Source: Thermoanaerobaculia bacterium (GTDB taxonomy: Bacteria > Acidobacteriota > Thermoanaerobaculia > Multivoradales > UBA5704). Taken from it: a stretch of 64,000 nucleotides of DNA. The notes beneath the pieces are model-generated. The model was not told where the DNA came from. It did not search any database and saw nothing but the letters and a program-made list of their open reading frames with translations. Numbering within the stretch: the first letter of the stretch is position 1; each line of letters begins with the position of its first letter. The position numbers were made by a program, and so were the translations under genes. Of this stretch, positions 1-64,000 are shown piece by piece. The stretch is from contig JBDSHF010000028.1 of assembly GCA_039918595.1 (NCBI GenBank), forward strand, positions 5,370-69,369, read 5' to 3'.

Positions 1-410
1 GGGCCGCACTGCTTGGCACCGTACTTAGTGCCGCTGTTGCAGGAGGTCTTCGCCGACGCTGAGAAGTCGATAGGCAGCGAGATGGTGGAGTCGTCGGTGA
101 AGCGCACTTTCACGTCGAGCGGTGCGGCGGACTGCGACCACTGCGTACCGACCGGGATGGCGACCGAGCCGTCCTTTAGGTCCAGGGCGCCTTGGAGCAC
201 CCGGTCGTCGAGCACCTGATCGCCAACCCGGACTTCGAGGATCTCACTCCGCCGGGCACCGGCGACGTAGATAGTCAGCTCGCCGTTGGAGAACTCCCAG
301 GCGATGCCGTGGCCGTGGTCTTCCGCCTGTGCGGCGACCGGGGCGAGGAGGGAAACTATGGCGAAAAGTGCAACTGTGAGGAGCAGGGTGTGCTGTTTTG
401 TAAAGTTCAC
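1..410 (-). CDS. Secreted hypothetical protein, partial (runs off the window start). GTG start at 410; signal peptide ending AQA.
   Basis: Manual translation of the reverse strand gives VNFTKQHTLLLTVALFAIVSLLAPVAAQA-EDHGHG... with no stop for 136 codons. A perfect AAGGAGG RBS (417-423) lies 6 nt upstream of the GTG. Absent from the ORF track because it is open at the edge. Confidence 0.55.
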   Translation of the reverse strand, partial: MNFTKQHTLLLTVALFAIVSLLAPVAAQAEDHGHGIAWEFSNGELTIYVAGARRSEILEVRVGDQVLDDRVLQGALDLKDGSVAIPVGTQWSQSAAPLDVKVRFTDDSTISLPIDFSASAKTSCNSGTKYGAKQCG

Positions 411-837
411 TGTTAGCCTCCTTGGCTTCTTCAGCGTTTTGCATGTCTCTCGATCGAGTACACGTCGGGCTGCTTGGGACAAGGAGGGAGCGCGCTTTGA
501 CAGAGAAAATCAAGGAGGTTATACTTGTAAGTGGCTTTCCTGAGCGTTCTTGTCTCCGCTAAAAGATTGGACGCTTTAGGAATCTGTCACAAGGGCGCTC
601 CCCAAGAGCGCCTTTTCTATTTTACCTTCAGCATTTCCACCTCCTTATCCCCTAAATTGAAGAAGGCCGCCTGAAGTTCGGGCGGCCTTTCTCATTTACC
701 TCTGACCTAAGCCCCGCTCGCCACGGGGCAGCCGCGTTCCAGGTCTCAGAGGCGCTCTTCTCATATGGCTGGAGAGTACAACCGATCCAATCAAGCTGTC
801 AAGCAAGGTAAGTCGCCATGGCCATCTCTCGGAGTGA

Positions 838-1115
838 CCAAAAACTTCCTATGAGAATTGGGAGCACGACAAACACGAACCGGAGTTCCGGTATTGGCCG
901 GAGATCATTGCCTTCTCCGGGTACGACCCAAGGCGCGAGCCCGAGACTCTCGCGCGAAGAACCCAGGCCACACGCAAGAAGCAAGGTCTCAGCGGGAGCT
1001 TGCCCGGCGTCTCGGGCTCGACCCTTCGACCATCACCGCTTGGGAAGCCGGGACGGTGAAGAGACCCTCCCCTCGGTTCGTCCGGCTATTTGAGGAGTAC
1101 GTGGAGAGTGCCTGA
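838..1115 (+). pseudogene. Frameshifted XRE-family HTH regulator remnant.
   Basis: Frame 1 reads ...TLARRTQATRKKQGLS and frame 0 continues QRELARRLGLDPSTITAWEAGTVKRPSPRFVRLFEEYVESA (HTH_XRE pattern). The frame changes near 975-985. No start codon is found for the upstream part. Confidence 0.4.
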
Positions 1116-1169
1116 AAACCACAACCCCAGGAGTCACCTCCTGGGGTTTTTGACTTGGCCTATAACGGC

Positions 1170-1400
1170 CTAGTGCTTGCTGTCCTTGGGAGGATTTGGA
1201 TCGTTCCCGTACGAGTCGGAATCCCTGATCGTGCCATCGCGCCGGTGGATGACCACCTCCGACCTCTGGTTGATCGCGATTTCCCTTGCCCTCGCGGCGG
1301 CTTCAGCTTGGGTGTCGTGAATCGACGTGACCTTCCCGTTGCCTTCGCCCCGAACTGCCCATTCTCCATCGTGGGGAACTACATGCTGGTCCTTGCCCAT
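1170..1400 (-). CDS. DUF2188-family small protein.
   Basis: HVVPHDGEWAVRGEGNGKVTSIHDTQAEAAARAREIAINQRSEVVIHRRDGTIRDSDSYGNDP matches the DUF2188 consensus pattern. Confidence 0.7.
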   Translation of the reverse strand: MGKDQHVVPHDGEWAVRGEGNGKVTSIHDTQAEAAARAREIAINQRSEVVIHRRDGTIRDSDSYGNDPNPPKDSKH

Positions 1401-2159
1401 GGCGTTGGACCTCCTTCTACGTCAGCGGACGGCACTGACTTCTGATTGAGTAGGGGACCCCGTCCTGGTCCGATGCTGCTTACACTGCAACGATCCTATC
1501 AGGCTTGAAGAAGGAAAAGCAAGGAAAAACACAACATACGGTATCGATACCCTACCTGATACCCCATCTGTTGTGGATGTCGTGGGGGAGCTGGACACAC
1601 CGGGGCATCCCCTCTGGTAGGGGGGCGGCCGACAGGCCGTGAGGTGTTTGGGCACTAGTCCTGTTGTAGGCGCTGGCCGGCTCCGCTGCCTTATTCCCCC
1701 ACGCTTCCGCGCTCCCCCAGGTGGGACCGGGACGTTGCCCCTAAAACGCACCTCGAAAAGTGCGAGTGCTGGATCGACTACCAGCCCGTAGCCCGGATTT
1801 CGTGCAGCGAACAAAGGAGCCCCTCTCGGCTCCTACCGACGGTCGGCGGCTTCGACTCCCACGTCGGGGCTCTGCCACCCCGACTACCTCGCTCTTTTGG
1901 CGCCTCACGGCGGCGGGAAGAGAGCTGTGCTTGACCCCTAGACTGTGCCGTACCGCTTACGTCCAACTACTGCCCCCGAACCTACACCCTAAAAGACTGC
2001 GAGGTCAAGAGAAAACCACAAGATCTTGTGGCGGTGACCAGCGGAGTATGGATCTATAAGGGTAAGGCGATGCCTTGGCGGAAGGCATGCGGGAAGGCTT
2101 TAAGAAAGGTATCCTGCGGCCTACCAGTTACTTCGCTCCGATGAGCTAAGGAGAGGAAA

Positions 2160-2417
2160 ATGCACACCAGCAGCATTGTTAATAGTCTAGGGCTCGTCAT
2201 CAACATTATTGGTACTTTTTTCGTATGGAAGTATGCACTTCCAAAAACTTTAGACCCAAGCGGCGTACGCCTCCGCACTCGCTCAGGGCTTGATCCGGAA
2301 GGTCCAAGCGACGAGAAGCTGCTCTTCCGCTCTCGGAACGAGCTTGGTTTCAAGTTCCTCCTGTTTGGATTTTTCCTCCAGCTCGCCAGCAATTTCCTGC
2401 AACAGCTAGGTCACTGA
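2160..2417 (+). CDS. Small two-TM membrane protein (85 aa), AT-rich.
   Basis: Strong RBS ctaaggagaggaaaATG. Two hydrophobic helices (LGLVINIIGTFFVWKYAL and FKFLLFGFFLQLASNFL). Codon usage is atypical for the host (low GC). Confidence 0.5.
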   Translation: MHTSSIVNSLGLVINIIGTFFVWKYALPKTLDPSGVRLRTRSGLDPEGPSDEKLLFRSRNELGFKFLLFGFFLQLASNFLQQLGH

Positions 2418-2691
2418 CCGACGACGGACCTTAGACAGATTTTGCCCGCCTCCAAGTACTCCTCACACTTGCGACCACTCCCGGTGAGGAAATCGCAGGG
2501 CTTGCCGATACCTCCATTTTCGATCGCTCCTTGTGTACGTCTCAAGGTAACTTGTTCTCTGCTAAGAAAATGTCTCTGACCTGCCGGCGATTAGTCGGCT
2601 CTCGACAAGTAGCGCACCATCCCTCCAAGCAGCGAGTCCCTCGTCGGCCATGGTGGCTTGCTAGGGCGATTCGCTGCGGAAGGGAGTCGCT

Positions 2692-2973
2692 ATGGCTGGG
2701 TTCCATGTCCGAAAGATCGCGGCCGCTCTGTCCCTCGCCCTTCTCCTTGGAGGCGTCCCCTGCCGAGGAGAGTCGCGAAGAAGTCGTCCGGGAACGACAC
2801 CTCGGCCGGGAGAGAGCATCCAAGAGGAAGTCTCGAGGATCTTCCGCCACGTGTTTGGAAGCATCTTCGAGAAGACCGGGAACACTCTCGACCCGAACGG
2901 AGGCACGCGGCCGACGGCTCCGCCAAGCGGGGCTTCCTCGGACACCGGCAACACGCTTGACCCGAACGGATAA
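2692..2973 (+). CDS. Small secreted protein with tandem GNTLDPNG repeats; the C-terminus ends LDPNG.
   Basis: N-terminal signal-peptide-like segment MAGFHVRKIAAALSLALLLGGVP. RBS gaagggag. Internal DNA repeat at 2876-2902 and 2944-2970. A hairpin plus T-tract terminator follows at ~2985-3015. Confidence 0.55.
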   Translation: MAGFHVRKIAAALSLALLLGGVPCRGESRRSRPGTTPRPGESIQEEVSRIFRHVFGSIFEKTGNTLDPNGGTRPTAPPSGASSDTGNTLDPNG

Positions 2974-3097
2974 CGAAACGCGGGGCGGGGCCTTCAGGGG
3001 CTCCGTCCCCTTTTTCCAGCATGTCACCTTCTTCTAGGTTACAACACCTTCTTTTCTAGGTACTATTCGCCTCACGAGAGAAAGGAGGGGGCACCCG

Positions 3098-4426
3098 GTG
3101 TCAAACATAGAGCACGAGCACCTGACGAGGGAGATGTTGGAGAGGTACTTCAGCACGACGCCAATTGAAGAAGTCAGCCACATGCTTCTGCATCTCCTCG
3201 CCGTCTGTCCCGAATGCCGGGAAGCGGGCGGGAGCATTCTTGCTGCCTACGAAGCGGGGGCGATCGGGATCCAGTTCTCCTCGGTCGATGTCGATCTCTT
3301 CGCGTCCAGAAGAGCCGCACGAGACCTTTGGGAGACTATCAAGCCGCTTTCCTCTGAGGACCAGCTCCGCCTGATCCGGACTGCTGACGAGTATGTAAGC
3401 TGGGGTCTTACTGAACTCCTATCGAGGGAGAGCAAGAAAGCGGGACCGCGGGACCCGTCCCGGGCGGTCGACCTCGCTTTGCTCGCCGTCGAGGTGGCAA
3501 AGCGCCTGGGCGAATGGCAGCCCTGCGAGAAGTACTGGCTCTATGAACTGCGCGCCTATGCCTTCGCCCACCTTGCGTCTGCGTACCGCATCTCGGGCAA
3601 CATGCGCGAAGCGGAGAAGGCCCAGAAGCGAGCCGACGGATGGTGGAAGGAAGGGGCGGCGAGCATGGGCGACATTCTGGGCTACGAGCCCGAGATCCTC
3701 TCCCTCAAGGCGTCTCTCCGGAAAGACCAGCGCCGCTTCGATGATGCGCTCGTGCTCCTGGACGAGGTTGTCGGGATCTACCTTGCCGGAGACCCCGAGA
3801 CCCAAGACCTGCACATGGCGGGGAGCACGTTCGTCCTCAAGGCGAAGACTTTCGAGGAAATGGGAAACCTCGAAGAGGCGCTTGCCTTCCTGCGAGAAGC
3901 TTCACCCTTGATTGACCCCGAGCGCGAGCCGCGACTCCTCCTCTGCGTGCAGCACAACCTCCTCGACTACCTCTCAAATCTTGGGCGCCCCGAGGACGCG
4001 AGAGCGATGCTTCCCAAGGTCTGGAAGCTCTCCCGGGAACTTGGAAACGAACTCGACATGGTCAGGCTTACCTGGACCGAGGGACTCATTCTAGCCGCGC
4101 TCAACGAGACTCTTCCGGCGGCAAAGCTTCTTCTCTCCGCCCGTGCCGAGTTCATCTCCCGAAACATGGGCTATGACGCTGCTCTCGTTTCTCTCAACCT
4201 TGCTCTCATCTACGCCAAAGAAGGCCGCGTCGCAGCGATCGCGGACCTCGCCCGGGAGATGGTCCCCATCTTCGACGCCCAGGATGTCCACCGCGAAGCG
4301 CTCGCCGCTCTCGCGGTCTTCCATCGAGCAGCGCTCCATGAGCACGCGACGGCCGAGCTCGTCGGGAAAGTCGCCCGCTATCTCGAAACGGCGAGAGGAA
4401 ATCCGGGGTTGAAGTTCGAGGAGTAG
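3098..4426 (+). CDS. ZAS-domain (HxxxCxxC) anti-sigma-like protein with a C-terminal TPR-like domain; island paralog of the chromosomal family at 37.4-43.2 kb.
   Basis: GTG start with RBS aaggaggg. N-terminal HLLAVCPECREAG ZAS motif. Conserved LIDPEREPRLLL...HN and the C-terminal IFDAQDVHREALAAL block are shared with the ORFs at 37440, 40508 and 41937. Confidence 0.8.
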   Translation: MSNIEHEHLTREMLERYFSTTPIEEVSHMLLHLLAVCPECREAGGSILAAYEAGAIGIQFSSVDVDLFASRRAARDLWETIKPLSSEDQLRLIRTADEYVSWGLTELLSRESKKAGPRDPSRAVDLALLAVEVAKRLGEWQPCEKYWLYELRAYAFAHLASAYRISGNMREAEKAQKRADGWWKEGAASMGDILGYEPEILSLKASLRKDQRRFDDALVLLDEVVGIYLAGDPETQDLHMAGSTFVLKAKTFEEMGNLEEALAFLREASPLIDPEREPRLLLCVQHNLLDYLSNLGRPEDARAMLPKVWKLSRELGNELDMVRLTWTEGLILAALNETLPAAKLLLSARAEFISRNMGYDAALVSLNLALIYAKEGRVAAIADLAREMVPIFDAQDVHREALAALAVFHRAALHEHATAELVGKVARYLETARGNPGLKFEE

Positions 4427-4439
4427 GGAGGACGGCAGG

Positions 4440-5069
4440 TCAGAGCACCTTGTCCGCCCAGAGGTATCGCTTGCCGAACGTGAAGCCATGCCGCTCCAGG
4501 AACCTGACGACCGAGCAGCGGGTCACTTCCCCGTCCGTATAGGCAAACCCCCCGACACTCAGGGTGCCGGGGGGAATCTGCCTGAAGAGAGTCGCCATAA
4601 GCTGCGTTGCCACACCCGCGCCCCGGTACTCCCCGATCACCCCGAGGTGCCAGATGTAGACGGTCGGCCCCTCGACGGTCGCATGAACGAATCCCCAGAG
4701 GCGGCGGGCATTCTCGGCAAGGAGGGAGATCGCATTCGGCGCGAAGAGGCGCCGGCCAAACTCTATCTCTCCCATAAAGCCGGAAAGCGAACTTGCCTGC
4801 AACTCGGGAATTCGGAGGGCGAGCCGATAGACCCACCCGAGATCAGCCGGCTCGACCCGGCGGACCTTTACGCCGAGGATGACGTGCTTCTGCGTTTGCC
4901 TGAGGTACGCTTCGTCGGCGATGTCCGCGAGCCGTTCGACCTCACGGCCACCAACAACGGAGAGCCAGTCCCCGACAGAGTCGAAACCGGTGTGCTTTGC
5001 CGTGCGCTCCCAAGCCGCGCTCTGCTCATCGTCCACCTTGACCGTGTAGGTCCTGAGCTTCCGTGCCAT
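4440..5069 (-). CDS. GNAT N-acetyltransferase with an N-terminal ribbon-helix-helix-like segment (RHH-GNAT fusion).
   Basis: C-terminal YIWHLGVIGEYRGAGVATQLMATL is the GNAT acetyl-CoA motif. The N-terminal RKLRTYTVKVDDEQSAAWERTAKHTGFDSVGDWL resembles RHH antitoxins. Confidence 0.75.
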   Translation of the reverse strand: MARKLRTYTVKVDDEQSAAWERTAKHTGFDSVGDWLSVVGGREVERLADIADEAYLRQTQKHVILGVKVRRVEPADLGWVYRLALRIPELQASSLSGFMGEIEFGRRLFAPNAISLLAENARRLWGFVHATVEGPTVYIWHLGVIGEYRGAGVATQLMATLFRQIPPGTLSVGGFAYTDGEVTRCSVVRFLERHGFTFGKRYLWADKVL

Positions 5070-5296
5070 GAAACCTCTTCAAAAACGGAGTGTTTAGAGC
5101 TTCTTGCATCGGGGAGGCGGGGGCGATCCAGAGGGGCCATCCCCTCGCGGTTCACCGAGGCTCAGAGCGCCTTCTTCCGCTGTAGCGCAGATACGAGTCG
5201 AGAAGGAAAAGTCGTTTCCTGAAAGTCTCATTGCGTGCCGCAGAGTAGCAAAAATTACCGTTGCAAGGAAAGTCGAGATCGAGTAGAGTCGCGTCT

Positions 5297-5650
5297 ATGA
5301 GTGCCACTCCGCTTACGGACGCCCTTCTCCCGGACCTGGGACTGGCTTTTCGTTTCCTGCGGGAGCAACGACGAATGCAGCAAGCCGAACTCGCCCGGCG
5401 GGCGCATATAGGGAAGTCGCAGGTCTCCCTCTACGAGAACGGAAAGCAGGCGCCGAACTTGGAGACGATGCTCCGCCTTCTCGCCGCTCTCGAAGCGGAC
5501 TTCCATGACCTTCACAACGCCATCAAGATTGCCGGAGGGAAGCTCGATCAAGTGTGCTCCGGCATGCCGAATCGGGACGAGCAGGCGGCGGCTGAAAAGA
5601 TCGCCCAGGGCCTCGCGCTTCTCCTTCAGCTCCCCCGCAAATCGAACTAG
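5297..5650 (+). CDS. XRE-family HTH transcriptional regulator.
   Basis: LGLAFRFLREQRRMQQAELARRAHIGKSQVSLYENGKQAPNLETMLRLLAAL HTH_XRE motif. The ORF track starts it at a TTG at 5261; an ATG at 5297 is preferred here. Confidence 0.7.
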   Translation: MSATPLTDALLPDLGLAFRFLREQRRMQQAELARRAHIGKSQVSLYENGKQAPNLETMLRLLAALEADFHDLHNAIKIAGGKLDQVCSGMPNRDEQAAAEKIAQGLALLLQLPRKSN

Positions 5651-5655
5651 CCGCT

Positions 5656-6033
5656 TCACGACAAACGCTCCACGGTCGAGAGGATCGTCTCAAGGAACTC
5701 CACGACGGCACTTCTGTGCCGAGGAAGGAGCGCCTGGAGGCGGAGCAGGGACCCGACGAGTTCCGTGTTCACGGAATCTCGCGCAGGCTCGCCGATGAGG
5801 CTCCCGAGAGTAATTCCAAATGCAAGCGAGAGCTGGTAGAGGGTATAGGTTCGAGGGAGCATGAGACCGGCCTCGTACCGCTCGACATAAGCGCGAGGAA
5901 GCCGGAGAACTGTCGCAAGATCCGCCTCGGTCCACCCTCGCTCAAGACGGAAGCTCCTGATTTTCGATCCGATGAGCGCGGCGAGATCGCGCCGCTTTCG
6001 AGGTGGAGGTATTTCTCGCATGCCCGAGATCAT
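5656..6033 (-). CDS. XRE-family HTH transcriptional regulator.
   Basis: IRSFRLERGWTEADLATVLRLPRAYVERYEAGLMLPRTYTLYQLSLAFGITLGSL. Convergent with the gene at 5297..5650. Confidence 0.7.
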   Translation of the reverse strand: MISGMREIPPPRKRRDLAALIGSKIRSFRLERGWTEADLATVLRLPRAYVERYEAGLMLPRTYTLYQLSLAFGITLGSLIGEPARDSVNTELVGSLLRLQALLPRHRSAVVEFLETILSTVERLS

Positions 6034-6232
6034 CCCGGAAACGCCGCCCCCTTGTCAACCCATATGCCGCCTCTGAGGCGGCATATGGGAGACAGCCCTC
6101 CTTTTTTAGACCGCGCCATCGGTAGCGAAGAAGGGCGCCTAATCGCCGGATTACGTGCCACACTACCCGGCGAGATTATGGACCGGCATGCCGTGGCGGC
6201 TCGCCTGAGTTCCATGATCCTGCGAGGCGACT

Positions 6233-6502
6233 ATGACTAGACGGTCTTGTTTCGGAGGAGCGGTCATCGCATTGTCCCTACTCGTTTGGCTCGGAGGATC
6301 TCGTCCGGTGAACGCGTCGCCATTCACCGCGGCAAGCATCGCTGAGCGCGTTCAGGCAATCCTGCCCAACTCTTTGGAGCGGATGCTCGATGCGCTCTCC
6401 CGGCGAGAGCATCCCCGCCGGCCTCTCAAGTGCAGTGGCGGTATCGATCCGAACGGGAAGCCCAGTCCCGCGCCGCCACCTTGCACCGCCTGCGGTAGCT
6501 GA
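6233..6502 (+). CDS. Small secreted protein (89 aa) with a C-terminal GGIDPNGKPSPAPPP motif.
   Basis: Signal peptide MTRRSCFGGAVIALSLLVWLGGSRPVNA-SP. Lies immediately upstream of the TPR paralog at 6562. A hairpin follows at 6515-6545. Confidence 0.45.
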   Translation: MTRRSCFGGAVIALSLLVWLGGSRPVNASPFTAASIAERVQAILPNSLERMLDALSRREHPRRPLKCSGGIDPNGKPSPAPPPCTACGS

Positions 6503-6561
6503 AACCTCGCTTCCCCAAGCCGCTCAAGAGATCGGCCTGGGGAAGCTTTTCCTTCAACTCC

Positions 6562-7590
6562 GTGCGAGAATACGACGCACCAGGGGGCATAGTGACGAAG
6601 GACTCTGACGAGCTTCAAGACATCGATCTTCTCCTAGAGGAGAGCCGGGCGCATCGCTTCAGCGATCCCGAGAGGGTCGTCTATCTCGCCGAGCTAGCGC
6701 GTGCGGCAGCCGACCGGCTTCAAGTCTCCGTTCACGGGCGCGCCGCGGTGGCTGACACGCGGGCAAAGGTCTGGACGGAACTGGCAAACGCCTATCGCCT
6801 GTCAGACGAGCTTGATCGGGCTGAAGAAGCGCTCGGCCGGGCAGTGCGTCACTTCGAGGAAGGCAGCCGGCACCCCGATCTTCTCGCTCGTATCGTCGAC
6901 CGCTTCGCTACGCTCCTTTGCTACCGCCGCCGTTTCGATGAGGCCCTCGCCCTGCTTGATCGCCTCGCATCCTTCTACCTCGCGAGAGGAGATCGCCATC
7001 TCGCCGGCAGGACCCTCGTCACCCGTGGTCTCTATACAGAGAACGCGGGCGAAGCTCTGCGGGCAATCGAATTCACCCGCCGGGGCCTTGAGCTTATCGA
7101 CCCGGCCCGAGATCCCCACCTTCTCCTCGCGGGGGTGCATAACCTCCTCTGGTGTGCAAGCGCCCTCGGGCGGTACGCCCTGATCGAGCGCCTAGTGCCC
7201 CGGGTTCGCTTCCTCTACGGAGACGACCGGCTGAACGTACTTCGCCTTGAGTGGGTGGAGGCGCGGGCAGCCTTCGGACTCGGTAGAGGAGAGGAGGCGG
7301 AACGGCTTTATGAGAAGGTCCGGGCCGGCTTTGCCGATGCCGGGCTCATCTTTCCTACCAGCCTCGTCTCTCTAGAGCTGGCTCTTGTCTGGTTGTCACG
7401 GGGGCGGACAAGTGAGGTCGCCCTGCTTGCGGGCGAGCTTGCGACCGCCTTCCAGGGACTGAAAGTCGGACGGGAGGTCATCGTATCGCTCCTCCTCCTT
7501 CGGCGGGCAATAGAAGAGGGGCGTGCCCTTGACGAGCTGGAGGGTAGGATTCGGTCTCTCGCGATCTCGATCCGCTCTCTGGAACGGTAG
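6562..7590 (+). CDS. TPR-like domain protein; paralog of the ZAS-TPR family but lacking the N-terminal ZAS domain.
   Basis: LIDPARDPHLLLAGVHNLL and the C-terminal ...GREVIVSLLLLRRAIEEG block align to the ORFs at 3098, 37440 and 40508. GTG start with a weak RBS. Confidence 0.7.
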   Translation: MREYDAPGGIVTKDSDELQDIDLLLEESRAHRFSDPERVVYLAELARAAADRLQVSVHGRAAVADTRAKVWTELANAYRLSDELDRAEEALGRAVRHFEEGSRHPDLLARIVDRFATLLCYRRRFDEALALLDRLASFYLARGDRHLAGRTLVTRGLYTENAGEALRAIEFTRRGLELIDPARDPHLLLAGVHNLLWCASALGRYALIERLVPRVRFLYGDDRLNVLRLEWVEARAAFGLGRGEEAERLYEKVRAGFADAGLIFPTSLVSLELALVWLSRGRTSEVALLAGELATAFQGLKVGREVIVSLLLLRRAIEEGRALDELEGRIRSLAISIRSLER

Positions 7591-7594
7591 CGCC

Positions 7595-7984
7595 CTACTC
7601 CTTACGAGGAGTGGGCGAACCCTTCTTGCTCGCTCGAATTGTCTTATGCACTGTCTCCTCTATCCGCCGGTCAAGCTCCTCTTCGCTCATGGCGGGAGGC
7701 AGGAGGATCGGGTCAGGAGCGTGCCCTTGCGAGAGTTCCTTCATGAGCCGGTCTGACAGCGGTATCTCTTTGTAGACAAGCCTGAAAAATACAAGGGGCT
7801 CCACTCTCAGCACCTGGAGGACTTCCAGGAGCTGGCGGAGCTTGATCTCCCATTGCCCCTTGAGGAGCTTGGTGAGGGAACTCTTGGCCCATCCCACACT
7901 GCGCTCAATCTCTCTCTTCGACGTCCCGGAACGGCTGATGAGTTCCTGGAGGACATCGATGTACCGGCGTATTTCCTCGTCCAT
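7595..7984 (-). CDS. HTH (XRE-like) DNA-binding protein.
   Basis: SKREIERSVGWAKSSLTKLLKGQWEIKLRQLLEVLQVL helix-turn-helix pattern. Divergent from the gene at 8249. Confidence 0.55.
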   Translation of the reverse strand: MDEEIRRYIDVLQELISRSGTSKREIERSVGWAKSSLTKLLKGQWEIKLRQLLEVLQVLRVEPLVFFRLVYKEIPLSDRLMKELSQGHAPDPILLPPAMSEEELDRRIEETVHKTIRASKKGSPTPRKE

Positions 7985-8248
7985 CGCGGCCTCATTCTAC
8001 TCCAGTGTCCGCGTCTGAAGCCCAAACTTATCCGTCTCGGGTCGCTGCATCGGCCATGAAGAGCCGGTATAGAAACTCGGGAACCTCGGCGGGAGATGGT
8101 CTTCGCACGTCCATGCTTGTTTCTTCCTTCAGACACTACGACGCGCCGGAGTTCACGGCTGTAGATTCCCTAAGTCGTTCTAGATGATCGACTTGTGAGA
8201 GATACCTGTGGGGGAGGATAGAAGTCGTCTCGATAGCATATCTTCCGC

Positions 8249-8671
8249 ATGGACATGTTCCGGAACACGGGCTTAGGTCTACGCATTCTCCGAGAGTGGC
8301 GGGGAAAGAGCATCAGGGCGCTTGCCGCCGAGGCGGGAATCGGAAAGAGCCAGCTCTCGAAGTATGAGAATGGGAGGGAGCTTCCCAAACTTGACTCCCT
8401 ACAAAAGATATTACGGGCGCTCTCTGTCGGTTCCGTCGATTTCTTCTCCCTGACTACGCTTCTCGACAGGAAGCTCGAAAGCCTCTCGAATCCGGAGAGG
8501 ACTGACGATCTTCTTACGCTTCAATCGTTCGGCCTATTTACCCCTGAGATCACGGCAGCCTTCGAGAAGATCATGAGCGCCGTCCTGGAGGCTCACCACC
8601 TGGTTGTTCGTGAACTCGCCTTGAAAGTCACAGAACTAAAGACCCGAACAGTGAGAGAGCCCCATGACTAA
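8249..8671 (+). CDS. XRE-family HTH transcriptional regulator.
   Basis: LRILREWRGKSIRALAAEAGIGKSQLSKYENGRELPKLDSLQKILRAL. Confidence 0.7.
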   Translation: MDMFRNTGLGLRILREWRGKSIRALAAEAGIGKSQLSKYENGRELPKLDSLQKILRALSVGSVDFFSLTTLLDRKLESLSNPERTDDLLTLQSFGLFTPEITAAFEKIMSAVLEAHHLVVRELALKVTELKTRTVREPHD

Positions 8672-9092
8672 AGAAGAAATCGATGCGCTCGGAACGTATA
8701 TTTTACGCTCTCTTGGAGAGAGCCTGTCACTCATCCGCCAAACGGAAGCCTCGATTCTCTATCCTCCATTCGCCAAGATCGTGGCGAGCTTTACCTCTAT
8801 GGTCTTCGGGTTGGCTCTCGCCGAGGAACCGGTCTTCTTGCCGAGTGAGGCCCACTTCCTGGCGGCGGCGCTCTCCGACCTCGTGTCCGTACGAGACTTT
8901 CTGAAGAAAACTGCGAACCGGGAGATGCCACCGGAAACTCGTCAGTTCATGCGAGAGCAGTCGCGCGCGATCGGAACGGTATGCAAAAACTTTGAACGGC
9001 GAATTAAGGGGCTTTCCGAAGAGAAGCGCGAATCCATAGTGGTCTTTCGTCCGCGTGAGCAAGCGAGCACGAAGAAAAAATCTGGCTCTTAG
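8664..9092 (+). CDS. Hypothetical protein (142 aa).
   Basis: Start overlaps the end of the upstream HTH gene (operon). No recognisable domain. Confidence 0.45.
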   Translation: MTKEEIDALGTYILRSLGESLSLIRQTEASILYPPFAKIVASFTSMVFGLALAEEPVFLPSEAHFLAAALSDLVSVRDFLKKTANREMPPETRQFMREQSRAIGTVCKNFERRIKGLSEEKRESIVVFRPREQASTKKKSGS

Positions 9093-9099
9093 AAAGGAA

Positions 9100-9732
9100 A
9101 TGAATAGCATGGCTAGTCCTGGTCGAAAGAAGGGAGTCCCGAAAGAGAAGCCGACGCTTTCGGCGGTAGAGCTTGCAAAGCAAAGCGGCGTACCGTACCG
9201 GCTGGTCGCCGAATACACCAAACGTTATGAGACGAGGGTGTCTCACATTGTCGATGGAATGCGGGTGAAGTATTTCCCCCGGGCGATTGCCGAGCTTCAG
9301 CAGTTGAGGCGGGAGGAGCGCGCTCGCCGGCAGGTCGCCGTAGAATTCACCGAGGCCGACGCCTACAACTCTGCGCTCGGGGCGATAACCATAGTAAGGC
9401 AGAGCATGAGCGATCTCACGAGCCGAGTGAATGAAGCAGAGAGGCTTCTTCGTGCGTACCGGCCGGTGGCCGCCGCGACTATCCACACCTTGCCGGAGGG
9501 GTACCGGCCACGGCTGCCGATCTCGGTTCTCTTGGAGCCTGAAGGCAAAGGGTTCATGGCATGCATTCCCGACGTTCGACTTGATGCAAGCGGCCGGACC
9601 CGGGAAGAAGCGGTTCAGGGACTACGGGGTCTCATTGTCACCACCATTGAGCGGCTGGAGAAGCGAGAGGCGCTCTCCGATGAAGAGGGAGAGCAACTGA
9701 ACGCGCTCCTAAGCCTTGTTGACACTCAATAG
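9100..9732 (+). CDS. HTH (MerR-like) N-terminal domain plus HicB/UPF0150-like C-terminal domain protein.
   Basis: RBS aaagga before the ATG at 9100. N-terminal LSAVELAKQSGVPYRLVAEYTKRYE. C-terminal ISVLLEPEGKGFMACIPDVRLDASGRTREEAVQGLRGLIVTTIERL resembles HicB-type antitoxins. Confidence 0.5.
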   Translation: MNSMASPGRKKGVPKEKPTLSAVELAKQSGVPYRLVAEYTKRYETRVSHIVDGMRVKYFPRAIAELQQLRREERARRQVAVEFTEADAYNSALGAITIVRQSMSDLTSRVNEAERLLRAYRPVAAATIHTLPEGYRPRLPISVLLEPEGKGFMACIPDVRLDASGRTREEAVQGLRGLIVTTIERLEKREALSDEEGEQLNALLSLVDTQ

Positions 9733-9744
9733 GACGGGGCAAGG

Positions 9745-10074
9745 ATGTCCATCATAGTGACGGGCGAGCTTGGACTTGATCTTGATCTTATTCGCGACTC
9801 GCGCTATCGCATTGCCCGGCATGGAGGTCCCGAGCTGGTGCGGGAGTATTTCCGCCAGTGGGACGATGACCCCTCATCCGAAGCAACCTACCTTATTCTC
9901 TGGGGCAATGTGGAGACCGACCATCTAGCAAATCCCGAGAGGCTCAATCGGGCTTTGGCTTGTCTTGTACGGCAGCACGGCGGACGCATATTCATCCCTC
10001 GCAGAGAGTGGGAAAGGCAGAGCGCAAGCGTGTCAGTCCAAATACACGATGTAGGGACGAGCATTCTTGTTTAG
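9745..10074 (+). CDS. Hypothetical protein (109 aa).
   Basis: Last gene of the plus-strand operon 8249-10074. No recognisable domain. Confidence 0.4.
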   Translation: MSIIVTGELGLDLDLIRDSRYRIARHGGPELVREYFRQWDDDPSSEATYLILWGNVETDHLANPERLNRALACLVRQHGGRIFIPRREWERQSASVSVQIHDVGTSILV

Positions 10075-10123
10075 CCAAAAAAAGCTCCCGATTCAGGATC
10101 GAGAGCTAAGAAAGGTGCAGTGA

Positions 10124-10294
10124 TTAGGTAAGCTGTGGTTCTTTCACGGTGAGCGTTAGTTTCCCATCCGTCACGGTGATATCAACGAGGCTTCCCTCGT
10201 CGAAACCTGCGCGCTCAAGCCACTTTCCGCGCAGACGGATCATAGGAACGGTGACGTTCCCTCGAAAGGTGTAGCTGACCGTCACCTTTCGCAT
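10124..10294 (-). CDS. SymE/AbrB-fold (swapped-hairpin) mini-protein, 56 aa. Not in the ORF track.
   Basis: Manual translation: MRKVTVSYTFRGNVTVPMIRLRGKWLERAGFDEGSLVDITVTDGKLTLTVKEPQLT. The LRGKWLExAGFxxG...V....G.L.L pattern is typical of the SymE toxin and SpoVT/AbrB family. It lies 4 nt downstream of the preceding gene. Confidence 0.5.
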   Translation of the reverse strand: MRKVTVSYTFRGNVTVPMIRLRGKWLERAGFDEGSLVDITVTDGKLTLTVKEPQLT

Positions 10295-10297
10295 CAG

Positions 10298-10657
10298 TCA
10301 CTCCTCGCGAGCTACACCCCGAAGCAACCCCATCTCCATCAGGATCTCCGAGAGGAGAGCCATGGCGTCGTCAAGGTCGGCGGGGTCTTGCAGGTCAGCG
10401 CTCCAGGCGCGAACCGTTCGTAGGGCGGCATCCGAGAGCGTCACACTCTGTCTGGTGATCGTGACGGGCTCGCTCCCTGCCTCCGCAGAGATGATGGTTG
10501 CCTGGGCGGTGACGTGAATCTCCCGAAGGTACTCCGGAAGGTCATCGGTTTTTTCGGTGAGAAGGAGCAGCTCTCCCAGAGCGAATCCCGCCGAAGAGGC
10601 GTAGCTTGAGAGAGCGAGGGCTGAGCGGTCGGGTCGGGCGGGTCGTGTCTCGTCCAT
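10298..10657 (-). CDS. Hypothetical protein (119 aa); start trimmed from the 173-aa ORF in the track.
   Basis: Its ATG overlaps the stop of the upstream gene (TGATG), which indicates translational coupling. No recognisable domain. Confidence 0.45.
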   Translation of the reverse strand: MDETRPARPDRSALALSSYASSAGFALGELLLLTEKTDDLPEYLREIHVTAQATIISAEAGSEPVTITRQSVTLSDAALRTVRAWSADLQDPADLDDAMALLSEILMEMGLLRGVAREE

Positions 10658-10941
10658 CAGTAGTCCTCCGGCAGGAACAGACAGGTTACGGAGCGGTCGG
10701 ATTCGGTCGCGACCAGGAGCTTGGCGCCTTGCGAGGTGCGGTACGAGGAGATGAGGCGATCCCCGATGCCGAGGGCGAGCATGTTCGCCGCCGTATCGAC
10801 CGAGGAGATCTCGCCCCAATCTCCGGTGACGTGCCGCCCGAGGTAGAGGTGCGGGTCTTCGCCGCTCTCTTCGAGGACTGCGAGCGCGCCGGGGGTTGCC
10901 ACGACGCGGCCGAGATCGAAGAGCATCCTTGTCAGAGTCAT
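10657..10941 (-). CDS. Hypothetical protein (94 aa); start trimmed to MTLTRMLFDLG.
   Basis: RBS aaggaggg 4 nt upstream of the ATG at 10941. The longer ORF in the track has a poor Arg/Pro-rich N-terminus. Confidence 0.45.
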   Translation of the reverse strand: MTLTRMLFDLGRVVATPGALAVLEESGEDPHLYLGRHVTGDWGEISSVDTAANMLALGIGDRLISSYRTSQGAKLLVATESDRSVTCLFLPEDY

Positions 10942-10976
10942 GGAGCCCTCCTTGGAGTGTCGGTTGGGATGTGGAG

Positions 10977-11804
10977 CTATGCGACTGCTTCTACGGGAGA
11001 GAGCTCGCTCGCGAGGTGCTCCGCCTCGTCGAGGAGTTGCGAAACGCAGCGGCACGTCCGCTCGAGGAGGTCGGTACAGACGGAGAGCACCTTGCGGTCG
11101 TGCTTCTCGCAGTAGCCTTCGATGTAGCGGTACGTGCCGCCCGGATCGCTCTTGTCGGAGTGCCCGAGGCACTCCAGGAGGATTGACGCCCCGAGCTGCG
11201 CCACCACTTCGGCTTCAATTCCTCGGCCGGCGTGCGTCCCGAGCCGATGGTCGGCTGCGTGGACCAGCTCGTGCGCCCAGACCAGGAGATTCTCAGTTGC
11301 AAGGCCGATCCCCAGGCCAGGGGCGTAGTACCCAAGGGCTGAAGGGTTGTCCTTGATGAAATAGGTCCCCACTGACAAACCCCAGGATCGGGCAACGGCA
11401 ATGAGGGGCAAGGCATCGATGAATTCCGGCTCGTCCTCTGCGCCAGGGAGAGGATCACCATACGTCTGGAGATAGCCGAAGACAGCGATGGGTTGGTAGC
11501 CGACCAGCACCATATGGTTCTCCTCGCTCCCGGCATCCTCGTCCTTCTTGAGCTTGGGTGCGAGGATGTGGAAGGAGCGCTCGCCTTTCTTCACATGTCG
11601 GCCGATTGCCTCCCATTGGCGAAACCCCGCCGCGTAGACGTGGCCCCGGAGAATTCCGACGGTTCGGTTTGTCCAGGTCCAGCGCTTCGAGGGAACGTCA
11701 ATGTTTCTCCGGATGAACACCTGGGCGAGCGCGGCCGGCAGTGTCCCGGTCTGGAAGGCGGAGAGGAGGTCGTTTGCGATGGCTTGGATTTTCTCGTTCA
11801 CCAT
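10977..11804 (-). CDS. ardC: ArdC-like anti-restriction protein (DUF1738 ssDNA-binding N-terminus plus a zincin HExxH metallopeptidase domain).
   Basis: The N-terminal ...RQWEAIGRHVKKGERSF pattern matches DUF1738. HELVHA is a HExxH motif. The family is typical of conjugative elements. Confidence 0.6.
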   Translation of the reverse strand: MVNEKIQAIANDLLSAFQTGTLPAALAQVFIRRNIDVPSKRWTWTNRTVGILRGHVYAAGFRQWEAIGRHVKKGERSFHILAPKLKKDEDAGSEENHMVLVGYQPIAVFGYLQTYGDPLPGAEDEPEFIDALPLIAVARSWGLSVGTYFIKDNPSALGYYAPGLGIGLATENLLVWAHELVHAADHRLGTHAGRGIEAEVVAQLGASILLECLGHSDKSDPGGTYRYIEGYCEKHDRKVLSVCTDLLERTCRCVSQLLDEAEHLASELSPVEAVA

Positions 11805-11813
11805 AGCTGCCTC

Positions 11814-12062
11814 CTAGATCACGCCCGCGAGAATGAGGGCGCTTGCGACCGTTCCGACGTTGCACTCCTCGCACCATCCCGCGTCCTGGTCCGGCTCATA
11901 CTCAGCGGTGTAGTCGCAGCCATTATTCGTACAGATGCCGGGTACAGCACTATCCATGGCCGCGTTCTCCAGGAGTTCATCCGCGCTCATGCCCCAGGCA
12001 TCCGCCAGCTCTTCGAGCTTGCTCTTGCGAACGGCTCGATCAATTGTCCGTCGCTGGTACAT
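11814..12062 (-). CDS. Small zinc-ribbon protein (82 aa).
   Basis: ICTNNGCDY...GWCEECNVG cysteine pairs. Lies in the operon between the sigma-like gene and the ArdC-like gene. Confidence 0.45.
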   Translation of the reverse strand: MYQRRTIDRAVRKSKLEELADAWGMSADELLENAAMDSAVPGICTNNGCDYTAEYEPDQDAGWCEECNVGTVASALILAGVI

Positions 12063-12065
12063 TCG

Positions 12066-12500
12066 TTATCTCCTTTCCTGTTGGGGTGAAGCCGTCGTTC
12101 TTGCCGCTCTGGTGTATTGCCGCATAAGCCGCTCGACTCGCTTGCGAAGGACACGGTCCCTCGCACAGAGCAGGTACGCCTCCTCTCGTTCGACGAGGAT
12201 ATCCTCGGGCGTGCGGGAAGGCTGCCAGAGCGCCTGTACGATGTCGAAGGTCTCTCCGAGATGCTGTGATCGTTTTTGCGCACCCTGCCTCCGCAGAAGA
12301 TCAATAGCAGCATTGACTGCGGCCCGTCGCACATACGGCAGGCAGTCGAGCATGCGGTCCGCGCGCGATCTCCAAAGATTCAGGAATGTGTCCTGTATCG
12401 CGTCCTCTACGCACTCCAGAGGAAGTTGCATGCCGAAGCGAGCGACTGTCGCAGCTACGCTTCCCCGCACGGCATTAAGGTGGTCAGGTGAGAGCGCCAT
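12066..12500 (-). CDS. Sigma-70/ECF region-2-like protein without an obvious region 4 (truncated sigma homolog).
   Basis: PLECVEDAIQDTFLNLWRS and AVNAAIDLLRRQ align with region 2 of the chromosomal ECF sigmas (36896, 38951, 39981). No C-terminal HTH is recognisable. Start trimmed to MALSPDHL. Confidence 0.5.
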   Translation of the reverse strand: MALSPDHLNAVRGSVAATVARFGMQLPLECVEDAIQDTFLNLWRSRADRMLDCLPYVRRAAVNAAIDLLRRQGAQKRSQHLGETFDIVQALWQPSRTPEDILVEREEAYLLCARDRVLRKRVERLMRQYTRAARTTASPQQERR

Positions 12501-12662
12501 AGTGCAGCGCTTTGCCTTCGGACGGATACACGTCCGCCTTCGAGTCTTCATGGACTCCTCCTTTCGGTGGTTGCAGCGATTAAAGGAACTTATCTGGATG
12601 TCAGACTAGAGGAGGGAGTGCGGCCCACGAAGACGCACGAACCTGCCGGAGAGGTAACGCAC

Positions 12663-12689
12663 AACACCCCGCTTCAATAGCGGGGTGTT
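12663..12689 (-). terminator. Stem-loop aacaccccgc/gcggggtgtt after recombinase 1; the U-tract is weak.
   Basis: 10-bp perfect stem with a 7-nt loop, between the recombinase stop (12710) and the next operon. Confidence 0.4.
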
Positions 12690-12709
12690 AGCAGCAGGAG
12701 AGTGAACGA

Positions 12710-14326
12710 CTAATTTTCTCGCATCGTCCAAGGTACACTGACAGGTACGTTGGGATGCTCTGAAAGCCAATCGTAGATCTCTGCGATTGCGTGTCTCGAT
12801 CCAAGATGAGGACTGTTTGCCGCTTCCGGCAGATCTGTACCGCTTCGAGGGGTGTACCGAGTACGTCCACCTAGTTCTGTTTCGTCGCCTTTCATAAGCA
12901 GGCGAAAAGGAAACGACAGCTCAATAACAACGTTTTCTCGGCTAACGCACCGGTTCGAGGTGAGCATTTCGAGGAATTCACGTTTTTCCTCGTCATTTCC
13001 CATTTCATGGCTCAACGAGGCCGTAGAAGCAAGTTCGAGGATTTCCCGCAGCCGGGTAGCGGTTTCGTCTTGATTCGTTCCGCCTGAAAGCTTTTCCTCA
13101 AGCTCGCGCTCTTCCATGAGAAGCCGCTTCTTACGGGGCTCGAAGGTTTCCTTGTCGATACTTCCCTCAAGGAAGGCATCTACAAGCCTGTCATGGCGAG
13201 TCTGAAGCGCCGCGAGCTGGAGCTTCCATGTCTCCTGTATACGCTTGGTATTCTCTCCGCAGGTTTCAAGGAAGGCTGTCGCTTCCATCTCCAGGGCCGT
13301 GCGTTCCGAGTCGGACAGCTTGAGCGTTGCATACGCTCCCGTGACCGCGGCATCAAGCACTTCTTCCCGCACGCCGGTCAGAGGACAGGTCTTCGAGTGG
13401 CAGCGGTAGTAGACATGACTTTTTTGCAGCTCGGCGATGAGGGAATACCCGCACTCGGCGCACTTGAACATGCGACGGTAGCGGAAGAGATTGCGTTTGG
13501 CCTGCTTCTGGGTCTTGCCGGAGAGAACCGCCTGCACGCGGTCGAAGAGATGCTTTCCGATGAGCGGCTCGTGCACTCCCTTGTATACCTCCCTTCGCTT
13601 GTGAGCAATGAGCCCTATATAGAAGGGATTGTTGAGCATGGAAGAGAGACCGTTTTTGGTGACACGCCCGCCCTGTCGGTTGCGAAGCCCCATCCGTCGA
13701 AGCTCGGCACACAATGTCTCAAGGCTATGGGCGCCGGTTGCGTATAGCTCGAAGGCTCTGCGGACCATGGGTCCAGTGACCGGGTCAATCGTTTTGACCT
13801 TGCCACGCTGGCCGTTGTTGACGTAGCCCAAGGGCGCTCCCCACGGGAGGAGCCCCTGTTTCAGGCGCCCATCTATACCCTTCCGTACCTCCTCTTTAAG
13901 GTTGCGGATGTAGTCGGTCGCAAAGACCGCCTGCACGTCGGCCAAGAGCCGCTTGCCCCGGGTACTGAGGTCGAGATTGTCGCTTGCGAAGCGGACACCG
14001 AACCCCTCGTCGGCAAGGTCGTTAATGTTGGCCCAATCGTGGTAGTTGCGGCTGGAGCGGTCCACCTTGTGCACGATGAAGCCGTCGGCTTCACCCATCC
14101 GCAGGCGCTTCGCCATGGCGGTGAAAATGGGTCGGCCCTGCTTCGCTGCGGTCTCTACCTCGCGGAACCACTCGACGATGGTCAGCCCTTCACGTTCGGC
14201 ATAGCGGGCGATAACGCTCCGCTGTTCGGTGAAGGAGGCGCCTTCGCGTGAGTCCTTGCTTCCGGGATCTCTTTCGTCGTCTTGGCTTGGATCCGAGACA
14301 CGGATGTAGGCGAAGAATCGCTTCAT
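12710..14326 (-). CDS. Large serine recombinase (resolvase catalytic domain, recombinase domain and zinc ribbon).
   Basis: FAYIRVSDPSQ catalytic serine motif. Length is 538 aa. C-terminal CxxC...C motifs are present. Divergent from the replication/cargo operon. Confidence 0.9.
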   Translation of the reverse strand: MKRFFAYIRVSDPSQDDERDPGSKDSREGASFTEQRSVIARYAEREGLTIVEWFREVETAAKQGRPIFTAMAKRLRMGEADGFIVHKVDRSSRNYHDWANINDLADEGFGVRFASDNLDLSTRGKRLLADVQAVFATDYIRNLKEEVRKGIDGRLKQGLLPWGAPLGYVNNGQRGKVKTIDPVTGPMVRRAFELYATGAHSLETLCAELRRMGLRNRQGGRVTKNGLSSMLNNPFYIGLIAHKRREVYKGVHEPLIGKHLFDRVQAVLSGKTQKQAKRNLFRYRRMFKCAECGYSLIAELQKSHVYYRCHSKTCPLTGVREEVLDAAVTGAYATLKLSDSERTALEMEATAFLETCGENTKRIQETWKLQLAALQTRHDRLVDAFLEGSIDKETFEPRKKRLLMEERELEEKLSGGTNQDETATRLREILELASTASLSHEMGNDEEKREFLEMLTSNRCVSRENVVIELSFPFRLLMKGDETELGGRTRYTPRSGTDLPEAANSPHLGSRHAIAEIYDWLSEHPNVPVSVPWTMREN

Positions 14327-14668
14327 ACGTCCGTGTCTTCTATTTGTCTTGTAAAGGTTCGACCGGAGTCCATGCTACCGGGGTAATTCGGCGCTGTCAA
14401 AGCGGCGAGGCGCTCGCGCTCGGCCGGATCGGAAGCAATGCGAGCGTGCAGGCGCAGGATAAAAGACAGGTAGCGGCGGAGCGCATGGCGCGCCTCTTCC
14501 GCTTCCTCCGGCGCAAGGTCGGGAAAGAGAGTTTCAGGTGTGGTTTGCGATTGCATCCGTCGAGCGTACAGGCGCGGTTCGGAGTGGAGAAGTCGCGCTT
14601 CTGTGCCGGAGTCGGCAGCATGGTGCGTATTTGAGGCGGGATATAAGGGCAGTACGCTCTCCCACATG

Positions 14669-15280
14669 ACCATACAACTTTCACAAGCGGTGAAAAATCA
14701 CCGCAACCTGCCGCCGGATTTTTGGTTTGACTTAGAGAGCCAGGGCATCAGTGCGGCTGTCATTCACTCCCGCCTCATCGGGTGGGACGAGGAGCACGTG
14801 ACCATTCCGATCGTCTCGCGGGATCGGAAAGTTATCGGCTTCGAATATGCGACGTTTGATGAAAACGGCCGGCTGGTAACAATGCCGCAGGAAGGACCCG
14901 GACCATACCTCTATGGAGAGCCGGTCCTCAATGTCAACCCACAGGAGGTCGTTTTGACTGAGGGCGTAACGGAGTCCTTGATCCTCTCAAGCCACGGATT
15001 CAATGCGCTTTCGGCAACCGGCGACGGTCTTTCATTCCGCACCGAATGGGCGCCCGTCCTTCAGAAGGTCCCGAACGTCTTTCTCTGCTTCAAGCGCGCG
15101 AGCGAAAGCATTCAGGCGGCGCTCGGCATTCGCGAGCTGGTGCCGCACGTCCGGATCGTGACGCTTCCTCCCGAGGTCGGTCAGGGAGGCGGGCTCTACG
15201 AGTTCTTCGTGGAGCTTGAAGCGACGACGGAGGACTTTCGGCAGCTCCTCAAGCGAGCTGCCACTTCTTCCGATGCCTGA
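14669..15280 (+). CDS. Toprim-like (DnaG-primase-type) domain protein; the acidic DxD motif appears replaced.
   Basis: VVLTEGVTESLILSSHGFNALSATGDG...VFLCFKRASESIQAALGIRELVPHVRIVTLP parallels the Toprim consensus vivEGymD..l...G..n.va.lGT...vvl.fDgDeaG, but with KRA at the DxD position. Confidence 0.55.
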   Translation, partial: TIQLSQAVKNHRNLPPDFWFDLESQGISAAVIHSRLIGWDEEHVTIPIVSRDRKVIGFEYATFDENGRLVTMPQEGPGPYLYGEPVLNVNPQEVVLTEGVTESLILSSHGFNALSATGDGLSFRTEWAPVLQKVPNVFLCFKRASESIQAALGIRELVPHVRIVTLPPEVGQGGGLYEFFVELEATTEDFRQLLKRAATSSDA

Positions 15281-16652
15281 TCCTCGCCCAGAGAAGAAGC
15301 AGTTCCGGCCGGTCGTGTCCTTGACCCTGCCTACCGGTGAAATGCTCGAAACGGTATTCGACCCCGCCGCTCCGGCGACGGGGTTTATTGTGTTCGATGG
15401 CAAGAAGTGGAGAAGCGAGCGAAAGGTGGAGCTTCCGGGAGGTGTGACCCTTGTCCCGTACTCGGCAGAGAACAACCTCATCACGCATCGCGTAGTCCTG
15501 TTTCCTTCCGCGCCAGAGGAATACGGCTCCGAGGAGGAGCTGTTCGCCGACGTGCGCTCCTTCATCCATCGCTACGTGGATCTCTCCGATGGCTTCGAGG
15601 AAGTTTCCACCGCATACGTGCTCTTCTCTTGGGTCTATGACGCCTTCAACGAGGTGCCGTACCTGCGCGTGCGCGGCGACTACGGCTCGGGCAAATCGCG
15701 CTTTCTCCTCACCGTGGGGTCCCTCTGCTACAAGCCGATCTTCGCCTCGGGCGCCTCGACGGTCTCTCCGATCTTCCGCATCCTCGACGCCGTGCAAGGG
15801 ACGCTTGTCGTGGATGAGGGAGACTTCCGGGCTTCGGACGAAAAGGCCGAAATCATCAAGATCTTGAACAACGGCAACGCCAAGGGCTTCCCGGTCCTCC
15901 GAAGCGAGCAGACACCCGCGAAGGAGTTCAACCCCCGGGCCTTTCACGTCTTCGGCCCTAAGCTCGTGGCGACGCGGAACCTCTTCGATGACCGGGCGCT
16001 TGAGAGCCGTTGCCTCTCCGAGGAGATGGGTACGCGGCCTCTGCGGCCCGACATCTCCATCAACCTGCCGGAAGCCTTCGAGGAAGAGGCCCGGACTCTC
16101 CGAAACAAGCTCCTCCTCTATCGGCTGCGGACACGGGCGAGCCGCCGGCCGCTTGCCGCTGCGCCTCCGGGGCTTGAGCCGCGCCTCTCGCAGATCCTCT
16201 TGCCGCTTCTCTCTACGGCACCCTCAGAGGAGACGCGAGCGCGCCTCCTCGCGCTTGCGAAACGCTCGGGAGAGGTCATCTCGACCGAGCGGGCCATGGC
16301 GATGGAGGCCGAGGTGCTCGCCATCCTCTACGAGCTGCGGGAGGAGAAGGTCCCGCTCGCGGTTATAGAGATCGCCCAGAGATTCGCGAAGCGCCACGCC
16401 GCCGAGTATGAGTACGCGGTGACGCCCCGCTGGATCGGATCGATTTTACGGAGGAAGCTCATGTTGAACCCCCAGAAGCGCGGGGGCACCTTCACCATCC
16501 CCGCATCCGAGTACCCGAAGCTCGCCCGCCTTTTCGAGAAATACAGCGTGGGGCGCCAGGACATCGGGGACATTGGGGATGTTCAACCGGGAGAGGAGCG
16601 CGATGGCACAAGCGCGGAATCACAAGAGTCCTCGGGCTCCGTGTCCCTGTAG
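15273..16652 (+). CDS. P-loop NTPase of mobile-element primase/helicase type (D5-N/DUF3631-like).
   Basis: Walker A GDYGSGKS and Walker-B-like LVVDEGD. Start trimmed to MPDPRPEKK. Directly follows the Toprim-like gene. Confidence 0.6.
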   Translation: MPDPRPEKKQFRPVVSLTLPTGEMLETVFDPAAPATGFIVFDGKKWRSERKVELPGGVTLVPYSAENNLITHRVVLFPSAPEEYGSEEELFADVRSFIHRYVDLSDGFEEVSTAYVLFSWVYDAFNEVPYLRVRGDYGSGKSRFLLTVGSLCYKPIFASGASTVSPIFRILDAVQGTLVVDEGDFRASDEKAEIIKILNNGNAKGFPVLRSEQTPAKEFNPRAFHVFGPKLVATRNLFDDRALESRCLSEEMGTRPLRPDISINLPEAFEEEARTLRNKLLLYRLRTRASRRPLAAAPPGLEPRLSQILLPLLSTAPSEETRARLLALAKRSGEVISTERAMAMEAEVLAILYELREEKVPLAVIEIAQRFAKRHAAEYEYAVTPRWIGSILRRKLMLNPQKRGGTFTIPASEYPKLARLFEKYSVGRQDIGDIGDVQPGEERDGTSAESQESSGSVSL

Positions 16653-16748
16653 AACGTCCCCAACGTCCTGATATGCCCTTGGAAAACCTGCCGACCCCGG
16701 CAGGTTATTGCGTCTTGTATTTGACATACTGTCAAGTATATTGCTGCG

Positions 16749-17108
16749 GTGGCTATGACATTCATACCATTACAGAACTATCTCCGTACCTACCGCAGGC
16801 GCAGTTTTCTCTCGCAGGACGAGGTTGCTTTCCTTTTGGGCGCAAAGACCGGGACACGGGTCACCCGCCATGAGGGAGCTAACCGGATTCCGAAGATGGA
16901 GACGGCGCTTGGCTACGAAGTGCTGTTCGGCGTTCCCTTGCGCGAACTGTTCGCAAGCGAGGCGCACAAGGTCGAAACCATTATCAGACAGCGTGTGCCC
17001 GAGCTGATCCGGGAGGTCGAGGAGAAGGGCGAAAGCAGAGAGAAGCTTTCCTTTCTCCGAAGCCTTTCCGAACGGCTCGCAAAGCATCATGAGAACACTT
17101 GCAATTGA
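16749..17108 (+). CDS. XRE-family HTH regulator.
   Basis: RRSFLSQDEVAFLLGAKTGTRVTRHEGANRIPKMETALGYEVLFGVPLRELF. Confidence 0.6.
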   Translation: MAMTFIPLQNYLRTYRRRSFLSQDEVAFLLGAKTGTRVTRHEGANRIPKMETALGYEVLFGVPLRELFASEAHKVETIIRQRVPELIREVEEKGESREKLSFLRSLSERLAKHHENTCN

Positions 17109-17571
17109 CCCTACTACGTCCGGCTTCGGCTTCGTGGTCCTCGAAGGAAGCGAGCGCCTGGTTGATTGGGGCCTCGGGCGACTGGAAAAGCCCGAGGATA
17201 CCCTCTTCCTGAAGCGGATCGAAAAGCTTCTTGACCGCGCAGCACCGCAGCTCCTTGTCCTTGAGGACATGGAGGACTCGCGCCGCGGCAAGAGGGCTAT
17301 CGCCTGGACGCGGCTTGCACAGATGTGCGCTGCGAAGCGCGGCATCAGGGTGGAGAGAATCGGCCGCGCGGAAGTGTCAGAGCGCTTTGCTTCCTCGGGA
17401 AAGTCGAGATGGGAGGTCGGCCTTGCGATCTCGCGCTTCTTCCCGGAGCTCGCCCCGAGCCTTCCGAAGAAACGGCGTATCTGGGAGAGCGAGGACCGGC
17501 GCATGACGATCTTCACGGCCGCCTCCTTTGCCTTGACCTTCCTGCGTCGAGCGGATCGAAGTAGAGAGTAG
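17089..17571 (+). CDS. RuvC/RNase-H-like fold protein (160 aa). Possible Holliday-junction-resolvase-like protein with partly degenerate catalytic residues.
   Basis: N-terminal LAIDPTTSGFGFVVLEG resembles the RuvC iLGIDPGsr.tGyav motif. LLVLEDMED supplies the second acidic residue. The C-terminal DxxD region is not evident. The start overlaps the upstream HTH gene by 20 nt. Confidence 0.45.
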   Translation: MRTLAIDPTTSGFGFVVLEGSERLVDWGLGRLEKPEDTLFLKRIEKLLDRAAPQLLVLEDMEDSRRGKRAIAWTRLAQMCAAKRGIRVERIGRAEVSERFASSGKSRWEVGLAISRFFPELAPSLPKKRRIWESEDRRMTIFTAASFALTFLRRADRSRE

Positions 17572-17675
17572 CTAGCCTAGCGGTAGGCAAATCAACATCA
17601 TGTCTTTACGGAGAGGACACGGCACAAAGCTCCTCGGGTAACCTACCGGGGAGCTTTGGCGTACCCGACAGATAC

Positions 17676-18890
17676 GTGCGTCTTTGGAAGACGGGAGGAG
17701 ACGGGCACGATACGCCGATGCAATCCGACAACGACATCACCTATTTTGCCCGCATTAATCACCGCAACAAGGGGACGCCTTTCGGCATCCGGAGAGCCGA
17801 CCGCCGCACCCACATGTACGTCATCGGGAAGACCGGCACCGGGAAGTCAACGCTCTTGAAAACCCTCGCACTCCACGACATAGAACACGGCGAAGGGCTT
17901 GCATTGTTCGATCCGCACGGGGATCTTGCGGAGGAGATCGTATCGCTCGTGCCTGCGAACAGACGCGCGGATCTCATCTACCTCAACGTGCCGGATCGTT
18001 CCTTCGTCTGGCACTTCAACCCCTTTGCCGGCATTCCGGAAGAGAAGCACGCTCTTGCGGTGGCGGGCATGGTCGAGGTGTTCAAGAAGCTTTGGCCGGA
18101 CGAATGGGGGCCGCGTCTGGAGCATCTCCTCCGAAACGTGGTCTTCACGCTCCTCGCGGCCGGGGGCAACTTGGGCGACGTGCCCCGCCTGCTGTCTGAC
18201 AAGGATTATAGGAACGCAGCGGTGCGCCGGGTTACGAATGGGATGGTCCGGGAGTTCTGGGAGAAGGAGTATGCCGGGTACTCGCCCGCCTTCCGGGCGG
18301 TGGTGACGGCGCCACTCCAGAACAAGCTCGGAGCGTTCCTCACGGACCCCTTGCTCCACTTGATCCTTACCGGCGAGCGCAGCTCCTTCGACCTCAGGCA
18401 GCTCATGGACGGGGGGAAGATCCTCATCGTCAACCTCGCCAAGGGAAGGATCGGGGAGGGGCCGGCAACGCTCCTGGGGTCGCTCCTGGTATCGCACCTC
18501 TCCCTGGCAGCGCTTGAGCGTGCGGACCGGCCCCAGGAGGAGCGGAGGGACTTCTACCTCTACCTGGACGAATTCCACACCTTCGCCACGCTGACGCTCG
18601 CCACCATGCTCTCTGAACTCCGGAAGTACCGGCTAAACCTCATCCTGGCCCACCAGTATCTCTCCCAGTTGGAGACGGAGATCCGGGATGCGGTCTTCGG
18701 GAACGTGGGGACATTCATCGCCTTCCGGGTGGGGGCCTTGGACGCGTCGACCGTTGCCCGGGAGCTGGCGCCGAAGTTCGAGGCGGAGGATCTCCTGTCC
18801 CTGCCGAACTTCTCTGTTTACCTGCGGCTCATGATCCGGGGGGAGCCGTCCAAGCCGTTTAGTGCTGTCAGTTGTGCACCACTGTCTTGA
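17676..18890 (+). CDS. P-loop ATPase of the FtsK/HerA/VirD4 (T4SS coupling-protein-like, DUF87/TraD) superfamily; no TM segment.
   Basis: HMYVIGKTGTGKSTLLKTLALHDIEHGEGLALFDPHGD Walker A. FYLYLDEFHTFAT Walker B. RKYRLNLILAHQYLSQL. Paralog of the ATPase domain of the ORF at 25642. Confidence 0.8.
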   Translation: MRLWKTGGDGHDTPMQSDNDITYFARINHRNKGTPFGIRRADRRTHMYVIGKTGTGKSTLLKTLALHDIEHGEGLALFDPHGDLAEEIVSLVPANRRADLIYLNVPDRSFVWHFNPFAGIPEEKHALAVAGMVEVFKKLWPDEWGPRLEHLLRNVVFTLLAAGGNLGDVPRLLSDKDYRNAAVRRVTNGMVREFWEKEYAGYSPAFRAVVTAPLQNKLGAFLTDPLLHLILTGERSSFDLRQLMDGGKILIVNLAKGRIGEGPATLLGSLLVSHLSLAALERADRPQEERRDFYLYLDEFHTFATLTLATMLSELRKYRLNLILAHQYLSQLETEIRDAVFGNVGTFIAFRVGALDASTVARELAPKFEAEDLLSLPNFSVYLRLMIRGEPSKPFSAVSCAPLS

Positions 18891-18919
18891 CGCATCTGAT
18901 AAAGGCATGCGATAGTGAT

Positions 18920-19879
18920 GCCATGGCTAAACAAATCGCGGCCCGCTCTCAGGTGACGAGTCCTCACAAGCGTGATTGGCCCTTGGCTATTATTGTATTG
19001 TTCTTTGTCTTTATTTCAGGTTTCACTTTGTCAGCTCAGCCCGCAAGGAAGACTCTGTACACGAGCCAAGATGCCAAAATCGACGAACTGAAGTGTTCAT
19101 CCAAAGACAAGATTTTTCTACCTATTCTTCCGAAAAAGTCAATTTACGGAAAGGTGATCGAACCTGAAGATGTCCTACGCTCGGCGCCTCCTTCGAATCT
19201 TGCAAGTGATGCGGATGAATCTAGGAATTTAGTAGGATATTCGGGACCCTATTACAACGTGGAGGAGCTGACTGGAAATGTCGCCGTGCTCGAAAGGACT
19301 TTATATAACTGGCCGACTAATAATTGGCATGTAACAGGGTTGCTTCGAAATCAAACATGCATGGACATTCGAGTCTCGTCCATAACCGCCCACCTTATCG
19401 GGCCAAGCGGTAAGGAAGTGCGCATTGAAACTGCTACCGTTCCTATTAGTGATTTGAGACCGGGTGAGCCGGCCCCTTTTGATCTAAGTTCTCCAATCCC
19501 AAGAGAGAACGTTGAGCGCGTGGAATGGCAGATTGGATACGCAACAACGACAGAATCGCCCGTTCGGACTTTCTCATTTCTGGTATATCAGTCACGCCAG
19601 ATCACAAGTTCCTCGTACCTGCTTTTCGGCAGTATCCAGAACCTAGGGAGTTCCAGTGCGAGGGGAACTCACATTGTGGCGGCCTGGCTAGATAGTAGCG
19701 GCAGGGTTCGCTATGTAGCATCACCTCTGATTCAACTGGCGACCGGTCCATTGAGTCGAAGAAATAAAATAAATTTGGTGGGCAACGATTTTGAAGATTT
19801 CGTCTTTTCCGCTAATGATCCGCTGCTAGCATCAACGTTGAGTCAGGCAAACGTCGCAATCTGGGGTGTTGCAAATTGA
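18920..19879 (+). CDS. Membrane-anchored (N-terminal TM) periplasmic protein, low GC.
   Basis: WPLAIIVLFFVFISGFTL TM anchor. Its stop overlaps the start of the giant ORF (TTGA). Confidence 0.55.
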   Translation, partial: AMAKQIAARSQVTSPHKRDWPLAIIVLFFVFISGFTLSAQPARKTLYTSQDAKIDELKCSSKDKIFLPILPKKSIYGKVIEPEDVLRSAPPSNLASDADESRNLVGYSGPYYNVEELTGNVAVLERTLYNWPTNNWHVTGLLRNQTCMDIRVSSITAHLIGPSGKEVRIETATVPISDLRPGEPAPFDLSSPIPRENVERVEWQIGYATTTESPVRTFSFLVYQSRQITSSSYLLFGSIQNLGSSSARGTHIVAAWLDSSGRVRYVASPLIQLATGPLSRRNKINLVGNDFEDFVFSANDPLLASTLSQANVAIWGVAN

Positions 19880-22800
19880 AATATTCAGCCTGGGCCTTAT
19901 CAGTGATCGTCCTAATTCTCTCGGGAGAAGGACAAGCGGCAGCGCATGACTTTGGCAGTATACCCTATGACGATGTGGTCTACGCGGCCCAAGTCTATAA
20001 TCAATGCAGGGATACTCTCCCGACTGACAAATTGGTTGCTTACATGCTCGCGCCGACATGGCGAGAATTAACCAATGGCAATACCAATCTAACGCCATCC
20101 CCTATGACATTGGGCAGAGGGGATAACGATTTGGATCTATATCCAGATGGTCAGTCCGGCGCAACTGCTCCGCACCGTCGCGCTTTTTGGCACCCGGGTA
20201 TTGGTCTCTGGCAACTCGATGATATCGGTCTTGGAAAAGACATTAGCACAGAGAAATTCAACTCAAGAGACGCGGCTCAGGTTGCAGCTACCATAATCTC
20301 AACTCGATATTGTAAATCGCCAACAGCTGCGTATATATATGGAGGTATCTGGATTGCTTGTGGGGCGGATGGGAGTCTTTGTCAGGATATTGTCAACCAA
20401 CTCTACAACCCTAATGGCCCTCCAGCGTATACAGTTGGTCGCGACAATAGTGTTGGTCGGTACGGTGGTTCGCAGTTGCATACGTGTAAACTAGCGGGCG
20501 ACACTAGGTATTTCGATTGCCTATATGTTAAGCCTGCCAACCCAGATGGAACACGAGCCAACGCCGAGGGTACTATATCAAGTTGGATTTACCAGCCATT
20601 AGAGGGTCTTTATCCCCCCAATACACCGTCTCCGCTAACAATGCCATTTTATGTCTATCGAGAGGATGCAACTGGAGGGGGATTCGAGTGGCGATATTGG
20701 CTAGCTGCTGATACAGGCTTCGGAAAAGATTATGCTGCTAGACGAACCTATGGCGCCAACTCTCGGGCAGGTCTCCATTGGGTTTCAGATGCGTCAACCA
20801 GCTTAGCTCTCTGTGATGTTACCCTTACACGCGGTGCCTGTGGAGGTATTCCCCAGGCACCTTCGATATCCAACATAGCACAGCTATCGTACGACGGGTC
20901 GCCACTTTCAGTCGGCGCTATTACACAAGCTGGAACCGTTATACTCCGAGGTACACTTGCTGGTTCTCAGGGTCAACAAGTACGAATTGAGCTAGAGGTT
21001 CGGAGAATCTCTGACCCGTTCTTAGGTGAACCGAATTACCTTGGAAACTACGTCACCAGTGGGAGCGTAAGCAAGTGTGTCACGGGACTGCAAGACGCCA
21101 AATATCATTGGCAGGCACGAGTGAGGAGCGATAGTGGACAGTTCAGTCAATGGCTTCAGTTCGGGGGAAACTCTGAAGCCAGTCCTGATTTCGAGGTACA
21201 GGCTAATAGATGTGCTATTTGCACTGCGTCTGGCGCATCTGCTGTGGTCACAAAGTATGGCCGTATTGGAATATCCTGTGGCGTACCCCTGGCTGTAGAA
21301 CTTGCAGCGTCTGTCAACAATGGTATTACCCTGCTTAATGGTGTAAGTCTGACGGCATCGGTGAGTGGTTCGGAAACCGGCACTATAAATTACACGTTTT
21401 ATTGTAATCGTCCCGATGGAGGAATTGATGTTAGATCTGGATGGATTGCCAAGTACGATGGGATTTCGGCGAATCCGAAAACAGCATATGACGTATGTGA
21501 CTATGTTGGGCCGGGTATTTATACTGCAAAGGTGATCGCTGAGCGTGGATCAAGCGCAGCTGAATCACGGACACTCATCACCGTTTCGGCACCTTCAACG
21601 CAAACTCCTTCGGTTACAACGAGTGGCTCGGCAAATGTGACCCAAAGTAGTGCGACTCTCAGTTTATCTGTTAATCCAAACGGGTCTGATACTTCAGCCT
21701 GGTTTGATTGGGGGACGAGCACCTCCTTCTGCTGTAACACGAGTCAGCAGACAGTCGCGGCTAGTTCGGGAGCGTCACTGCTTAGTATGACCGTAGGCGC
21801 CCTTCAATGCGACACAACCTACTACTTCCGAGCCCACGCACAAAGTGTAGGCGGAGAAGCCACAGGAAGCACCTTGTCATTCCGAACGGGTGCATGTGGC
21901 AACGGCCCCCAAACCGTTCAACTTGTGCCTGATCCAGGCTTCGAGCAAGGAAACAATGCGTGGTGGGTAGCGAGCCCAGCGTTCTATATCGATCATGCTC
22001 CCACCTTCCCGAATCCGCGCAATGGAAGTTACTACGCTTTCCTTTCCACGTCCAACGGCTCGGCGGGCAACAATTTGCAGGGCGGCGTGATATCGCCCCA
22101 AGTCACCATTCCTTCAAACGCAAGCGGAGCTGAACTGCGCTTCTGGTATAGCGTTTCGACACAGGAGACGAGTACATCAATCTTTGATACCCTCAAGGCT
22201 TACCTAGTTAAGCCGGGGAATCAAGCGACACTCTTTGCAACCATCTCAAACTTGGACAATTCTGGCACAACGTATAGAGAGAAGGTTGTCGGCATTCCCT
22301 CCTCATTTTTCGGCGGCCCGGTGCAGATCTTTTTCTCTGGCGCAACAGACGGTAGCTTGCCTACCGTCTTCCGCGTAGACGATGTGACGCTTTCTGCCTT
22401 CATCCCTGCGACGGCCGGTTCGCCTGTCGTTAGCACGGGGTCTGTTGACCAAATTACCTCGTCTAGCGGACGGCTCAGCATGACTGTCAACCCCAACGGT
22501 GCCGACACTCAGGTGTGGTTTGATATAGAAACGAACAATCCGCCGAACTCTGAGACAGAGCACGTAGCTATAGGAACCGGGCAGCAGGCCGAGGGCGTTA
22601 GCATTAGTGTATTCGGCTTGCGATGCGACACGACCTACTACTATCGGGCTGATGCCGTCAATTCGTACGGATCACAGCTAGGCTCTGTGAGTTCTTTTAG
22701 AACCAGTACTTGTCCCGTTCAAGCCCCCTCAGTATCAACCACTGTTGCTGACAGTATAACGTCCACCTCTGCGCGTTTGGTTGGGAGCGTCAATCCAAAC

Positions 22801-24789
22801 GGCTTCTCAACAACGGTTTGGTTCGCTTGGGGAACCGATACGACGCTCGGAAATTCTACGCCTAGCCAGAACGTCGGCAGTGGTAATTCTTCAGTGAGCT
22901 TCGCGGCTACACTCAATAACCTTCAGTGCGGCACTACCTACTACTACCGTGCCAAGGGGCAGAACAGCGGCGGGCAGACATCCGGTGCGCTCTACAACGT
23001 AACAACTTCCCCTTGCAGCCAAATACCCGTTATAACGATAACGGCAAGCGATCCGACTGCGACTGAAAATCCCATGACTACGGGGGAGTTTCTCATCCAG
23101 CGAACAGGAGATCTTTCTAGTGCGTTATCGGTGGCATACACCGTGGGAGGAACCGCCATCGTTGGGGTAGATCACACGCTTGGAGGCGGGAGCGTGACCA
23201 TCCCCTCTGGATCAGCCTCGACTACTTTGACCGTCTTTCCGATCGACGATTCACTGGTCGAACCAGATGAGACCGTCGTTGTGACGCTTCAGCCGCAGTC
23301 CCAATATACAGTTGGTACCCCAAGCGGTGCCACTGTTACAATTACGAGTGATGATACGGGATGTGCCTTAAGTGTCATAAGGCCGCAAGGTGGAGAGGTG
23401 TGGACAAAAGGATCACCTCATACCGTTCAGTGGAGTGCGAACTCTGATTGCGTGGACTTTGCCTTTATTCTATACAGAAATGGTAACTTTGATGGCTACC
23501 TGACAGGTTCTCTGTCCGGGAGCCAATTTAGCTGGACACCTCCGGCGTGGCTCGTACCAAGTCCCGGGCTGCAGATTGATGTTGTAGGATTCAACGCTGA
23601 TGGCACTGGTGTTTCGGCGCGTTCAAACAACTTTACGCTTATCAACCCTGCGGTCCTTCCCGCAGTCATATTCCAGGACACTGTAGAGACTAACGATGAG
23701 TTCAACTACTACTCCGAAGGATGGGGAGTGACAAATTTCACCTCGCACAGCCCCACGCATTCGCGCGCGGATAGTCCTGCTTTCTACGGCAACAACACGA
23801 ACAGCTCACTTATAACACCTAAAATCGATGTTAGTAGCCGCACCTCCCTCTCTCTCAGCTTCTGGCATCGCTTTAGTCTTGCGGACTTCGACTTCGTGAA
23901 CGTCTGGGTTAAGACCGATCAAGGAGATTGGATCTTCTTGCAGGGCTTTACCGGAATCCAATCTGACTGGCGACAGGTCACAATTAACCTGAACGCTTTC
24001 CTTGGCCAACCGTCTGTTCAGGTCGCTTTTCAGATAGTATCTGATGATGCTCTGACTGCCGATGGCTGGTATATCGACGACATCGTATTGAGTGGGGCGA
24101 GTGACACTAATAAAATTTTCTCTAATGGTTTTGAGTCCGGTGATCTTTCGGCATGGTTGGTGGCGCCGCCGAGCGACGGAAGCATCGTTTCTGTTTTGGA
24201 GCAGGGTGTCCCAGGGCAACCCGGAAAGGATATTTGGACAACGAGCAACTATTCATTTGCGCCGGGCGGCAACACGCCGGGAGGTGGGTTGGACAACGAA
24301 GAGCTTGTAGTAGGAGGATGGGGCGACAATTACTACAGCCTCCTTGAGTTCAATCTCGCAGGGCTTCCAAGTCACGCATCCTCGGCAGTGCTCAAGCTCT
24401 TTTGCTACCGGACTCGTGCTACCGAAACGATTGGCATGTATGTCGAGCGTATAACCCAGATATGGGATTGGCGTACCCAAGGCACCGGCCGAGATAGGGA
24501 GAGGTTATGGTGGGCAGACCAACCGCAGTCACTCAATTGGATAGGCTTGCCGGTCACGAAGCCGACGGTAGGGCAGTGGTACTCAATCGACATCACGGAT
24601 CTCTATAACGCATGGCAGAACGGATCTGTGCCAAACTACGGCATCAAGCTCACACCGGTTGATAATGGTAACGAGTGGAGCGAGTTTTACAGCGCAAACT
24701 ACTCTGATCCGGCCTTCCGGCCTCGGCTCGTAATTCGGCCGGATCAATCTACCGTTAAACGTTCTCCTCTATCTAGGAAGCCACGGTAG
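19876..24789 (+). CDS. Giant secreted multidomain surface protein (1637 aa): signal peptide, three or more Fn3-like repeats, a Calx-beta domain, a Kre9/KNH-like Ser/Thr-rich domain, two MAM/ConA-like domains and a C-terminal DNRLRE-like domain.
   Basis: TTG start coupled to the upstream gene. Signal peptide MKYSAWALSVIVLILSGEGQAAA. Repeated VNPNG.DT..WF.WGT...TTYY(F/Y)RA units. Calx-beta segment ITASDPTATENPMTTGEFLIQRTG...DETVVVTLQP. Two ...(V/I)DD(V/I)VL motifs typical of MAM domains. C-terminal DNEELVVGGWGDNYYSLLEFNLAGLP. GC is lower than the host. Confidence 0.8.
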   Translation: MKYSAWALSVIVLILSGEGQAAAHDFGSIPYDDVVYAAQVYNQCRDTLPTDKLVAYMLAPTWRELTNGNTNLTPSPMTLGRGDNDLDLYPDGQSGATAPHRRAFWHPGIGLWQLDDIGLGKDISTEKFNSRDAAQVAATIISTRYCKSPTAAYIYGGIWIACGADGSLCQDIVNQLYNPNGPPAYTVGRDNSVGRYGGSQLHTCKLAGDTRYFDCLYVKPANPDGTRANAEGTISSWIYQPLEGLYPPNTPSPLTMPFYVYREDATGGGFEWRYWLAADTGFGKDYAARRTYGANSRAGLHWVSDASTSLALCDVTLTRGACGGIPQAPSISNIAQLSYDGSPLSVGAITQAGTVILRGTLAGSQGQQVRIELEVRRISDPFLGEPNYLGNYVTSGSVSKCVTGLQDAKYHWQARVRSDSGQFSQWLQFGGNSEASPDFEVQANRCAICTASGASAVVTKYGRIGISCGVPLAVELAASVNNGITLLNGVSLTASVSGSETGTINYTFYCNRPDGGIDVRSGWIAKYDGISANPKTAYDVCDYVGPGIYTAKVIAERGSSAAESRTLITVSAPSTQTPSVTTSGSANVTQSSATLSLSVNPNGSDTSAWFDWGTSTSFCCNTSQQTVAASSGASLLSMTVGALQCDTTYYFRAHAQSVGGEATGSTLSFRTGACGNGPQTVQLVPDPGFEQGNNAWWVASPAFYIDHAPTFPNPRNGSYYAFLSTSNGSAGNNLQGGVISPQVTIPSNASGAELRFWYSVSTQETSTSIFDTLKAYLVKPGNQATLFATISNLDNSGTTYREKVVGIPSSFFGGPVQIFFSGATDGSLPTVFRVDDVTLSAFIPATAGSPVVSTGSVDQITSSSGRLSMTVNPNGADTQVWFDIETNNPPNSETEHVAIGTGQQAEGVSISVFGLRCDTTYYYRADAVNSYGSQLGSVSSFRTSTCPVQAPSVSTTVADSITSTSARLVGSVNPNGFSTTVWFAWGTDTTLGNSTPSQNVGSGNSSVSFAATLNNLQCGTTYYYRAKGQNSGGQTSGALYNVTTSPCSQIPVITITASDPTATENPMTTGEFLIQRTGDLSSALSVAYTVGGTAIVGVDHTLGGGSVTIPSGSASTTLTVFPIDDSLVEPDETVVVTLQPQSQYTVGTPSGATVTITSDDTGCALSVIRPQGGEVWTKGSPHTVQWSANSDCVDFAFILYRNGNFDGYLTGSLSGSQFSWTPPAWLVPSPGLQIDVVGFNADGTGVSARSNNFTLINPAVLPAVIFQDTVETNDEFNYYSEGWGVTNFTSHSPTHSRADSPAFYGNNTNSSLITPKIDVSSRTSLSLSFWHRFSLADFDFVNVWVKTDQGDWIFLQGFTGIQSDWRQVTINLNAFLGQPSVQVAFQIVSDDALTADGWYIDDIVLSGASDTNKIFSNGFESGDLSAWLVAPPSDGSIVSVLEQGVPGQPGKDIWTTSNYSFAPGGNTPGGGLDNEELVVGGWGDNYYSLLEFNLAGLPSHASSAVLKLFCYRTRATETIGMYVERITQIWDWRTQGTGRDRERLWWADQPQSLNWIGLPVTKPTVGQWYSIDITDLYNAWQNGSVPNYGIKLTPVDNGNEWSEFYSANYSDPAFRPRLVIRPDQSTVKRSPLSRKPR

Positions 24790-24792
24790 GAT

Positions 24793-25635
24793 GTGCTACC
24801 TGGATTGACTGATAAGGAACGGCAAGAGTATGTTCTAAAGTCAAATCTCGATGTCGCAGAATGTAAATTCCTCTATTTGAACTCTCTCCCGGGTCTTGCT
24901 AGTCTCATTCGTACCAACCGAAGTACGGAGGATCCCCGCATGCCCCGACACTCTGACGGAGTAGTGCTGTCCAACTGGCATACCCTCTTCGAGGACTTCT
25001 CGACCTCGACCCAGGACTTCTATGCCGCTGTTGAAGCCGCGATTGCAGACCGGAACCTCCCAGACATCAAACTCTCCCGCGTCTTCTTCAGTGAGGGCGG
25101 CATCGGTTCCGCCAAGCGCGAATACCTCCGCATCGAGCGCCAGCGGATCGTCTTCGACATCTGCTCCGCGCCATACGGCAAGGGGCACTTCTTCTCCTGG
25201 TGGCTTGCCAAGATCCCAGCGAAGTATGGTCTTTTCATCGTTCTCGGTATTGCCCTCGGATGTCTTCCACTCTGTCTCATCTTCCTTGGCATCCTCTTGA
25301 AAATCTTCGAGGGCTCCCTCTTCGGCATGGTCGTCCTTCCCTTCATCTCCCTCCTCGTCATCCCGGCGATCTTCCTTCTCCTCGGTCTCGGCGTCGAGCG
25401 AGGGCTCATCGGCGACGAGGAATGGGTCCTCTCCATCCCCTGGGTCGGATACCTGTACTACGTAGTCTTCAACCCTGTCTCATACTACCGCCTCGACACC
25501 GCCATGATGTTCCGCGACTCGATACGCTCGGCCGTGAACGAGGTCTTGAACGACCTGCGGGAAGAGAAGGGCCTGCGGCTCCTCGGGGACGAGGAACTCC
25601 GGCCCGACGCCGACGAGGGAGAGGCCACGGCGTAG
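24793..25635 (+). CDS. Integral membrane protein (cytoplasmic N-terminal domain plus 2-3 TM helices).
   Basis: Hydrophobic helices LFIVLGIALGCLPLCLIFLGILL and MVVLPFISLLVIPAIFLLLGLGV. Lies 4 nt after the giant ORF. Confidence 0.6.
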   Translation: MLPGLTDKERQEYVLKSNLDVAECKFLYLNSLPGLASLIRTNRSTEDPRMPRHSDGVVLSNWHTLFEDFSTSTQDFYAAVEAAIADRNLPDIKLSRVFFSEGGIGSAKREYLRIERQRIVFDICSAPYGKGHFFSWWLAKIPAKYGLFIVLGIALGCLPLCLIFLGILLKIFEGSLFGMVVLPFISLLVIPAIFLLLGLGVERGLIGDEEWVLSIPWVGYLYYVVFNPVSYYRLDTAMMFRDSIRSAVNEVLNDLREEKGLRLLGDEELRPDADEGEATA

Positions 25636-25641
25636 CGGGGT

Positions 25642-28600
25642 ATGGCGAGCCGGGTTGAGGAGCGCACCCACCATTTCTTCCGGTGGGAACGGCGGGGCCG
25701 CGGACGGCGGAGCTTCCTGTCTCCCGTCTCGCTTGAGCCGCCCTTCACTCCCTTTTGGTTCGTGAAACATGCCGCGCCCGCCCTCGATGACGGCAGGCAT
25801 CACACCTTCTTGTCAGCCTTCCTCGAACGGTTCTCTGGTAAGCGGGAGGCGCCGCCACCTGAGCCCGAGATCGAAGAGCCGGAGGCGGAACCCGGAGACG
25901 AGGGGGAGCCTGTCGAGCTACGGGTCCTCCTGCCGCAGGAGCTTTCCGTCACGGCGGCGCTCTCCGAAGGCTTCCTCAAGAGCCTTGCGGCCGTCCATAC
26001 GCCGCTCTCGCTGGAACTGGTCGGCATAGGCGGAGAGGTGGCGGTTTCCCTCACCAGCCGCAGGACGGCGGTGCCGATCCTCTCCTCCCAACTGCGGGCC
26101 TTCTTCCCGGAGGTACGCCTGGAGGAGGAAGAAGATCTCCTCCTCACTGCCTGGGAGTCGGGAGTGGAGGGTGTCTTCGGCGCCGTCGAGCTTGGCCTGT
26201 CCCGCGAGTTCATGCTACCCCTCGGCCGTCCGCGAAACTTCACGCCCGATCCCTTGACCGCGATCGTGGGAGCGCTTGCGGAGACTGCGCCCGGCGAGGT
26301 TGTCATCGTCCAGGTGCTCTTTCAGGGAGTGCGGTCGCCGTGGGCGGAGAACATCGTGCGGTCGGTGACCACACCCTCCGGCGAGCCCTTCTTCGCTGAC
26401 GCTCCCGAGGTCACCAAGCTTGCCCGCGAGAAAGTATCCGCACCGCTCTTCGCCGTTGCCGTTCGCGTCGTGGCGCGGGGAGCAACCGAGGAGCGGCTGT
26501 GGACGCTTCTCTCGGGTAGCCTTGGCGCGCTCGTGGGCGCAACGAGAGGTGACAACGAACTTGTGCCGCTCGGGACGGATGACAGTACCGAGATCTTGGG
26601 AGACGTGCTCCTGCGCAGGACCCACCGGAGCGGCTTTCTCCTCTCGCTTCCCGAGCTGCTTCCCCTGGTTCACCTTCCGTCGCCCTCGATCCCCGGCATC
26701 GCCCGGGACACCGGCCGCACCAAGCTCCTCCCCGAGGAGGCACAGGAAGGCGGGCTCTTCCTCGGGTACAACGTCCATGCGGGAAGGGAGCGCGAGGCGC
26801 GGCTCTCGACGGACGCGCGCCTCCGCCACGTGCATGTCGTGGGGGCTTCGGGCACCGGCAAGTCAACGCTTCTGGTGTCCATGATCCTCCAGGACATTGC
26901 CGCCGGGCACGGCGTGGGCGTCATCGACCCGCACGGCGATCTCATCGACCACGTGCTCGGCGGGATTCCTGAAAACCGAGCGGCGGACGTAATCCTCTTT
27001 GACCCGGCCGACCCGGAGCATGTCGTCGGCTGGAACATACTCTCCGCGCACTCCGAAGCAGAGAAAGACATGCTCTCCTCGGACCTCGTTGCGGTCTTCC
27101 GCAGGCTTTCGACCTCCTGGGGCGACCAGATGACGGCGGTCCTTGCGGGCGCGATTCTCGCCTTCCTGGAGTCAGAGCGGGGCGGCACGCTCCTCGATCT
27201 GCGGCGGTTCCTCGTGGACCAGGGCTTCCGGCGGGAGTTTCTCGCCACCGTCCGCGACGAGTATGCCCGAGACTTCTGGACGAGAGAGTTTCCGGTGCTC
27301 AAGGGCTCGCCTCAGGCGTCGATCGTGACCCGGCTCGATACGCTTCTCCGGGGCAAGCTCGTGCGCGGGGTGGTGACGGCCAGAGACAAGCCCCTGGACT
27401 TCCGGGGAGTGGTGGACGACCGGCGGATCTTCCTGGCGAAGCTCTCGCAGGGTGCCATCGGCGAGGAGAACGCTGCGCTCCTGGGGTCGCTTCTCGTCTC
27501 GAAGATCCACCAAGTATGCCTTCTGCGGCAGGATCAGGCCGAGGGTTCGCGCCGGCCGTTCTTCCTCTACCTCGACGAGTTCCACAACCTCGCGACGCCC
27601 TCCATGGCGACGCTCTTCTCCGGGGCGCGCAAGTACCGCCTCGGGGTGACCGTCGCGCATCAGGATCTCTACCAGCTCCACGCCTCCGTTCCCGAAGTCG
27701 AACGGGCCGTCCTCGGGAACGCATACACCCGGATCTGCTTCCGCCTCGGCGACGAGGACGCCCGGACCTTATCTGCGGGCTTCTCCTTCTTCACGGCAGA
27801 CGACCTCGGGAACCTCGACACCGGAAGAGCGATCTGCCGGGTGGGCAGGAAGGAGCACGACTTCAACCTCTCCGTCGTGCCGATGGAGCATGGAGACCCT
27901 GAGGCGCATGAAGCGAGGCGCCGGGATGTCCGGGCGCGGTCGCTTGCGAGGTGGGGCGCGCCGCGCTCTGCGGAGCCGCCGGCGGCTCCCGCACCTCCCG
28001 AGAGGCCACGAGCGGAAGCACCGCCACGAGTCGAAGTGCCACTGGCGCAGCCGCAACCCAAACGAGAGACAGCCCCGCCGCCTTCGGCTCCGCCCCCTCT
28101 ACCCGCACAGGTGCAAGCTCCCGAGCCACCTCCGGTCGAACCGCGCCGCCCGGGCAAAGGCGGGCCGGAGCACACGTATCTCCAGGAACTCATCAAGCGG
28201 TGGGGAGAGGAGAAGGGCTTCCGGGCAGTGGTCGAGGAGCAGATTGCGGGCGGCAGGGAAAGCATAGACATCGCCCTCTACCGGGGCGACCTCAAGATCG
28301 CCTGCGAGGTCTCGGTCACGACGCCTCTTGAATATGAGGTCGGGAACGTGGAGAAGTGCCTTGCGGCCGGATTCGGGACGGTGGCGGTCGTGTCTCTCAA
28401 GAAGGCCCGACTCGCGAAGCTCGGAAAGCTCCTCGACGAAGCCATTCCTTCCGAGAGCCGGGCCAAGGTCCACCTATTCACGACGGAGGAGTTGCTCTCA
28501 TGGCTTGAGGGGCAGCCGGTCCACGAGGAGGTGAAAACTGTCAGGGGATGGAAGGTCAAGGTCAAGTACCGCGATCCGGGAGATGACCGCATGAAGCGCG

Positions 28601-28650
28601 TCGCCGAGATCCTGGCCCGGAGTACGAGCGGGCTAGAGAAGGATGGGTAG
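25642..28650 (+). CDS. Large FtsK/HerA/VirD4-like P-loop ATPase (1002 aa) with an N-terminal domain of unknown function, a Pro-rich linker and a C-terminal PD-(D/E)xK/Mrr-Hjc-like nuclease-fold domain.
   Basis: HVHVVGASGTGKSTLLVSMILQDIAAGHGVGVIDPHGD Walker A. FFLYLDEFHNLAT Walker B. RKYRLGVTVAHQDLYQL. Linker PPAAPAPPERPRAEAPP...PPPLPAQVQAPEPPPVEP. C-terminal GEEKGFRAVVEEQIAGGRESIDIALYRGDLKIACEVSVTT fits an E...D...E(V)S restriction-endonuclease-like core. Confidence 0.8.
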   Translation: MASRVEERTHHFFRWERRGRGRRSFLSPVSLEPPFTPFWFVKHAAPALDDGRHHTFLSAFLERFSGKREAPPPEPEIEEPEAEPGDEGEPVELRVLLPQELSVTAALSEGFLKSLAAVHTPLSLELVGIGGEVAVSLTSRRTAVPILSSQLRAFFPEVRLEEEEDLLLTAWESGVEGVFGAVELGLSREFMLPLGRPRNFTPDPLTAIVGALAETAPGEVVIVQVLFQGVRSPWAENIVRSVTTPSGEPFFADAPEVTKLAREKVSAPLFAVAVRVVARGATEERLWTLLSGSLGALVGATRGDNELVPLGTDDSTEILGDVLLRRTHRSGFLLSLPELLPLVHLPSPSIPGIARDTGRTKLLPEEAQEGGLFLGYNVHAGREREARLSTDARLRHVHVVGASGTGKSTLLVSMILQDIAAGHGVGVIDPHGDLIDHVLGGIPENRAADVILFDPADPEHVVGWNILSAHSEAEKDMLSSDLVAVFRRLSTSWGDQMTAVLAGAILAFLESERGGTLLDLRRFLVDQGFRREFLATVRDEYARDFWTREFPVLKGSPQASIVTRLDTLLRGKLVRGVVTARDKPLDFRGVVDDRRIFLAKLSQGAIGEENAALLGSLLVSKIHQVCLLRQDQAEGSRRPFFLYLDEFHNLATPSMATLFSGARKYRLGVTVAHQDLYQLHASVPEVERAVLGNAYTRICFRLGDEDARTLSAGFSFFTADDLGNLDTGRAICRVGRKEHDFNLSVVPMEHGDPEAHEARRRDVRARSLARWGAPRSAEPPAAPAPPERPRAEAPPRVEVPLAQPQPKRETAPPPSAPPPLPAQVQAPEPPPVEPRRPGKGGPEHTYLQELIKRWGEEKGFRAVVEEQIAGGRESIDIALYRGDLKIACEVSVTTPLEYEVGNVEKCLAAGFGTVAVVSLKKARLAKLGKLLDEAIPSESRAKVHLFTTEELLSWLEGQPVHEEVKTVRGWKVKVKYRDPGDDRMKRVAEILARSTSGLEKDG

Positions 28651-28791
28651 GTAGGTACTCTCCGGCGCCGCATCCCGCCACAGGGGCACCTTGTGGCGTC
28701 TTTCCGGCTACCATCGGCGCGCGTACGGTGGGCGAAGAGTGTTCTTCACACCTTCAACCCTCCGCGAGAGCGGATCTCTTTGGAGACAAGG

Positions 28792-30375
28792 ATGATGCGT
28801 CCCCGAACCCCTAACAGCGAAGGCAAACGGGTGGGGCTCTGGATCAGAGTCTCGACCGAAGACCAAGCACGGGGCGAGAGTCCCGAGCACCACGAAGCGC
28901 GCGCCCGGATGTATGCCGAGAGCAAGGACTGGACCGTCATAACGGTCTACCACCTCGAAGGCGTGTCAGGGAAGTCGGTCATGCAGCACCCCGAGGCACA
29001 GCGGATGCTTGCCGATGTCAGGCAAGGGTCGATCTCCGGCCTCATCTTCTCCAAGCTCGGCCGCCTAGCCCGGAACACGACCGAGCTACTGGAGTTTGCC
29101 GCGATCTTCGAGCAGCACGGTGCCGACCTCATTTCCCTCGGCGAGTCGATCGACACCTCCACTCCCGCCGGCCGTCTCTTCTACACCTTGATCGCCGCCA
29201 TGGCGACCTGGGAGCGAGAGGAGATCGCCTCTCGGGTCGCGGCTTCCGTGCCTATCCGGGCCAAGCTCGGGAAGAAGCTCGGCGGAGCCGCCCCCTACGG
29301 CTACGCCTGGAAGGACGGCAAGCTCGCCCCTGAAGAGAAAGAGGCGCCTGTCCGGAAGCTCATGTATGAACTCTTCCGACAGACCAAGCGCGTGCGGACG
29401 GTTGCCCGGCTCTTGAACGAGCAAGGATACCGGACCCGAAACGGAAGCCTCTTCACCCATGTCACGGTGCGGCGCCTCATCCTCGACCCCACCGCTAAGG
29501 GGGTACGCCGCGCCAACTACACCAAGAGCCTGGGTGACGGGAAGAAGTGGAAGCTCAAGCCCGAAAGCGAATGGGTAGAGCTGCCAGTCCCCCCGATCGT
29601 GGACGAAGCGGTCTGGGAATCGTGCGCCTCGATCCTCCGGGAGAGGGCGAACGGCCGCAAGCCCGGTCCCCGGACAGTCCACCTCTTCACTGGCGTTGTC
29701 TTCTGCCATTGTGGGCGGAAGATGTACGTGCCCTCGAACAACCCTAAGTGGATCTGCCAGGGGTGCCACAACAAGATCCCCATTCCGGACCTTGAGGCCG
29801 TCTTCGAAGAACGGCTTCAGGCGCTCGTCTTCTCCCCTGAGCAGTTTGACGTCCACCTTCGGGAAACAGAGGCGACGATCGAGGCAAAGCGGGAGGAGCT
29901 GGCAGTGCTACTGCGGGAAGAAGACTCCGTAAAGGCTGAGTCCGACAAGCTCTACCGCCTCTACCTCGAAGGGGGCCTCCCGGTCCCGGCCTTTCGGGAA
30001 AGGAACGATCCTCTGGAGGAGCGGAAAGAGCAACTGCGGCTCCAGATTCCCCGGCTCAAGGGAGAGATAGACTTCCTCGTGATACGGCAGCTCGGAAGTA
30101 CAGAGACTCTTGTCGAGGCCCAGACCCTCTACGAGAAGTGGGCGATCCTCTCCTTCGGGATCAAGCGGGAGATCGTCGAAACCATCGTGGAGCGGATCGA
30201 CGTCGGGGTGGGCGATGTCGAGATCACCCTCTCTTGCGACATACCCGAGCCCCCCGACTTCCCCCTTTCCCCTGAACTCATGGCAGAAGGGGAACGAATC
30301 TCCAGGGATTCATCGCGGCGAGCAGGGAAAACCGGGCCGGGAAGACCAGCCGGGCGCGGGCCCGCACGACGCTGA
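28792..30375 (+). CDS. Large serine recombinase (integrase) at the element's right end. The last ~25 codons and the stop lie in comM-derived host DNA.
   Basis: [12 protein letters not shown] catalytic serine motif, recombinase domain and zinc ribbon [21 protein letters not shown]. Start trimmed to MMRPRT. The ORF runs across the junction at ~30298. Confidence 0.85.
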
Positions 30376-31351
30376 CGTTCCCCTCTTCGAGCGGCTGGCG
30401 CAGGGCTTCCAGGGTGTCGCGCCGGAATTCCGGGAGCTCGTCGAGGAAGAGGACGCCGTTGTGGGCCAGGCTCGCCTCGCCCGGCCGCGGGTTGCTGCCG
30501 CCGCCGATCATCCCCGCCGTGCTGGTCCCGGTGTGCGGGCTGCGGAACGGCCGCTGGCGCAGCAGCCCCGCCGGCGGCTCCTCGGCCACCAGGGAGTGGA
30601 CCTTGGTGACCGCGATCGACTCCGCCAGGGTGAGCGGCGGCAGGATCCCCGGCAGGCGGCGGGCGAGCATGGTCTTCCCTGAGCCTGGAGGCCCGAGGAA
30701 GAGGAGGTTGTGGCCGCCGGCCGCGGCCACCTCCAGAGCCCGTTTCGCCATCTCCTGCCCCCGCACCTCGGAGAGGTCGGGCGCCCCCATCAGCAACTCA
30801 ATGGAAAAGGGGGGAGCCGGGACGGCCGGCAGCTCCGCCTCACCCGTAAGGTGCTGGACGGCCTCGGCAAGCCCCCGGAGACCGAAGACCGGGACGGCTT
30901 CGAGGGCAGCCGCCTCGGCGGCGTTGGCCGCCGGCAGCAGGACCTCGCGGACTCCCATGCGGCGCCCGAGGTCGGCGATGGCCAGACCGCCGCGCACGGA
31001 GCGGATGGCGCCGTCGAGCCCCAGCTCGCCGCAGATCAGCCGCCCGGCGAGGGCGTCCTGCGGGATCTGCTCGTAGGCCGCGAGCATCGCCAGGGCAATG
31101 GCGAGGTCGAGGTGGTTGCCCTCCTTGCGGAGGTCGGCCGGCGCGAGATTGATGATGATGGACTTGGGTTCCAGGTCGAAGCCGCAGTTTTTGATCGCGG
31201 CGCGCACCCGCTCGCGGCTCTCGCGGACCGCGGCATCGGCAAGTCCCACGATCTGAATCTGCGGGAGTCCGTTCTGGACGTCGACCTCTACCTGGACGGG
31301 GCGTGCTTCGATCCCCCATGGCGTGGCGGTGGTGGCTCTGGCTAGCATCAA
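30298..31351 (-). pseudogene. comM: comM/yifB (Mg-chelatase-like competence ATPase), 3'-truncated by the island insertion.
   Basis: N-terminal Lon-like domain plus AAA domain [21 protein letters not shown]. Identity to the family ends after ...[11 protein letters not shown], where CPCG is expected; the reading frame instead runs into island sequence (WRFVPLLP*). Confidence 0.8.
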
Positions 31352-31461
31352 CCCAGATAAGACGTAAAATCCACCTCCAATCTTCTTCGCCCTAGAACGG
31401 CGGGGGTTTGCGGACCCCCTTTTGATCTACTTCGAAACTTCATGAAACGAAAGAATAGACT

Positions 31462-32619
31462 GTGAACGTCCTCGTCGTCGCCACCAAAGCGCCCTGGCCG
31501 GCGATCGACGGCGGGCGCTTCCTGCTCCTCAACACCCTCCGGGGCCTTACCGGAGCAGGCTGCCACGTCACGCTGGTGGCACCGGTCGATCCGGCGCGGT
31601 TCGAGCTCTCCGAGGTCGCTCGCGAGCTCTCCGCCGTCTGTACACCGGCGCTGGTCCCGGCGTCTCCCTTGCCCCCCGCGGTGGCGCTGCTCCGTTCCGG
31701 CGGAACGCCGTTGTCGATCGCCCGCCACTCGCTCCCCGCCGTGCGGCGTGAGGTGGAGCGCCGGATCGCGGCGGAGCGCTTCGACCTCGTCCACGCCGAG
31801 CAGCTCCAGGCGCTGCCGCAGGCCGAGCCCGCCTACGCCCGGCGGATTCCAGTGGTGCTGCGGGCGCAGAACGTGGAGAGCGATCTCTGGGCGGCCACGG
31901 CCCGGCAGGGGAGAGGGCCGCGGGGACTCCTACTGCGCCGGGAAGCGAAGAAGCTGGCGGCCTGGGAAGGGAGCGCGGTCCGCCGGGCCGCCGCGACTCT
32001 GGCGCTGACGGCGGAGGACGCGGCCCGATTGCGCGAGTTGGCCGGCGGAGAAGGGCGAGTCGCGGTCGTCCGCGCGGCCTTCCCGGATCTCCCTCCGGGA
32101 ACGGGACGGCTGGAAGGCGATCCGGCGGTGACGGTCTTCGGCAGCCGAGGGTGGCTGCCCAATGAGGAGTCGACCGCCTGGTTCGCCGCCGAGGTCTGGC
32201 CCGCCGCGCGCGCCGAGTCTCCTGGCGCGGTCCTCCATCTCTTCGGATCAGAAGCGCCCGGCGCCGTTTCACACCCTTCGCCGGCCGATAGCAGCGAGGT
32301 CTACGCGCCGGGCTCGATCCTCGCCGTCCCCCTGCGCATCGCCTCCGGGGTACGTATCAAGATCCTGGAAGCCTGGGCCCGCGGCATCCCGGTGGTCGCG
32401 ACCCCCGCCGCCCTCGCCGGCCTGGAGGCGGAGGATGGGCGGGAGGCCCTGGTCGCCCGCGATGCAGGAGAGTTTGCCGTCGCGATCGGCCGGATTCACC
32501 GCGATCCCGCGCTCGCCGCGGCGCTCGTCGAAGCGGGCCACCGGGCGCGGCGGGAGCGGCATGATCCAGGAGCGGTGGCGCGGAGGTTGATGGAGGAATA
32601 TGAGAAGGCGGCGGGTTAA
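31462..32619 (+). CDS. Glycosyltransferase family 4 (GT-B) protein.
   Basis: MNVLVVATKAPWPAIDGGRFLLLNTLRGL N-terminal GT4 pattern. The C-terminal EX7E-like region GIPVVATPAALAGLEAEDG. GTG start. Confidence 0.7.
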   Translation: MNVLVVATKAPWPAIDGGRFLLLNTLRGLTGAGCHVTLVAPVDPARFELSEVARELSAVCTPALVPASPLPPAVALLRSGGTPLSIARHSLPAVRREVERRIAAERFDLVHAEQLQALPQAEPAYARRIPVVLRAQNVESDLWAATARQGRGPRGLLLRREAKKLAAWEGSAVRRAAATLALTAEDAARLRELAGGEGRVAVVRAAFPDLPPGTGRLEGDPAVTVFGSRGWLPNEESTAWFAAEVWPAARAESPGAVLHLFGSEAPGAVSHPSPADSSEVYAPGSILAVPLRIASGVRIKILEAWARGIPVVATPAALAGLEAEDGREALVARDAGEFAVAIGRIHRDPALAAALVEAGHRARRERHDPGAVARRLMEEYEKAAG

Positions 32620-33554
32620 AACTCCCCCACCAGCGAAATCTCCACCTCCAACCGATATCCCGTCTCCTTCTCGACCCCCTTCTGGCAACGGGCGATCAGC
32701 GCCCGCACGTCCGCCGCGGTGGCGCCTCCGGTATTGATGAAGATGTTGGCGTGGCGCTGGGTGATCATGGCGCCGCCGATGCGCGTGCCCTTCAAACCGC
32801 ACTGGTCGATCAGGCGGCCGGCACCGATCCCCTCGATCTTCTTGAAGATGGAGCCGGCGCTCGGCTCGGTGTCCAGGGGCGGGTGGCGCTCGTGGCGCCA
32901 CTGGAGGTTCTCCTCGACGATCCGCCGCATCCGCTCCGGGTCCTCCGGCGCTAGCTGAAAAGTGGCGGCGAGCACCACGTCCGGCCGGTGGTGGAGGACC
33001 GAAGTGTCGTAGCCGAATTCGAAGTAGTCGACGCCCACCGTCCGGCGCTTCCCCTCCGCGGTCAGGATCTCCGCTCCCTTCGTCACCTCGGCGATGAACA
33101 TCGTCCGCTCGCGGGCCGGGGCGGGGGAGAGGAAATGAAGGTTCTGCCAGAGCGCGCCCCCCACGGTCGAGGGGATGCCCACGTAGTGCTCCAGCCCGGA
33201 GAGGCCGTGCGCGGTCGCCGCCTCGATCAGATCGGGCCAGACGATCGCTCCGCTCTCGGCGCGCACCGTCCCCTCCCCGGGGGAGAATTCGAGATGCCGC
33301 GCCAGGTTCCGGATCACCAATCCCCGGAACCCGCGGTCGCCGATCAGGATGTTGGCGCCCAGCCCGAGCAGGAAGAATGGAACTCCGTGATCGCGGGCGG
33401 CGAGGAGGGCCGCCGCCAATTCGTCCGCCGTCGCCGGCTCATAGAAGAGGTCGGCCGGACCGCCGATCTTGAAGGTGGTATAGGGGGCCAGGACCTCGCC
33501 GGTCCGCACCCGGTCCGGTCCCAGCGCCCGGCGGAGGGCCTCGTACCCCTTCAC
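32616..33554 (-). CDS. murB: UDP-N-acetylenolpyruvoylglucosamine reductase.
   Basis: FKIGGPADLFYEPATADELAAAL FAD-binding N-terminus and a C-terminal MurB domain. Confidence 0.85.
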   Translation of the reverse strand: MKGYEALRRALGPDRVRTGEVLAPYTTFKIGGPADLFYEPATADELAAALLAARDHGVPFFLLGLGANILIGDRGFRGLVIRNLARHLEFSPGEGTVRAESGAIVWPDLIEAATAHGLSGLEHYVGIPSTVGGALWQNLHFLSPAPARERTMFIAEVTKGAEILTAEGKRRTVGVDYFEFGYDTSVLHHRPDVVLAATFQLAPEDPERMRRIVEENLQWRHERHPPLDTEPSAGSIFKKIEGIGAGRLIDQCGLKGTRIGGAMITQRHANIFINTGGATAADVRALIARCQKGVEKETGYRLEVEISLVGEF

Positions 33555-33982
33555 GGCTCGTCGATCATCTGGATCCGCCGGACGTGCCGGCCCCCCTCGA
33601 ACGGGGTGTCGAGCCAGATCTGCACGATGGAGAGGGCGAGCTCGATCGGCATCATCCGCTGACCGAGGGAGAGCATGTTGGCGTCGTTGTGCTGGCGGCC
33701 GAGCTGGGCGGACTCCTCATTCCAGCAGAGGACGCAGCGGATGCCGCGCACGCGGTTGGCGGTGATCGCCTCGCCGTTCCCCGAGCCGCCGAGCACGATC
33801 CCGCGCTCGACCTTGCCCGCCGCCACCGCCAGGGCGACCGGCCGGATGAACGCCGGATAGTCGACGGTCATCTCCGATTTCGTCCCGAAGTCCTGCACCT
33901 CGTGGCCGCGTTTGGCGAGGTACTTCTTGATCTCTTCCTTATAGCGATAGCCGGCGTGGTCGGAGCCGATGCCGATCTTCAT
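33551..33982 (-). CDS. rpiB: Ribose-5-phosphate isomerase B (RpiB/LacAB family).
   Basis: MKIGIGSDHAGYRYKEEIKKYLAKRGHEVQDFG. Confidence 0.85.
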   Translation of the reverse strand: MKIGIGSDHAGYRYKEEIKKYLAKRGHEVQDFGTKSEMTVDYPAFIRPVALAVAAGKVERGIVLGGSGNGEAITANRVRGIRCVLCWNEESAQLGRQHNDANMLSLGQRMMPIELALSIVQIWLDTPFEGGRHVRRIQMIDEP

Positions 33983-34036
33983 CTTGCACTCCTTGGAATG
34001 GACTACGGTTCGGGTCCAGGATTGTACGCCAAGTCG

Positions 34037-34837
34037 CTATAACTCCGCCGTATGGCCCCGCCGCCGCACCTCGAACAGCACCAGCGCCGCCGCCACCGTC
34101 GCGTTGAGCGACTCCACCGCCGCCGCCATCGGGATCGTCAAGCGCAGGCCGGCGCGATCGAGGAGGGCGGGGGAGAGGCCCGGGCCCTCGGCGCCCACGG
34201 CGAGGACCAGGGTACCCGCGAGTGGGGCGTGATAAAGATCCTCGCCGTCGCGGGGGACGAGGGCGGCCCAGCGCGGGTGGGCGGCGGCGAGATGGGCGTC
34301 CAAGGCTTCGGGCTCGACGCCCACCGCCACCGGCAGGCGCAGGAGGCTGCCGGCCGAGGCGCGGAGGGCGCGGGGGTGGTTCGGGTGGACGCAGCCGGGG
34401 GAGAGAGCGAGGCCCGCGGCGCCGGCCGCCTCGGCCACGCGGGCGAGAGCGCCGAGGTTGCCCGGGTCCTGGAGGCCATCCAGATAAAGGTAGGGGCGGT
34501 CCGTCTCGACCGGCAGGGACGCGACCCCGGAGCGGGGGAGGAGAGCCACGGCGAGGAGGCCGCGAGGGGAGTCGGCGTCGGTCAGCTCGTCCAGGACCTC
34601 GGGGCTCACCTCCAGCGGCGACCCCGCCAGCCCCGGCAGCCTCGACAGCAGATGGGCGAGCCGCCGCCCTTCGGGGGTGTCCAGGAAGCCGGGGGTCGCC
34701 AGCACCTCCTCGAGAACGAGACCCGCCGCCAGGGCTTCCGCGACGAGATGAGGCCCCTCGAGCAAGGCGCGGTCGCCTTTACTTCGCCGGAGCCGCCGAA
34801 TATCCTTGACCCTTTGGTTGTGACGACTGGAGATCAT
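34037..34837 (-). CDS. TrmH/SpoU-family RNA 2'-O-methyltransferase; start trimmed to MISSRHNQRVK.
   Basis: N-terminal HNQRVKDIRRLRRSK and a C-terminal SPOUT region LAVGAEGPGLSPALLDRAGLRLTIPM...ESLNATVAAALVLFE. Confidence 0.75.
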   Translation of the reverse strand: MISSRHNQRVKDIRRLRRSKGDRALLEGPHLVAEALAAGLVLEEVLATPGFLDTPEGRRLAHLLSRLPGLAGSPLEVSPEVLDELTDADSPRGLLAVALLPRSGVASLPVETDRPYLYLDGLQDPGNLGALARVAEAAGAAGLALSPGCVHPNHPRALRASAGSLLRLPVAVGVEPEALDAHLAAAHPRWAALVPRDGEDLYHAPLAGTLVLAVGAEGPGLSPALLDRAGLRLTIPMAAAVESLNATVAAALVLFEVRRRGHTAEL

Positions 34838-35429
34838 GAGCACGGATCTTAAGAACTTCTGGCAAAGGCTCCAAGCGGGCGTCGAGGTGGCGGTGGCGGG
34901 CCACGCTTCGGACAAGCTTCTCGGGGTGCGCGACGGCTTCCTCCGCTTCTTCCACGACGGCATGGACCGCACGCTGTCGGTCGTCGTGGTGCCGCAGTCG
35001 GTGGAGGAGGAGCCGGTGGGTCTCCTGGTATCGGACGAAGAGGTGGTGCGCGAGGCCCGCAAGAAGGCGATCGGGCTCGAGGAGAGGCTGCGCGACACCT
35101 ACCATTTCTACATCTCCAGCGAGGGGGGCATCGAGTCTCTCGAGGTGGATGGCGGCCAACGTTACTTCGTACGCAACTGGACCGTCCTGCGCAGCCCACT
35201 GGGCGAGGCCTGGGGTTCCAGCGGCGCGGTGCAGCTACCGGATCGCCTGGTGTCAGGGCTCGACAGCGCCCAGATCCCCTTCGCCGTGCCGGGTACCCGG
35301 CGCAGCGGCGGCATCATGAGCTCGCTCACCGGCGGGCTGGAGACACGGCGCAAAAACATCGCCCTGTCCACCTTCCACGCGTTGTCGACACTCTTCTATG
35401 GGGTCCTGGAGAGCCGTCCCATCCGTTGA
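34836..35429 (+). CDS. DUF84/YjjX-family non-canonical purine NTP phosphatase (inosine/xanthosine triphosphatase-like).
   Basis: Blockwise similarity to YjjX: VEVAVAGHASDKLLGVRDGF, VPQSVEEEPVGLLVSDEEVVREARKKA and YHFYISSEGGIE. Its start codon overlaps the divergent TrmH start (CATG). Confidence 0.55.
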   Translation: MSTDLKNFWQRLQAGVEVAVAGHASDKLLGVRDGFLRFFHDGMDRTLSVVVVPQSVEEEPVGLLVSDEEVVREARKKAIGLEERLRDTYHFYISSEGGIESLEVDGGQRYFVRNWTVLRSPLGEAWGSSGAVQLPDRLVSGLDSAQIPFAVPGTRRSGGIMSSLTGGLETRRKNIALSTFHALSTLFYGVLESRPIR

Positions 35430-35527
35430 TGCCGGGTCGACGCGCGCGTTTGACCCATTTTTCACCAGTTGGTAGCATTCACGACAAGCCCCGTGTCTGA
35501 TCCGAACGTCACGCTAGAGGTGCGAAC

Positions 35528-36706
35528 ATGAGCGAACGAGATATCCACCTGTTCACGTCGGAGTCCGTGACCGAAGGTCATCCGGACAAAGTGGCCGACC
35601 AGATTTCCGATGCCGTCCTCGACGAGGTCCTGCGCCAGGATCCGCGAGGCCGTGTGGCGTGCGAGACCCTGGTGACCACCGGCACGGTCTTCCTCGCCGG
35701 CGAGATCACCACCAACGCCTACGTCGATTTTCCCGGTGTCGCCCGGCGGGTGGTGCGTGAGATCGGCTACACCCGGGCCGAGTTCGGCTTCGACTACGCC
35801 ACCTGCGGCGTGCTGTCGGCGATCGACCCGCAGTCGCCCGACATTGCCCAGGGGGTGGACACCGGCGGTGCCGGCGACCAGGGGCTGATGTTCGGCTTCG
35901 CCTGCCGCGAGACGCCCGAGCTGATGCCGCTGCCGATCGCCCTCGCCCACAAGCTGACCAACCGTCTCGCCAAGGCGCGCAAGTCGGGCGCCCTCCCCTG
36001 GCTGCGGCCGGACGGCAAGAGCCAGGTGACCATCGAGTACGAGGGGACCCTCCCGGTGCGGGCGCACACGGTGGTCATCTCGACGCAGCACGATCCCGAG
36101 GTCTCCAACGAGCAGATCCGCGACGAGGTGATCGAGCAGGTCATCAAGGTCGAGGTCCCGGCGGAGCTCCTGGACGAGCGGACGATCTACCACATCAATC
36201 CGACCGGCCGGTTCGTGATCGGCGGTCCGCAGGGGGACTGCGGCCTGACCGGCCGCAAGATCATCGTCGACACCTACGGCGGCTACGGCCGGCACGGTGG
36301 CGGTGCCTTCTCGGGGAAGGATCCGACAAAAGTCGACCGCTCGGCCTGCTACATGGCCCGGCACGTCGCCAAGAATCTGGTGGAGGCCGGGATCGCCGAG
36401 CGCGTCGAGGTGCAGCTCGCCTATGCGATCGGCGTCGTCGAGCCGGTGTCGATCCGGGTGGACTCCTTCGGCACGGGGGTGATCGGCGACCGCCAGATCG
36501 AGCGCCTGGTGCGCGAGCACTTCCCGCTTTCGCCGCGGGGCATCATCGAGGACCTCGACCTGCGCCGCCCGATCTACCAGCAGACGGCGGCCTATGGCCA
36601 CTTCGGCCGCAGCGGCAAGGACTTCCCCTGGGAGAGCACCCACCGGGCGGCCGACCTGCGCGCCGCGGCCGGTCTCGAAGGGGTCCCGCTGGCCGTTTCC
36701 GCCTGA
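35528..36706 (+). CDS. metK: S-adenosylmethionine synthetase.
   Basis: [46 protein letters not shown] and the rest of the MetK hallmark motifs. Confidence 0.95.
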
Positions 36707-36748
36707 CCTGGGCCGGCATTCGCGTCCCATTCCGGCACCGGTTTGTGA

Positions 36749-36780
36749 CGGCGGCCTCGCGGGGCCGCCGTTTCGTTTTC
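36749..36780 (+). terminator. Rho-independent terminator after metK.
   Basis: Stem cggcggcc/ggccgccg followed by tttcgttttc. Confidence 0.6.
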
Positions 36781-36895
36781 GCATCCTGATCGCCGTCCGG
36801 ATCGGGAGTCCTTTCCGGGACCCGATAGATTCCCGGTCCACTATGGACAGTGGGCGAACGGGGTGTTAGCCTAGCGGCTGTCGACGGCAAACAAC

Positions 36896-37447
36896 GTGGC
36901 TATGGCAACTCTTGACCATCCTGAACTGCGGGAATCGCTCAACATTCTGCTGAAGAGCTCCAGGCCACGCCTGGAGCGCGTTCTCAGGAACTTCGAGATT
37001 CCACCCGAAGACGCCGAGGACATTCTGCAGGATGCGCAACTGACTCTGCTCTACAAGTGGGACAAGATCCGCAGTCCCGAGAGCTGGTTGATCGGGACGG
37101 TCAAGAAGAAGTGCATCATGTACTGGCGCAAGCGCCGGGGGAGCCTCTGCGAGGCTGTGGATACGGCCATCCTCGACCTGCTCGCCGTCCCCCAGGCACC
37201 GGATCAGGAAAAGACCGAGCTGACGTACGACCTCAACCGGGTGATGTTGCGCCTGTCGACCCGCTGCCGCTCGCTGCTCAATTTGCGCTACGGTCTCGGC
37301 TACGGCCCGACCGAGGTCGCGGAGCAGATGGGCTACCGCACATCCAGCATCCGCAAGGTCACCAATCGCTGTCTCGCGGCTCTCACCCGGCAGCTCCTGG
37401 CGGTCGGGTTCGATCAGGAGCCGCAGGGGGAGCCCCACGATGAATAA
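36896..37447 (+). CDS. ECF-type RNA polymerase sigma factor (copy 1).
   Basis: Region 2 EDILQDAQLTLLYKW. Region 4 RCRSLLNLRYGLGYGPTEVAEQMGYRTSSIRKVTNRCLAAL. Confidence 0.85.
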   Translation: MAMATLDHPELRESLNILLKSSRPRLERVLRNFEIPPEDAEDILQDAQLTLLYKWDKIRSPESWLIGTVKKKCIMYWRKRRGSLCEAVDTAILDLLAVPQAPDQEKTELTYDLNRVMLRLSTRCRSLLNLRYGLGYGPTEVAEQMGYRTSSIRKVTNRCLAALTRQLLAVGFDQEPQGEPHDE

Positions 37448-38834
37448 GCACCCGCATCCGACGCTGCTCGCGCGGTTCGGCCGCGGCCGGCTGCAGCGCC
37501 ACCGGAACCGTGAGGTCGTACGGCACCTCCTCACCGACTGCGACGACTGCCGTCGCGTCACCTCCCATCTCCTTCCCACGGCTGATGTGTCGGCTCGCCT
37601 GGAGGAGGAGAGCGCTCCTCTGTCCGTCGACATGCCGGGCGCCGCCCAAGGTGATATGCCGGCGATCGAGTACGGCTCGGCCTTCGAGCGTTCCTGGCGC
37701 GAGGTCAAGCGGCTGCAGATCACCCTGGCGGCCGAGCGTTCGGAGGCTTTCGAGCTGATGCGCGAGCTGCTGACCCAGCCGTTCGAGCGCCAGTGGGAGA
37801 GCGTGACCGACGCCTCGCGGCAACCCACCTGGGCTTTTTGCGATCTGCTTCTGGATACCGCCCGGGAATGGGGCTTCCAGGAGCCGGGCCGGGCGCTGGA
37901 GCTGTCGCGGCTCGGCGTCGAGGTGGCGCAACGCCTCGATGGAGCGGCCTATGGCGAGTCGCGCGTCCACGACCTCGTCGCGCGCGCCTGGGCGGGCCTG
38001 GGCAACGCGCAGCGCATCCGGTCGGACTTTCCCGCAGCGGAGAAGAGCTTCGCCCGCGCCGAGCGGCTGCTCAAGAACGGCACCGGCGACCCGGTGGAGA
38101 AGGCCCAGGTGCTCCTGCTCAAGGCCTCGTTGCGCGGCAATCAGCAGCGCTTCCGCGAAGCCTTTCTGCTACTCGATCGGGTGATGTCGCTCGGCGACCA
38201 GTGCGACGATTCGCACCTGTGCGGCAAGGCGCTGATCATGCGCGGCTTCTTCCTCGGGCTCGCCAACGACCCGGAGGCCGCCATCCGTCATCTGACGGAA
38301 GGGCTGGAGAAGGTCGATCCCGCGGCCGATCCGCGCTTGGTGATCGTGGCTCAGCACAACCTGACCCTGTACCTGGCCGAGGGGGGCCGGTACTGCGAGG
38401 CCGTGCGGCTGCTCGAGAGCGCACGGCCGCTCTATTATCAGATCGGCGACCAGATGAGTCTCCTGCGCCTGCGCTGGCTGGAGGGGAAGATCGCCAGCGC
38501 CCTGGGGCACTTCACGGAAGCGGAGGAGTTCCTGCGCGGCGTGCAGAAAGAGCTGATCGAGCGCGAGCTCGGCTACGACGCCGCCCTGCTCTCCCTGGAT
38601 CTGGCCACCATCTACGCCCGCCAGGGACGGAGCGCCGAGATGCGGCGCCTGGCCGAGGAGATGCTCCCCATCTTCAAGTCGCAGGATATCCATCGGGAGG
38701 CCATCGCCGCGCTGTTCGTCTTCCAGAAGGCGGCGGAGATGGAGCGCGTCACCCTGGGGCTGATCCGGGACGTGACCGGCTATCTCAAAGAATCCCGCGC
38801 CACCTGGAGCCTCCGCTCCAGGGAATCCCGCTGA
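37440..38834 (+). CDS. ZAS (HxxxCxxC)-TPR anti-sigma-like protein (copy 1); overlaps the sigma gene by 8 nt.
   Basis: N-terminal RHLLTDCDDCRRV. KVDPAADPRLVIVAQHN. C-terminal PIFKSQDIHREAIAALFVF. Confidence 0.85.
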   Translation: MNKHPHPTLLARFGRGRLQRHRNREVVRHLLTDCDDCRRVTSHLLPTADVSARLEEESAPLSVDMPGAAQGDMPAIEYGSAFERSWREVKRLQITLAAERSEAFELMRELLTQPFERQWESVTDASRQPTWAFCDLLLDTAREWGFQEPGRALELSRLGVEVAQRLDGAAYGESRVHDLVARAWAGLGNAQRIRSDFPAAEKSFARAERLLKNGTGDPVEKAQVLLLKASLRGNQQRFREAFLLLDRVMSLGDQCDDSHLCGKALIMRGFFLGLANDPEAAIRHLTEGLEKVDPAADPRLVIVAQHNLTLYLAEGGRYCEAVRLLESARPLYYQIGDQMSLLRLRWLEGKIASALGHFTEAEEFLRGVQKELIERELGYDAALLSLDLATIYARQGRSAEMRRLAEEMLPIFKSQDIHREAIAALFVFQKAAEMERVTLGLIRDVTGYLKESRATWSLRSRESR

Positions 38835-38950
38835 GATCCTCTTCCTTCGCTCGGGAGGCGCGGAGCCTCCCCTCATCGATCTTCTCCCGCCGCTGGACAA
38901 GCTGTGGAAGGGGCTGATACGCTGAGATATTCGGTACACTTAGGCACTAG

Positions 38951-39478
38951 ATGAATTCTTCGGTCCCACCCGATCTGGCGGAGCCTTCCTTCGAGGAGAT
39001 CCTCGCGCGGGCCGAGCCCAGGCTCAAGCGGGTCTTGAGCCGCTATCAAATTCCCGCCCAGGACGCCGACGACCTGCTGCAGGAGACCTTCCTGATCATG
39101 GTCTCCAAAGCGGGGAGCATCCGGAACTACGATGCCTGGCTCGTGGGGACCCTCGCTAATCGCTGCATCATCTACTGGCGGAAGCACCGTTCGAAGCTCT
39201 GGGACCTGGTCGACTCCGCCATTCTCGAGCTGCTGGCCGACGTCGAGGCTCCCCCCCAGGAGAACGCCGATCTGCGGTATGACCTCGACTCCCTGCTTTC
39301 CAACTTGCCGGACCGTTGCCGCTCCCTGCTCCGCCTTCGCTATGGATTCGGCTGCAGCACTGCCGAGACGGCGGAGCGGATGGGCTATTGCAAGTCGAGC
39401 ATCCGGAAGGTGACCCGCCGCTGCCTGGCGGCGTTGACCGAGCAGCTCCTCGGGGCCGGCTTCCAGCCCGATCCCTGA
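38951..39478 (+). CDS. ECF-type sigma factor (copy 2); no cognate ZAS-TPR gene follows.
   Basis: DDLLQETFLIMVSK and RCRSLLRLRYGFGCSTAETAERMGYCKSSIRKVTRRCLAAL. Followed by a hairpin terminator at 39500-39545. Confidence 0.85.
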   Translation: MNSSVPPDLAEPSFEEILARAEPRLKRVLSRYQIPAQDADDLLQETFLIMVSKAGSIRNYDAWLVGTLANRCIIYWRKHRSKLWDLVDSAILELLADVEAPPQENADLRYDLDSLLSNLPDRCRSLLRLRYGFGCSTAETAERMGYCKSSIRKVTRRCLAALTEQLLGAGFQPDP

Positions 39479-39499
39479 CCCCCGATCCCCTCAGCCGGT

Positions 39500-39545
39500 C
39501 CCTCCGGATGCCGTGCGGCATCCGGAGGGAACCCGTTCTTCTTCT
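39500..39545 (+). terminator. Hairpin ccctccggatgc/gcatccggaggg plus a T-rich tail after ECF sigma 2.
   Basis: 12-bp perfect stem with a 4-6 nt loop, followed by ttcttcttctcc. Confidence 0.5.
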
Positions 39546-39644
39546 CCTGTGTCCTCTGAGACGACCCTGCGGTAACTCTACTTCAGAGCGCACACATGCC
39601 TATGGCTATTCGGCCACACAGGCGATTAGGAAAAGGAGATCGTC

Positions 39645-39866
39645 ATGGTTCATCCGAAGCTTCGCCACGTCCTCGCCGCCTCGGCACTGGTAGCTGCCGT
39701 TTCGCTGGTCCCGGTCGCCAGCGCCAATGCCGCCGTCCACGAACGGGCGCACCGGATCTCCGCCGCCGCTTCCCGGGTCGAGGCCGGGGCTTCGTGGCTG
39801 CGGGATCTGGTGAACCATGTCCTGGTGAAGGTCGGAGTGAGGATCGACCCCGACGGAGATCACTGA
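39645..39866 (+). CDS. Small secreted protein (73 aa; mature ~44 aa) ending RIDPDGDH.
   Basis: RBS aaaaggag. Signal peptide ...LVPVASANA-AV (AXA cleavage). The C-terminal (I/L)DP(N/D)G motif is shared with the island ORFs at 2692 and 6233. Confidence 0.5.
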   Translation: MVHPKLRHVLAASALVAAVSLVPVASANAAVHERAHRISAAASRVEAGASWLRDLVNHVLVKVGVRIDPDGDH

Positions 39867-39980
39867 CGCCCACGGCGAGGTACGGCAAAAACGCGCGGCG
39901 GGAAGGGTTTTTGGCTGGACACTGTTCCGGTATGGTGTTAGTGTGTCACGAAGTTTAGAATAGACGTTCAACCGCATAAG

Positions 39981-40511
39981 ATGAGTGCACTGGACCACCC
40001 CCAAGTCGAGTCGTCGCTTGAGGGCTTTCTCGAGAAGGTCCGGCCCCGTCTGAAGTCGCTGTTCGCCCACTACCGGATCCCGCCACAGGACACGGAGGAC
40101 ATTTTGCAGCAGGCGCTGCTGGCCCTGATCTATCACCGCGAGGGGATCCGGGACTCGGAAGCGTGGCTGCTGGGAACCCTCCGCAACAAGTGTCTCCTGT
40201 ACTGGCGGGAGCGGCGGCGCAAGCTCTATGACGCCGTCGACGCCGCGGTTCTCGAGGCGATGGCCGAGCCGATCGAGCCCGCCCAGGAGGGGGCGGACCT
40301 CCATCGGGATCTGACCACCGCTCTCGAGCACCTGCCGGAGCGCTGCCGGTCGTTGCTCTGGCTGCGGTACCGCCAGGGGTACGATCCGCCGGAGGTTGCG
40401 GTGCGGCTGGGCTACAGCCCGGCGAGCATCAGCAAGGTCACCACGAGGTGCCTCGCCGCGCTGACGCGGCAGCTGGTCACCGCTGGGATCTACCGGAGGA
40501 AAGCGGAATGA
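39981..40511 (+). CDS. ECF-type sigma factor (copy 3).
   Basis: EDILQQALLALIYH and RCRSLLWLRYRQGYDPPEVAVRLGYSPASISKVTTRCLAAL. Confidence 0.85.
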   Translation: MSALDHPQVESSLEGFLEKVRPRLKSLFAHYRIPPQDTEDILQQALLALIYHREGIRDSEAWLLGTLRNKCLLYWRERRRKLYDAVDAAVLEAMAEPIEPAQEGADLHRDLTTALEHLPERCRSLLWLRYRQGYDPPEVAVRLGYSPASISKVTTRCLAALTRQLVTAGIYRRKAE

Positions 40512-41887
40512 CCGGCCCTCATCCGACAGCCGGCGCGCTCGAGCAGTTCGTGCTCGGGCAGCTCGCCCCGGCGGAGATGCGCGAGGTCGCCCGTCACCTG
40601 CTCACCGGCTGCCTGTTCTGCCAGGAGATCACCGCCAACCTCTGGGAGCCCGCCGATATCTTCGAGGACCCGCAGACGCTCGCCACGGTTGAGCTCGGGG
40701 CCATGGACGCCCGGGACAGCTACGACGCGATCCTCGACCGGGTTTTCGAGAAGGTCGTCGCCACCGAGTCCCTGCTTGCGGAGCAGCGATCGCTGGGGCG
40801 CAAGCTCTACGAGGAGCTGCTGCAGTGTCCGGCGGAGCGCCGGCAGTTGCTGCTGGTCAACAGCCAGCGCTTCCGCAACCGGATGCTCTGCGAGCGGCTC
40901 GTCGAGAGCAGCTACGAGGCCTGCTTCGAGGAACCCCGCCGCGCGATCGAGATGGCCCAGCTGGCGGTTTCGTCCGCGGACCGTCTGACCGTGGAGGATT
41001 GCGGTGGGGAAGAGGCGCTCGCCGGGCTGCGAGCCCGGGCCTGGGCCCATCTCGGCAACGCTTTCCGGACCAACTTCGACCTCGCGAGCTCCGAGGGCGC
41101 GTTCGCGGTCGTCGAGACCCTGCTCGACGAGAGCCGCATCACCCTGTTCGAGAAGGCGAAGGTGCTCTCCTTTCTGGCCTCCTGGCGAAAGGCGCAGCAG
41201 CGGTTCGGCGAGGCCCTCCAGATCTTCGACCGCGTCGCCGCGATCTACAAGAAGCTTGGGCAGTGGAACCTCCTCGGCCGTACGCTCCTCCAGAAGGCGC
41301 TGGTCTGCGGCGAAGCGGGCGACGGCGAGGGGGAAATGACGCTGCTGCGGCGGGCCCTCGATCTGATCGATCCGCAGGCCGATCCCCGCGTCTTCCTGGC
41401 CGCCCGTCACAACCTGATCAACGCCCTCTATGAGAGCGGCCGGGTGCGCGAGGCGTTCGCCTTGCTGTACCACACGCGCCCTCTCTACCTGAAGGCTGGC
41501 GACCGCATGAACCTGCTGAAGCTCCGCTGGCTCGAGGGGCTGGTGGCTTTCGGCCTGCACCGTATCGAGCAGGCCGAGGCGGCGTTCCGCGAGGTCCGCG
41601 ATTCTTTTCTCGAGCTCGGCCTCGACTATGACGCCGCGCTGGCCTCCCTCGACCTTGCCGGCGTGTACATCGTGCAGGGGCGCTCCGCCGACGTGAGCCG
41701 CGTCGCCGAGGAGACCCTGGCGATCTTCCACTCCTATAACACCCACCGCGAGGCGATGGCGGCGCTCCTGGTCTTCTGCGGCACCGCCCGCTTGAATCAG
41801 GCGCGCATCGAGCTCGTCCGCGAGGTCTCCAGTTTTCTCAAACGGGTGCGCAACAACCCGGATCTCCGCTTCCCTCAGCCTTCCTGA
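40508..41887 (+). CDS. ZAS-TPR anti-sigma-like protein (copy 3); its ATG overlaps the sigma stop (ATGA).
   Basis: ARHLLTGCLFCQEI. LIDPQADPRVFLAARHN. C-terminal AIFHSYNTHREAMAALLVF. Start trimmed from the 40448 ORF. Confidence 0.85.
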   Translation: MTGPHPTAGALEQFVLGQLAPAEMREVARHLLTGCLFCQEITANLWEPADIFEDPQTLATVELGAMDARDSYDAILDRVFEKVVATESLLAEQRSLGRKLYEELLQCPAERRQLLLVNSQRFRNRMLCERLVESSYEACFEEPRRAIEMAQLAVSSADRLTVEDCGGEEALAGLRARAWAHLGNAFRTNFDLASSEGAFAVVETLLDESRITLFEKAKVLSFLASWRKAQQRFGEALQIFDRVAAIYKKLGQWNLLGRTLLQKALVCGEAGDGEGEMTLLRRALDLIDPQADPRVFLAARHNLINALYESGRVREAFALLYHTRPLYLKAGDRMNLLKLRWLEGLVAFGLHRIEQAEAAFREVRDSFLELGLDYDAALASLDLAGVYIVQGRSADVSRVAEETLAIFHSYNTHREAMAALLVFCGTARLNQARIELVREVSSFLKRVRNNPDLRFPQPS

Positions 41888-41936
41888 GCTGCCCGTCCGG
41901 CAGCGCGTGTCGTTTTGTTGCGGCCGTTCTGCTAAA

Positions 41937-43247
41937 ATGTTGTCAGTGCATAATTCTGACGAGCACTCACGATTTCTGCGGGGTGAGCTGAACACCGGAG
42001 AGAACCGCCGGGTCGTTCGCCATTTGCTGGCCCGGCGGGGGAGCCGGCAGCCGCCCTCGGGCGCATGCTCGGCGGCGGCCGATTACAGCCAGGCGTTCGG
42101 CGGCCTCGTCTCCCATCTGGCGGATCACACCCGGACGCTCGCGCGCGAGCGACAGCGTCTCCCCGGGTTGATTGAACTCCTGCGCGACCTGCCGCCCTCC
42201 GCTTGGCACGACCTTTTAGGCTCCGATCCGTCGTTCCACAACTGGCCGTTCGGCGAGTGGCTGATCGAGGAGAGCCGTAATCTCGCCGACTCCGATCCGG
42301 GCCGCGCCGGAGAGCTGGCGACCGACGCCCTGCTGATCATGGAGGCGCTGATCCCCGGAACCTATGGGACCGCTCTCATCGAAGACTTCAAGGCACGGGC
42401 GTGGGCGGCCAGGGGCGAGGCGCTACGGCGGCTCTCCGACTTGCGCGGGGCCGAGGATGCATTCGCCAGCGCCGAAGAGTGCCTCCTCGAGGGGACGGAA
42501 GATCCCCTGGAAGAGGCTCGGATTCTCGAGCTCAAGGCGGCGCTATATCGCGATCAGCGGCGGGTGGAGAAGGCGCATCTCCTGCTCGACGACGTCATCG
42601 CCATCTACCGGCAGTACCGCGATCCCCATCTCCTGGGCCGGGCTTTCATTCAGAAGGGGCGTGTCGAGGGAAAAGTGAACGCCCTGGAGCCGGCGATCCG
42701 GTGGCTGCGCAAGGGGCTCGGACTGATCGATCCGGCGCGCGAGCGGTCCCTCGACCTCTCGGCCCGGCACAGCCTCATGCTCTACCTGAACGAGAGCGGC
42801 CGCCCCCGGGAGGCCCGCTTCCTGCTCAAGGCTTCGGGACTCGATTTCCTGCGGCACGGCAACCCCCTGCTGAACCTCCGGCTCCGCTGGCTCGAAGGCA
42901 AGATCTACGACTCCCTCGGCTTCCTGGGAGAAGCGGAGAAGGCGCTGATCGACGCCCGCCAGGGGTTCGCCGACCTCGGGGTCGGCTTCAGCGCCGCCGC
43001 CGTCTCCCTGGACCTCGCCGGCCTCTACGCGGTCCATGGACGCGCCGCGGAGCTGAGGAGCCTTGCCGAAGAGATGCTGCCGATCTTCCAGTCGCGCGAC
43101 CTTCAGCAGGAGACGATCGCCGCCCTCCTGGCGTTCCAGCAGGCGGCGCGGATGGAGAGGATGATTGAGACGAAGATAAACGCCGAGATCCTGGCCTGTC
43201 TCGACCGCGCCCGCCAGGATCCGAAGCTTCGCCTCGAGCCCCTCTGA
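41937..43247 (+). CDS. Orphan ZAS-TPR paralog with a degenerate ZAS motif (Cys ligands lost).
   Basis: NRRVVRHLLARRGSRQP aligns to NREVVRHLLTDCDDCRRV, with C replaced by R/G/S. The LIDPARERSLDLSARHS and C-terminal blocks are conserved. No sigma gene precedes it. Confidence 0.8.
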   Translation: MLSVHNSDEHSRFLRGELNTGENRRVVRHLLARRGSRQPPSGACSAAADYSQAFGGLVSHLADHTRTLARERQRLPGLIELLRDLPPSAWHDLLGSDPSFHNWPFGEWLIEESRNLADSDPGRAGELATDALLIMEALIPGTYGTALIEDFKARAWAARGEALRRLSDLRGAEDAFASAEECLLEGTEDPLEEARILELKAALYRDQRRVEKAHLLLDDVIAIYRQYRDPHLLGRAFIQKGRVEGKVNALEPAIRWLRKGLGLIDPARERSLDLSARHSLMLYLNESGRPREARFLLKASGLDFLRHGNPLLNLRLRWLEGKIYDSLGFLGEAEKALIDARQGFADLGVGFSAAAVSLDLAGLYAVHGRAAELRSLAEEMLPIFQSRDLQQETIAALLAFQQAARMERMIETKINAEILACLDRARQDPKLRLEPL

Positions 43248-43263
43248 ATCCGCCGCTTCCGCC

Positions 43264-45702
43264 TTACGTCCTCACACCCAGGAACAGATAGCCCGCGAGC
43301 AGCGAGAAGACCGCTCCAGGGCTCCAGACCGCCACGATCGGCGGCAGGGCGCCCGCCGCGCCGAGCTTGGTGAAGAAGGCGTAGATCGCCAGAAAGGCGA
43401 AGCCCAGGACCAGGGAGAGCCCGATGCCGTAGAGCGCCCCCTGCCGCCCGAGGCGGAAGGCGAAGGGGAGGGCGACCAGCGACATGATCAGCGAGGCCAC
43501 GGGCAGCGCGATTTTGTCCTCCAGCTCGACCTCCAACTCGGGGACCGACTGGCCGCTCTCCTTCAGCTCCTGAATGTACCCCTTGAGCTCGCCGTAGCGC
43601 ATCTGCTCCGGGGGGCGGATCTCGGAGTCGAAGTAGGCCGGCGTCTCGGGATAGCGGACGATCTTCGGCTCCTTGAACCGCGCGTAGCTGGTGACGTCCA
43701 CCCCTTTGAACGAGCGTGCCCAGCCGTTGTTGAACACCCAGGCGTCGCCGATGTAGTGGGCCTCCTCGGTGAAGAGGCGGCGCGTCAGCCGGTGCTGATC
43801 GTCGAAGTCGAACACCTGCAACCGCTGCAGACTCGCCCGCGCCGGGTCGTAGTGGGTGTAGTTGTAGATATACCGCCCTTGGCCGAAGAGCCACTGGCGA
43901 TCGGCGCGCCGGTAGGTGCGGGCGGTCTCCCGGCCGTGAATCTGGTCCTTGAGCTTCGCCACCTTCTCGTTCGAGGCCGGCAGGATCGCCGACTCCAGAT
44001 AGCCGCAGAAGAGGCTCACCAGCAGCGCCGAGAACACCGCCGGCAGAGCGATGCGGTAGAGGCTCAACCCCAGCGACTTGCAGGCGGTGATCTCGTTCGT
44101 CCGCGCCAGCAGGCTGAAGGTCAGCAGCGTCGAGACCAGGATCACGATCGGGGCGATCTCGTAGAACATTTGCAGCGACAGGTACTTGTAATAGCTCAGC
44201 AGCACCCCGGTAGCGACCTTGTTTTTCAGCAGCTCGTCGAAGTTCTCCGACAGGTCGAAGATGATGACGAGAGCGAGCCCGGAGAGGACGACCAGCACGA
44301 AGACCCAGCCGAACAGCCGCGCAACATAGCGGTCGAGGAGGTTCGGGAAGACGATTCGCAGGCGGGGGAGGAGGAACACCAGCCGCGGGATGCGGGCCTC
44401 GGTCTGCTTCTTCGGGCGCTCGGCCCTGCGGCGCTGCCGCTCCGCCCTGAGCTCCCGCCGCCGTTCCCGGCGGATCCCCTTGAGGGCCTGGATCCCCCCC
44501 CAGACGTCCTCCCGGATCCAGCGGTCGATGCGGGTCAGCAGCAGGCTCTTGTCCCGGTTGCGCCGGATCAGGAGGAAGACTCCGAGGGTTGCCAGCAGGA
44601 TGTTCGGCGACCACATCGCCAGCCAGGCCGGGATCTTGCCGAAGCGCGCCGCTTCCTCGCCGTTGTTGAGCAGAACGTAGTAGACGATCAGGATGGCGAT
44701 CGACAGCGCGAAGCCGGAAGCCTTGCCGCCGCGGCGGTTGTTGATCCCCAGCGGCAGGGCGAAGAGCCCGAAGACCATGCAGGCGACCGGGATCGCGAAC
44801 TTCTTGTGGATCTCGACCCGGGCGAGGTTGCGCTGCTCGGAGTCGGTCGCGGAGTCGCGCTCGAGGTCGCGGAGCTCCCGGAGGTTAAGCTCGCGAATCC
44901 CCTTGGACGCCGAGATCTTGGCCTTCTGCCCGGTGGTGAACTGGTCGTCGAGGACGAGGTCGAGCCGCCGGTGGCGGCTGATCTCATAGCGGTCGGGGGA
45001 GTAGAGGTCCACCTTCTGCTGGATGGCGTTGTACAGCCGCAGGACCACCCGTTCGCCGGCCTGGTCGACCAGGATCTCCCCCCAGTCCGCGGTGGTGATC
45101 TGATTCCGCTCGCTCGACGGGATCGACTCGGCGAGGAAGACCCCCTTCCATCGTTTGCCGCCGGGGGGGACCTCGAAGACATAGACGACCTTGCCCTCCC
45201 ATTCCTCGTAGAACACCCGCGGCTCGACCTGCTGCGACACCGTCTGGGTGGTGATCTCGAGCCGCAGTTCCTGGAGGGAATGGTTGCCCCAGGGGAGCAC
45301 GTAGATCATCAGCAGCGCGTTGAGGACGGTCAGCACCCCGGAGAGCAGCAGGATGGGCCGGTAGAGGGTCAGCAGGCTCACCCCCGAGGCCCGCATGGCG
45401 ATCAGCTCGCTGTCGGACGACAGCCGGCCGACCGCGATCAGGGTGCCGAACAGGAGCGACATCGGGAGGGTGAGGACGACGATGTTTGGCAGGGTCAGCA
45501 GCAGGAGCCGGCCGACGATCGACACCGGCAGTCCGCGGCGGATGATCATCTCGGCGGACGCGAAGAGAAAGCGCAGGAGCAGGATGAAGGTATAGACCAG
45601 GAACCCCAGCCCGAGGGGGCCGAGGATCTCCGTCATCAGGTAGCGATCGAGCTTCCGCACGGGCGTCACTATACCTTGGGAAAGATATAGTGGGACAGCC
45701 AT
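43264..45702 (-). CDS. lptFG: Fused LptF-LptG (YjgP/YjgQ family) LPS-export permease.
   Basis: Two consecutive YjgP/YjgQ halves (LDRYLMTEILGP... and LLDRYVARLFGWV...) joined by an Arg-rich linker without a stop codon. Confidence 0.8.
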   Translation of the reverse strand: MAVPLYLSQGIVTPVRKLDRYLMTEILGPLGLGFLVYTFILLLRFLFASAEMIIRRGLPVSIVGRLLLLTLPNIVVLTLPMSLLFGTLIAVGRLSSDSELIAMRASGVSLLTLYRPILLLSGVLTVLNALLMIYVLPWGNHSLQELRLEITTQTVSQQVEPRVFYEEWEGKVVYVFEVPPGGKRWKGVFLAESIPSSERNQITTADWGEILVDQAGERVVLRLYNAIQQKVDLYSPDRYEISRHRRLDLVLDDQFTTGQKAKISASKGIRELNLRELRDLERDSATDSEQRNLARVEIHKKFAIPVACMVFGLFALPLGINNRRGGKASGFALSIAILIVYYVLLNNGEEAARFGKIPAWLAMWSPNILLATLGVFLLIRRNRDKSLLLTRIDRWIREDVWGGIQALKGIRRERRRELRAERQRRRAERPKKQTEARIPRLVFLLPRLRIVFPNLLDRYVARLFGWVFVLVVLSGLALVIIFDLSENFDELLKNKVATGVLLSYYKYLSLQMFYEIAPIVILVSTLLTFSLLARTNEITACKSLGLSLYRIALPAVFSALLVSLFCGYLESAILPASNEKVAKLKDQIHGRETARTYRRADRQWLFGQGRYIYNYTHYDPARASLQRLQVFDFDDQHRLTRRLFTEEAHYIGDAWVFNNGWARSFKGVDVTSYARFKEPKIVRYPETPAYFDSEIRPPEQMRYGELKGYIQELKESGQSVPELEVELEDKIALPVASLIMSLVALPFAFRLGRQGALYGIGLSLVLGFAFLAIYAFFTKLGAAGALPPIVAVWSPGAVFSLLAGYLFLGVRT

Positions 45703-46120
45703 GAAGATCGCCCTCGAACGCCGCTATCGATTCAGCGCCAGCCACCTGTACCGCCGCCCGGATTGGAGCGAGGCCGAGAACCGGACCCGCTTCGGCAAAT
45801 GCGCCAACCTGCCGGGGCACGGCCACAACTACCGCCTGTACGTCACCGTGGGCGGGGAGATCGACCCGGCCACCGGCTTCGTGGTCGACCTCGGCGCGCT
45901 CGATGCGCTGGTCCAGGAGCGCGTCGTCGAGCGGCTCGACCATCAGCACCTCAACGCCGCGCTGCCGGAATTCGGAGCCGGGGGAGCGATCCCTTCCAGC
46001 GAGAATCTCGTCCGCTGGATCTACGAGCAGCTCGCGGACCGGCTGCCGTCCGGCAGCCACCTGGCAAAGCTCCGCCTCGAAGAAGACGAAGACCTCGCCG
46101 CCGAGTGGACCGCCGGCTGA
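45701..46120 (+). CDS. queD: 6-carboxy-5,6,7,8-tetrahydropterin synthase (6-pyruvoyl-tetrahydropterin synthase family).
   Basis: RYRFSASHLYRR...CANLPGHGHNYRLYVTVGGEIDPATGFVVDLGALDALV. Confidence 0.85.
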   Translation: MKIALERRYRFSASHLYRRPDWSEAENRTRFGKCANLPGHGHNYRLYVTVGGEIDPATGFVVDLGALDALVQERVVERLDHQHLNAALPEFGAGGAIPSSENLVRWIYEQLADRLPSGSHLAKLRLEEDEDLAAEWTAG

Positions 46121-46208
46121 GAAGCCGATGGCCAAATGCCGGCTCGGTCGCGGCCGTATATTAACATAATACACCTTATCGGCTTTTTGTGTGTGGCGGG
46201 GAAACCCC

Positions 46209-46319
46209 GGACGAACAGGGACGGACAAGGACGGACAAGGACTAACAGGACAATCAGAGACTCCAGGATCTGGCGTCCCTGATCGTCCTTGTTAGTCCCT
46301 GTTCGTCCGTGATTTTCTT
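46209..46319 (+). terminator. Long imperfect hairpin with a tandem GGAC(A/T)AGGA-type repeat in one arm, ending in a U-tract (gattttctt). Terminator or small-RNA 3' end for queD.
   Basis: Arms ggacgaacaggga...tccctgttcgtcc and ggactaacagga/tccttgttagtcc. Upstream AT-rich tatattaacataata at 46150-46165. Confidence 0.5.
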
Positions 46320-47205
46320 AGGAGGGGTTCTGGCGCAGATCCGCCAGGATCTGTTCGAGGGCTCTGATCAGGTCTTCGGGATCGACCTCGCTCTGCCGGA
46401 AGCTCAGCGACAGACTGAACGTCCGGTCCGGCGCCTTGAAGCGGAAGACGTACGGCTTGCGGCGGCCGGACTTGCCCCCCTTGTCGCCGCGCCGCAGGCG
46501 CTGGCGGAGGTCGTCTCGGTTGAGGCCGCGGCGGGCCACCTCTTCCAGGAGGTCGATCATCTCCCCCTCGCTGCCAGCCTTCAGCACCTCCAGCAGCAGC
46601 GACTTTGAAGTGATCCCCAGCGCCTGGACGGTGTCGCGTACCCGTGGCGGCATCTGCAGCAGCGACAGGCTTTCGGTGACCACCGTGCGTGATTTGCCGA
46701 CCGAGTCCGAGATCTCCTCGTGGGTGTAGCCATGGCTTTCGGCGAGCATCCGGTACCCCTCGGCCTCCTCGAACGGGGTCAGATCCTTGCGCTGGAGATT
46801 CTCGATCAGGGCGATCTCAAGCGCTTCCTCGTCGGTTACGTCCATCTCGATCGCCGGCACCTCGTACAATCCAGCTTCCTGAGCCGCGCGGTAGCGCCGC
46901 TCGCCGGAGATGATCCGGTACAGGATGCCGCTGCCGGCTTCAATCGCTCCGAGATCGCCGCCCGGCGGCCAGGGGCGGACCAGGATCGGCTCCAGAATTC
47001 CTTTGTCACGAATGGAAGCTACGAGGTCGTCCAGATCGCCCATGGTCGAGCGCGGCTGCTTCGGGTCGGGCTCGATGGCGGACAGGGGGATCATCTTCCC
47101 CACCGGTGTCTCGTGACGCGCCGTGAGCTCCTCGACGAAGTGGGTGTCGTGACGCATCTTGACGCGCATGGGAAGGCCACCACGCTTGCGGACCGGTTCA
47201 GACAC
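46318..47205 (-). CDS. parB: Chromosome partitioning protein ParB/Spo0J.
   Basis: IPLSAIEPDPKQPRSTMGDLDDLVASIRDKGILEPILVRP ParB box and an HTH. Confidence 0.9.
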   Translation of the reverse strand: MSEPVRKRGGLPMRVKMRHDTHFVEELTARHETPVGKMIPLSAIEPDPKQPRSTMGDLDDLVASIRDKGILEPILVRPWPPGGDLGAIEAGSGILYRIISGERRYRAAQEAGLYEVPAIEMDVTDEEALEIALIENLQRKDLTPFEEAEGYRMLAESHGYTHEEISDSVGKSRTVVTESLSLLQMPPRVRDTVQALGITSKSLLLEVLKAGSEGEMIDLLEEVARRGLNRDDLRQRLRRGDKGGKSGRRKPYVFRFKAPDRTFSLSLSFRQSEVDPEDLIRALEQILADLRQNPS

Positions 47206-47956
47206 GGCTCAACACCTCCTCCGAAAGACGATAGTACTCATAGGCTCCCGTCGACCTGGGCGCGAAGGTGAAGATCGACTCCCGATAGGCCGGGCTCTCC
47301 TCCAGCCGCACGCTCTTGGTGATCACCGTCTCGAAAACCTTGACGCCGAACACCCGCTGGATCTGCTCGTAGATGTCCTTGGCCAGCAGGGTCCGCTTGT
47401 CGTACATCGTGATCAGGGCCCCCAGGATCTGGAGCTGGGGGTTGGCCCGCACCTTGATCTTGTCGATCGTCTCCAGGAGATCGTCCGTTCCCTCCAGGGC
47501 GAAGTAGCTCGCCTGGATCGGGATCAGGACATGGGTTGCCGCTACCAGGGCATTCACCGTGATGATCCCCAGGGTCGGCGGCGTGTCGATGATGACGTAA
47601 TCGAAGTCGTCCTGGATGCGCTGGAGCTCGTCCTTCAGCCGGTAGTGGCTGTCCAGCTCGCCGATGAGCTTCGCCTCGACCTTGGCCAGGGCGATCGTCG
47701 AAGGGGCGATGTAGAGGTTTTCAATCTTCTCCGCCGGCCTGAGGATGTCCGAGAGGTGGACCTGATCATCGGTCAGGGCGTCGTAGATCGACATCCGTAG
47801 ATCGTGGATGTCGAGATAGGACATGGAGCTGTTGGCCTGGGGATCGAGATCCACCAGAAGCGTCTTCCTCCCCTTGCTGGCGAGGGCCGCGGCGAGGTTG
47901 ATGGCGGTGGTGGTCTTGCCGACTCCACCCTTCTGATTGGTGATGGCAATGATCAT
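47198..47956 (-). CDS. parA: Chromosome partitioning ATPase ParA/Soj.
   Basis: MIIAITNQKGGVGKTTTAINLAAALA deviant Walker A. Confidence 0.9.
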   Translation of the reverse strand: MIIAITNQKGGVGKTTTAINLAAALASKGRKTLLVDLDPQANSSMSYLDIHDLRMSIYDALTDDQVHLSDILRPAEKIENLYIAPSTIALAKVEAKLIGELDSHYRLKDELQRIQDDFDYVIIDTPPTLGIITVNALVAATHVLIPIQASYFALEGTDDLLETIDKIKVRANPQLQILGALITMYDKRTLLAKDIYEQIQRVFGVKVFETVITKSVRLEESPAYRESIFTFAPRSTGAYEYYRLSEEVLSRV

Positions 47957-48011
47957 AGGAGGGGGGCAGTCTAAGGAAAGGCTCCGACCAGGTCAAGCGA
48001 GCACCGGCGCG

Positions 48012-48035
48012 ATGTCGGCGCGCCGACATTGCGGG
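48012..48035. promoter_or_regulatory. 18-bp perfect palindrome ATGTCGGCGCGCCGACAT followed by TGCGGG, ~55 bp upstream of parA. A second copy lies at 62997-63020.
   Basis: Exact palindrome read from the sequence. Its position in the parAB promoter region suggests an operator. Confidence 0.5.
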
Positions 48036-48080
48036 TAAATGCATGATTTTTCGAGAGTTCCGGCCGCGGACGCCCCCTCA

Positions 48081-48581
48081 TCACATGGTCCACTTGCCGA
48101 GATCGTCGGGGCTGATCTCCTCGAGCCATTTCTTGAGCTTCTCTTCGTCGGTCGCGTCGGTCACGAGATCGACCGCCTGGGCCTTGTCGAGCACGGAGCG
48201 CAGGACGAAGATCGGCGAGCCGGTCCGCAGGGCGAGGGCAATGGCGTCGCTCGGCCGGGCATCGACGGTCGTGGCGCGCTCCTGGTTACGGATATGGATC
48301 ATGGCGAAGAAGGTGCTCTCCCGCAGGTCGGAGATCACGATCTTCTCGACCTGGCCGCCGAGCTGCTCGAGCAGCGAGCGCAGCAGGTCGTGGGTCATCG
48401 GCCGGGGGGGTTCCACTCCCTCGATGCGAAGCGCGATGGCGTTCGCCTCGAAGACGCCGATCCAGATCGGCAGGAACAACTGACTCCCGATGTCCCGGAG
48501 AATGACGATCGGGACGTTCGACGAGGGGTCCAGCATCAACCCCTTCACTTCCACCTGGAGCTCTTCGTTTGGGTTGCTCAT
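48081..48581 (-). CDS. Bifunctional nuclease family protein (DUF151/BFN domain).
   Basis: VPIVILRDIGSQLFLPIWIGVFEANAIALRIEGVEPPRPMTHDLL...RPSDAIALALRTGSPIFV matches the DUF151 pattern. Confidence 0.7.
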   Translation of the reverse strand: MSNPNEELQVEVKGLMLDPSSNVPIVILRDIGSQLFLPIWIGVFEANAIALRIEGVEPPRPMTHDLLRSLLEQLGGQVEKIVISDLRESTFFAMIHIRNQERATTVDARPSDAIALALRTGSPIFVLRSVLDKAQAVDLVTDATDEEKLKKWLEEISPDDLGKWTM

Positions 48582-48625
48582 GCCCTATTCTGGGCGCGGG
48601 CAACGGGGCAGGTCAAGGACGGATT

Positions 48626-49966
48626 TCAGGAGGGGGCGAGGACTGGAACCGGCAGGCGCCGGCCGAGCAGGCTGTGTGGCAGAGCGGTCTCCACTTGGAC
48701 GCGGGTGACGCTGCCCAGGAGCGCCGGCTCGGGGCCGGTCGCGAAGTGGACCACGCGGTGGCAGGGGGTACGGCCGGTCTGGGTCCCCGGCTGCTTCCCC
48801 CACCCCGTCACGATCACCTCGAGCTCCTCCCCCACCAGCTCCCGGTTGATCTCTTCCTGGATCCCGTTCTGAAGCTGGAAGAGGCGCTGCAGCCGCTCGG
48901 AGGCGACCTCCGGTTGGACCGGGTCGCTCAGGCGCGGCGCCGCGGTGCCCGGCCGCGGCGAGTACATGAAGGCGTACATCGCGGCGAAGCGCACCTCGCG
49001 CACCAGCTCGAGGGTGCTCTCGAAGTCTTCTTCCGTCTCGCCCGGAAAGCCGACGATGAGATCGGTCGAGAGCGCCAGGTCGGGCCGCGCCCGGCGGAGC
49101 TGCCCGACGAGGTCGAGATACTCGCCACGGGTATAGCCGCGCCCCATGCGGCGCAGCACGCGGTCGGAGCCGGACTGCACGGGCAGATGCAGGTAGGGGC
49201 AGATGTTGGAGTGGCGCCCGATCTGCTCCACCATTCGCGGCGTGAAGTCGCGCGGATAGGAGGTGACGAAGCGCAGCCGCTGTACGCCCGGCATGCGGGC
49301 GATCTGGTCGAGAAGGTCGGCGAAGTCCCAGTCCCCCTCCGGCTCGCGCCAGTGGTTGACGGTCTGGCCCAGCAGCTCGATCTCCTGGAAGCCGTAGTCG
49401 AGGAGGTGCCGGACCTCGCGCAGGATTTCGGCGCTCGGCCGGCTCCGCTCGGGGCCGCGGGTCTTGGGGACGATGCAGAAGGTGCAGTTCTTGTTGCACC
49501 CTTCGATGATCGTCACCATCCCCTTGTACTCCCCGGCCCGGGAAACCGCGTCGATGTCGTACTGGCGGTTCTCCGGGAAGCCGGTCGCCACCACCCGCTC
49601 CCCCGCCCGGCGGCGCGCCACCACATCCTGCAGCTCGCCGACGCGCGCCGGCCCGAGCACGAAGTCGAGATCCGGCACCCGCTCGAGAGCTTTCTCCCCC
49701 TCCTGCTGGGCGACGCAGCCGCAGAGGCCGATCAGCAAGTCGCCGCGATTCCGCTTGAGCTGCCGGTACTCCCCCAGCCGCGAGTAGACCTTCTGCGCCG
49801 CTTTCTCGCGCACGCTGCAGGAGTTGAGAAGGATGATGTCCGCCTCTTCCGGCTCGCGGGTGGGGAGGATTCCCTGCTGCATGAGCTGACCCGCCATGCG
49901 CTGGGTATCCAGCTCGTTCATCTGGCAGCCCCAGGTCTCGATGAAGAAGCGGCGGGGGGGATTCAT
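48626..49966 (-). CDS. miaB: tRNA-i6A37 methylthiotransferase MiaB (radical SAM, TRAM domain).
   Basis: FFIETWGCQMNELDTQRM, CxxxCxxC radical-SAM motif CNKNCTFC, and a C-terminal TRAM domain. Confidence 0.85.
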   Translation of the reverse strand: MNPPRRFFIETWGCQMNELDTQRMAGQLMQQGILPTREPEEADIILLNSCSVREKAAQKVYSRLGEYRQLKRNRGDLLIGLCGCVAQQEGEKALERVPDLDFVLGPARVGELQDVVARRRAGERVVATGFPENRQYDIDAVSRAGEYKGMVTIIEGCNKNCTFCIVPKTRGPERSRPSAEILREVRHLLDYGFQEIELLGQTVNHWREPEGDWDFADLLDQIARMPGVQRLRFVTSYPRDFTPRMVEQIGRHSNICPYLHLPVQSGSDRVLRRMGRGYTRGEYLDLVGQLRRARPDLALSTDLIVGFPGETEEDFESTLELVREVRFAAMYAFMYSPRPGTAAPRLSDPVQPEVASERLQRLFQLQNGIQEEINRELVGEELEVIVTGWGKQPGTQTGRTPCHRVVHFATGPEPALLGSVTRVQVETALPHSLLGRRLPVPVLAPS

Positions 49967-50853
49967 CAGCGGCCTCGAAGGCTCGGAGGTGGGGACTTGA
50001 TGCTGTCGTTCTCGATCACCGGCGGCTCGATCGACTGCAGGGCCGGCACCGGCTCTTTCCGCTTGCCGCTCTCGTCCGCGGGCTCCTCTTCAGACCCTTC
50101 GTCCAGCCAGCCGGGCTGGGCGCCGGCGGCCCGCCCCTCCTCGAGGAACTTGGCGAGGTCCCGGCGGGCGGTGTCGACGTCGAGCCGCGCCTGCCGCAGA
50201 CGGTCGAGAACCCGGTCCCAATCCGGCTTGACCTGGGTGTCGCGCAGGAAGGTATCGGTCTCGCCGTAGAACTTCTGGCGCAGCTCGGCGGACTTCCGCT
50301 CCAGCTCCTTGACCTCGTCGGCCACGTGGCGCCAGCTCTCGCGGAGCTGGCGAGCCCGGCTGCGCCAGTGCTGCTCGTCGCGGGCTTCGGCCTCGGCGGC
50401 CGCGACCAGCGGGCTCGCCGTTTTGGTCTTGTTCTTGTCTTTCTTCGTGTCGGCGATGGTGATCTGCCCCTTGCTCGCGTACCTGGGCAAGGTTTTGTCG
50501 TTGATCACCACGCTCGATTTCTTGCCGGCGCCGGCGCGCCGCTGCCGTTCGGCGTGAGCGGCTTCGAACAGGGTGGCCGGCGCCAAGGCGGCGTCCTCCA
50601 CACCGGCATCGACGACCACCGGCGCGGCGTCCCCCGTCTTCTCGCGCGCGGCGGCGATCTCGACCGGTGCCGGAGCCTGGGGCGGCGCGTCGGCGGTGGC
50701 GGCGGGAGCCGGCTGCTCTTTCGGCGCCTCAGGGGCCTTGGAACGGGTGACCGGCTGGGGGGCGCTACGGCATCCCGCGATGCTGAGCGTGACGCCCAGG
50801 GCCAGGAGGGCCGCGATCAACAGGGCGATGCGGAACGATCTAAGCTCGGCCAT
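49966..50853 (-). CDS. Lipoprotein or secreted coiled-coil protein (hypothetical).
   Basis: Signal/lipobox LLALGVTLSIAGC. Ala/Pro-rich linker. Charged coiled-coil C-terminal region. Confidence 0.55.
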   Translation of the reverse strand: MAELRSFRIALLIAALLALGVTLSIAGCRSAPQPVTRSKAPEAPKEQPAPAATADAPPQAPAPVEIAAAREKTGDAAPVVVDAGVEDAALAPATLFEAAHAERQRRAGAGKKSSVVINDKTLPRYASKGQITIADTKKDKNKTKTASPLVAAAEAEARDEQHWRSRARQLRESWRHVADEVKELERKSAELRQKFYGETDTFLRDTQVKPDWDRVLDRLRQARLDVDTARRDLAKFLEEGRAAGAQPGWLDEGSEEEPADESGKRKEPVPALQSIEPPVIENDSIKSPPPSLRGR

Positions 50854-51193
50854 AACGATCCTCGAGTCTCACCACGTCGTCGAGCTCCGGGGTGGAGACC
50901 TCGATGATGTCGCAGCCGTTCTCGCCCGCGACCATCCGGTGCTTGGTTCCGGGCGTGATGCGGTAGGAATCCCCGCCGCGGAGGACGGTGCTGACCAGCG
51001 CGCCCTCCTCCTCCACCACCAGCTCCACCTCCCCCTCGGAGAGGTAGAGGGTCTCGTCCTTGATCTCATGGTACTGAAGCGAGAGCGCCTCTCCGGCGTT
51101 GACGTGCAGGATCTTTCCGACGTAGCGGTCGGTATGGGCGAAGATCAGCTCGTAGCCCCAGGGCTTCTCCACTCGGCGAATCGGCAAACGCAT
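50840..51193 (-). CDS. Cupin-domain protein (mannose-6-phosphate-isomerase type II-like).
   Basis: PWGYELIFAHTDRYVGKILHVNAGEALSLQYHEIKDETLYLSEGEVEL cupin motifs. It is the C-terminal part of the 609-aa ORF in the track; the remainder of that ORF is an out-of-frame overlap of ptsI. Confidence 0.65.
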   Translation of the reverse strand: MRLPIRRVEKPWGYELIFAHTDRYVGKILHVNAGEALSLQYHEIKDETLYLSEGEVELVVEEEGALVSTVLRGGDSYRITPGTKHRMVAGENGCDIIEVSTPELDDVVRLEDRYGRA

Positions 51194-51219
51194 TGCAAGT
51201 CCCTCTCGGAAGTCGATTT

Positions 51220-52995
51220 CTAGACGCCGGATGCGCTCACCCGCAAGGGTAGGGAGCACTCGAAGTAACGGCTCATGTGGCGCTCCACCTCGGCGGCGGT
51301 GCTGTGCTCCATGCACCCCTCGACGAGCTCGGCCAAGCCGGACGCGGTCGCCTCGCGGAGCCAGCTCTTGACCTCGGGGATCTGGCGCGGGCTCATCGAG
51401 AGGCGCCGCAGCCCCAGGCCCACCAGCAGCAGCGCGAAGCGCGGATCCGCGGCCATCTCGCCGCAGAGCCCCACCTCGATTCCCGCCGCTCGAGCGCTGT
51501 CGATGACAAAGCGTAACATGCGCAGAATCGCCGGATGCAGCGGCTGATAGAGGCTCGCCACGTGCTCGTTGTTGCGGTCGACCGCCATCGAGTACTGGAT
51601 GAGGTCGTTGGTGCCGATCGAGAAGAAGTCGACCTCGCGCGCCAGGATGTCGGCGATGACGGCGGCGGCGGGGACCTCGATCATGACGCCGAGCCGCACG
51701 TCGCGGCGGAAGGGCAGCCCCTCCCGCTCGAGCTCGGCCATGACCTCGTCGGCGAAGGCGCGGAACTGCCGCACCTCCTCGACGGTGCTCACCAGCGGCA
51801 GCATGATCCAGAGATTGCCGTACAGCCCGGCGCGATAGAGCGCCCGGATCTGGCTGCGGAAGACCTCCGGACGCGCCAGGGTCAGGCGGATGCCGCGCAG
51901 CCCCAGGACCGGGTTCTCCTCGCGCGTCGCCATCATCTCGCGCGCCAGCTTGCGCCCTCCCAGATCGTAGGTGCGGATGATCGCCGGGTGGGGCGCCGCG
52001 AACTCGACCAGGCGGCGGTAGATCTGGACGTGCTCCTCCTCGGTCGGCATCTGCGGGCTCTTCTCGATGTAGAGGAACTCGCTGCGGTAGAGGCCGACGC
52101 CGGCGGCGCCGAACATCGGCACCTCGTCGACCTCCTCGGGGAGGTCGATGTTGGCCATGAGCTGGACCTCGACCCCGTCCCGGGTCACCGCCGCGAGCTC
52201 GGCGGTCGCCAGCAGGTCGCGATCGCGGAGCTCGATCTCGATCTTGCGCTTGCGGTACTGCTGGAGCACCTCTTCGGTGGGATAGAGGATCACCGAGCCG
52301 GTCTCGCCGTCGACGATGATCGGGGCCTCGTCGCGCATCATGCTCATCACCCCCACCAGGCCGGCCACGGCCGGGATGTTGAGGGAACGGGCGATGATCG
52401 TGGTGTGCGAGGTCCGGCCGCCGGAGCCGATGGCGAAGCCGATCACCCGTTCGCGGCCGAGACGGATGGCGTCGGAGGGGGTGAGGTCGTCGGCCACGAT
52501 GACGATGTCCGCCGGCAACTCGGAGAGATCGTGATGGGCGATCCCCTGCAGGCTGCGCAGCAGGTGGCGGCTGACGTCGGTCAGATCCTCGCTGCGCTCG
52601 CGGATGTAAGGGTCGTCCATGTGCGCGAAGCGGTGGTCGAGCTCCTCGGCGGTCTTGTGCACCGCCCACTCGGCATTGACCTGCTGGGTGCGGATCCGCT
52701 CCTCCACCCGGCCCAGGAACTTGACGTCCGAAAGCAGGAGGACATGGGCGTCGAAGATGGCGGCGAGGTCGTTGCCAAGGTCTTCCTCGGCCCGCGCGCG
52801 CAGGCGCTGCAGCTCGCCGCGGGCATGGCGGGCCCCCTCGCGCAGGCGGGCGACCTCCCCTTCCACCTGGGATTCGGGAATGTGGAGGCGGAAGACCTCC
52901 GGGCCGCGGGTCTCCAGACAGACGGCGCGGCCGATGGCGATGCCGTCGGAGACCCCCATTCCCTGTAGGACCTGCATCGGCTCGGCTGCCCGCAT
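51220..52995 (-). CDS. ptsI: Phosphoenolpyruvate-protein phosphotransferase (PTS enzyme I).
   Basis: N-terminal HPr-binding domain, phosphohistidine domain and PEP-utilising C-terminal domain. Length 591 aa. Confidence 0.9.
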   Translation of the reverse strand: MRAAEPMQVLQGMGVSDGIAIGRAVCLETRGPEVFRLHIPESQVEGEVARLREGARHARGELQRLRARAEEDLGNDLAAIFDAHVLLLSDVKFLGRVEERIRTQQVNAEWAVHKTAEELDHRFAHMDDPYIRERSEDLTDVSRHLLRSLQGIAHHDLSELPADIVIVADDLTPSDAIRLGRERVIGFAIGSGGRTSHTTIIARSLNIPAVAGLVGVMSMMRDEAPIIVDGETGSVILYPTEEVLQQYRKRKIEIELRDRDLLATAELAAVTRDGVEVQLMANIDLPEEVDEVPMFGAAGVGLYRSEFLYIEKSPQMPTEEEHVQIYRRLVEFAAPHPAIIRTYDLGGRKLAREMMATREENPVLGLRGIRLTLARPEVFRSQIRALYRAGLYGNLWIMLPLVSTVEEVRQFRAFADEVMAELEREGLPFRRDVRLGVMIEVPAAAVIADILAREVDFFSIGTNDLIQYSMAVDRNNEHVASLYQPLHPAILRMLRFVIDSARAAGIEVGLCGEMAADPRFALLLVGLGLRRLSMSPRQIPEVKSWLREATASGLAELVEGCMEHSTAAEVERHMSRYFECSLPLRVSASGV

Positions 52996-53264
52996 CAGCT
53001 CTCCTCGTCGAATCGATTGGCGATGAGCGTCGTCACGGCCCGCACGGCGTCTTCCTCGTCCTGCCCCTCGGCGCGGACGGTCACCTGGCTCCCCTGACCC
53101 GCCGCCAGCAGGAGAATGCCGAGGATGCTCTTGGCGTCGACCTCCTCGCCGTCTTTCACCACCGTGATCCGGCTCTGGAAGTTACCGGCGGTGTGCACCA
53201 GCTTGGCGGCCGCCCGCGCGTGCAGGCCCAGCCGGTTGACGATCTCCGTCTGGCGCTCGATCAT
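52995..53264 (-). CDS. ptsH: Phosphocarrier protein HPr; start trimmed to MIERQTEIV (89 aa).
   Basis: GLHARAAAKLV with the active-site His. The regulatory Ser in VDAKSILGIL is a HprK substrate motif. Confidence 0.85.
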   Translation of the reverse strand: MIERQTEIVNRLGLHARAAAKLVHTAGNFQSRITVVKDGEEVDAKSILGILLLAAGQGSQVTVRAEGQDEEDAVRAVTTLIANRFDEES

Positions 53265-53722
53265 GAGGGCTCCTCCGCCTTGACCGGGACCGGGATCGCG
53301 CAGCTCGGCCCGCAGCTTCGCCCTTTGTCCAGATCCCCGGCCAGGCAGACGCTGCGCTGCCCCTTGTCCTGCAGCCAGTGGGCGAGCTCGGAGACGGTGC
53401 CTTTCTCGGCTCCCGTCTGGCAGGCCAGGCGCAGGACCATCGGCAGGTTCACCCCGGTCAGCACCTCGAACTTGTCCGCCTGGTAGAAGGTCATCGAGAT
53501 GTTGCAAGGCGTGCCGCCGTACATGTCGGTCAGGATGAGCACCCCCTGCCCCTGGTCGAGCCGCTCCAGGGCGGCGGCCACCTTGCTCCGCGCCTCGTCG
53601 AAGCCGTCGCTCCAGTCGAGCGACAGCGCCTCGAACCCGTTCAGCGAGCCCGAGATGGTATTCGCAGCGGCCAGGAGCTCGCGCGCCAGACCGCCATGAG
53701 TCAGGATCAGTTTTCCGATCAT
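53261..53722 (-). CDS. PTS EIIA component, mannose/fructose family.
   Basis: MIGKLILTHGGLARELL...GVLILTDMYGGTPCN matches the EIIA-Man fold pattern. Confidence 0.8.
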   Translation of the reverse strand: MIGKLILTHGGLARELLAAANTISGSLNGFEALSLDWSDGFDEARSKVAAALERLDQGQGVLILTDMYGGTPCNISMTFYQADKFEVLTGVNLPMVLRLACQTGAEKGTVSELAHWLQDKGQRSVCLAGDLDKGRSCGPSCAIPVPVKAEEPS

Positions 53723-53809
53723 CGGCTTAGAAACACTCCCAGAATGGTAACCCGCTTGTTCTCCCCACGATTCCGCCCGCTCGGCACCGGATCAATCAAC
53801 ACCCGTGAA

Positions 53810-54712
53810 TCAGCGAGCGATGTCGCGGTGGATCACCCGCGCCGGCCAATCCTGCTCTTCCAGCGCCAGCTTCAGTCGTTCGGCGACGGCCACCGACCGG
53901 TGCCGCCCCCCCGTGCAGCCGATCGCCACCGAGAGATAGCTCCGGTTCTCGCGGCGGTAACGCGGCAGCAGATAGACCAGCAGGTCGGTCAGCCGGCCGA
54001 CCAGCTCCGCGAAGTCCGGCTGCTGGTCGAGATAGTCTTGTACCCCTTCGTCCTGCCCCGTCTGCTCGCGCAACCCGGGAACGAAGTGCGGGTTGGGCAG
54101 GAACCGCACGTCGAAGAGCAGGTCGGTACCGTAGGGGATGCCGTGCTTGAAACCGAAGCTTACCAGGGAGACGACCATTCCGGGCTCTTCGCCGGGATTG
54201 GTGGCGAACTCGCGGTAGACCTGGCTGCGGATCTCGTGGATCGACCAGGAGCTGGTGTCGAACACCATGTCGGCGCGGGCGCGCAGCTCCGCCAGCACCT
54301 CCCGCTCGCGGCGGATCCCCTCGATCACCGGCTGGTCCGGCGCCAGGGGGTGGGGGCGCCGGGTCTCGGAGAAGCGCCGCACCAGCACCTCGTCCGAGGC
54401 TTCGAGGAAGAGCAGCCGGGGGTCGATGCGGTCGCGGTCGATCTCGGCGAACAGGCGCGGGAACTCCTCGGCGAAGCCGGGAGCGCGCACATCGGTGACC
54501 ACGGCGATGCGGTCGTTGCCGCGCACCAGCTCCAGCGGGTTGTCGAGGAAGAGGCGCAGCAGGGGGAGCGGGAGGTTGTCGACCGTGTAATACGAGAGAT
54601 CCTCGAAGCACTTGGCGACCACGCTCTTGCCCGACCCCGAGAGGCCGGTGATGATGACGAGCCGGGCGGTACTCACCAAGGAGCTACCGGGGGGCTTTGC
54701 GGTTTCGTTCAA
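53810..54712 (-). CDS. rapZ: RNase adapter protein RapZ (YhbJ).
   Basis: LVIITGLSGSGKSVVAKCFEDLSYYTVDNLP and a C-terminal YhbJ domain. Confidence 0.9.
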   Translation of the reverse strand: MNETAKPPGSSLVSTARLVIITGLSGSGKSVVAKCFEDLSYYTVDNLPLPLLRLFLDNPLELVRGNDRIAVVTDVRAPGFAEEFPRLFAEIDRDRIDPRLLFLEASDEVLVRRFSETRRPHPLAPDQPVIEGIRREREVLAELRARADMVFDTSSWSIHEIRSQVYREFATNPGEEPGMVVSLVSFGFKHGIPYGTDLLFDVRFLPNPHFVPGLREQTGQDEGVQDYLDQQPDFAELVGRLTDLLVYLLPRYRRENRSYLSVAIGCTGGRHRSVAVAERLKLALEEQDWPARVIHRDIAR

Positions 54713-55679
54713 GCTGAGCCTCGAGTTTGCGCGCGAACTCCCGGGCCGAGTGGTGCCCCTGCAGCTTCAGCACGTGGTTGCGCGCCGCGATCTCGACCAG
54801 GATGCTGATGTTGCGCCCCATGGCGACCGGCATGCGGATGTAGGGGCAGGGGGTCTCCAGGATGTGGAACACCGTCTCGTCGAGGCCGAGCCGGTCGTAG
54901 GTCCGGCCGTCGCGCCAGTGCTCCAGCTCGATCACCAGGTCGATCGTGGTCCGCTCGCGCACCGAGGCGAGGCCGAACAGGTCCTGGACGTTGATGATCC
55001 CGATCCCCCGCAGCTCCATGTGGTGGCGCAGCGGCCCCTCGTTGTAGCCGACCAGCTCGCCGTTCGGGTAGCGCTTGACCTGCACCTTGTCGTCCGCCAC
55101 CAGGCTGTGGCCGCGGGTGATCAGGTCGAGGGCCGACTCGCTCTTGCCCACCCCGCTCTCGCCGATCAGCAGCACGCCGAGACCGTAGATCTCGAGCAGC
55201 ACGCCGTGCAGCGAGGTCGAGGGGACCAGGTGGTCCTCCAGGAAGTAGCTGATCCCCTTGATGACGTTCGACGACAGGGCGGGCGAGGAGAGGACGGGCA
55301 CCTCGCGGTTCTGGCAGAGCGAGAGGAAGCCGGGGAGCGGCGGCAGCCCCTTGGTGATGACGAACACCGGCACCGGCAGGCTGGTGATGCGGTCGAGCCG
55401 CTCCAGCCGCTCCTCCTCCTCGAGCGTCTTCAGGTACTCGGCCTCGCTCTCGCCGATGATCTGCACCCGCCCCGGCTTGATGTAGGCGTAATAGCCGGCG
55501 AAGGCGAGCCCCGGCTTCTGCACCCGTGGATGGGTGATCAGATTGTCCAGGTGCGACTGGCCGGAGAGGATGCTGAGGCGGAGGTAGCTCAGCTCCTCCC
55601 CCATCAGCTCCGCGACCGGCACCGCGCCGCTCCCGGGCTCCATCAGATACGTTTCCGGATGCGTTTCGCTCTCCATCAC
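54684..55679 (-). CDS. hprK: HPr kinase/phosphorylase.
   Basis: GVLLEIYGLGVLLIGESGVGKSESALDLITRGHSLVADD Walker A and the HprK signature. Confidence 0.9.
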   Translation of the reverse strand: MMESETHPETYLMEPGSGAVPVAELMGEELSYLRLSILSGQSHLDNLITHPRVQKPGLAFAGYYAYIKPGRVQIIGESEAEYLKTLEEEERLERLDRITSLPVPVFVITKGLPPLPGFLSLCQNREVPVLSSPALSSNVIKGISYFLEDHLVPSTSLHGVLLEIYGLGVLLIGESGVGKSESALDLITRGHSLVADDKVQVKRYPNGELVGYNEGPLRHHMELRGIGIINVQDLFGLASVRERTTIDLVIELEHWRDGRTYDRLGLDETVFHILETPCPYIRMPVAMGRNISILVEIAARNHVLKLQGHHSAREFARKLEAQLERNRKAPR

Positions 55680-55864
55680 CCATCCTCATCGCGCAGGAGA
55701 TCGTACACCCGCGCCGCGTCGTGCAGGCCGAGGAGCCGGCCGGCATGACCGTCCGCCTTGATCCAGCGCGAGATGGCGGCCAGGGCGCGCAACACTCCGG
55801 GTCGATCGGTCGCCGGCAGATCCGGGAAGATCAGCTCCGGCCGGGTCAGCGCGCCGAGGCCCAC
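55676..55864 (-). CDS. Short EIIA-Ntr (PtsN)-like N-terminal fragment (62 aa); possible remnant.
   Basis: Sits where ptsN/hpf normally lie between rpoN and hprK. LTRPELIFPDLPATDRPGVLRALAAISRW resembles the PtsN N-terminus, but the active-site His region is absent. Confidence 0.3.
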   Translation of the reverse strand: MGLGALTRPELIFPDLPATDRPGVLRALAAISRWIKADGHAGRLLGLHDAARVYDLLRDEDG

Positions 55865-55865
55865 C

Positions 55866-57323
55866 TCAGAAGATCTGCTTCCGGTCGGTCGACGAGGGGA
55901 TGTTGAGCTCGTCCCGGTACTTCGCCACCGTGCGGCGGGCGATCTGGATCCCCTCGCGGTTCAAGATCCGCATCAGCTCGCTGTCGGACAGCGGCCGCTT
56001 CGGATCCTCGGCCTGGATCATCTGCTCGATCTTGCGCTTCACCGTCAGCGAGGAGATGTTGTCGCCGTACTCGCGGTCGATGCCGCTGTGGAAGAAGAAC
56101 TTCATCGGGAAGAGGCCGCGCTGGGTGTGGATGTACTTGTTGGAGACCACCCGGCTGACCGTCGACTCGTGCATGCCGATGTCCTCGGCCACGTCGCGCA
56201 GCACCATCGGCCGCAGGTGGTCGATGCCGCGGTCGAGGAACTCGCGCTGCTGGCGGACGATCGAGTCCGCCACCTTGTAGATCGTCCGCTGGCGCTGGTC
56301 GAGGCTCTTGATCAGCCAGACCGCCGAGCGGATCTTGTCCTTGATGAACGCCTGCGCCTCGCTCTGCCGCCCCTCGCTGCGCATGGTCTGCAGCATGCGC
56401 CGGTAGGCGCGGCTGACCCGCAGCCGGGGGAGGCCGTCGTCGTTGAGCTGGATGACGTACTCTTCGCCGACCCGGCGGACGAAGACGTCGGGCTCGATGT
56501 AGTGCGGCCGGTCGGTGCTGAACTGGCGCCCGGGATGAGTCTCCAGCGTGCGCACCACCTCGAGCGCCGCTTCCAGCTCCGGCAGATCGACGTTCAGCTT
56601 CTTGGCCACCGCCGGGAACTGCCGGCGCAGGAAGAGGTCCCAGGCCTCGTCGACCATCCGCCGCGCCAGCGACTCCGGCTCGATCCCCTTCATGTCCATC
56701 TGCAGCAGCAGGCTCTCGCGCAGGTCGACGCAGGCGATGCCCGGCGGATCGAAGGAGCGCACGATGGCGAGCGCCTCCTCGATCTCCGCCATGGTGTACT
56801 CGCGCCCCTCGGCGTCGCCCATCCCGAGGATCTCGTCGAGGGTGGCGACCAGGAAGCCGTCCGGGTTGAGGTTGCCGATGATCAGCTCGACGATCTCGCG
56901 CTGGCGGGGACCGATCTCCGCCATGTGGAGCTGCCAGAGGAGGTGGTCGTAGAGGTCGGCCTCGCGGGAGAGGCTGTTTTCGATCGGCGGCTCTTCCCGC
57001 TCCTCCATCATCGACGACGCCCCGGAGCCCTCCCAGTAGTCGCCGAAGTAGGCGTCGAGGTCGATGTTCTCCATCGACTTCTCGTGGTCGAGGGTCTCAC
57101 CGTTGGCCGGCGCCTCGGGAGCCGCTTCCTCTTCCCGCTGGGGCGTCTCCTCCTCGGTGATGTCCCCCGACTCCTCGAGGACTGGATTCTCCACCAGCTC
57201 CTGAGTGAGCAGCGTGTCGAGCTCCATACGCGTCATCTGCAGCAGCTTGATCGCCTGCTGCAAAGAAGGCGTCATCACAAGCTTCTGTGACATCTTCAAC
57301 GATAGTTTTTGCTCTAACGCCAT
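55866..57323 (-). CDS. rpoN: RNA polymerase sigma-54 factor.
   Basis: MALEQKLSLKMSQKLVMTPSLQQAIKLLQ N-terminus, a core-binding domain and the C-terminal RpoN box ARRTVAKYR. Confidence 0.95.
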   Translation of the reverse strand: MALEQKLSLKMSQKLVMTPSLQQAIKLLQMTRMELDTLLTQELVENPVLEESGDITEEETPQREEEAAPEAPANGETLDHEKSMENIDLDAYFGDYWEGSGASSMMEEREEPPIENSLSREADLYDHLLWQLHMAEIGPRQREIVELIIGNLNPDGFLVATLDEILGMGDAEGREYTMAEIEEALAIVRSFDPPGIACVDLRESLLLQMDMKGIEPESLARRMVDEAWDLFLRRQFPAVAKKLNVDLPELEAALEVVRTLETHPGRQFSTDRPHYIEPDVFVRRVGEEYVIQLNDDGLPRLRVSRAYRRMLQTMRSEGRQSEAQAFIKDKIRSAVWLIKSLDQRQRTIYKVADSIVRQQREFLDRGIDHLRPMVLRDVAEDIGMHESTVSRVVSNKYIHTQRGLFPMKFFFHSGIDREYGDNISSLTVKRKIEQMIQAEDPKRPLSDSELMRILNREGIQIARRTVAKYRDELNIPSSTDRKQIF

Positions 57324-57335
57324 TACACTTTCAGC

Positions 57336-58091
57336 CTACAGAGTGAAGTCTTCTCCAAGATAGATTTTTCGGACTTGCGCGTCCGTCGAAAGCTCATGCG
57401 GGGTGCCGGAGCGCAGAATTTCGCCGTTGTTGATGATATAGGCCCGGTCGGTTATTTTCAATGTTTCCCGCACGTTATGGTCGGTGATCAGAATTCCGAT
57501 CCCCATCGACTTCAGGTGCCTGATGATGCCCTGGATGTCGAGCACCGCGATCGGGTCGATCCCAGCGAACGGTTCGTCGAGAAGGATATACCACGGGTTG
57601 ATGACCAGCGCCCGCGCGATCTCGACCCGCCGCCGCTCGCCGCCCGACAGCAGGGCCCCGCGGGTGCGCCGCACCTTGGACAGTCCGAGGTCGGCGATGA
57701 GCTGGTCGATGCGCCGTTCCTGCTCCGCGTGCGAGAGGTCGACCGTCTCGAAGATCGCCCGCAGATTGTTCTCCACCGACATGCGGCGGAAGACCGACGG
57801 CTCCTGCGGCAGATAGCTGATCCCGCGCTGCGCCCGCAGGTACATCGGCAGCTCGGTGATGTCCTCGTCGCCGAGCAGGACGGTCCCCGAATCGGGCGGC
57901 GTCAGCCCGACCACCATGTAGAAGGTCGTCGTCTTGCCGGCGCCGTTGGGGCCCAGCAGCCCCACGATCTCCCCCGGGCCGACCTCGATCGACACGTCCT
58001 GCACCACGGCCCGGCCGCGGTACACCTTGCGCAGGTTGGCCGTCGCGAGCTTCCGCGCCTCCCCGGTCCTTTCGCTCAACGGCTCGGTCAT
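57336..58091 (-). CDS. lptB: LPS export ABC transporter ATP-binding protein LptB.
   Basis: [16 protein letters not shown] Walker [16 protein letters not shown] signature motif, and conserved lptB-rpoN synteny. Confidence 0.9.
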
Positions 58092-60226
58092 CTTTCCTTT
58101 CCTGGTGGCTTCGCCGGCGCCGGCTTCGGCGGCTTGGCCGACGGCCGGGTCTGGATGGCGGGGGCCGGATTGGCCTCCCCTTCCTTGCCCTGCACCACCG
58201 CCCGGCCGTCGTCGACGTAGTAGAGCACCCGCTTGCCGCGCACCTGGTTGCCGTCCTTGTCGGTCATCGTCACCGGCTCGCCGGTGATGTCGATCTGCCG
58301 CTGGCTCACCTGGTAGAGCGCCTTCTGCCCGTCGATCTTCCGCCCCACCTTGGGGTCGTTCAGCTTGGTGTCGCCGCTGCAGGTCATCGTCTTCGCCTGG
58401 CGGTCCGCCCCGAGATCGACCTCCAGCCGCTGGCAGGTGAGGGTCTTCCCCTCCTGGTCCACCCGCACGTTGCCGGTGTAGAGAAGGAGGCCGGCCTTCG
58501 GCGGCTCGCCCTCCCCCTTCTGCCCGCCCTTTTCTGAGCCCTTTTCCGAATACTGGAGATCGCCCGCCGAGACCTGGATCGGCGTCGGCTTCTTCCCTCC
58601 CGCGCCCGCTTTACCCGCCTGCTCCTGGGTGGGATAGAACAGCGTCTTCACCCCGCCCGTGGCGGTGAGCTGGTCCGCCGCCTTGTCCCCGCGCAGCTCC
58701 GGCGCCAGCAGCAGGTTGTCCCCGCGCCAGGCGCGCACGTCGCCACGGAAGATGAATGAGGACGGCTGCTGCCGCCAGAATGCCTCCTGCGATTCTACAT
58801 GCACTGGACCCTGCCCATTAGCAAGCGGCGTGCCAGAGAGCGCCGTCTCCTCCACCTTCTGCAGCAGCGCCTTCACGCCGCCGCGGGCGTTCACGATCTG
58901 CTGATCGGTGTTGTAGACCATTCTCGGCGCCTCGATCCGCCCGCGGTCACTGGTCACCACCACCGGGTCGCCGACGAACTCGCCGCGCCCCTGCTCCATG
59001 TCGAGCGCCCCGTGCTTGCCGGTGGCGGTGACCTGGCCGTCGTGGTAGACGACGTTGTTGTCGAAGCTCATGGTGGCGAGCTGGCCGTCCGGCTTGAAGG
59101 TGGCCGCGCCGCGCTGGCCGGTGGCCTGGCGCAGGACCGGCTTGCCGGCCACCCGCGAGACCTCGCGGATCTCGACGCCGCCGAAGGCGTCCGCCGCGTT
59201 CAGCACGCCGTTCTCCATCGTCCCTTCCAGGCGGCGCGCGGTGAGGGTGCGCGAGACGCCGCCGCCCGTCGAATCCATCTGCACGCGGCCGTTCTCCGGC
59301 GCCGAATACTCCACCCGCCGCGCCTGGTTCCCCTCCGGCTGAAAGACCACCGCGAGGTCCTTCCCCCCCTTGAAGCGGATGGTCGTCGGCTGCGCCGCGG
59401 CTTTTCCAGGAGAAGACAGCCCTGGCGCCAGCGCCGTCGTCGAGTGGGTCTCCCCCTCGATGGCCCAGAAGGCATGGACGAACTTGAGCCCGGTCTCGTC
59501 GTCCGACAGGTTGCCGTAGATGCGCACGGCCGCCAGCCGGTCCTGCCCGCGGCGGATCCGGGTGCCCCCCTCGGCGCGCATCCAGAGCTTCTGGCGGTCG
59601 TAGATCAAGCGCTGCGCGGTGACCTGGACCGGCGGCTCCACCCCCGGGACGCTGTCGATGCGGGCTCCCTGCCGCAGCGTGTAGACCTCGCCGGGGATGT
59701 CGATGTTCAGCCGGCCGGCGTGCGCGATGTACTTGCCGCCATAGTTGATCTCGACCGGCGTCTCGCTTTGCACCACGTCCCCCTTCTGCTGGAGGTTGAG
59801 GCGGGCGGTGCGCAGCTCGAGCTCGTTGGGGCCGCGGACGACGACGTTGCCCTGCAATTGCCCCTCGTTGGATTCGCGGTTGAAGCTCGCCTTCCGGCTT
59901 TCGAGGTGGAAGATCCGCCCCTGGCGGTCCCAGAGCGTGACGCCGACGCGGTCCAGGTAGATCGTCCCCTCGCGGTCCGCCTTGATGCTCTCCCCCTTGA
60001 TGTGGAAGACCGGCCGGGAGCCGTCGGTGAAGGTGTAGTCGAAATCCTCGCCGATCAGCGTCATCCCCTTGGAGCCACCGGTCTCCTCCGCCGTCGCCGG
60101 CTTGTCCCGCCGCTGGCCGGCCTTGCCGAACATGAAGAGTCCGACCACCCCCACGACGAGCAGCACCAGCGCAAGGAGCAGCAGCTTGCGGAAGAGGGAG
60201 ACGTAAGAGCGGGCTTTGCGCGCCAT
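58088..60226 (-). CDS. LptC/LptA (OstA-like) family protein, 712 aa, with an N-terminal TM anchor and several beta-jellyroll repeats.
   Basis: [21 protein letters not shown]. Position immediately upstream of lptB (lptC-lptA-lptB-rpoN synteny). Its stop overlaps the lptB start. Confidence 0.65.
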
Positions 60227-60278
60227 CGGCGATGAATTCTAAGTTCGATCGAGAGTTTCAGGAAAAGATCCAGGCCGT

Positions 60279-61940
60279 TCAAGAAGGCCGGCTGTCCACC
60301 AGCCGCAGCACCGGACCGCCGCGATAGGAGTCGTCCTCGACACAGGCGAGAACCTCGAAGCTGCCGCGCAGATCCCGCGCGCGCTCCGCCCACCGCCACC
60401 CTACCAGCTCGACGGTAGCGCCGTCTCCCCCGCGGGCCCGCGCCGACAGATGGCCGTTGCCGAAATTGCGCGGCTCCCCCTCGATCCGCAGCGGACCGGT
60501 GCGCAGGAGCGGCCGCGGATTCCCCTGGCCGAACGGCTCGAGCTTCGCGAGCTGCGCCAGCAGGCGGGGCGACACCTCGCCCGGCGCCATGTGCAGCTCA
60601 TATTCGACCCGCCGCACCAGCATCTCCTCCGGCCACTCCGCCCCCGCCGCCTCCCATGCGCCCCGCAGCTCCTCCAGGCGGTCGGTCGCCACCGTCAGCC
60701 CGATCGCCTGCGAGTGGCCGCCGAATTTCTCCATCCGATCTTTCCAGGCCGAGAGGAAGCCGTGCAGCTCGAGGCCCGGCAGGCTGCGCCCCGAGCCGGT
60801 CGCCGTCGCCCCCTCGACCGCCAGCAGCACCACGGGGCGGTGGAGATCCTTGGCCACGCGGCCGGCCGCGATCCCCACCACGCCCTTATGCCAGCTCTCG
60901 CTCCAGGCCACCAGGATCGGCGGCAGCGGCGAGCGCTGGGCGAACTGGCCCATGGCCTCCTCCACTACTCGCATCTCCGTGGTCTGCCGCTCGCGGTTCC
61001 AGCCGTCGAGCTCGGCCGCCAGCGCCGCGGCGCGGCCGGCGTCGCGGCTCAGCAGCAGCTCCAGCGCCCGCTCGGGATCGTGCAGCCGCCCCGCCGCGTT
61101 GATCCGCGGCCCCATGCGAAAGCCGACGTCCGCCGCCGTGAACGGCGGCTTCATCCCGGACTGCAGGATGAGCGCCTTTAAACCCTGCGATTTCGCCTCG
61201 GCGAGCGCCTTGAGACCGAGCGCCGCGATCACCCGGTTCTCCCCGTGGAGCGGCACCAGGTCGGCGATCGTGCCCAGGCAGGCCACCCGCAGCAGCGGCG
61301 CCGGATCCAGCGTCTTGCCGCACCGCACCGCCAGGGCCAGCGCCAGCTTGAAGGCGAGCCCGACCGCCGCGAGATCCCGGAACGGGTAGGTGCAATGAGA
61401 TTGGTGGGGGTTGATGTGCAGCGCACCCGCCGGCAGCTCGCACCCCGGCAGGTGATGATCGGTGACGATGACGCCGATCCCGGCCGCCATAGCCGCCTCC
61501 ACCGCCTCGACCGAGGAGCTGCCGCAATCGGCGGTGACGATCAGGCCGCACCCCAGCTCGCGAGCCCGCTCCACGTGGACCGGCTGAAAGCCATACCCCT
61601 CGCGCAGCCGGTGCGGCATCACCGCCTTCGCCTCGATGCCGCAGGCCGCGAACACGGCGAGCAGCAGAGCGGTCGCGGAGATGCCGTCGACGTCGTAGTC
61701 GCCGACCACCGCGACCTTCTCCTTGCGCTCGCGGGCCCCCAGCAGCCGGGCCACCGCCTCCTCCATGCCGGCGAGCAGAAAGGGATCGTGAAGCTGATCG
61801 AGGGTTGGGTGCAGGAAGAGCTCGGCCCCGCGCGAGTCCTCGACGCCCCGCCGGGCGAGCAGCGCCGCGAGCCAGGGGGCTACCCCGTCCCGTTCGAGAC
61901 CGGCCGCGCACGCCGGCACCGGCGCGGCCACCCACTCCAC
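60279..61940 (-). CDS. recJ: Single-stranded-DNA-specific exonuclease RecJ (DHH/DHHA1).
   Basis: DHH motifs VVGDYDVDGISATALL and VTDHH, and a DHHA1 region GGGHxxAAG-like GGHSQAIG. Confidence 0.85.
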   Translation of the reverse strand: MEWVAAPVPACAAGLERDGVAPWLAALLARRGVEDSRGAELFLHPTLDQLHDPFLLAGMEEAVARLLGARERKEKVAVVGDYDVDGISATALLLAVFAACGIEAKAVMPHRLREGYGFQPVHVERARELGCGLIVTADCGSSSVEAVEAAMAAGIGVIVTDHHLPGCELPAGALHINPHQSHCTYPFRDLAAVGLAFKLALALAVRCGKTLDPAPLLRVACLGTIADLVPLHGENRVIAALGLKALAEAKSQGLKALILQSGMKPPFTAADVGFRMGPRINAAGRLHDPERALELLLSRDAGRAAALAAELDGWNRERQTTEMRVVEEAMGQFAQRSPLPPILVAWSESWHKGVVGIAAGRVAKDLHRPVVLLAVEGATATGSGRSLPGLELHGFLSAWKDRMEKFGGHSQAIGLTVATDRLEELRGAWEAAGAEWPEEMLVRRVEYELHMAPGEVSPRLLAQLAKLEPFGQGNPRPLLRTGPLRIEGEPRNFGNGHLSARARGGDGATVELVGWRWAERARDLRGSFEVLACVEDDSYRGGPVLRLVDSRPS

Positions 61941-61956
61941 CGGCGAGCTCAGATCG

Positions 61957-62922
61957 TTAGCCCTCGTCGTACGCCCCGAGGGCCCGGAACTTCTCGTAGC
62001 GGCGCGCGATCAGCTCTTTGGTCGAGAGGCGCTGCAGGTCGTTGAGCGCCCGCTCGACGACATCGCCCACCCGCCGGCACGCTGCATCCGGATCGGTGTG
62101 GGCGCCGCCGGCGGGCTCGGGGATGATCTCGTCGACGACGCCGAGGGCCAGGAGGTCGGGCGCCGTGATCTTCATCGCCTCGGCGGCCTCGTTCTTGCGG
62201 TCCTGGTCCTTCCAGAGGATGGCGGCGCACCCCTCGGGCGAGATCACCGAGTAGGTGGCATATTCCAGCATGTACACCCGGTCGCCCACCCCGAGCGCCA
62301 GCGCGCCGCCGCTCCCCCCCTCGCCGGTGACGGTGACGACGATCGGCACCTCCAGCACGGCCATCTCGATGAGGTTGCGGGCGATCGCCTCGGCCTGCCC
62401 CCGCTCCTCGGCGTCGAGGCCGGGATAGGCGCCGGCGGTGTCGATGAAGGTGAGGACGGGGCGGCCGAACCGCTCCGCCATCTTCATCACCCGCAGCGCT
62501 TTGCGGTACCCCTCGGGGCGCGGCTGGCCGAAGTTGCGGAGGATCCGCTCCCGGGTGTCGCGCCCCTTCTGATGGCCGATCACCGCGACGCTCCGGCCGC
62601 GGAACGTGGCGAACCCGGAGACGATGGCGGGATCGTCCCCGAAGGCGCGGTCGCCATGGATCTCTACCCAGTCGGTCATCAGCGCCTGCACGTACTCGAG
62701 GGTATAGGGGCGGTCCTGATGGCGGGCCACCAGGGTCTTCTGCCAGCGGTTGAGGCCGCCGTAGACGTCGGAGGTGGACTTGCGCAGCGTGTTGCGCAGG
62801 CGATCCAGCTCCTTCTCCTGCCCGCTCCCGGGCGGGAAGCCTTCCAGCTCCTGGATCTGGCGGCGGAGCTCGTTCAGGGGCTCGTCGAAATTGGAATCGG
62901 AGATTGCCATGCCGCCCGGCAA
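61957..62922 (-). CDS. accA: Acetyl-CoA carboxylase carboxyltransferase alpha subunit.
   Basis: LDFEKPLNELRRQIQEL-like N-terminus and the carboxyltransferase domain ...RPGEGGSGGALALGVGD. Confidence 0.9.
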   Translation of the reverse strand: MPGGMAISDSNFDEPLNELRRQIQELEGFPPGSGQEKELDRLRNTLRKSTSDVYGGLNRWQKTLVARHQDRPYTLEYVQALMTDWVEIHGDRAFGDDPAIVSGFATFRGRSVAVIGHQKGRDTRERILRNFGQPRPEGYRKALRVMKMAERFGRPVLTFIDTAGAYPGLDAEERGQAEAIARNLIEMAVLEVPIVVTVTGEGGSGGALALGVGDRVYMLEYATYSVISPEGCAAILWKDQDRKNEAAEAMKITAPDLLALGVVDEIIPEPAGGAHTDPDAACRRVGDVVERALNDLQRLSTKELIARRYEKFRALGAYDEG

Positions 62923-63047
62923 ACTAGCATAAAGCGGGGGGCGGAGGTCAACGCGGACGAAGCTGAGAATCTACCTTAGATGTATCGCTTGAGCCTTTGT
63001 CGGCGCGCCGACAGTGCGGGATGGCCAAGAGAAGAGGCCGGCGGCGG

Positions 63048-63140
63048 CGTTGAGGGCGACCGCAGGTCGCCCCTACAACCTGGGCCCCACATACACCTTG
63101 CGCCGGAGGTTGTAGGGGCGACCTGCGGTCGCCCTCAACG
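63048..63140. repeat. Perfect 33-bp inverted repeat (cgttgagggcgaccgcaggtcgcccctacaacc / ggttgtaggggcgacctgcggtcgccctcaacg) separated by 27 bp.
   Basis: Exact reverse-complement arms read from the sequence. Each arm contains the inner palindrome gcgaccgcaggtcgc. Lies in the divergent accA/Uma2 intergenic region. Confidence 0.8.
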
Positions 63141-63240
63141 CCACGGTGTCAGGATCGGCTTAGCTCGCCCGCCGGATCGATGAAGTCGCCGGTTCCGGAT
63201 AAATTTGACCACCTCGGCAAGACCTCCCTATACTTCCGTC

Positions 63241-64000
63241 ATGGCCCAGCCCGCCCGCAAGATGCCGCCTCATGGGGAGCCGGAGACCGTTCTCCCGAGC
63301 GGCGATCCCTTCCGCTACGGATCGCGATGGCGGCGCGTCCGTCTGCCCAGCGGCGAAGTCACCGAGCAGCAGATTCCCTTGACGCCGGACGATCTTCTCG
63401 ACCCGCAGCTCGGAGACGAAGTGACCCAGAGTCGACCGCATGCCAAACTCGTCACCACCTTGAACGACTTGCTGGAGAGACACTTCGACCAAGACCCGGA
63501 CGTGCAGGTCCTTTTCGACATGAAGATTCTCTGGGGTCTGCCCGGCCTCCCCGATCCTTCCCCCGATATCGCGGTCGTCCGGGGTGCCCCCCTGAACGAG
63601 AGCCGGTCGACCTTCAAAGTTGCCGAGGAAGGCGTACTCCCCTGCCTGATCATCGAGGTCGTCTCCTACTCAGACGCCGAGATGTACCGGAACGACCATG
63701 AGAAGAAGGTCGAGCTCTACCAGCGGGTCGGGATCCCCGAATACCTGGTCGTCGATCCCTCCTTCTCCGCCGAAGATCCGCTCCGGCTGACGGGCTATCG
63801 CATGGCGTCCGACCGGCGGTATCGGCAGATCGAGCCCGATGCTCGGGGATGTCTGCGCTCTGAAACCACGAGCCTCCTTTTTGCTCCGTCCGAAAATGGC
63901 CGCACGATCCGAGTCGGCGATGCCGGGACCGGCGAGTGGCTGCTCACCGCGAAAGAGGAAGAGACTGCCCGCAAAGCCGCCGAGGCCGAGCTTGCCCGGC
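63241..64000 (+). CDS. Uma2-family (DUF820) putative restriction-endonuclease-like protein, partial (open at the window end). Not in the ORF track.
   Basis: Manual translation of frame 1 gives ...LPCLIIEVVSYSDAEMYRNDHEKKVELYQRVGIPEYLVVDP..., the Uma2 PD-(D/E)xK core motif, with no stop to position 64000. Confidence 0.7.
   Translation, partial: MAQPARKMPPHGEPETVLPSGDPFRYGSRWRRVRLPSGEVTEQQIPLTPDDLLDPQLGDEVTQSRPHAKLVTTLNDLLERHFDQDPDVQVLFDMKILWGLPGLPDPSPDIAVVRGAPLNESRSTFKVAEEGVLPCLIIEVVSYSDAEMYRNDHEKKVELYQRVGIPEYLVVDPSFSAEDPLRLTGYRMASDRRYRQIEPDARGCLRSETTSLLFAPSENGRTIRVGDAGTGEWLLTAKEEETARKAAEAELAR

Follow-up and report, generated by a model that had tools for sequence, protein, structure and literature searches.

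The window analysed here is a stretch of 64,000 nt from a Thermoanaerobaculia bacterium (GCA_039918595.1, contig JBDSHF010000028.1, positions 5,370–69,369, forward strand). Its GC profile changes at position ~30300, with 49–65% GC to the left and 65–71% in most 2-kb intervals to the right, and this contrast supports a foreign origin of the element left of ~30300. The low-GC island body (1..30302), outlined by the GC profile and by Pfam, PHROGs and PADLOC scans, carries at its right end a gene for a large serine recombinase (LSR), which converges with the 5′ fragment of a truncated comM gene. Immediately 5′ of the integrase gene lies a gene for a TrwB/TraD/HerA-like P-loop ATPase of 1002 aa (25642..28650, plus strand; Pfam TrwB_AAD_bind, T4SS-DNA_transf and TraG-D_C), which also matched the PADLOC model mad8 (E 2e-20) and phrog_5156 (E 8e-43). 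This TrwB-like ATPase is a conserved companion of the integrase family, with homologous neighbours at the related loci L082, L163, L164 and L172. Further cargo of the island comprises a second, unrelated LSR, a second TrwB-like ATPase, genes with similarity to ArdC, primase and RuvC, TPR proteins and a surface-type protein of 1637 aa. The island is composite, as it contains the second LSR and regions with very different GC contents. Matches of both ATPases to NCBIfam coupling-protein models were far below the cut-offs, and the ORFs scanned included neither a relaxase gene nor genes for type IV secretion. Phage structural genes were absent from the ten island ORFs compared with PHROGs (the sole structural-type match was a faint terminase-ATPase similarity of a TrwB-like protein), and these ORFs did not include the capsid, terminase, portal and tail genes of a prophage. 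Among 2.9 million viral contigs, searched for an excised copy of the element, only one distant integrase relative (48% identity) was found, and it came without context.

The LSR gene (28795..30375, plus strand) encodes 526 aa from the ATG at 28795, which is the likely start since homologues begin with MRPR; another ATG is present at 28792. Its ORF (28693/28792..30375) matched the Pfam profiles Resolvase (E 8e-29, profile positions 4–144 of 145) and Recombinase (E 7e-19), and the resolvase-type catalytic domain contains the catalytic motif IRVSTEDQ. More than 5600 homologues were found, the closest being 98% identical, and NCBIfam models showed weak CcrB/XisF similarity below the cut-offs. The Zn_ribbon_recom profile did not match the window LSR at E ≤ 0.001; the alignment shows four invariant cysteines (FCHCG...ICQGCH), and PF13408 was present in some of the homologues.

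The comM fragment (30305..31348, minus strand, ATG at 31348) comprises codons 1–348 of a ~507-codon ComM/YifB gene and ends with ...LLAAMNP. The surrounding ORF (31351..30278, minus strand) contains the Pfam domain ChlI and a truncated Mg_chelatase domain (profile positions 1–159 of 207), and Mg_chelatase_C is missing from it. Four full-length ComM proteins (505–511 aa) used as tblastn queries matched with residues 1–349 only (31348 to 30302, E 1e-98 to 1e-140), over which the fragment is 71% identical to a Thermoanaerobaculia ComM, and their residues 350–507 had no match with E ≤ 10 in the entire 64 kb. Past AAMNP, where intact genes read CPCG, the comM frame reads WRFVPLLP, an element-encoded tail of eight codons followed by a stop codon (30278..30304, minus strand) according to the ORF and its comparison with intact comM. 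A preceding sequence-only reading of this DNA had proposed that an LSR-borne element is integrated into the 3′ end of comM. The tblastn matches and the comparison with intact comM bear out such an insertion at the AAMNP|CPCG codons, but place it about two thirds along the gene (codon ~348 of ~507) and not at its extreme 3′ end.

DNA homology to intact comM ends after ...ATGAATCCCTG, which sets the junction at 30303/30304. The integrase and comM converge across this point, and the integrase frame terminates 23 codons within antisense comM DNA, opposite the codons for ...AAMNP and those upstream of them. This host-encoded tail of 23 codons plus stop (30304..30375, plus strand) agrees with the earlier view that the integrase frame crosses the junction and stops in host DNA at 30375, whereas the earlier estimates of a junction at ~30298 and of ~25 additional codons had to be adjusted. 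With its last codons and stop supplied by the host in this way, the integrase must have different C-termini in the integrated and the excised form. The comparison with intact comM, which had been suggested as a route to attB and the crossover dinucleotide, together with a comparison of other junctions yielded a putative 2-bp crossover at 30303..30304 that reads CA on the integrase strand and TG on the comM strand, where TG begins the Cys codon that follows Pro348. CA are the only bases common to the attB (intact comM), attL-type (the window and 45 loci), attR-type (L056, L169, L170 and L172) and attP (L085, L088 and L164) sequences compared. These strong homology results indicate a genuine insertion junction and not a chance pattern.

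The element-side arm of attL, ATGGCAGAAGGGGAACGAATCTC (30280..30302, plus strand), lies within the integrase CDS, where it forms codons 496–503 and encodes MAEGERI(S), and the ORF continues from it across the crossover. The arm is conserved in relatives both as DNA and as the peptide ...ELMAE[RG]ERI, and attP forms in the subclade of the window integrase would be expected to show the pattern ATGGCNGARNGGGAACGAATNNNCA ahead of sequence other than comM. Compared with the other attP arm of relatives, 12 of its 15 outer bases are reverse-complementary (GGCAGAAGGGGAACG vs GGCAAAAAGGCAACG). In these relatives the whole attP lies inside one ORF and is dyad-symmetric, GGCAACGCA-N4-CA-N4-TGCGTTGCC, between ATGGCA... 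and ...TGCCAT; compensating changes in both arms keep the symmetry in L092. Relatives with a central TG (L124, L128 and L155) are inserted in the opposite orientation at the same comM codon. The system thus shows the short att sites, 2-bp crossover, dyad-symmetric attP and polarity from the central dinucleotide that characterize LSRs, and the identical site in comM is used at 45 of 80 related loci, as in comM-targeting LSRs. On excision, the attP joint would read GAACGAATCTC-CA- followed by the left end of the element, and the restored attB would read ...ATGAATCCC-TG-CCC....

A convergent comM 5′ fragment ending at residue ~348–351 was found at the 3′ end of the integrase gene at 45 of the 80 metagenome loci, and the integrase stop was located inside comM DNA in 44 of the 46 comM matches from these loci. 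Both the sequence of the resulting host-derived tails and their length, which ranges from about 6 to over 100 codons, depend on the comM of the host, a variability from which it is evident that the integrase tolerates any C-terminal tail. In unintegrated relatives, the integrase frame runs through the dyad-symmetric attP into a module of ~150 aa with two XRE-type (cI/Cro-type) HTH domains in tandem, so that the Int-HTH fusions have a length of 636–677 aa. The predicted difference between the C-termini of the integrated and excised integrase is therefore large in these relatives, with the tandem-HTH extension present in the unintegrated form. The HTH module resembles P22 C2, the 434 repressor, SinR, HipB and the ICEBs1 regulator. 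Continuity in frame from the integrase core via ...QRNF|IPALPFC... to two HTH_3 domains was observed at 6 of the 80 loci and at L163–L167, and also in P0077, P0084, P0086, P0087, P0092, P0246 and P0318, while a further LSR clade (P0297, P0300, P0310, P0314, P0316 and P0322) is fused to the same module without this motif. Altogether, four independent samples contain the fusion, and the sequences that carry it are numerous and distinct.

The complementary half of the arrangement was found at four loci (L056, L169, L170 and L172), where a standalone HTH gene lies divergently beside a comM 3′ fragment (residues ~345–507). One of them forms a matched pair with a fusion locus: the DNA of L164 (fusion) and L172 (standalone HTH at comM 3′) is 86% identical, with the identity beginning exactly at CA, and the same TrwB-like gene follows downstream in both. 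As homology within this pair is lost exactly at CA, integration splits the int-HTH fusion gene in these relatives. Integrase cores of the two forms interleave, with 80% identity to L164 for the integrated L087 and 79% and 76% for the fusions L163 and L085, respectively, which indicates that fusion and integrated forms are states of one kind of element and not separate lineages. The fusion genes are flanked by element DNA on both sides. Small free circles are not the only place where the unrecombined site occurs, since the fusion locus L106 is part of a 360-kb contig. The family-wide pattern of a comM-abutting integrase that reads into comM, and of an int-HTH gene that would be split by integration, looks new as judged from these sequence comparisons. 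By this pattern, the standalone ‘XRE regulators’ beside comM 3′ fragments are the other half of an integrase gene.

The relatives that show the split arrangement have 50–62% identity. Integrases with 70% or more identity to that of the window included no Int-HTH fusion in the searches made, and a chimeric query composed of the window integrase C-terminus and the HTH module of P0140 retrieved only distant or partial fusions (≤42% identity). Two members of the subclade of the window integrase have tails other than antisense comM and were considered as candidate attP forms, but neither provides the attP of this element. The integrase of P0257/L173 is frameshifted and past the arm reads into the antisense of the end of a traG-like gene, and P0004/L174 (80% identical integrase) is an insertion in an MBL-fold hydrolase gene.

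At the other end of the island, tblastn with HTH extensions and standalone HTH proteins revealed a degraded copy of the tandem-HTH module (796..1110, plus strand), the only copy in the window. It contains an in-frame stop and a frameshift, and its N-terminal third is undetectable. The best match was P0140 (45% identity over 63 residues, 796–993), the similarity extending across two frames and including the stop. As the HTH module marks the far end of the element in integrated relatives, the original left end of the island may be near ~700. The left end may thus be located there, with the comM 3′ part since lost, or past the window. The absence of the comM 3′ fragment had led the sequence-only reading to an element larger than 30 kb; the fragment is indeed missing from the 64 kb, but with the degraded HTH copy at 796–1110 the size inference is insecure. 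An intact left end would show antisense comM 3′ sequence (...CPCG...), CA and an arm resembling TTCCTGCGTTGCC. No second att arm was detected in the window at up to 6 mismatches except for a chance match at 39882. A hairpin at 663–700, AAGGCCGCC...GGCGGCCTT, was considered by eye as a degenerate attR and discarded, as it agrees at ~11 of 24 bases, which is not above chance. Extension to the left by means of a DUF2188 protein (1170–1400) gave a single public contig (Logan SRR26386590), which is 100% identical and stops at window position 1029. When positions 1–700 were assessed as host DNA by synteny, six flanking proteins were compared with the 80 comM loci, and homologues of them were found in none. 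The second LSR (12710–14326) was dismissed as the partner of the HTH remnant, because it shows only 23% identity and is encoded on the opposite strand at a distance of 11 kb.

These comparisons show that the island entered comM by LSR-mediated recombination and that in relatives this reaction splits an int-HTH gene; the split likely serves as a sensor of integration, and we consider the explanation as a whole probable. The element attP recombined with an attB formed by the conserved AAMNP|CPCG codons. Because no stop codon precedes the att arm, translation of the integrated integrase continues into antisense comM until the first chance stop (30373–30375). In relatives, integration keeps the LSR core complete at the comM 5′ junction, where the host supplies a short tail, and the HTH module ends up solitary at the comM 3′ junction, cut off from the int promoter. 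The split leaves every catalytic and DNA-binding domain of the integrase intact. In the window, the codon phase of the integrase at the crossover (ATC TC[C A]..) matches that of the fusions, and excision would probably fuse the window integrase in frame to an HTH module, provided that the left end has a standard arm. The most likely function of the split would be that of a physical sensor of the integration state: only the circular form would give rise to the repressor-like module, which would be made as a portion of the integrase, and its loss on integration would alter the regulation of element genes and possibly the behaviour of the recombinase. Loss of the ComM C-terminus should also reduce natural transformation of the host, and comM loss is thought to shield mobile elements through lower transformation. 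A more far-reaching proposal is that a very large bacterial serine-integrase family spanning phyla carries attP within an int-(XRE HTH)x2 gene, and that integration into comM uncouples the repressor-like module from recombinase and promoter and excision rejoins them, as a protein-level switch that reports and controls the integrated versus free state. We put this forward tentatively and rate it slightly below an even chance.

A competing view of the split itself is that the read-through is incidental, with attP overlapping the end of int, the integrase requiring no particular C-terminus and the sequence past the crossover being junk in both states. The junction-crossing ORF of the window would then be without regulatory meaning, and the HTH fusions of distant relatives would be a separate, lineage-specific feature. 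The freely varying length and sequence of the tails with host comM would fit this view, as would the frame of L173, which enters the antisense of the traG-like gene end within the window's own subclade, the lack of a fusion form at ≥70% identity to the window integrase, and the decay of the HTH copy in the window while the integrase is intact. However, core and HTH module are continuous in frame and free of stops in at least three divergent junction types, and this would not be expected without selection because a stop at this position is harmless, as the integrated integrases demonstrate. The window's own island furthermore contains a family-specific HTH remnant, and its integrase shares the codon phase of the fusions at the crossover. 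We regard incidental read-through as unlikely. A different question is whether the island is still mobile. It may be an old insertion that lost the ability to excise when its far end (HTH, att arm and comM 3′) was eroded or deleted, the integrase being a remnant or serving another element. The HTH copy at 796–1110 with its stop and frameshift, the undetectable N-terminal third and att arm, the comM 3′ fragment missing from the window, and the composite structure with a second LSR and very different GC regions all point in this direction. On the other hand, integrase ORF and attL arm are both intact, a 98%-identical integrase (P0001) occupies comM of a slightly different host, and the true left end may lie past the window, in which case the remnant would derive from an older insertion. 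A fixed, decaying island is thus possible, the balance leaning modestly against it.

Two further alternatives carry much less weight. The Int-HTH loci might not represent the unrecombined form but tandem arrays, assembly chimeras or an independent HTH-bearing integrase lineage that attaches elsewhere; L106 is located on a 360-kb contig, no contig was shown to be circular, and tandem prophages formed by recombination at att sites are documented in mycobacteria (PMC9934374). We consider this highly improbable, as the fusion recurs in four independent samples and many distinct sequences, L164 and L172 cease to be homologous precisely at the CA common to attB and attL, the site is dyad-symmetric as in LSR attP, and fusion and integrated forms interleave at 75–80% identity. 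A tandem array would in any case hold the same attP-type joint. That comM was truncated in another way, by a deletion or a Tn7-like AbaR-type transposon with the integrase merely nearby, recalls the Tn7-like islands that are the classic interrupters of comM in Acinetobacter (PMC11472951). Such a mechanism, which the sequence-only reading had named as the scenario that would speak against its proposal, is excluded for practical purposes by the junction conserved in dozens of relatives: the same codon and the same integrase-encoded arm occur at the break in 45 unrelated metagenome loci, four loci display the complementary junction, and no Tn7-type genes were present among the ORFs scanned. The probability that we assign to it is negligible.

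LSR-mediated insertion in comM, the preferred reading, has clear precedents. According to Durrant 2022, no other LSR target is as enriched as the Mg-chelatase-like gene family, at which 12.4% of predicted site-specific LSRs are directed, and competence genes are enriched among LSR targets (PMC10083194), in agreement with the earlier remark that comM is a known hotspot for islands. Insertion of an LSR element into an Mg-chelatase-like gene is already known, and the insertion itself is ordinary, with comM being the target most often known for site-specific serine integrases. The comM-targeting elements of that study share the enzyme class and the target gene with the island described here, but the text searched mentions neither an integrase frame across attP nor a severed C-terminal HTH; it refers only to ‘typical domain architectures’, and ‘HTH’ appears nowhere in the main text (PMC10083194).

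Closer parallels to the split gene exist in other systems. The SSV1-type ‘suicidal’ integrases of archaeal viruses and plasmids have their att site within their own gene, which is intact only on the free element, and a 2021 review described recombinases with an att site inside their own gene as exclusive to archaea (PMC8371274). An att site within the recombinase gene is also what the window integrase ORF contains. However, the SSV1-type enzymes are tyrosine recombinases that are inactivated when their N-terminal part is cut from the catalytic part (PMC8371274), whereas here the enzyme is a bacterial serine recombinase that keeps its entire core and loses nothing but an appended HTH module. 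As a serine recombinase with all recognised recombinase domains on one side of the crossover, the window LSR is not a member of the SSV type but only a functional analogue. Integration-dependent immunity of mycobacteriophages, reportedly described by Broussard et al. in 2013, provides another parallel. In these phages, attP is inside a repressor-type HTH gene whose product acquires a different C-terminus on integration, a 3′ remnant stays behind at the opposite end of the prophage, and the reading frame across attP is under selection (PMC9934374). There, it is the repressor gene that is split, a tyrosine recombinase encoded separately acts as the integrase, and the part lost is a short ssrA-like degradation tag, whose removal activates the repressor; in the family described here, it is an int-HTH fusion that is split and an entire DNA-binding module that is detached, which sets it apart from integration-dependent immunity.

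In engineered integrase-RDF fusions, as reported by Olorunniji et al. 2017, a C-terminal partner alters which pairs of att sites are recombined (PMC5737554). Those fusions are artificial and their partner is a known directionality factor, whereas the natural HTH module comes without evidence of being one. An excision factor fused to the integrase on the circular form would counteract integration. In Tn916-type elements, circularisation links genes at one end to a promoter at the other. That coupling is transcriptional across the joint, whereas the joint described here lies within one reading frame and the coupling would be at the protein level.

The junction-crossing frame is worth more than the insertion, as it led to the recurrent architecture of an att site inside a fusion gene. 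One consequence concerns annotation: the annotated integrases of integrated elements in this family bear host-derived tails of variable length, and genome-engineering recombinases that are taken from integrated copies may be missing a natural C-terminal domain. To our knowledge, control of directionality and maintenance in serine integrases is known largely only through unrelated, hard-to-predict directionality factors. If the split is functional, it would provide a simple and testable mechanism by which a serine-integrase element senses its integration. The proposed switch, if true, may act on directionality, autoregulation or transfer genes of the element, and neither the self-partitioning integrases of archaea nor integration-dependent immunity would have had a bacterial counterpart based on a serine recombinase before it.

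The comM fragment in the window is an ORF on the minus strand (31351..30278, likely start ATG 31348) with a ChlI domain and positions 1–159 of the 207 in the Mg_chelatase profile, and a domain scan of this ORF found no Mg_chelatase_C domain. The full-length ComM references from the closest genomes comprise 505–511 aa, the nearest being proteins from a Thermoanaerobaculia MAG (71% identity) and a Candidatus Multivorans MAG (64%). They are matched over residues 1–349 only (31348->30302), and residues 350–507 have no counterpart anywhere in the 64 kb, even at E ≤ 10. At the divergence point, the window frame reads WRFVPLLP* as compared with CPCG in intact genes. Converging on this fragment is the integrase, a large serine recombinase (LSR) on the plus strand with Resolvase and Recombinase domains and the catalytic motif IRVSTEDQ, which ends at 30375 and probably starts at ATG 28795, because its homologues begin at MRPR. 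The GC content is 49–65% to the left of ~30300 and 65–71% to the right in most 2-kb windows. Domain, homology and GC evidence thus confirm the sequence-only reading, in which comM diverges where CPCG is expected and faces an LSR ORF. That reading also correctly noted the absence of the comM 3′ fragment from the window, but its inference that the element exceeds 30 kb is not secure; its interpretation is otherwise supported.

The crossover was located by codon alignment with eight intact comM genes, in which the common sequence ...GCG ATG AAT CCC TG is followed by GAGATTCGTTCC... in the window versus CCCCTGTGG... in the intact genes. Junctions of the opposite type occur in four relatives (loci L056, L169, L170 and L172). 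Read on the integrase strand, these agree with antisense comM through ...CCGCAGGGGCA, after which they depart from it and continue as TTCCTGCGTTGCC... The dinucleotide CA (integrase strand) represents the sole bases common to intact comM sites (attB), both junction types and unrecombined sites. On the comM strand it is TG, bases 1–2 of the Cys codon after Pro348, at window positions 30303–30304. The comparison with uninterrupted genes and with other junctions yielded the 2-bp crossover anticipated by the first reading and shifted the junction, previously put at ~30298, to 30303/30304; the integrase frame does cross it, by 23 rather than ~25 codons. The element-side att arm (ATGGCAGAAGGGGAACGAATCTC, 30280–30302, plus strand) lies within the integrase CDS and encodes MAEGERI(S). 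At 12 of its 15 outer positions it agrees with the opposite arm of relatives in reverse complement, which is the dyad symmetry that the attP of a serine integrase should have.

The window integrase has >5600 homologues at E ≤ 1e-20. Among the 27 closest, conservation extends to ...SPELMAE[RG]ERI, followed by hRDSS, hTDSS or hRGSW, the antisense translation of the comM codons for AAMNP, and beyond this peptide the tails are unrelated and of differing length. We classified 80 metagenome loci with integrase relatives at 49–67% identity. In 45 of them, the integrase 3′ end directly met a convergent comM 5′ fragment whose last residue was 348–351, and the integrase stop fell within comM DNA in 44 of the 46 comM matches from these loci, ~6 to >100 codons in; several further short contigs also carried an antisense-comM tail. 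Four of the 80 loci used an alternative comM site at residue ~120. At L146, L153 and L157, an integrase subgroup (tail ...EELxKSQQAL...) adjoins a comM fragment whose last residue is ~118–124, a second integration site in this gene. The opposite insertion orientation at the same comM codon was found in three loci (L124, L128 and L155), in which the comM 3′ fragment follows the integrase on the same strand. In serine integrases, the central dinucleotide determines insertion orientation, and this polarity rule predicts the pairing of opposite orientation with the TG centre, in place of CA, seen in L128, the sole one of these three junctions that was read. At L082 (11439–12041), the comM fragment next to a 75%-identical integrase covers residues ~182–349 only, and other foreign genes have therefore interrupted comM again upstream. 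LSR elements are already known to insert into comM, and such an insertion is in itself ordinary: Mg-chelatase homologues are the most enriched LSR target, hit by 12.4% of predicted site-specific LSRs (Durrant et al. 2022, PMC10083194), and both the target gene and the enzyme class of the window element are known from that work. ComM is a helicase required for efficient natural transformation with heterologous DNA, and its interruption by mobile elements has been discussed as shielding those elements from removal (PMC11472951). Inactivation of ComM is the known consequence for the host.

In six of the 80 loci, no comM was present beside the integrase, and the ORF continues in frame and stop-free beyond the conserved arm (...SSELxxxGQRNF/IPALPFCxIxLK..., the slash marking the joint) into an extension of 145–166 aa with two HTH_3 domains, giving whole proteins of 636–677 aa. 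Further fusions of an integrase with this tandem XRE-type HTH module (Int-HTH fusions) are P0084, P0077, P0086, P0087, P0246 and P0318 as well as P0092, which was present in four independent samples. A different LSR clade (C-terminus ...TVTYRFSQPDQxMPLVLPQSYS...) carries the same module without the IPALPFC linker (P0297, P0300, P0310, P0314, P0316 and P0322), and the range of LSR-HTH fusions therefore extends beyond the comM-targeting family. Both flanks of the fusion genes are element DNA encoding TrwB-like ATPases, ArdC, an ImmA-like peptidase, a methylase and defence-type cargo. The fusion joint is an inverted repeat, in L085 GGCAACGCA-ACTT-CA-CTCC-TGCGTTGCC with outer ATGGCA.../...TGCCAT, and the repeat in L092 shows matching substitutions in both arms.

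A profile search with the HTH extension retrieved 1686 proteins, the best 120 of which were all standalone (137–288 aa) and mostly start at or just before (I)PALPFC. Three of the four standalone HTH genes with context (L169, L170 and L172) are divergent and adjoin a comM 3′ fragment (residues ~345–507), and L056 has the same HTH/comM 3′ junction. In L056 (2497–7260, a Deltaproteobacteria MAG), an intact comM is followed by 2.3 kb, a standalone HTH gene and a second, near-identical comM 3′ fragment; the integrase is absent, and the duplicated comM 3′ end surrounds an integrase-less mini-element. The decisive comparison is that of L164 (fusion) with L172 (standalone). Their DNA is 86% identical from the CA onward and the same TrwB-like gene follows downstream in both, whereas to the left of the CA lies the integrase 3′ end in L164 and antisense comM in L172 (GTAGTAGCCGCACGGA = CPCGYY). 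Moreover, integrated and fusion loci intermingle in their integrase cores, with identities to L164 of 80% for the integrated L087 and of 79% and 76% for the fusions L163 and L085. The homology break at the CA and the interleaved cores indicate that attP lies within a single int-HTH gene in these relatives and that integration into comM splits this gene.

The codon phase at the crossover is the same in the window (ATC TC[C A]GG) as in the fusions (AAC TT[C A]TA CCT...), and an in-frame junction of the integrase with IPALPFC... would therefore result if the other end of the window element has the standard arm. Neither a second att arm nor a comM 3′ fragment marking that end was found within the window. 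The sole copy of the HTH module there (796–1110) contains an in-frame stop and a frameshift, and its N-terminal third is undetectable. A single public contig represents the same strain (L171; Logan SRR26386590, 31.6 kb; 100% identical over the 10.4 kb compared). It ends at 1029, inside the HTH remnant, which may reflect a repeat or a population variant there. Flank synteny was uninformative on the location of the island's left end. Either the island originally ended near ~700 and this end has eroded, or the HTH remnant is older and the element runs beyond the window. Just upstream of the degraded module, positions 663–690 form a perfect hairpin with a 9-bp stem (AAGGCCGCC tgaagttc GGGCGGCCTT), possibly a terminator or a heavily eroded attR; its similarity to the att arms does not exceed chance. 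No Int-HTH fusion was found among integrases with ≥70% identity to that of the window, and in L173, a member of the same subclade with a frameshifted integrase, the frame enters the end of a traG-like gene on its antisense strand. The integrase of L174 (4560–5033; 80% identical, same att arm) adjoins the 3′ part of an MBL-fold (Lactamase_B_2) hydrolase gene and not comM, apparently a recent case of retargeting in this subclade.

Among the ORFs tested, none was a phage structural gene, and a single, distant relative of the integrase was present in 2.9 million viral contigs. As its conserved companion, the integrase has a TrwB/TraD/HerA-like ATPase of ~1000 aa (25642–28650, plus strand), which fell far short of the cut-off of every conjugative coupling-protein model and also resembles phrog_5156. 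This ATPase and a second TrwB/HerA-like ATPase (17676–18890) match PADLOC mad8 (E 2e-20 and 2e-16, respectively) better than any conjugation model against its own cut-off. By eye, the C-terminal ~150 aa of the larger ATPase appear nuclease-like, and its role may lie in transfer or in defence. Other island genes are ArdC-like, primase-like and RuvC-like, and no relaxase was seen among the ORFs scanned. The island is probably best described as an integrative, possibly mobilisable or conjugative element. A second LSR (12710–14326, minus strand; 538 aa with Resolvase, Recombinase and Zn_ribbon_recom domains) is only 23% identical to the comM-junction integrase, which points to a nested or composite island. 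A block of 49–53% GC, far below island and host, contains the gene for a 1637-aa protein (19876–24789, plus strand; MAM, Calx-beta, CBM96 and Ig-like domains) along with 18872–19879 and 24793–25635, and is probably cargo that the island acquired separately.

After integration, one end retains the complete recombinase core (catalytic, recombinase and zinc-ribbon/coiled-coil region) with an arbitrary host-encoded tail, and the HTH module is placed at the opposite end, preceded by antisense comM DNA and separated from the int promoter. This module resembles P22 C2, the 434 repressor, SinR, HipB and the ICEBs1 Xre-family regulator. Since the fusion protein would be made from the circular element only, the split would constitute a physical record of the integration state. 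A repressor-like module produced only after excision may regulate the element's transfer or replication genes, or modulate the recombinase, and such a regulatory use would be the most likely one. An argument for selection is that the core leads into the module in phase and without a stop in three or more divergent types of junction, although a stop at this point is harmless, as the integrated copies show. However, the integrase tolerates any C-terminal tail and the HTH module is missing from some relatives, and we consider it possible, at somewhat less than even chances, that the split is a real functional switch.

The archaeal SSV-type 'suicidal' tyrosine integrases are characterised by an attachment site within the gene of the recombinase itself, and they are exclusively archaeal according to a 2021 review (PMC8371274). 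The split int-HTH gene shares this location of the attachment site, but it encodes a serine recombinase from bacteria and the appended domain alone is cut off, making it an analogue and not a member of that group. The logic is also similar to the integration-dependent immunity of mycobacteriophages, where attP lies inside the repressor gene and integration removes a degradation tag (PMC9934374), although gene and enzyme differ here. The literature searched, with incomplete coverage, contained no description of an LSR ORF spanning attP, nor of integration splitting an int-HTH gene; an earlier description may exist, and the recurrent architecture appears to be undescribed for bacterial serine integrases. 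In the relatives, this architecture is well supported by comparison of their loci. The junction-crossing frame in the window would be the visible half of the recurrent split-gene architecture of these relatives.

Follow-up and report, generated by a model that had tools for sequence, protein, structure and literature searches.

What controls the sigma factors of a locus in which three ECF sigma genes stand among genes for TPR-containing, putative anti-sigma proteins, and what might those proteins sense? The locus lies within a 64-kb stretch of DNA that was analysed here (the window). All seven ORFs that an earlier sequence-only reading had placed in the locus were found where that reading had put them. 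The features of the locus are listed below.

36844..36868, + strand: promoter-like motif upstream of sigma 1, TGGACA-N15-GTTA (aligned upstream regions)
36896..37447, + strand: ECF sigma 1, 183 aa (Sigma70_r2/r4 and TIGR02937 matches)
37440..38834, + strand: ASD-TPR protein 1 (TPR1), 464 aa, HLLTDCDDC, overlapping sigma 1 (AlphaFold2 model, fold matches)
38893..38919, + strand: promoter-like motif upstream of sigma 2, CTGGACA-N15-TGATA (aligned upstream regions)
38951..39478, + strand: ECF sigma 2, 175 aa, no adjoining anti-sigma gene (Sigma70_r2/r4 and TIGR02937 matches)
39493..39537, + strand: terminator-like GC-rich hairpin with a U-rich stretch behind it, 3' of sigma 2 (-35.1 kcal/mol, z -5.07)
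39567..39625, + strand: non-coding block conserved 5' of the small ORF, with CTGCGGTAAC ... and a short inverted repeat, different from the sigma-gene motif
39645..39866, + strand: small pro-peptide-like protein, 73 aa, predicted Sec-type signal, C-terminal GVRIDPDGDH (conservation, motif)
39915..39940, + strand: promoter-like motif upstream of sigma 3, CTGGACA-N15-GTTA (aligned upstream regions)
39981..40511, + strand: ECF sigma 3, 176 aa (Sigma70_r2/r4 and TIGR02937 matches)
40508..41887, + strand: ASD-TPR protein 3 (TPR3), 459 aa, HLLTGCLFC, overlapping sigma 3 (ORF list, motif alignment)
41889..41916, + strand: short hairpin and T-run between TPR3 and TPR4, terminator-like
41937..43247, + strand: ASD-TPR protein 4 (TPR4), 436 aa, zinc-ligand-free, RHLLARRGSR (motif alignment, hhalign)

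ECF (group 4) sigma-70 factors possess the sigma2 and sigma4 domains only and are approximately 170–200 aa long. The three sigmas, with lengths of 175–183 aa and matches to Sigma70_r2 and r4/r4_2, scored 58–67 bits against the TIGR02937 sigma70-ECF cutoff of 42.9 and share 50–52% pairwise identity, in keeping with their earlier description as head-to-tail paralogs of one family. Also borne out were the overlaps of sigma 1 and sigma 3 with their TPR genes, by 8 nt (ATGAATAA) and 4 nt (ATGA) respectively. Sigma 2 was unpartnered at every locus examined and is followed, where a terminator had been proposed, by a terminator-like hairpin with a 13-bp stem (0/200 shuffles were as stable), and by the small ORF at 39645 with its signal-peptide-like N-terminus. 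The upstream regions of all three sigma genes have in common the motif TGGACA-N14/15-(G/T)G(T/G/A)TA, which at sigma 1 is conserved to at least 90% in 81 aligned upstream regions. Within the window the motif was present at the three sigma genes only, where approximately 0.1 occurrences were expected. A scan of 80 loci for the strict motif (~1.3 Mb, both strands) returned 119 occurrences. In 114 of them a sigma gene follows within 120 nt; of the remaining five, four are in front of sigma 2. This putative promoter recurs across species in the position of an ECF-type autoregulated promoter, and the three sigmas probably auto- and cross-activate one another.

In 80 species of the Thermoanaerobaculia (Acidobacteriota) the locus is retained, flanked by metK and lptFG, in six different architectures. 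The host is diderm, and lptFG adjoins the locus. Each paralog has its own orthologs in the 80 species with the order unchanged; sigma 1 is 80–99% identical over these species, while its partner TPR1 is far less conserved. The array had been termed a tandem triplication, which implies a recent event, and its head-to-tail paralogs could be taken for a recent duplication with decaying copies, TPR4 being pseudogene-like and sigma 2 having just lost its partner. Such an origin has virtually no probability, given that identity is only 50% among the sigmas and 31–40% among the TPR proteins, that the ordered orthologs of each paralog extend across 80 species, and that the TPR4 orthogroup comprises at least 120 clusters with intact full-length ORFs; together these refute it. 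Judged by divergence and gene order, the locus is an ancient, conserved chromosomal regulatory locus of Thermoanaerobaculia and a recent duplication is ruled out.

The TPR proteins match TPR_12 and, as previously claimed, have no TM segment, with a maximum Kyte-Doolittle 19-residue mean of 0.9–1.5 compared with 2.16 for the signal peptide of the small ORF. Their N-termini had been described as carrying a ZAS motif of the form HxxxCxxC. The spacing is instead one residue longer, H-x4-C-x2-C, in TPR1 (HLLTDCDDC), TPR3 (HLLTGCLFC) and a further copy in the window, TPR5 (HLLAVCPEC), and TPR4 is without Cys, so that the canonical H-x3-C-x2-C of ZAS proteins was seen in none of the window copies. 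Among the best 150 family representatives, H-x4-C-x2-C was present in 88 and the canonical spacing in 30, or 33 if three representatives matching both spacings are included. A profile of the family N-termini matched DdvA (E 2.9e-7), ChrR (1.6e-6) and RslA (5.3e-6), with the ChrR alignment starting at residue 1 and including the N-terminal His ligand. The zf-HC2 family (PF13490) matched 36/61 family members with a best E of 4.8e-8; TPR3 alone scored 14.4 bits, under the Pfam cutoff of 22.2. These homologies identify the N-terminal part of the TPR proteins as a true anti-sigma domain (ASD), in which H-x4-C-x2-C forms a putative zinc site.

The AlphaFold2 model of TPR1 (pLDDT 88.7, pTM 0.79) consists of helices at residues 7–41, a disordered segment at 45–78 and a TPR array at 131–457. 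RRNPPA receptors were among the closest fold matches of this model, with APC5, MalT domain III, LGN and APPBP2 scoring equally; as modelled, the TPR fold is generic and its likeness to RRNPPA receptors is not exclusive. Pfam, NCBIfam and PDB sequence searches gave no sequence similarity to any RRNPPA receptor. Given that the proteins have neither a TM segment nor a CHAT domain, the TPR array is predicted to be cytoplasmic.

Several known regulators share part of this architecture. ChrR (Rhodobacter sphaeroides sigmaE; PDB 2q1z, 2z2s) is likewise soluble and cytoplasmic, couples an N-terminal ZAS-type domain to a C-terminal sensor, and is encoded beside its ECF sigma gene. The sensor of ChrR, however, is a cupin for singlet oxygen, a domain that the ASD-TPR proteins lack, whereas their putative sensor is an all-helical TPR superhelix of ~330 residues; in addition, most ASD-TPR members have H-x4-C-x2-C and a secreted small-protein gene accompanies the modules. 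DdvA of the DdvA/DdvS pair (Myxococcus xanthus; PMC11506125; PDB 8rlz, 8rot), the best profile match, also combines a ZAS-type domain with TPR repeats, but is a transmembrane protein with a periplasmic TPR-CHAT module of ~900 residues that is released by RseP proteolysis (PMC11506125), whereas the ASD-TPR proteins have no TM segment and no CHAT domain. ECF42 sigmas are likewise governed by cytoplasmic TPR repeats (PMC7826278), but these are fused to the sigma without an anti-sigma, while here they are fused to a separate anti-sigma domain. RsrA and the profile match RslA share the His/Cys-site anti-sigma domain; RsrA, however, senses redox state and consists of one domain only, and RslA is anchored in the membrane, while the canonical spacing is absent from the window copies and one ASD-TPR orthogroup lacks the ligands altogether. 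A soluble anti-sigma class of ASD plus TPR was found neither among the families of Pfam and NCBIfam nor among the solved structures and the papers that were searched. This agrees with the sequence-only reading, which had not recognised the architecture as a characterised class, and answers the objection that Pfam might place the proteins in a characterised anti-sigma family.

The orthogroup without ligands is that of TPR4, which reads RHLLARRGSR with no CxxC, as had been observed. A possible objection, that the N-terminus of the 41937 protein might not align to the ZAS region at all, is answered by its in-register alignment to the anti-sigma domain (hhalign probability 98.2%, E 3e-14). The orthogroup is old, large and conserved, with the motif absent in 119/120 clusters, and on this distribution the lack of Cys is its ancestral condition. 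The earlier suggestion that this copy is a redox-insensitive decoy or an anti-anti-sigma is speculative.

The small ORF at 39645 is preceded by a GGAG ribosome-binding site and encodes a W..L...L.(E)K.G helix. Members of its family are 35–111 aa in length, with an N-terminal consensus of M..LRR, a hydrophobic core and A.AA|PR, the signal peptide being called from the n/h/c-region pattern and AxA site, and with a C-terminal motif, x-x-(I/L/M)-D-(P/G/D)-(D/N)-G, that in many is tandemly repeated. None of the 205 database clusters of the family is named or has a Pfam domain. The small ORF was present in at least 48/74 loci, including loci without sigma 2, and only with TPR3 (38/38 loci, compared with 0/4 without TPR3, kinship ignored). 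In 13 loci sigma3-TPR3 is present with no space for a small ORF, and neither TPR1 nor TPR4 is accompanied by one. Within 1.33 Mb, 52/55 ORFs with a signal-like N-terminus and the C-terminal motif are followed within 400 nt by a sigma or TPR gene of the family, compared with 0–1 for scrambled-motif controls. At no fewer than nine independent paralogous loci, a motif-bearing small ORF immediately precedes sigma-ASD-TPR genes or an orphan ASD-TPR gene. By these associations the small, predicted secreted ORF, to which the sequence-only reading had given little attention, is a conserved component of the sigma/ASD-TPR modules. The paired genes outside the main locus, and the further TPR copies in the window, are as follows.

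2692..2973, + strand: island pro-peptide-like ORF, 93 aa, predicted signal peptide, TGNTLDPNG twice (conserved in L088)
3098..4426, + strand: island orphan ASD-TPR protein 5 (TPR5), 442 aa, HLLAVCPEC, no sigma nearby
6562..7590, + strand: island TPR paralog 6 (TPR6), 342 aa, truncated, without the anti-sigma domain
Pair L086: GSIIDPDG three times, orphan TPR
Pair L087: SLEPDG, orphan TPR
Pair L094: GIDPDGSP, orphan TPR
Pair L090: DAGPFIDPNG three times, sigma-TPR
Pair L091: GPKMDPNG, sigma-TPR
Pair L092: VVVPDG, sigma remnant-TPR
Pair L089: divergently oriented

A gap of 124 nt separates TPR5 from the preceding island small ORF, the last TGNTLDPNG of which is at the extreme C-terminus. The putative propeptide gene directly adjoins the candidate receptor gene here (2692–2973/3098–4426) and in L086, L087 and L094, while a sigma gene stands between them in L090, L091 and the main locus, where it is sigma 3. 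A C-terminal block had been described as shared by all TPR copies; it was found in four, with TPR4 having QQE in place of HRE, and is degenerate in the copy at 6562–7590. TPR5 and TPR6 sit in a low-GC island, and one copy is on a mobile (conjugative) element.

RRNPP systems are recognised by a small propeptide, 10–100 aa in length and exported by Sec (PMC10075063), adjoining a TPR receptor of 250–500 aa, and pheromone duplications within genes are known (PMC10075063, PMC11343458). Like the RRNPPA systems (Rap-Phr, NprR-NprX, PlcR-PapR, AimR-AimP), the ASD-TPR modules place a candidate TPR receptor, predicted to be cytoplasmic and within that size range, near a small putative Sec-exported propeptide with a conserved C-terminal motif, tandem duplications and one copy on a mobile element. 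They differ in the effector, which is an anti-sigma domain rather than an HTH or Rap-type (phosphatase-type) helix bundle, in the sigma gene between propeptide and receptor in sigma-linked cassettes, and in the host, a diderm member of the Acidobacteriota. To our knowledge, RRNPPA systems have been described for Bacillota and their mobile elements only.

From the gene structure, homologies, fold, promoter motif and gene associations, we infer sigma sequestration, peptide binding and the direction of regulation as follows. As a whole, the locus is best explained by soluble anti-sigma factors that a peptide ligand would gate, a reading considered somewhat better than even. Sigma 1 and sigma 3 would be translationally coupled to soluble two-domain anti-sigma factors, in which the N-terminal three-helix ZAS-family domain, with its unusual, putative H-x4-C-x2-C zinc site, would sequester the sigma and a disordered linker of ~35 residues would lead to the C-terminal TPR superhelix of ~330 residues as sensor. 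The ligand would most likely be the C-terminal peptide x-x-(I/L/M)-D-(P/G/D)-(D/N)-G of the small Sec-exported protein upstream of sigma3-TPR3 and, for island TPR5, a cognate variant from the ORF just upstream; its binding would alter the strength of the hold on the sigma. This peptide may be exported, processed and re-imported as in RRNPPA quorum sensing, or the un-exported precursor may act. An exported peptide would need re-import given the diderm host, and no peptide transporter genes were present in the locus. That the ASD-TPR proteins are, by analogy, RRNPPA-like peptide receptors of a diderm phylum with an anti-sigma output, cognate pro-peptide signals gating ECF sigma release, is a more doubtful possibility. 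The core of each signal would then be x-x-(I/L/M)-D-P-(D/N)-G, in many precursors encoded more than once. The sigma/TPR/small-ORF cluster suggests an undescribed peptide-to-sigma-factor signalling route. If so, peptide-based cell-cell or secretion-state signalling would be wired directly to sigma-factor availability, by a system of which each genome has many paralogous copies and which a conjugative element carries as well.

The same proteins could instead be classical zinc/thiol (RsrA-like) or other peptide-independent anti-sigmas, with the TPR binding another cytoplasmic protein or a metabolite and the small protein being a product of the sigma regulon or just a conserved neighbour, as opposed to the input signal. 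The ZAS-type domain with His/Cys ligands and the many kinds of partner known for TPR folds are consistent with this, as are TPR1, TPR4 and the 13 sigma3-TPR3 loci lacking a small ORF, and the conserved block upstream of the small ORF, which is distinct from the sigma promoters. Motif-bearing small ORFs nevertheless adjoin at least nine paralogs that diverged independently, among them sigma-less orphans, for which a regulon output has no obvious basis; 52/55 motif ORFs are beside family genes; and each pair has its own set of variable peptide residues, the pattern of cognate ligands and receptors. Moreover, thiol chemistry is disfavoured as the essential signal by a whole orthogroup whose proteins have lost the Zn ligands but are otherwise retained, and a peptide-independent function is considered rather unlikely. 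Positive co-factors or adaptors needed for sigma activity would find precedent in ECF42, where a C-terminal TPR extension fused to the sigma is a known regulatory mode (PMC7826278), and many members of the family are encoded as orphans, unaccompanied by a sigma gene. Such a role is nonetheless very improbable given that the N-terminus is homologous to inhibitory domains with solved sigma complexes (ChrR, RslA, DdvA) and that coupling to the sigma gene is the arrangement typical of an anti-sigma factor.

Under the preferred reading of peptide-gated anti-sigma factors, sigma 2 may be controlled transcriptionally through the shared promoter, by a TPR protein in trans, or both, and TPR4 would be an old zinc-independent anti-sigma-like paralog. 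Tentatively, TPR4 may be the dedicated zinc-independent anti-sigma of sigma 2, acting in trans and completing three sigma/anti-sigma pairs. TPR4 occurs only where sigma 2 is present (27/49 loci compared with 0/6; Fisher p 0.023, kinship ignored), sigma genes are never fewer than TPR genes in any of the architectures, and the anti-sigma-domain helices are kept at the TPR4 N-terminus. Against this pairing, 22 loci have sigma 2 without TPR4, the two genes are neither adjoining nor coupled, and the mirror-tree partial correlation of 0.26 (common set 0.14) is not above that of other pairs.

The open reading frames (ORFs) named in the sequence-only reading were all present, and its observation as a whole was essentially right. 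In the main locus of the window, which belongs to a Thermoanaerobaculia (Acidobacteriota) MAG, three paralogous ECF sigma genes (sigma1 to sigma3) stand with three genes (TPR1, TPR3 and TPR4) for ASD-TPR proteins, in which an N-terminal ZAS-type anti-sigma domain (ASD) is joined to a C-terminal TPR array.

Genes of the main locus
36896-37447, forward: sigma1, ORF with Sigma70_r2 and r4
37440-38834, forward: TPR1, ORF with HLLTDCDDC
38951-39478, forward: sigma2, ORF with Sigma70_r2 and r4
39645-39866, forward: small ORF, 73 aa
39981-40511, forward: sigma3, ORF with Sigma70_r2 and r4
40508-41887, forward: TPR3, ORF with HLLTGCLFC
41937-43247, forward: TPR4, ORF with RHLLARRGSR

Each of the three sigmas contains Sigma70_r2 and r4 and passed TIGR02937, the ECF superfamily model, with pairwise identities of 50-52%. 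TPR1, which is 100% identical to the NCBI entry ‘hypothetical protein ABIS20_01350’, its sole annotation, overlaps sigma1 by 8 nt (ATGAATAA), and TPR3 overlaps sigma3 by 4 nt (ATGA). The TPR proteins matched generic TPR models only, with mutual identities of 31-40%, and no TM-like segment was found in them. A tblastn search of the window returned two extra TPR paralogs, at 3098-4426 (TPR5) and 6562-7590, both in its low-GC part, and no sigma gene beyond the three. The hairpin after sigma2 was missed by a simple terminator scan because its T-run is interrupted; folding shows it clearly (-35.1 kcal/mol, z -5.07). Three cysteines (contexts KC(I/L)xYWR, RCRSLL and RCLAALT) are kept in all three sigma orthogroups, in 92-100% of 61-80 species, and could bind a metal or respond to redox state in the sigma itself, or belong to the anti-sigma interface.

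The zinc motif had been read as H-x3-C-x2-C; the window copies with cysteines instead have the spacing H-x4-C-x2-C (HLLTDCDDC, HLLTGCLFC and HLLAVCPEC). A search with a profile of the five window TPR paralogs gave a family of 3,647 representatives of clusters at 50% identity (E<=1e-30). Among the best 150 of these 3,647, H-x4-C-x2-C was found in 88 and the canonical H-x3-C-x2-C in 30, with another 3 fitting both spacings, 1 having CxxC without a preceding His and 28 having none of these; some 25 residues upstream there is a conserved ‘HP’ His. When a profile of 61 family N-termini was compared with solved anti-sigma domains, it matched DdvA (2.9e-7), ChrR (1.6e-6, aligned from residue 1 and including the first His ligand of ChrR) and RslA (5.3e-6), and RsiW weakly; zf-HC2 was matched by 36/61 members. 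Based on the DdvA, ChrR, RslA and zf-HC2 matches, the N-terminus is a ZAS-family anti-sigma domain with a zinc motif longer by one inserted residue. Given this homology and the translational coupling, sequestration of the coupled sigma by the ASD-TPR protein would be the standard inference.

Sigma1, being highly conserved, served as the anchor for retrieving 80 loci from different species, all situated between metK and lptFG-queD-parBA.

Architectures of the 55 loci covered in full between sigma1 and lptFG
sigma1-TPR1-sigma2-sigma3-TPR3-TPR4: 20/55
sigma1-TPR1-sigma2-sigma3-TPR3: 12/55
sigma1-sigma2-sigma3-TPR3-TPR4: 7/55
sigma1-TPR1-sigma3-TPR3: 6/55
sigma1-sigma2-sigma3-TPR3: 6/55
sigma1-TPR1-sigma2-sigma3: 4/55

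In these 55 loci the number of TPR genes never exceeds that of sigma genes. TPR4 is present in 27/49 loci with sigma2 as against 0/6 without it, and no locus has an anti-sigma gene coupled to sigma2. Across species, identity is 80-99% for sigma1 as compared with 46-95% for TPR1. Judged by these comparisons, the main locus is old and modular. In mirror-tree partial correlations controlled for LptFG divergence, TPR1 ranked top for sigma1 (0.59); for sigma2 and sigma3 the data sets disagree. TPR3, TPR1, metK or lptFG look split by frameshifts in several long-read MAGs (L002/L030:11138-12524; L023; L034; L050), more likely through assembly errors than as real pseudogenes.

The TPR4 motif, RHLLARRGSR, has no cysteine at the ligand positions. 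Its orthogroup runs to at least 120 clusters in the database (identity >=52%), and H-x3/4-C-x2-C is absent from 119/120 of them, while the helices flanking the motif position are conserved (HPDP.E..RFLRGEL..GENRRIVR.LL..WR.CR). The N-terminal profile of TPR4 and that of the ZAS-bearing members align in register (hhalign 98.2%, E 3e-14), which bears out the earlier description of this N-terminus as a ZAS region that has lost its ligands. Ligand loss is thus ancestral and stable rather than a product of decay, since nearly all clusters are ligand-free, the helices are kept and the register is intact. The data favour TPR4 as an old zinc-independent anti-sigma-like paralog, which may serve sigma2; it could also be a decoy, as the sequence-only reading suggested. 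Recent duplication or pseudogene decay was rejected, since orthologs of each paralog recur in one order across 80 species and the at least 120 clusters of the TPR4 orthogroup have full-length, intact ORFs. Even without any peptide link, the H-x4-C-x2-C variant and a whole zinc-ligand-free orthogroup are new for the ZAS family.

Alignment of upstream regions revealed one motif common to all three sigma genes, TGGACA-N14/15-(G/T)G(T/G/A)TA, with sites in the window at 36844, 38893 and 39915 only (about 0.1 expected). In approximately 1.3 Mb of orthologous loci, 114/119 strict matches precede a sigma gene by <=120 nt; of the other 5, 4 stand before sigma2. The three sigmas are mostly invariant in region 2 and region 4. 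They could therefore plausibly recognise one another's promoters, in which case sigma2, which has no partner, might act as a feed-forward element or amplifier.

The small ORF after sigma2, which the sequence-only reading mentioned in passing, is a conserved feature ahead of sigma3 in the majority of loci, sigma2-less ones included. Its consensus is M....LRR..A..AL.AA..LLP...A.AA|PR ... W..L..L.EK.G.RIDPNG, and its motif G-x-(R/Q)-(I/M)-D-(P/G/D)-(D/N)-G lies mostly at the extreme C-terminus, in 2-3 tandem copies in several species (e.g. KLGVRIDDNG x3, AGIQIDGNG x3). The family comprises 205 database clusters, none named and none with a Pfam domain. Where loci are complete, the small ORF is confined to those with TPR3 (38/38; 0/4 without TPR3), kinship being ignored, and on the same basis its presence also correlates with TPR4. 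A mutual-information test of TPR columns against the G/D variant of the motif was underpowered and phylogeny-confounded, the controls LptFG and MetK also giving MI = 1. A six-frame scan of 1.33 Mb for ORFs with a signal-like N-terminus and the C-terminal motif placed 52/55 ORFs no more than 400 nt ahead of a sigma or TPR gene of the family, as against 0-1 with scrambled motifs; in the window it returned two true ORFs and one probable false positive. Decisive for a functional link between small ORF and ASD-TPR is that like ORFs adjoin other, independently diverged family members.

Small ORFs beside other family members (L numbers, comparison loci)
Window 2692-2973: TGNTLDPNG x2, 124 nt upstream of the island orphan TPR5
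L088: same ORF retained; partner orphan, 95% ortholog of TPR5
L086: EGSIIDPDG x3; partner orphan
L087: ...SLEPDG; partner orphan
L094: ...GPGIDPDGSP; partner orphan
L090: DAGPFIDPNG x3; partner sigma-ASD-TPR, different chromosomal site
L091: GPKMDPNG; partner sigma-ASD-TPR
L092: ...VVVPDG; partner truncated sigma-ASD-TPR
L089: divergently oriented; partner TPR5-like, 48% identity

A metagenome scan with TPR5 gave two loci only, with the small ORF kept at 95% identity and divergently oriented at 48%. In other Thermoanaerobaculia, a second independent cassette of small ORF, ECF sigma and ASD-TPR adjoins rpsP-rimM-trmD (L090:1646-3880 and L091:1620-3892), one precursor being almost just a signal peptide and three exact DAGPFIDPNG(RTQQ) repeats. 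At L092:2053-2331, a 92-aa ORF between the small ORF and the ASD-TPR gene (family representative P0145) holds the region-2 half only of an ECF sigma; orphan peptide-TPR pairs may have arisen from sigma-linked cassettes via sigma loss. The motif ends invariably in Asn-Gly or Asp-Gly after Asp-Pro, the sequences most prone to spontaneous deamidation, isoaspartate formation and acid cleavage. Close to the L087 orphan pair there are two protein-L-isoaspartate methyltransferase genes (L087:8292-9784), perhaps by coincidence.

TPR1 was modelled with AlphaFold2 using 109 homologs (pLDDT 88.7, pTM 0.79).

Parts of the TPR1 model
Residues 7-41: three short helices
Residues 45-78: disordered linker
Residues 80-112: long helix
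Residues 131-457: TPR superhelix

The model shows a predicted C-terminal TPR solenoid of peptide-receptor-like shape, within a fold class that is generic. Pfam, NCBIfam and PDB sequences gave no sequence-level link from the TPR proteins to the RRNPPA peptide quorum-sensing receptors, and the full TPR profile matched only generic TPRs among PDB sequences. Three representatives of >1000 aa (P0143, P0177, P0181) combine the family TPR module with an XRE-type HTH (HTH_3/HTH_31) and have no anti-sigma domain; an RRNPPA-like pairing of HTH and TPR thus also occurs inside this TPR family.

In the ASD-TPR family a ZAS-type anti-sigma domain is fused with a cytoplasmic TPR array, the putative sensor. 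Its systematic companion is a small protein, predicted to be secreted, whose C-terminal peptide is conserved and often present in several copies. We propose that the ASD would hold its coupled sigma sequestered; the solenoid would bind the peptide from the C-terminus of its cognate small protein, arriving by export, processing and re-import or from un-exported precursor; binding would change sigma retention; and the released sigma would act at the shared promoters, that of sigma2 included. The published RRNPP signature, a small Sec-exported propeptide beside a TPR receptor of 250-500 aa (PMC10075063), is matched in gene arrangement by the orphan pairs, and by the sigma-linked cassettes except for the sigma gene in between; tandem pheromone duplications are documented in phage Rap-Phr propeptides (PMC11343458). 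Against peptide gating stand the generic nature of TPR folds, a diderm envelope with no transporter at the locus, and the TPR1 and TPR4 modules and 13 loci that have no small ORF. We rate the triad in which peptide precursor, sigma and ASD-TPR recur together as a variant of ECF sigma/anti-sigma signalling; the chance that it represents a truly new route of peptide signalling is rather low.

ECF sigma/anti-sigma pairs are among the main bacterial signalling devices; to our knowledge soluble anti-sigma factors are few, with the signal known for a minority. ChrR and DdvA come closest among characterised anti-sigma factors: ChrR is soluble and joins its ASD to a cupin; DdvA has an ASD, a TM helix and a periplasmic TPR-CHAT. 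The literature searched describes no anti-sigma factor that is gated by a peptide or that is a soluble TPR protein, in agreement with the earlier view of this architecture as uncharacterised. Were the peptide the ligand, no earlier anti-sigma factor would have been under the control of a genetically encoded peptide, and this would be the first RRNPPA-like peptide-receptor logic beyond the Gram-positive bacteria to which such systems are described as confined, and a modular sigma, anti-sigma and peptide triad with orthogonal variants for synthetic circuits. The system also provides a concrete and testable way into regulation in Thermoanaerobaculia, soil bacteria that have been little studied and are represented mainly by MAGs. 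Almost none of the distant family representatives are taxonomically named, and Thermoanaerobaculia is the sole class among those that are.

Window positions 1-28650 have a GC of 0.51-0.62 and look like an integrative conjugative or mobilisable element, with its own pro-peptide-like ORF and orphan ASD-TPR gene.

Other features of the low-GC island
5261-8671: XRE-type HTH gene cluster
10977-11804, reverse: ArdC-like gene
12710-14326, reverse: large serine recombinase
17676-18890 and 25642-28650, forward: two TraG/TrwB-type coupling proteins
19876-24789: MAM/Calx-beta protein, 1637 aa

Mobile elements often carry RRNPPA systems, and the island pair likewise resides on an apparent mobile element. 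A loose match to the sigma-gene motif within the island (1591-1619, CTGGACA-N17-TGGTA) has a longer spacing and is probably due to chance. Upstream of the small ORF of the main locus, a conserved non-coding block at 39567-39625 consists of CTGCGGTAAC followed by a short inverted repeat (consensus GTGGC-TATTC-GCCAC); it is unlike TGGACA-N15-GTTA, the motif before the sigma genes, and might serve as an operator or as a promoter of a second type.
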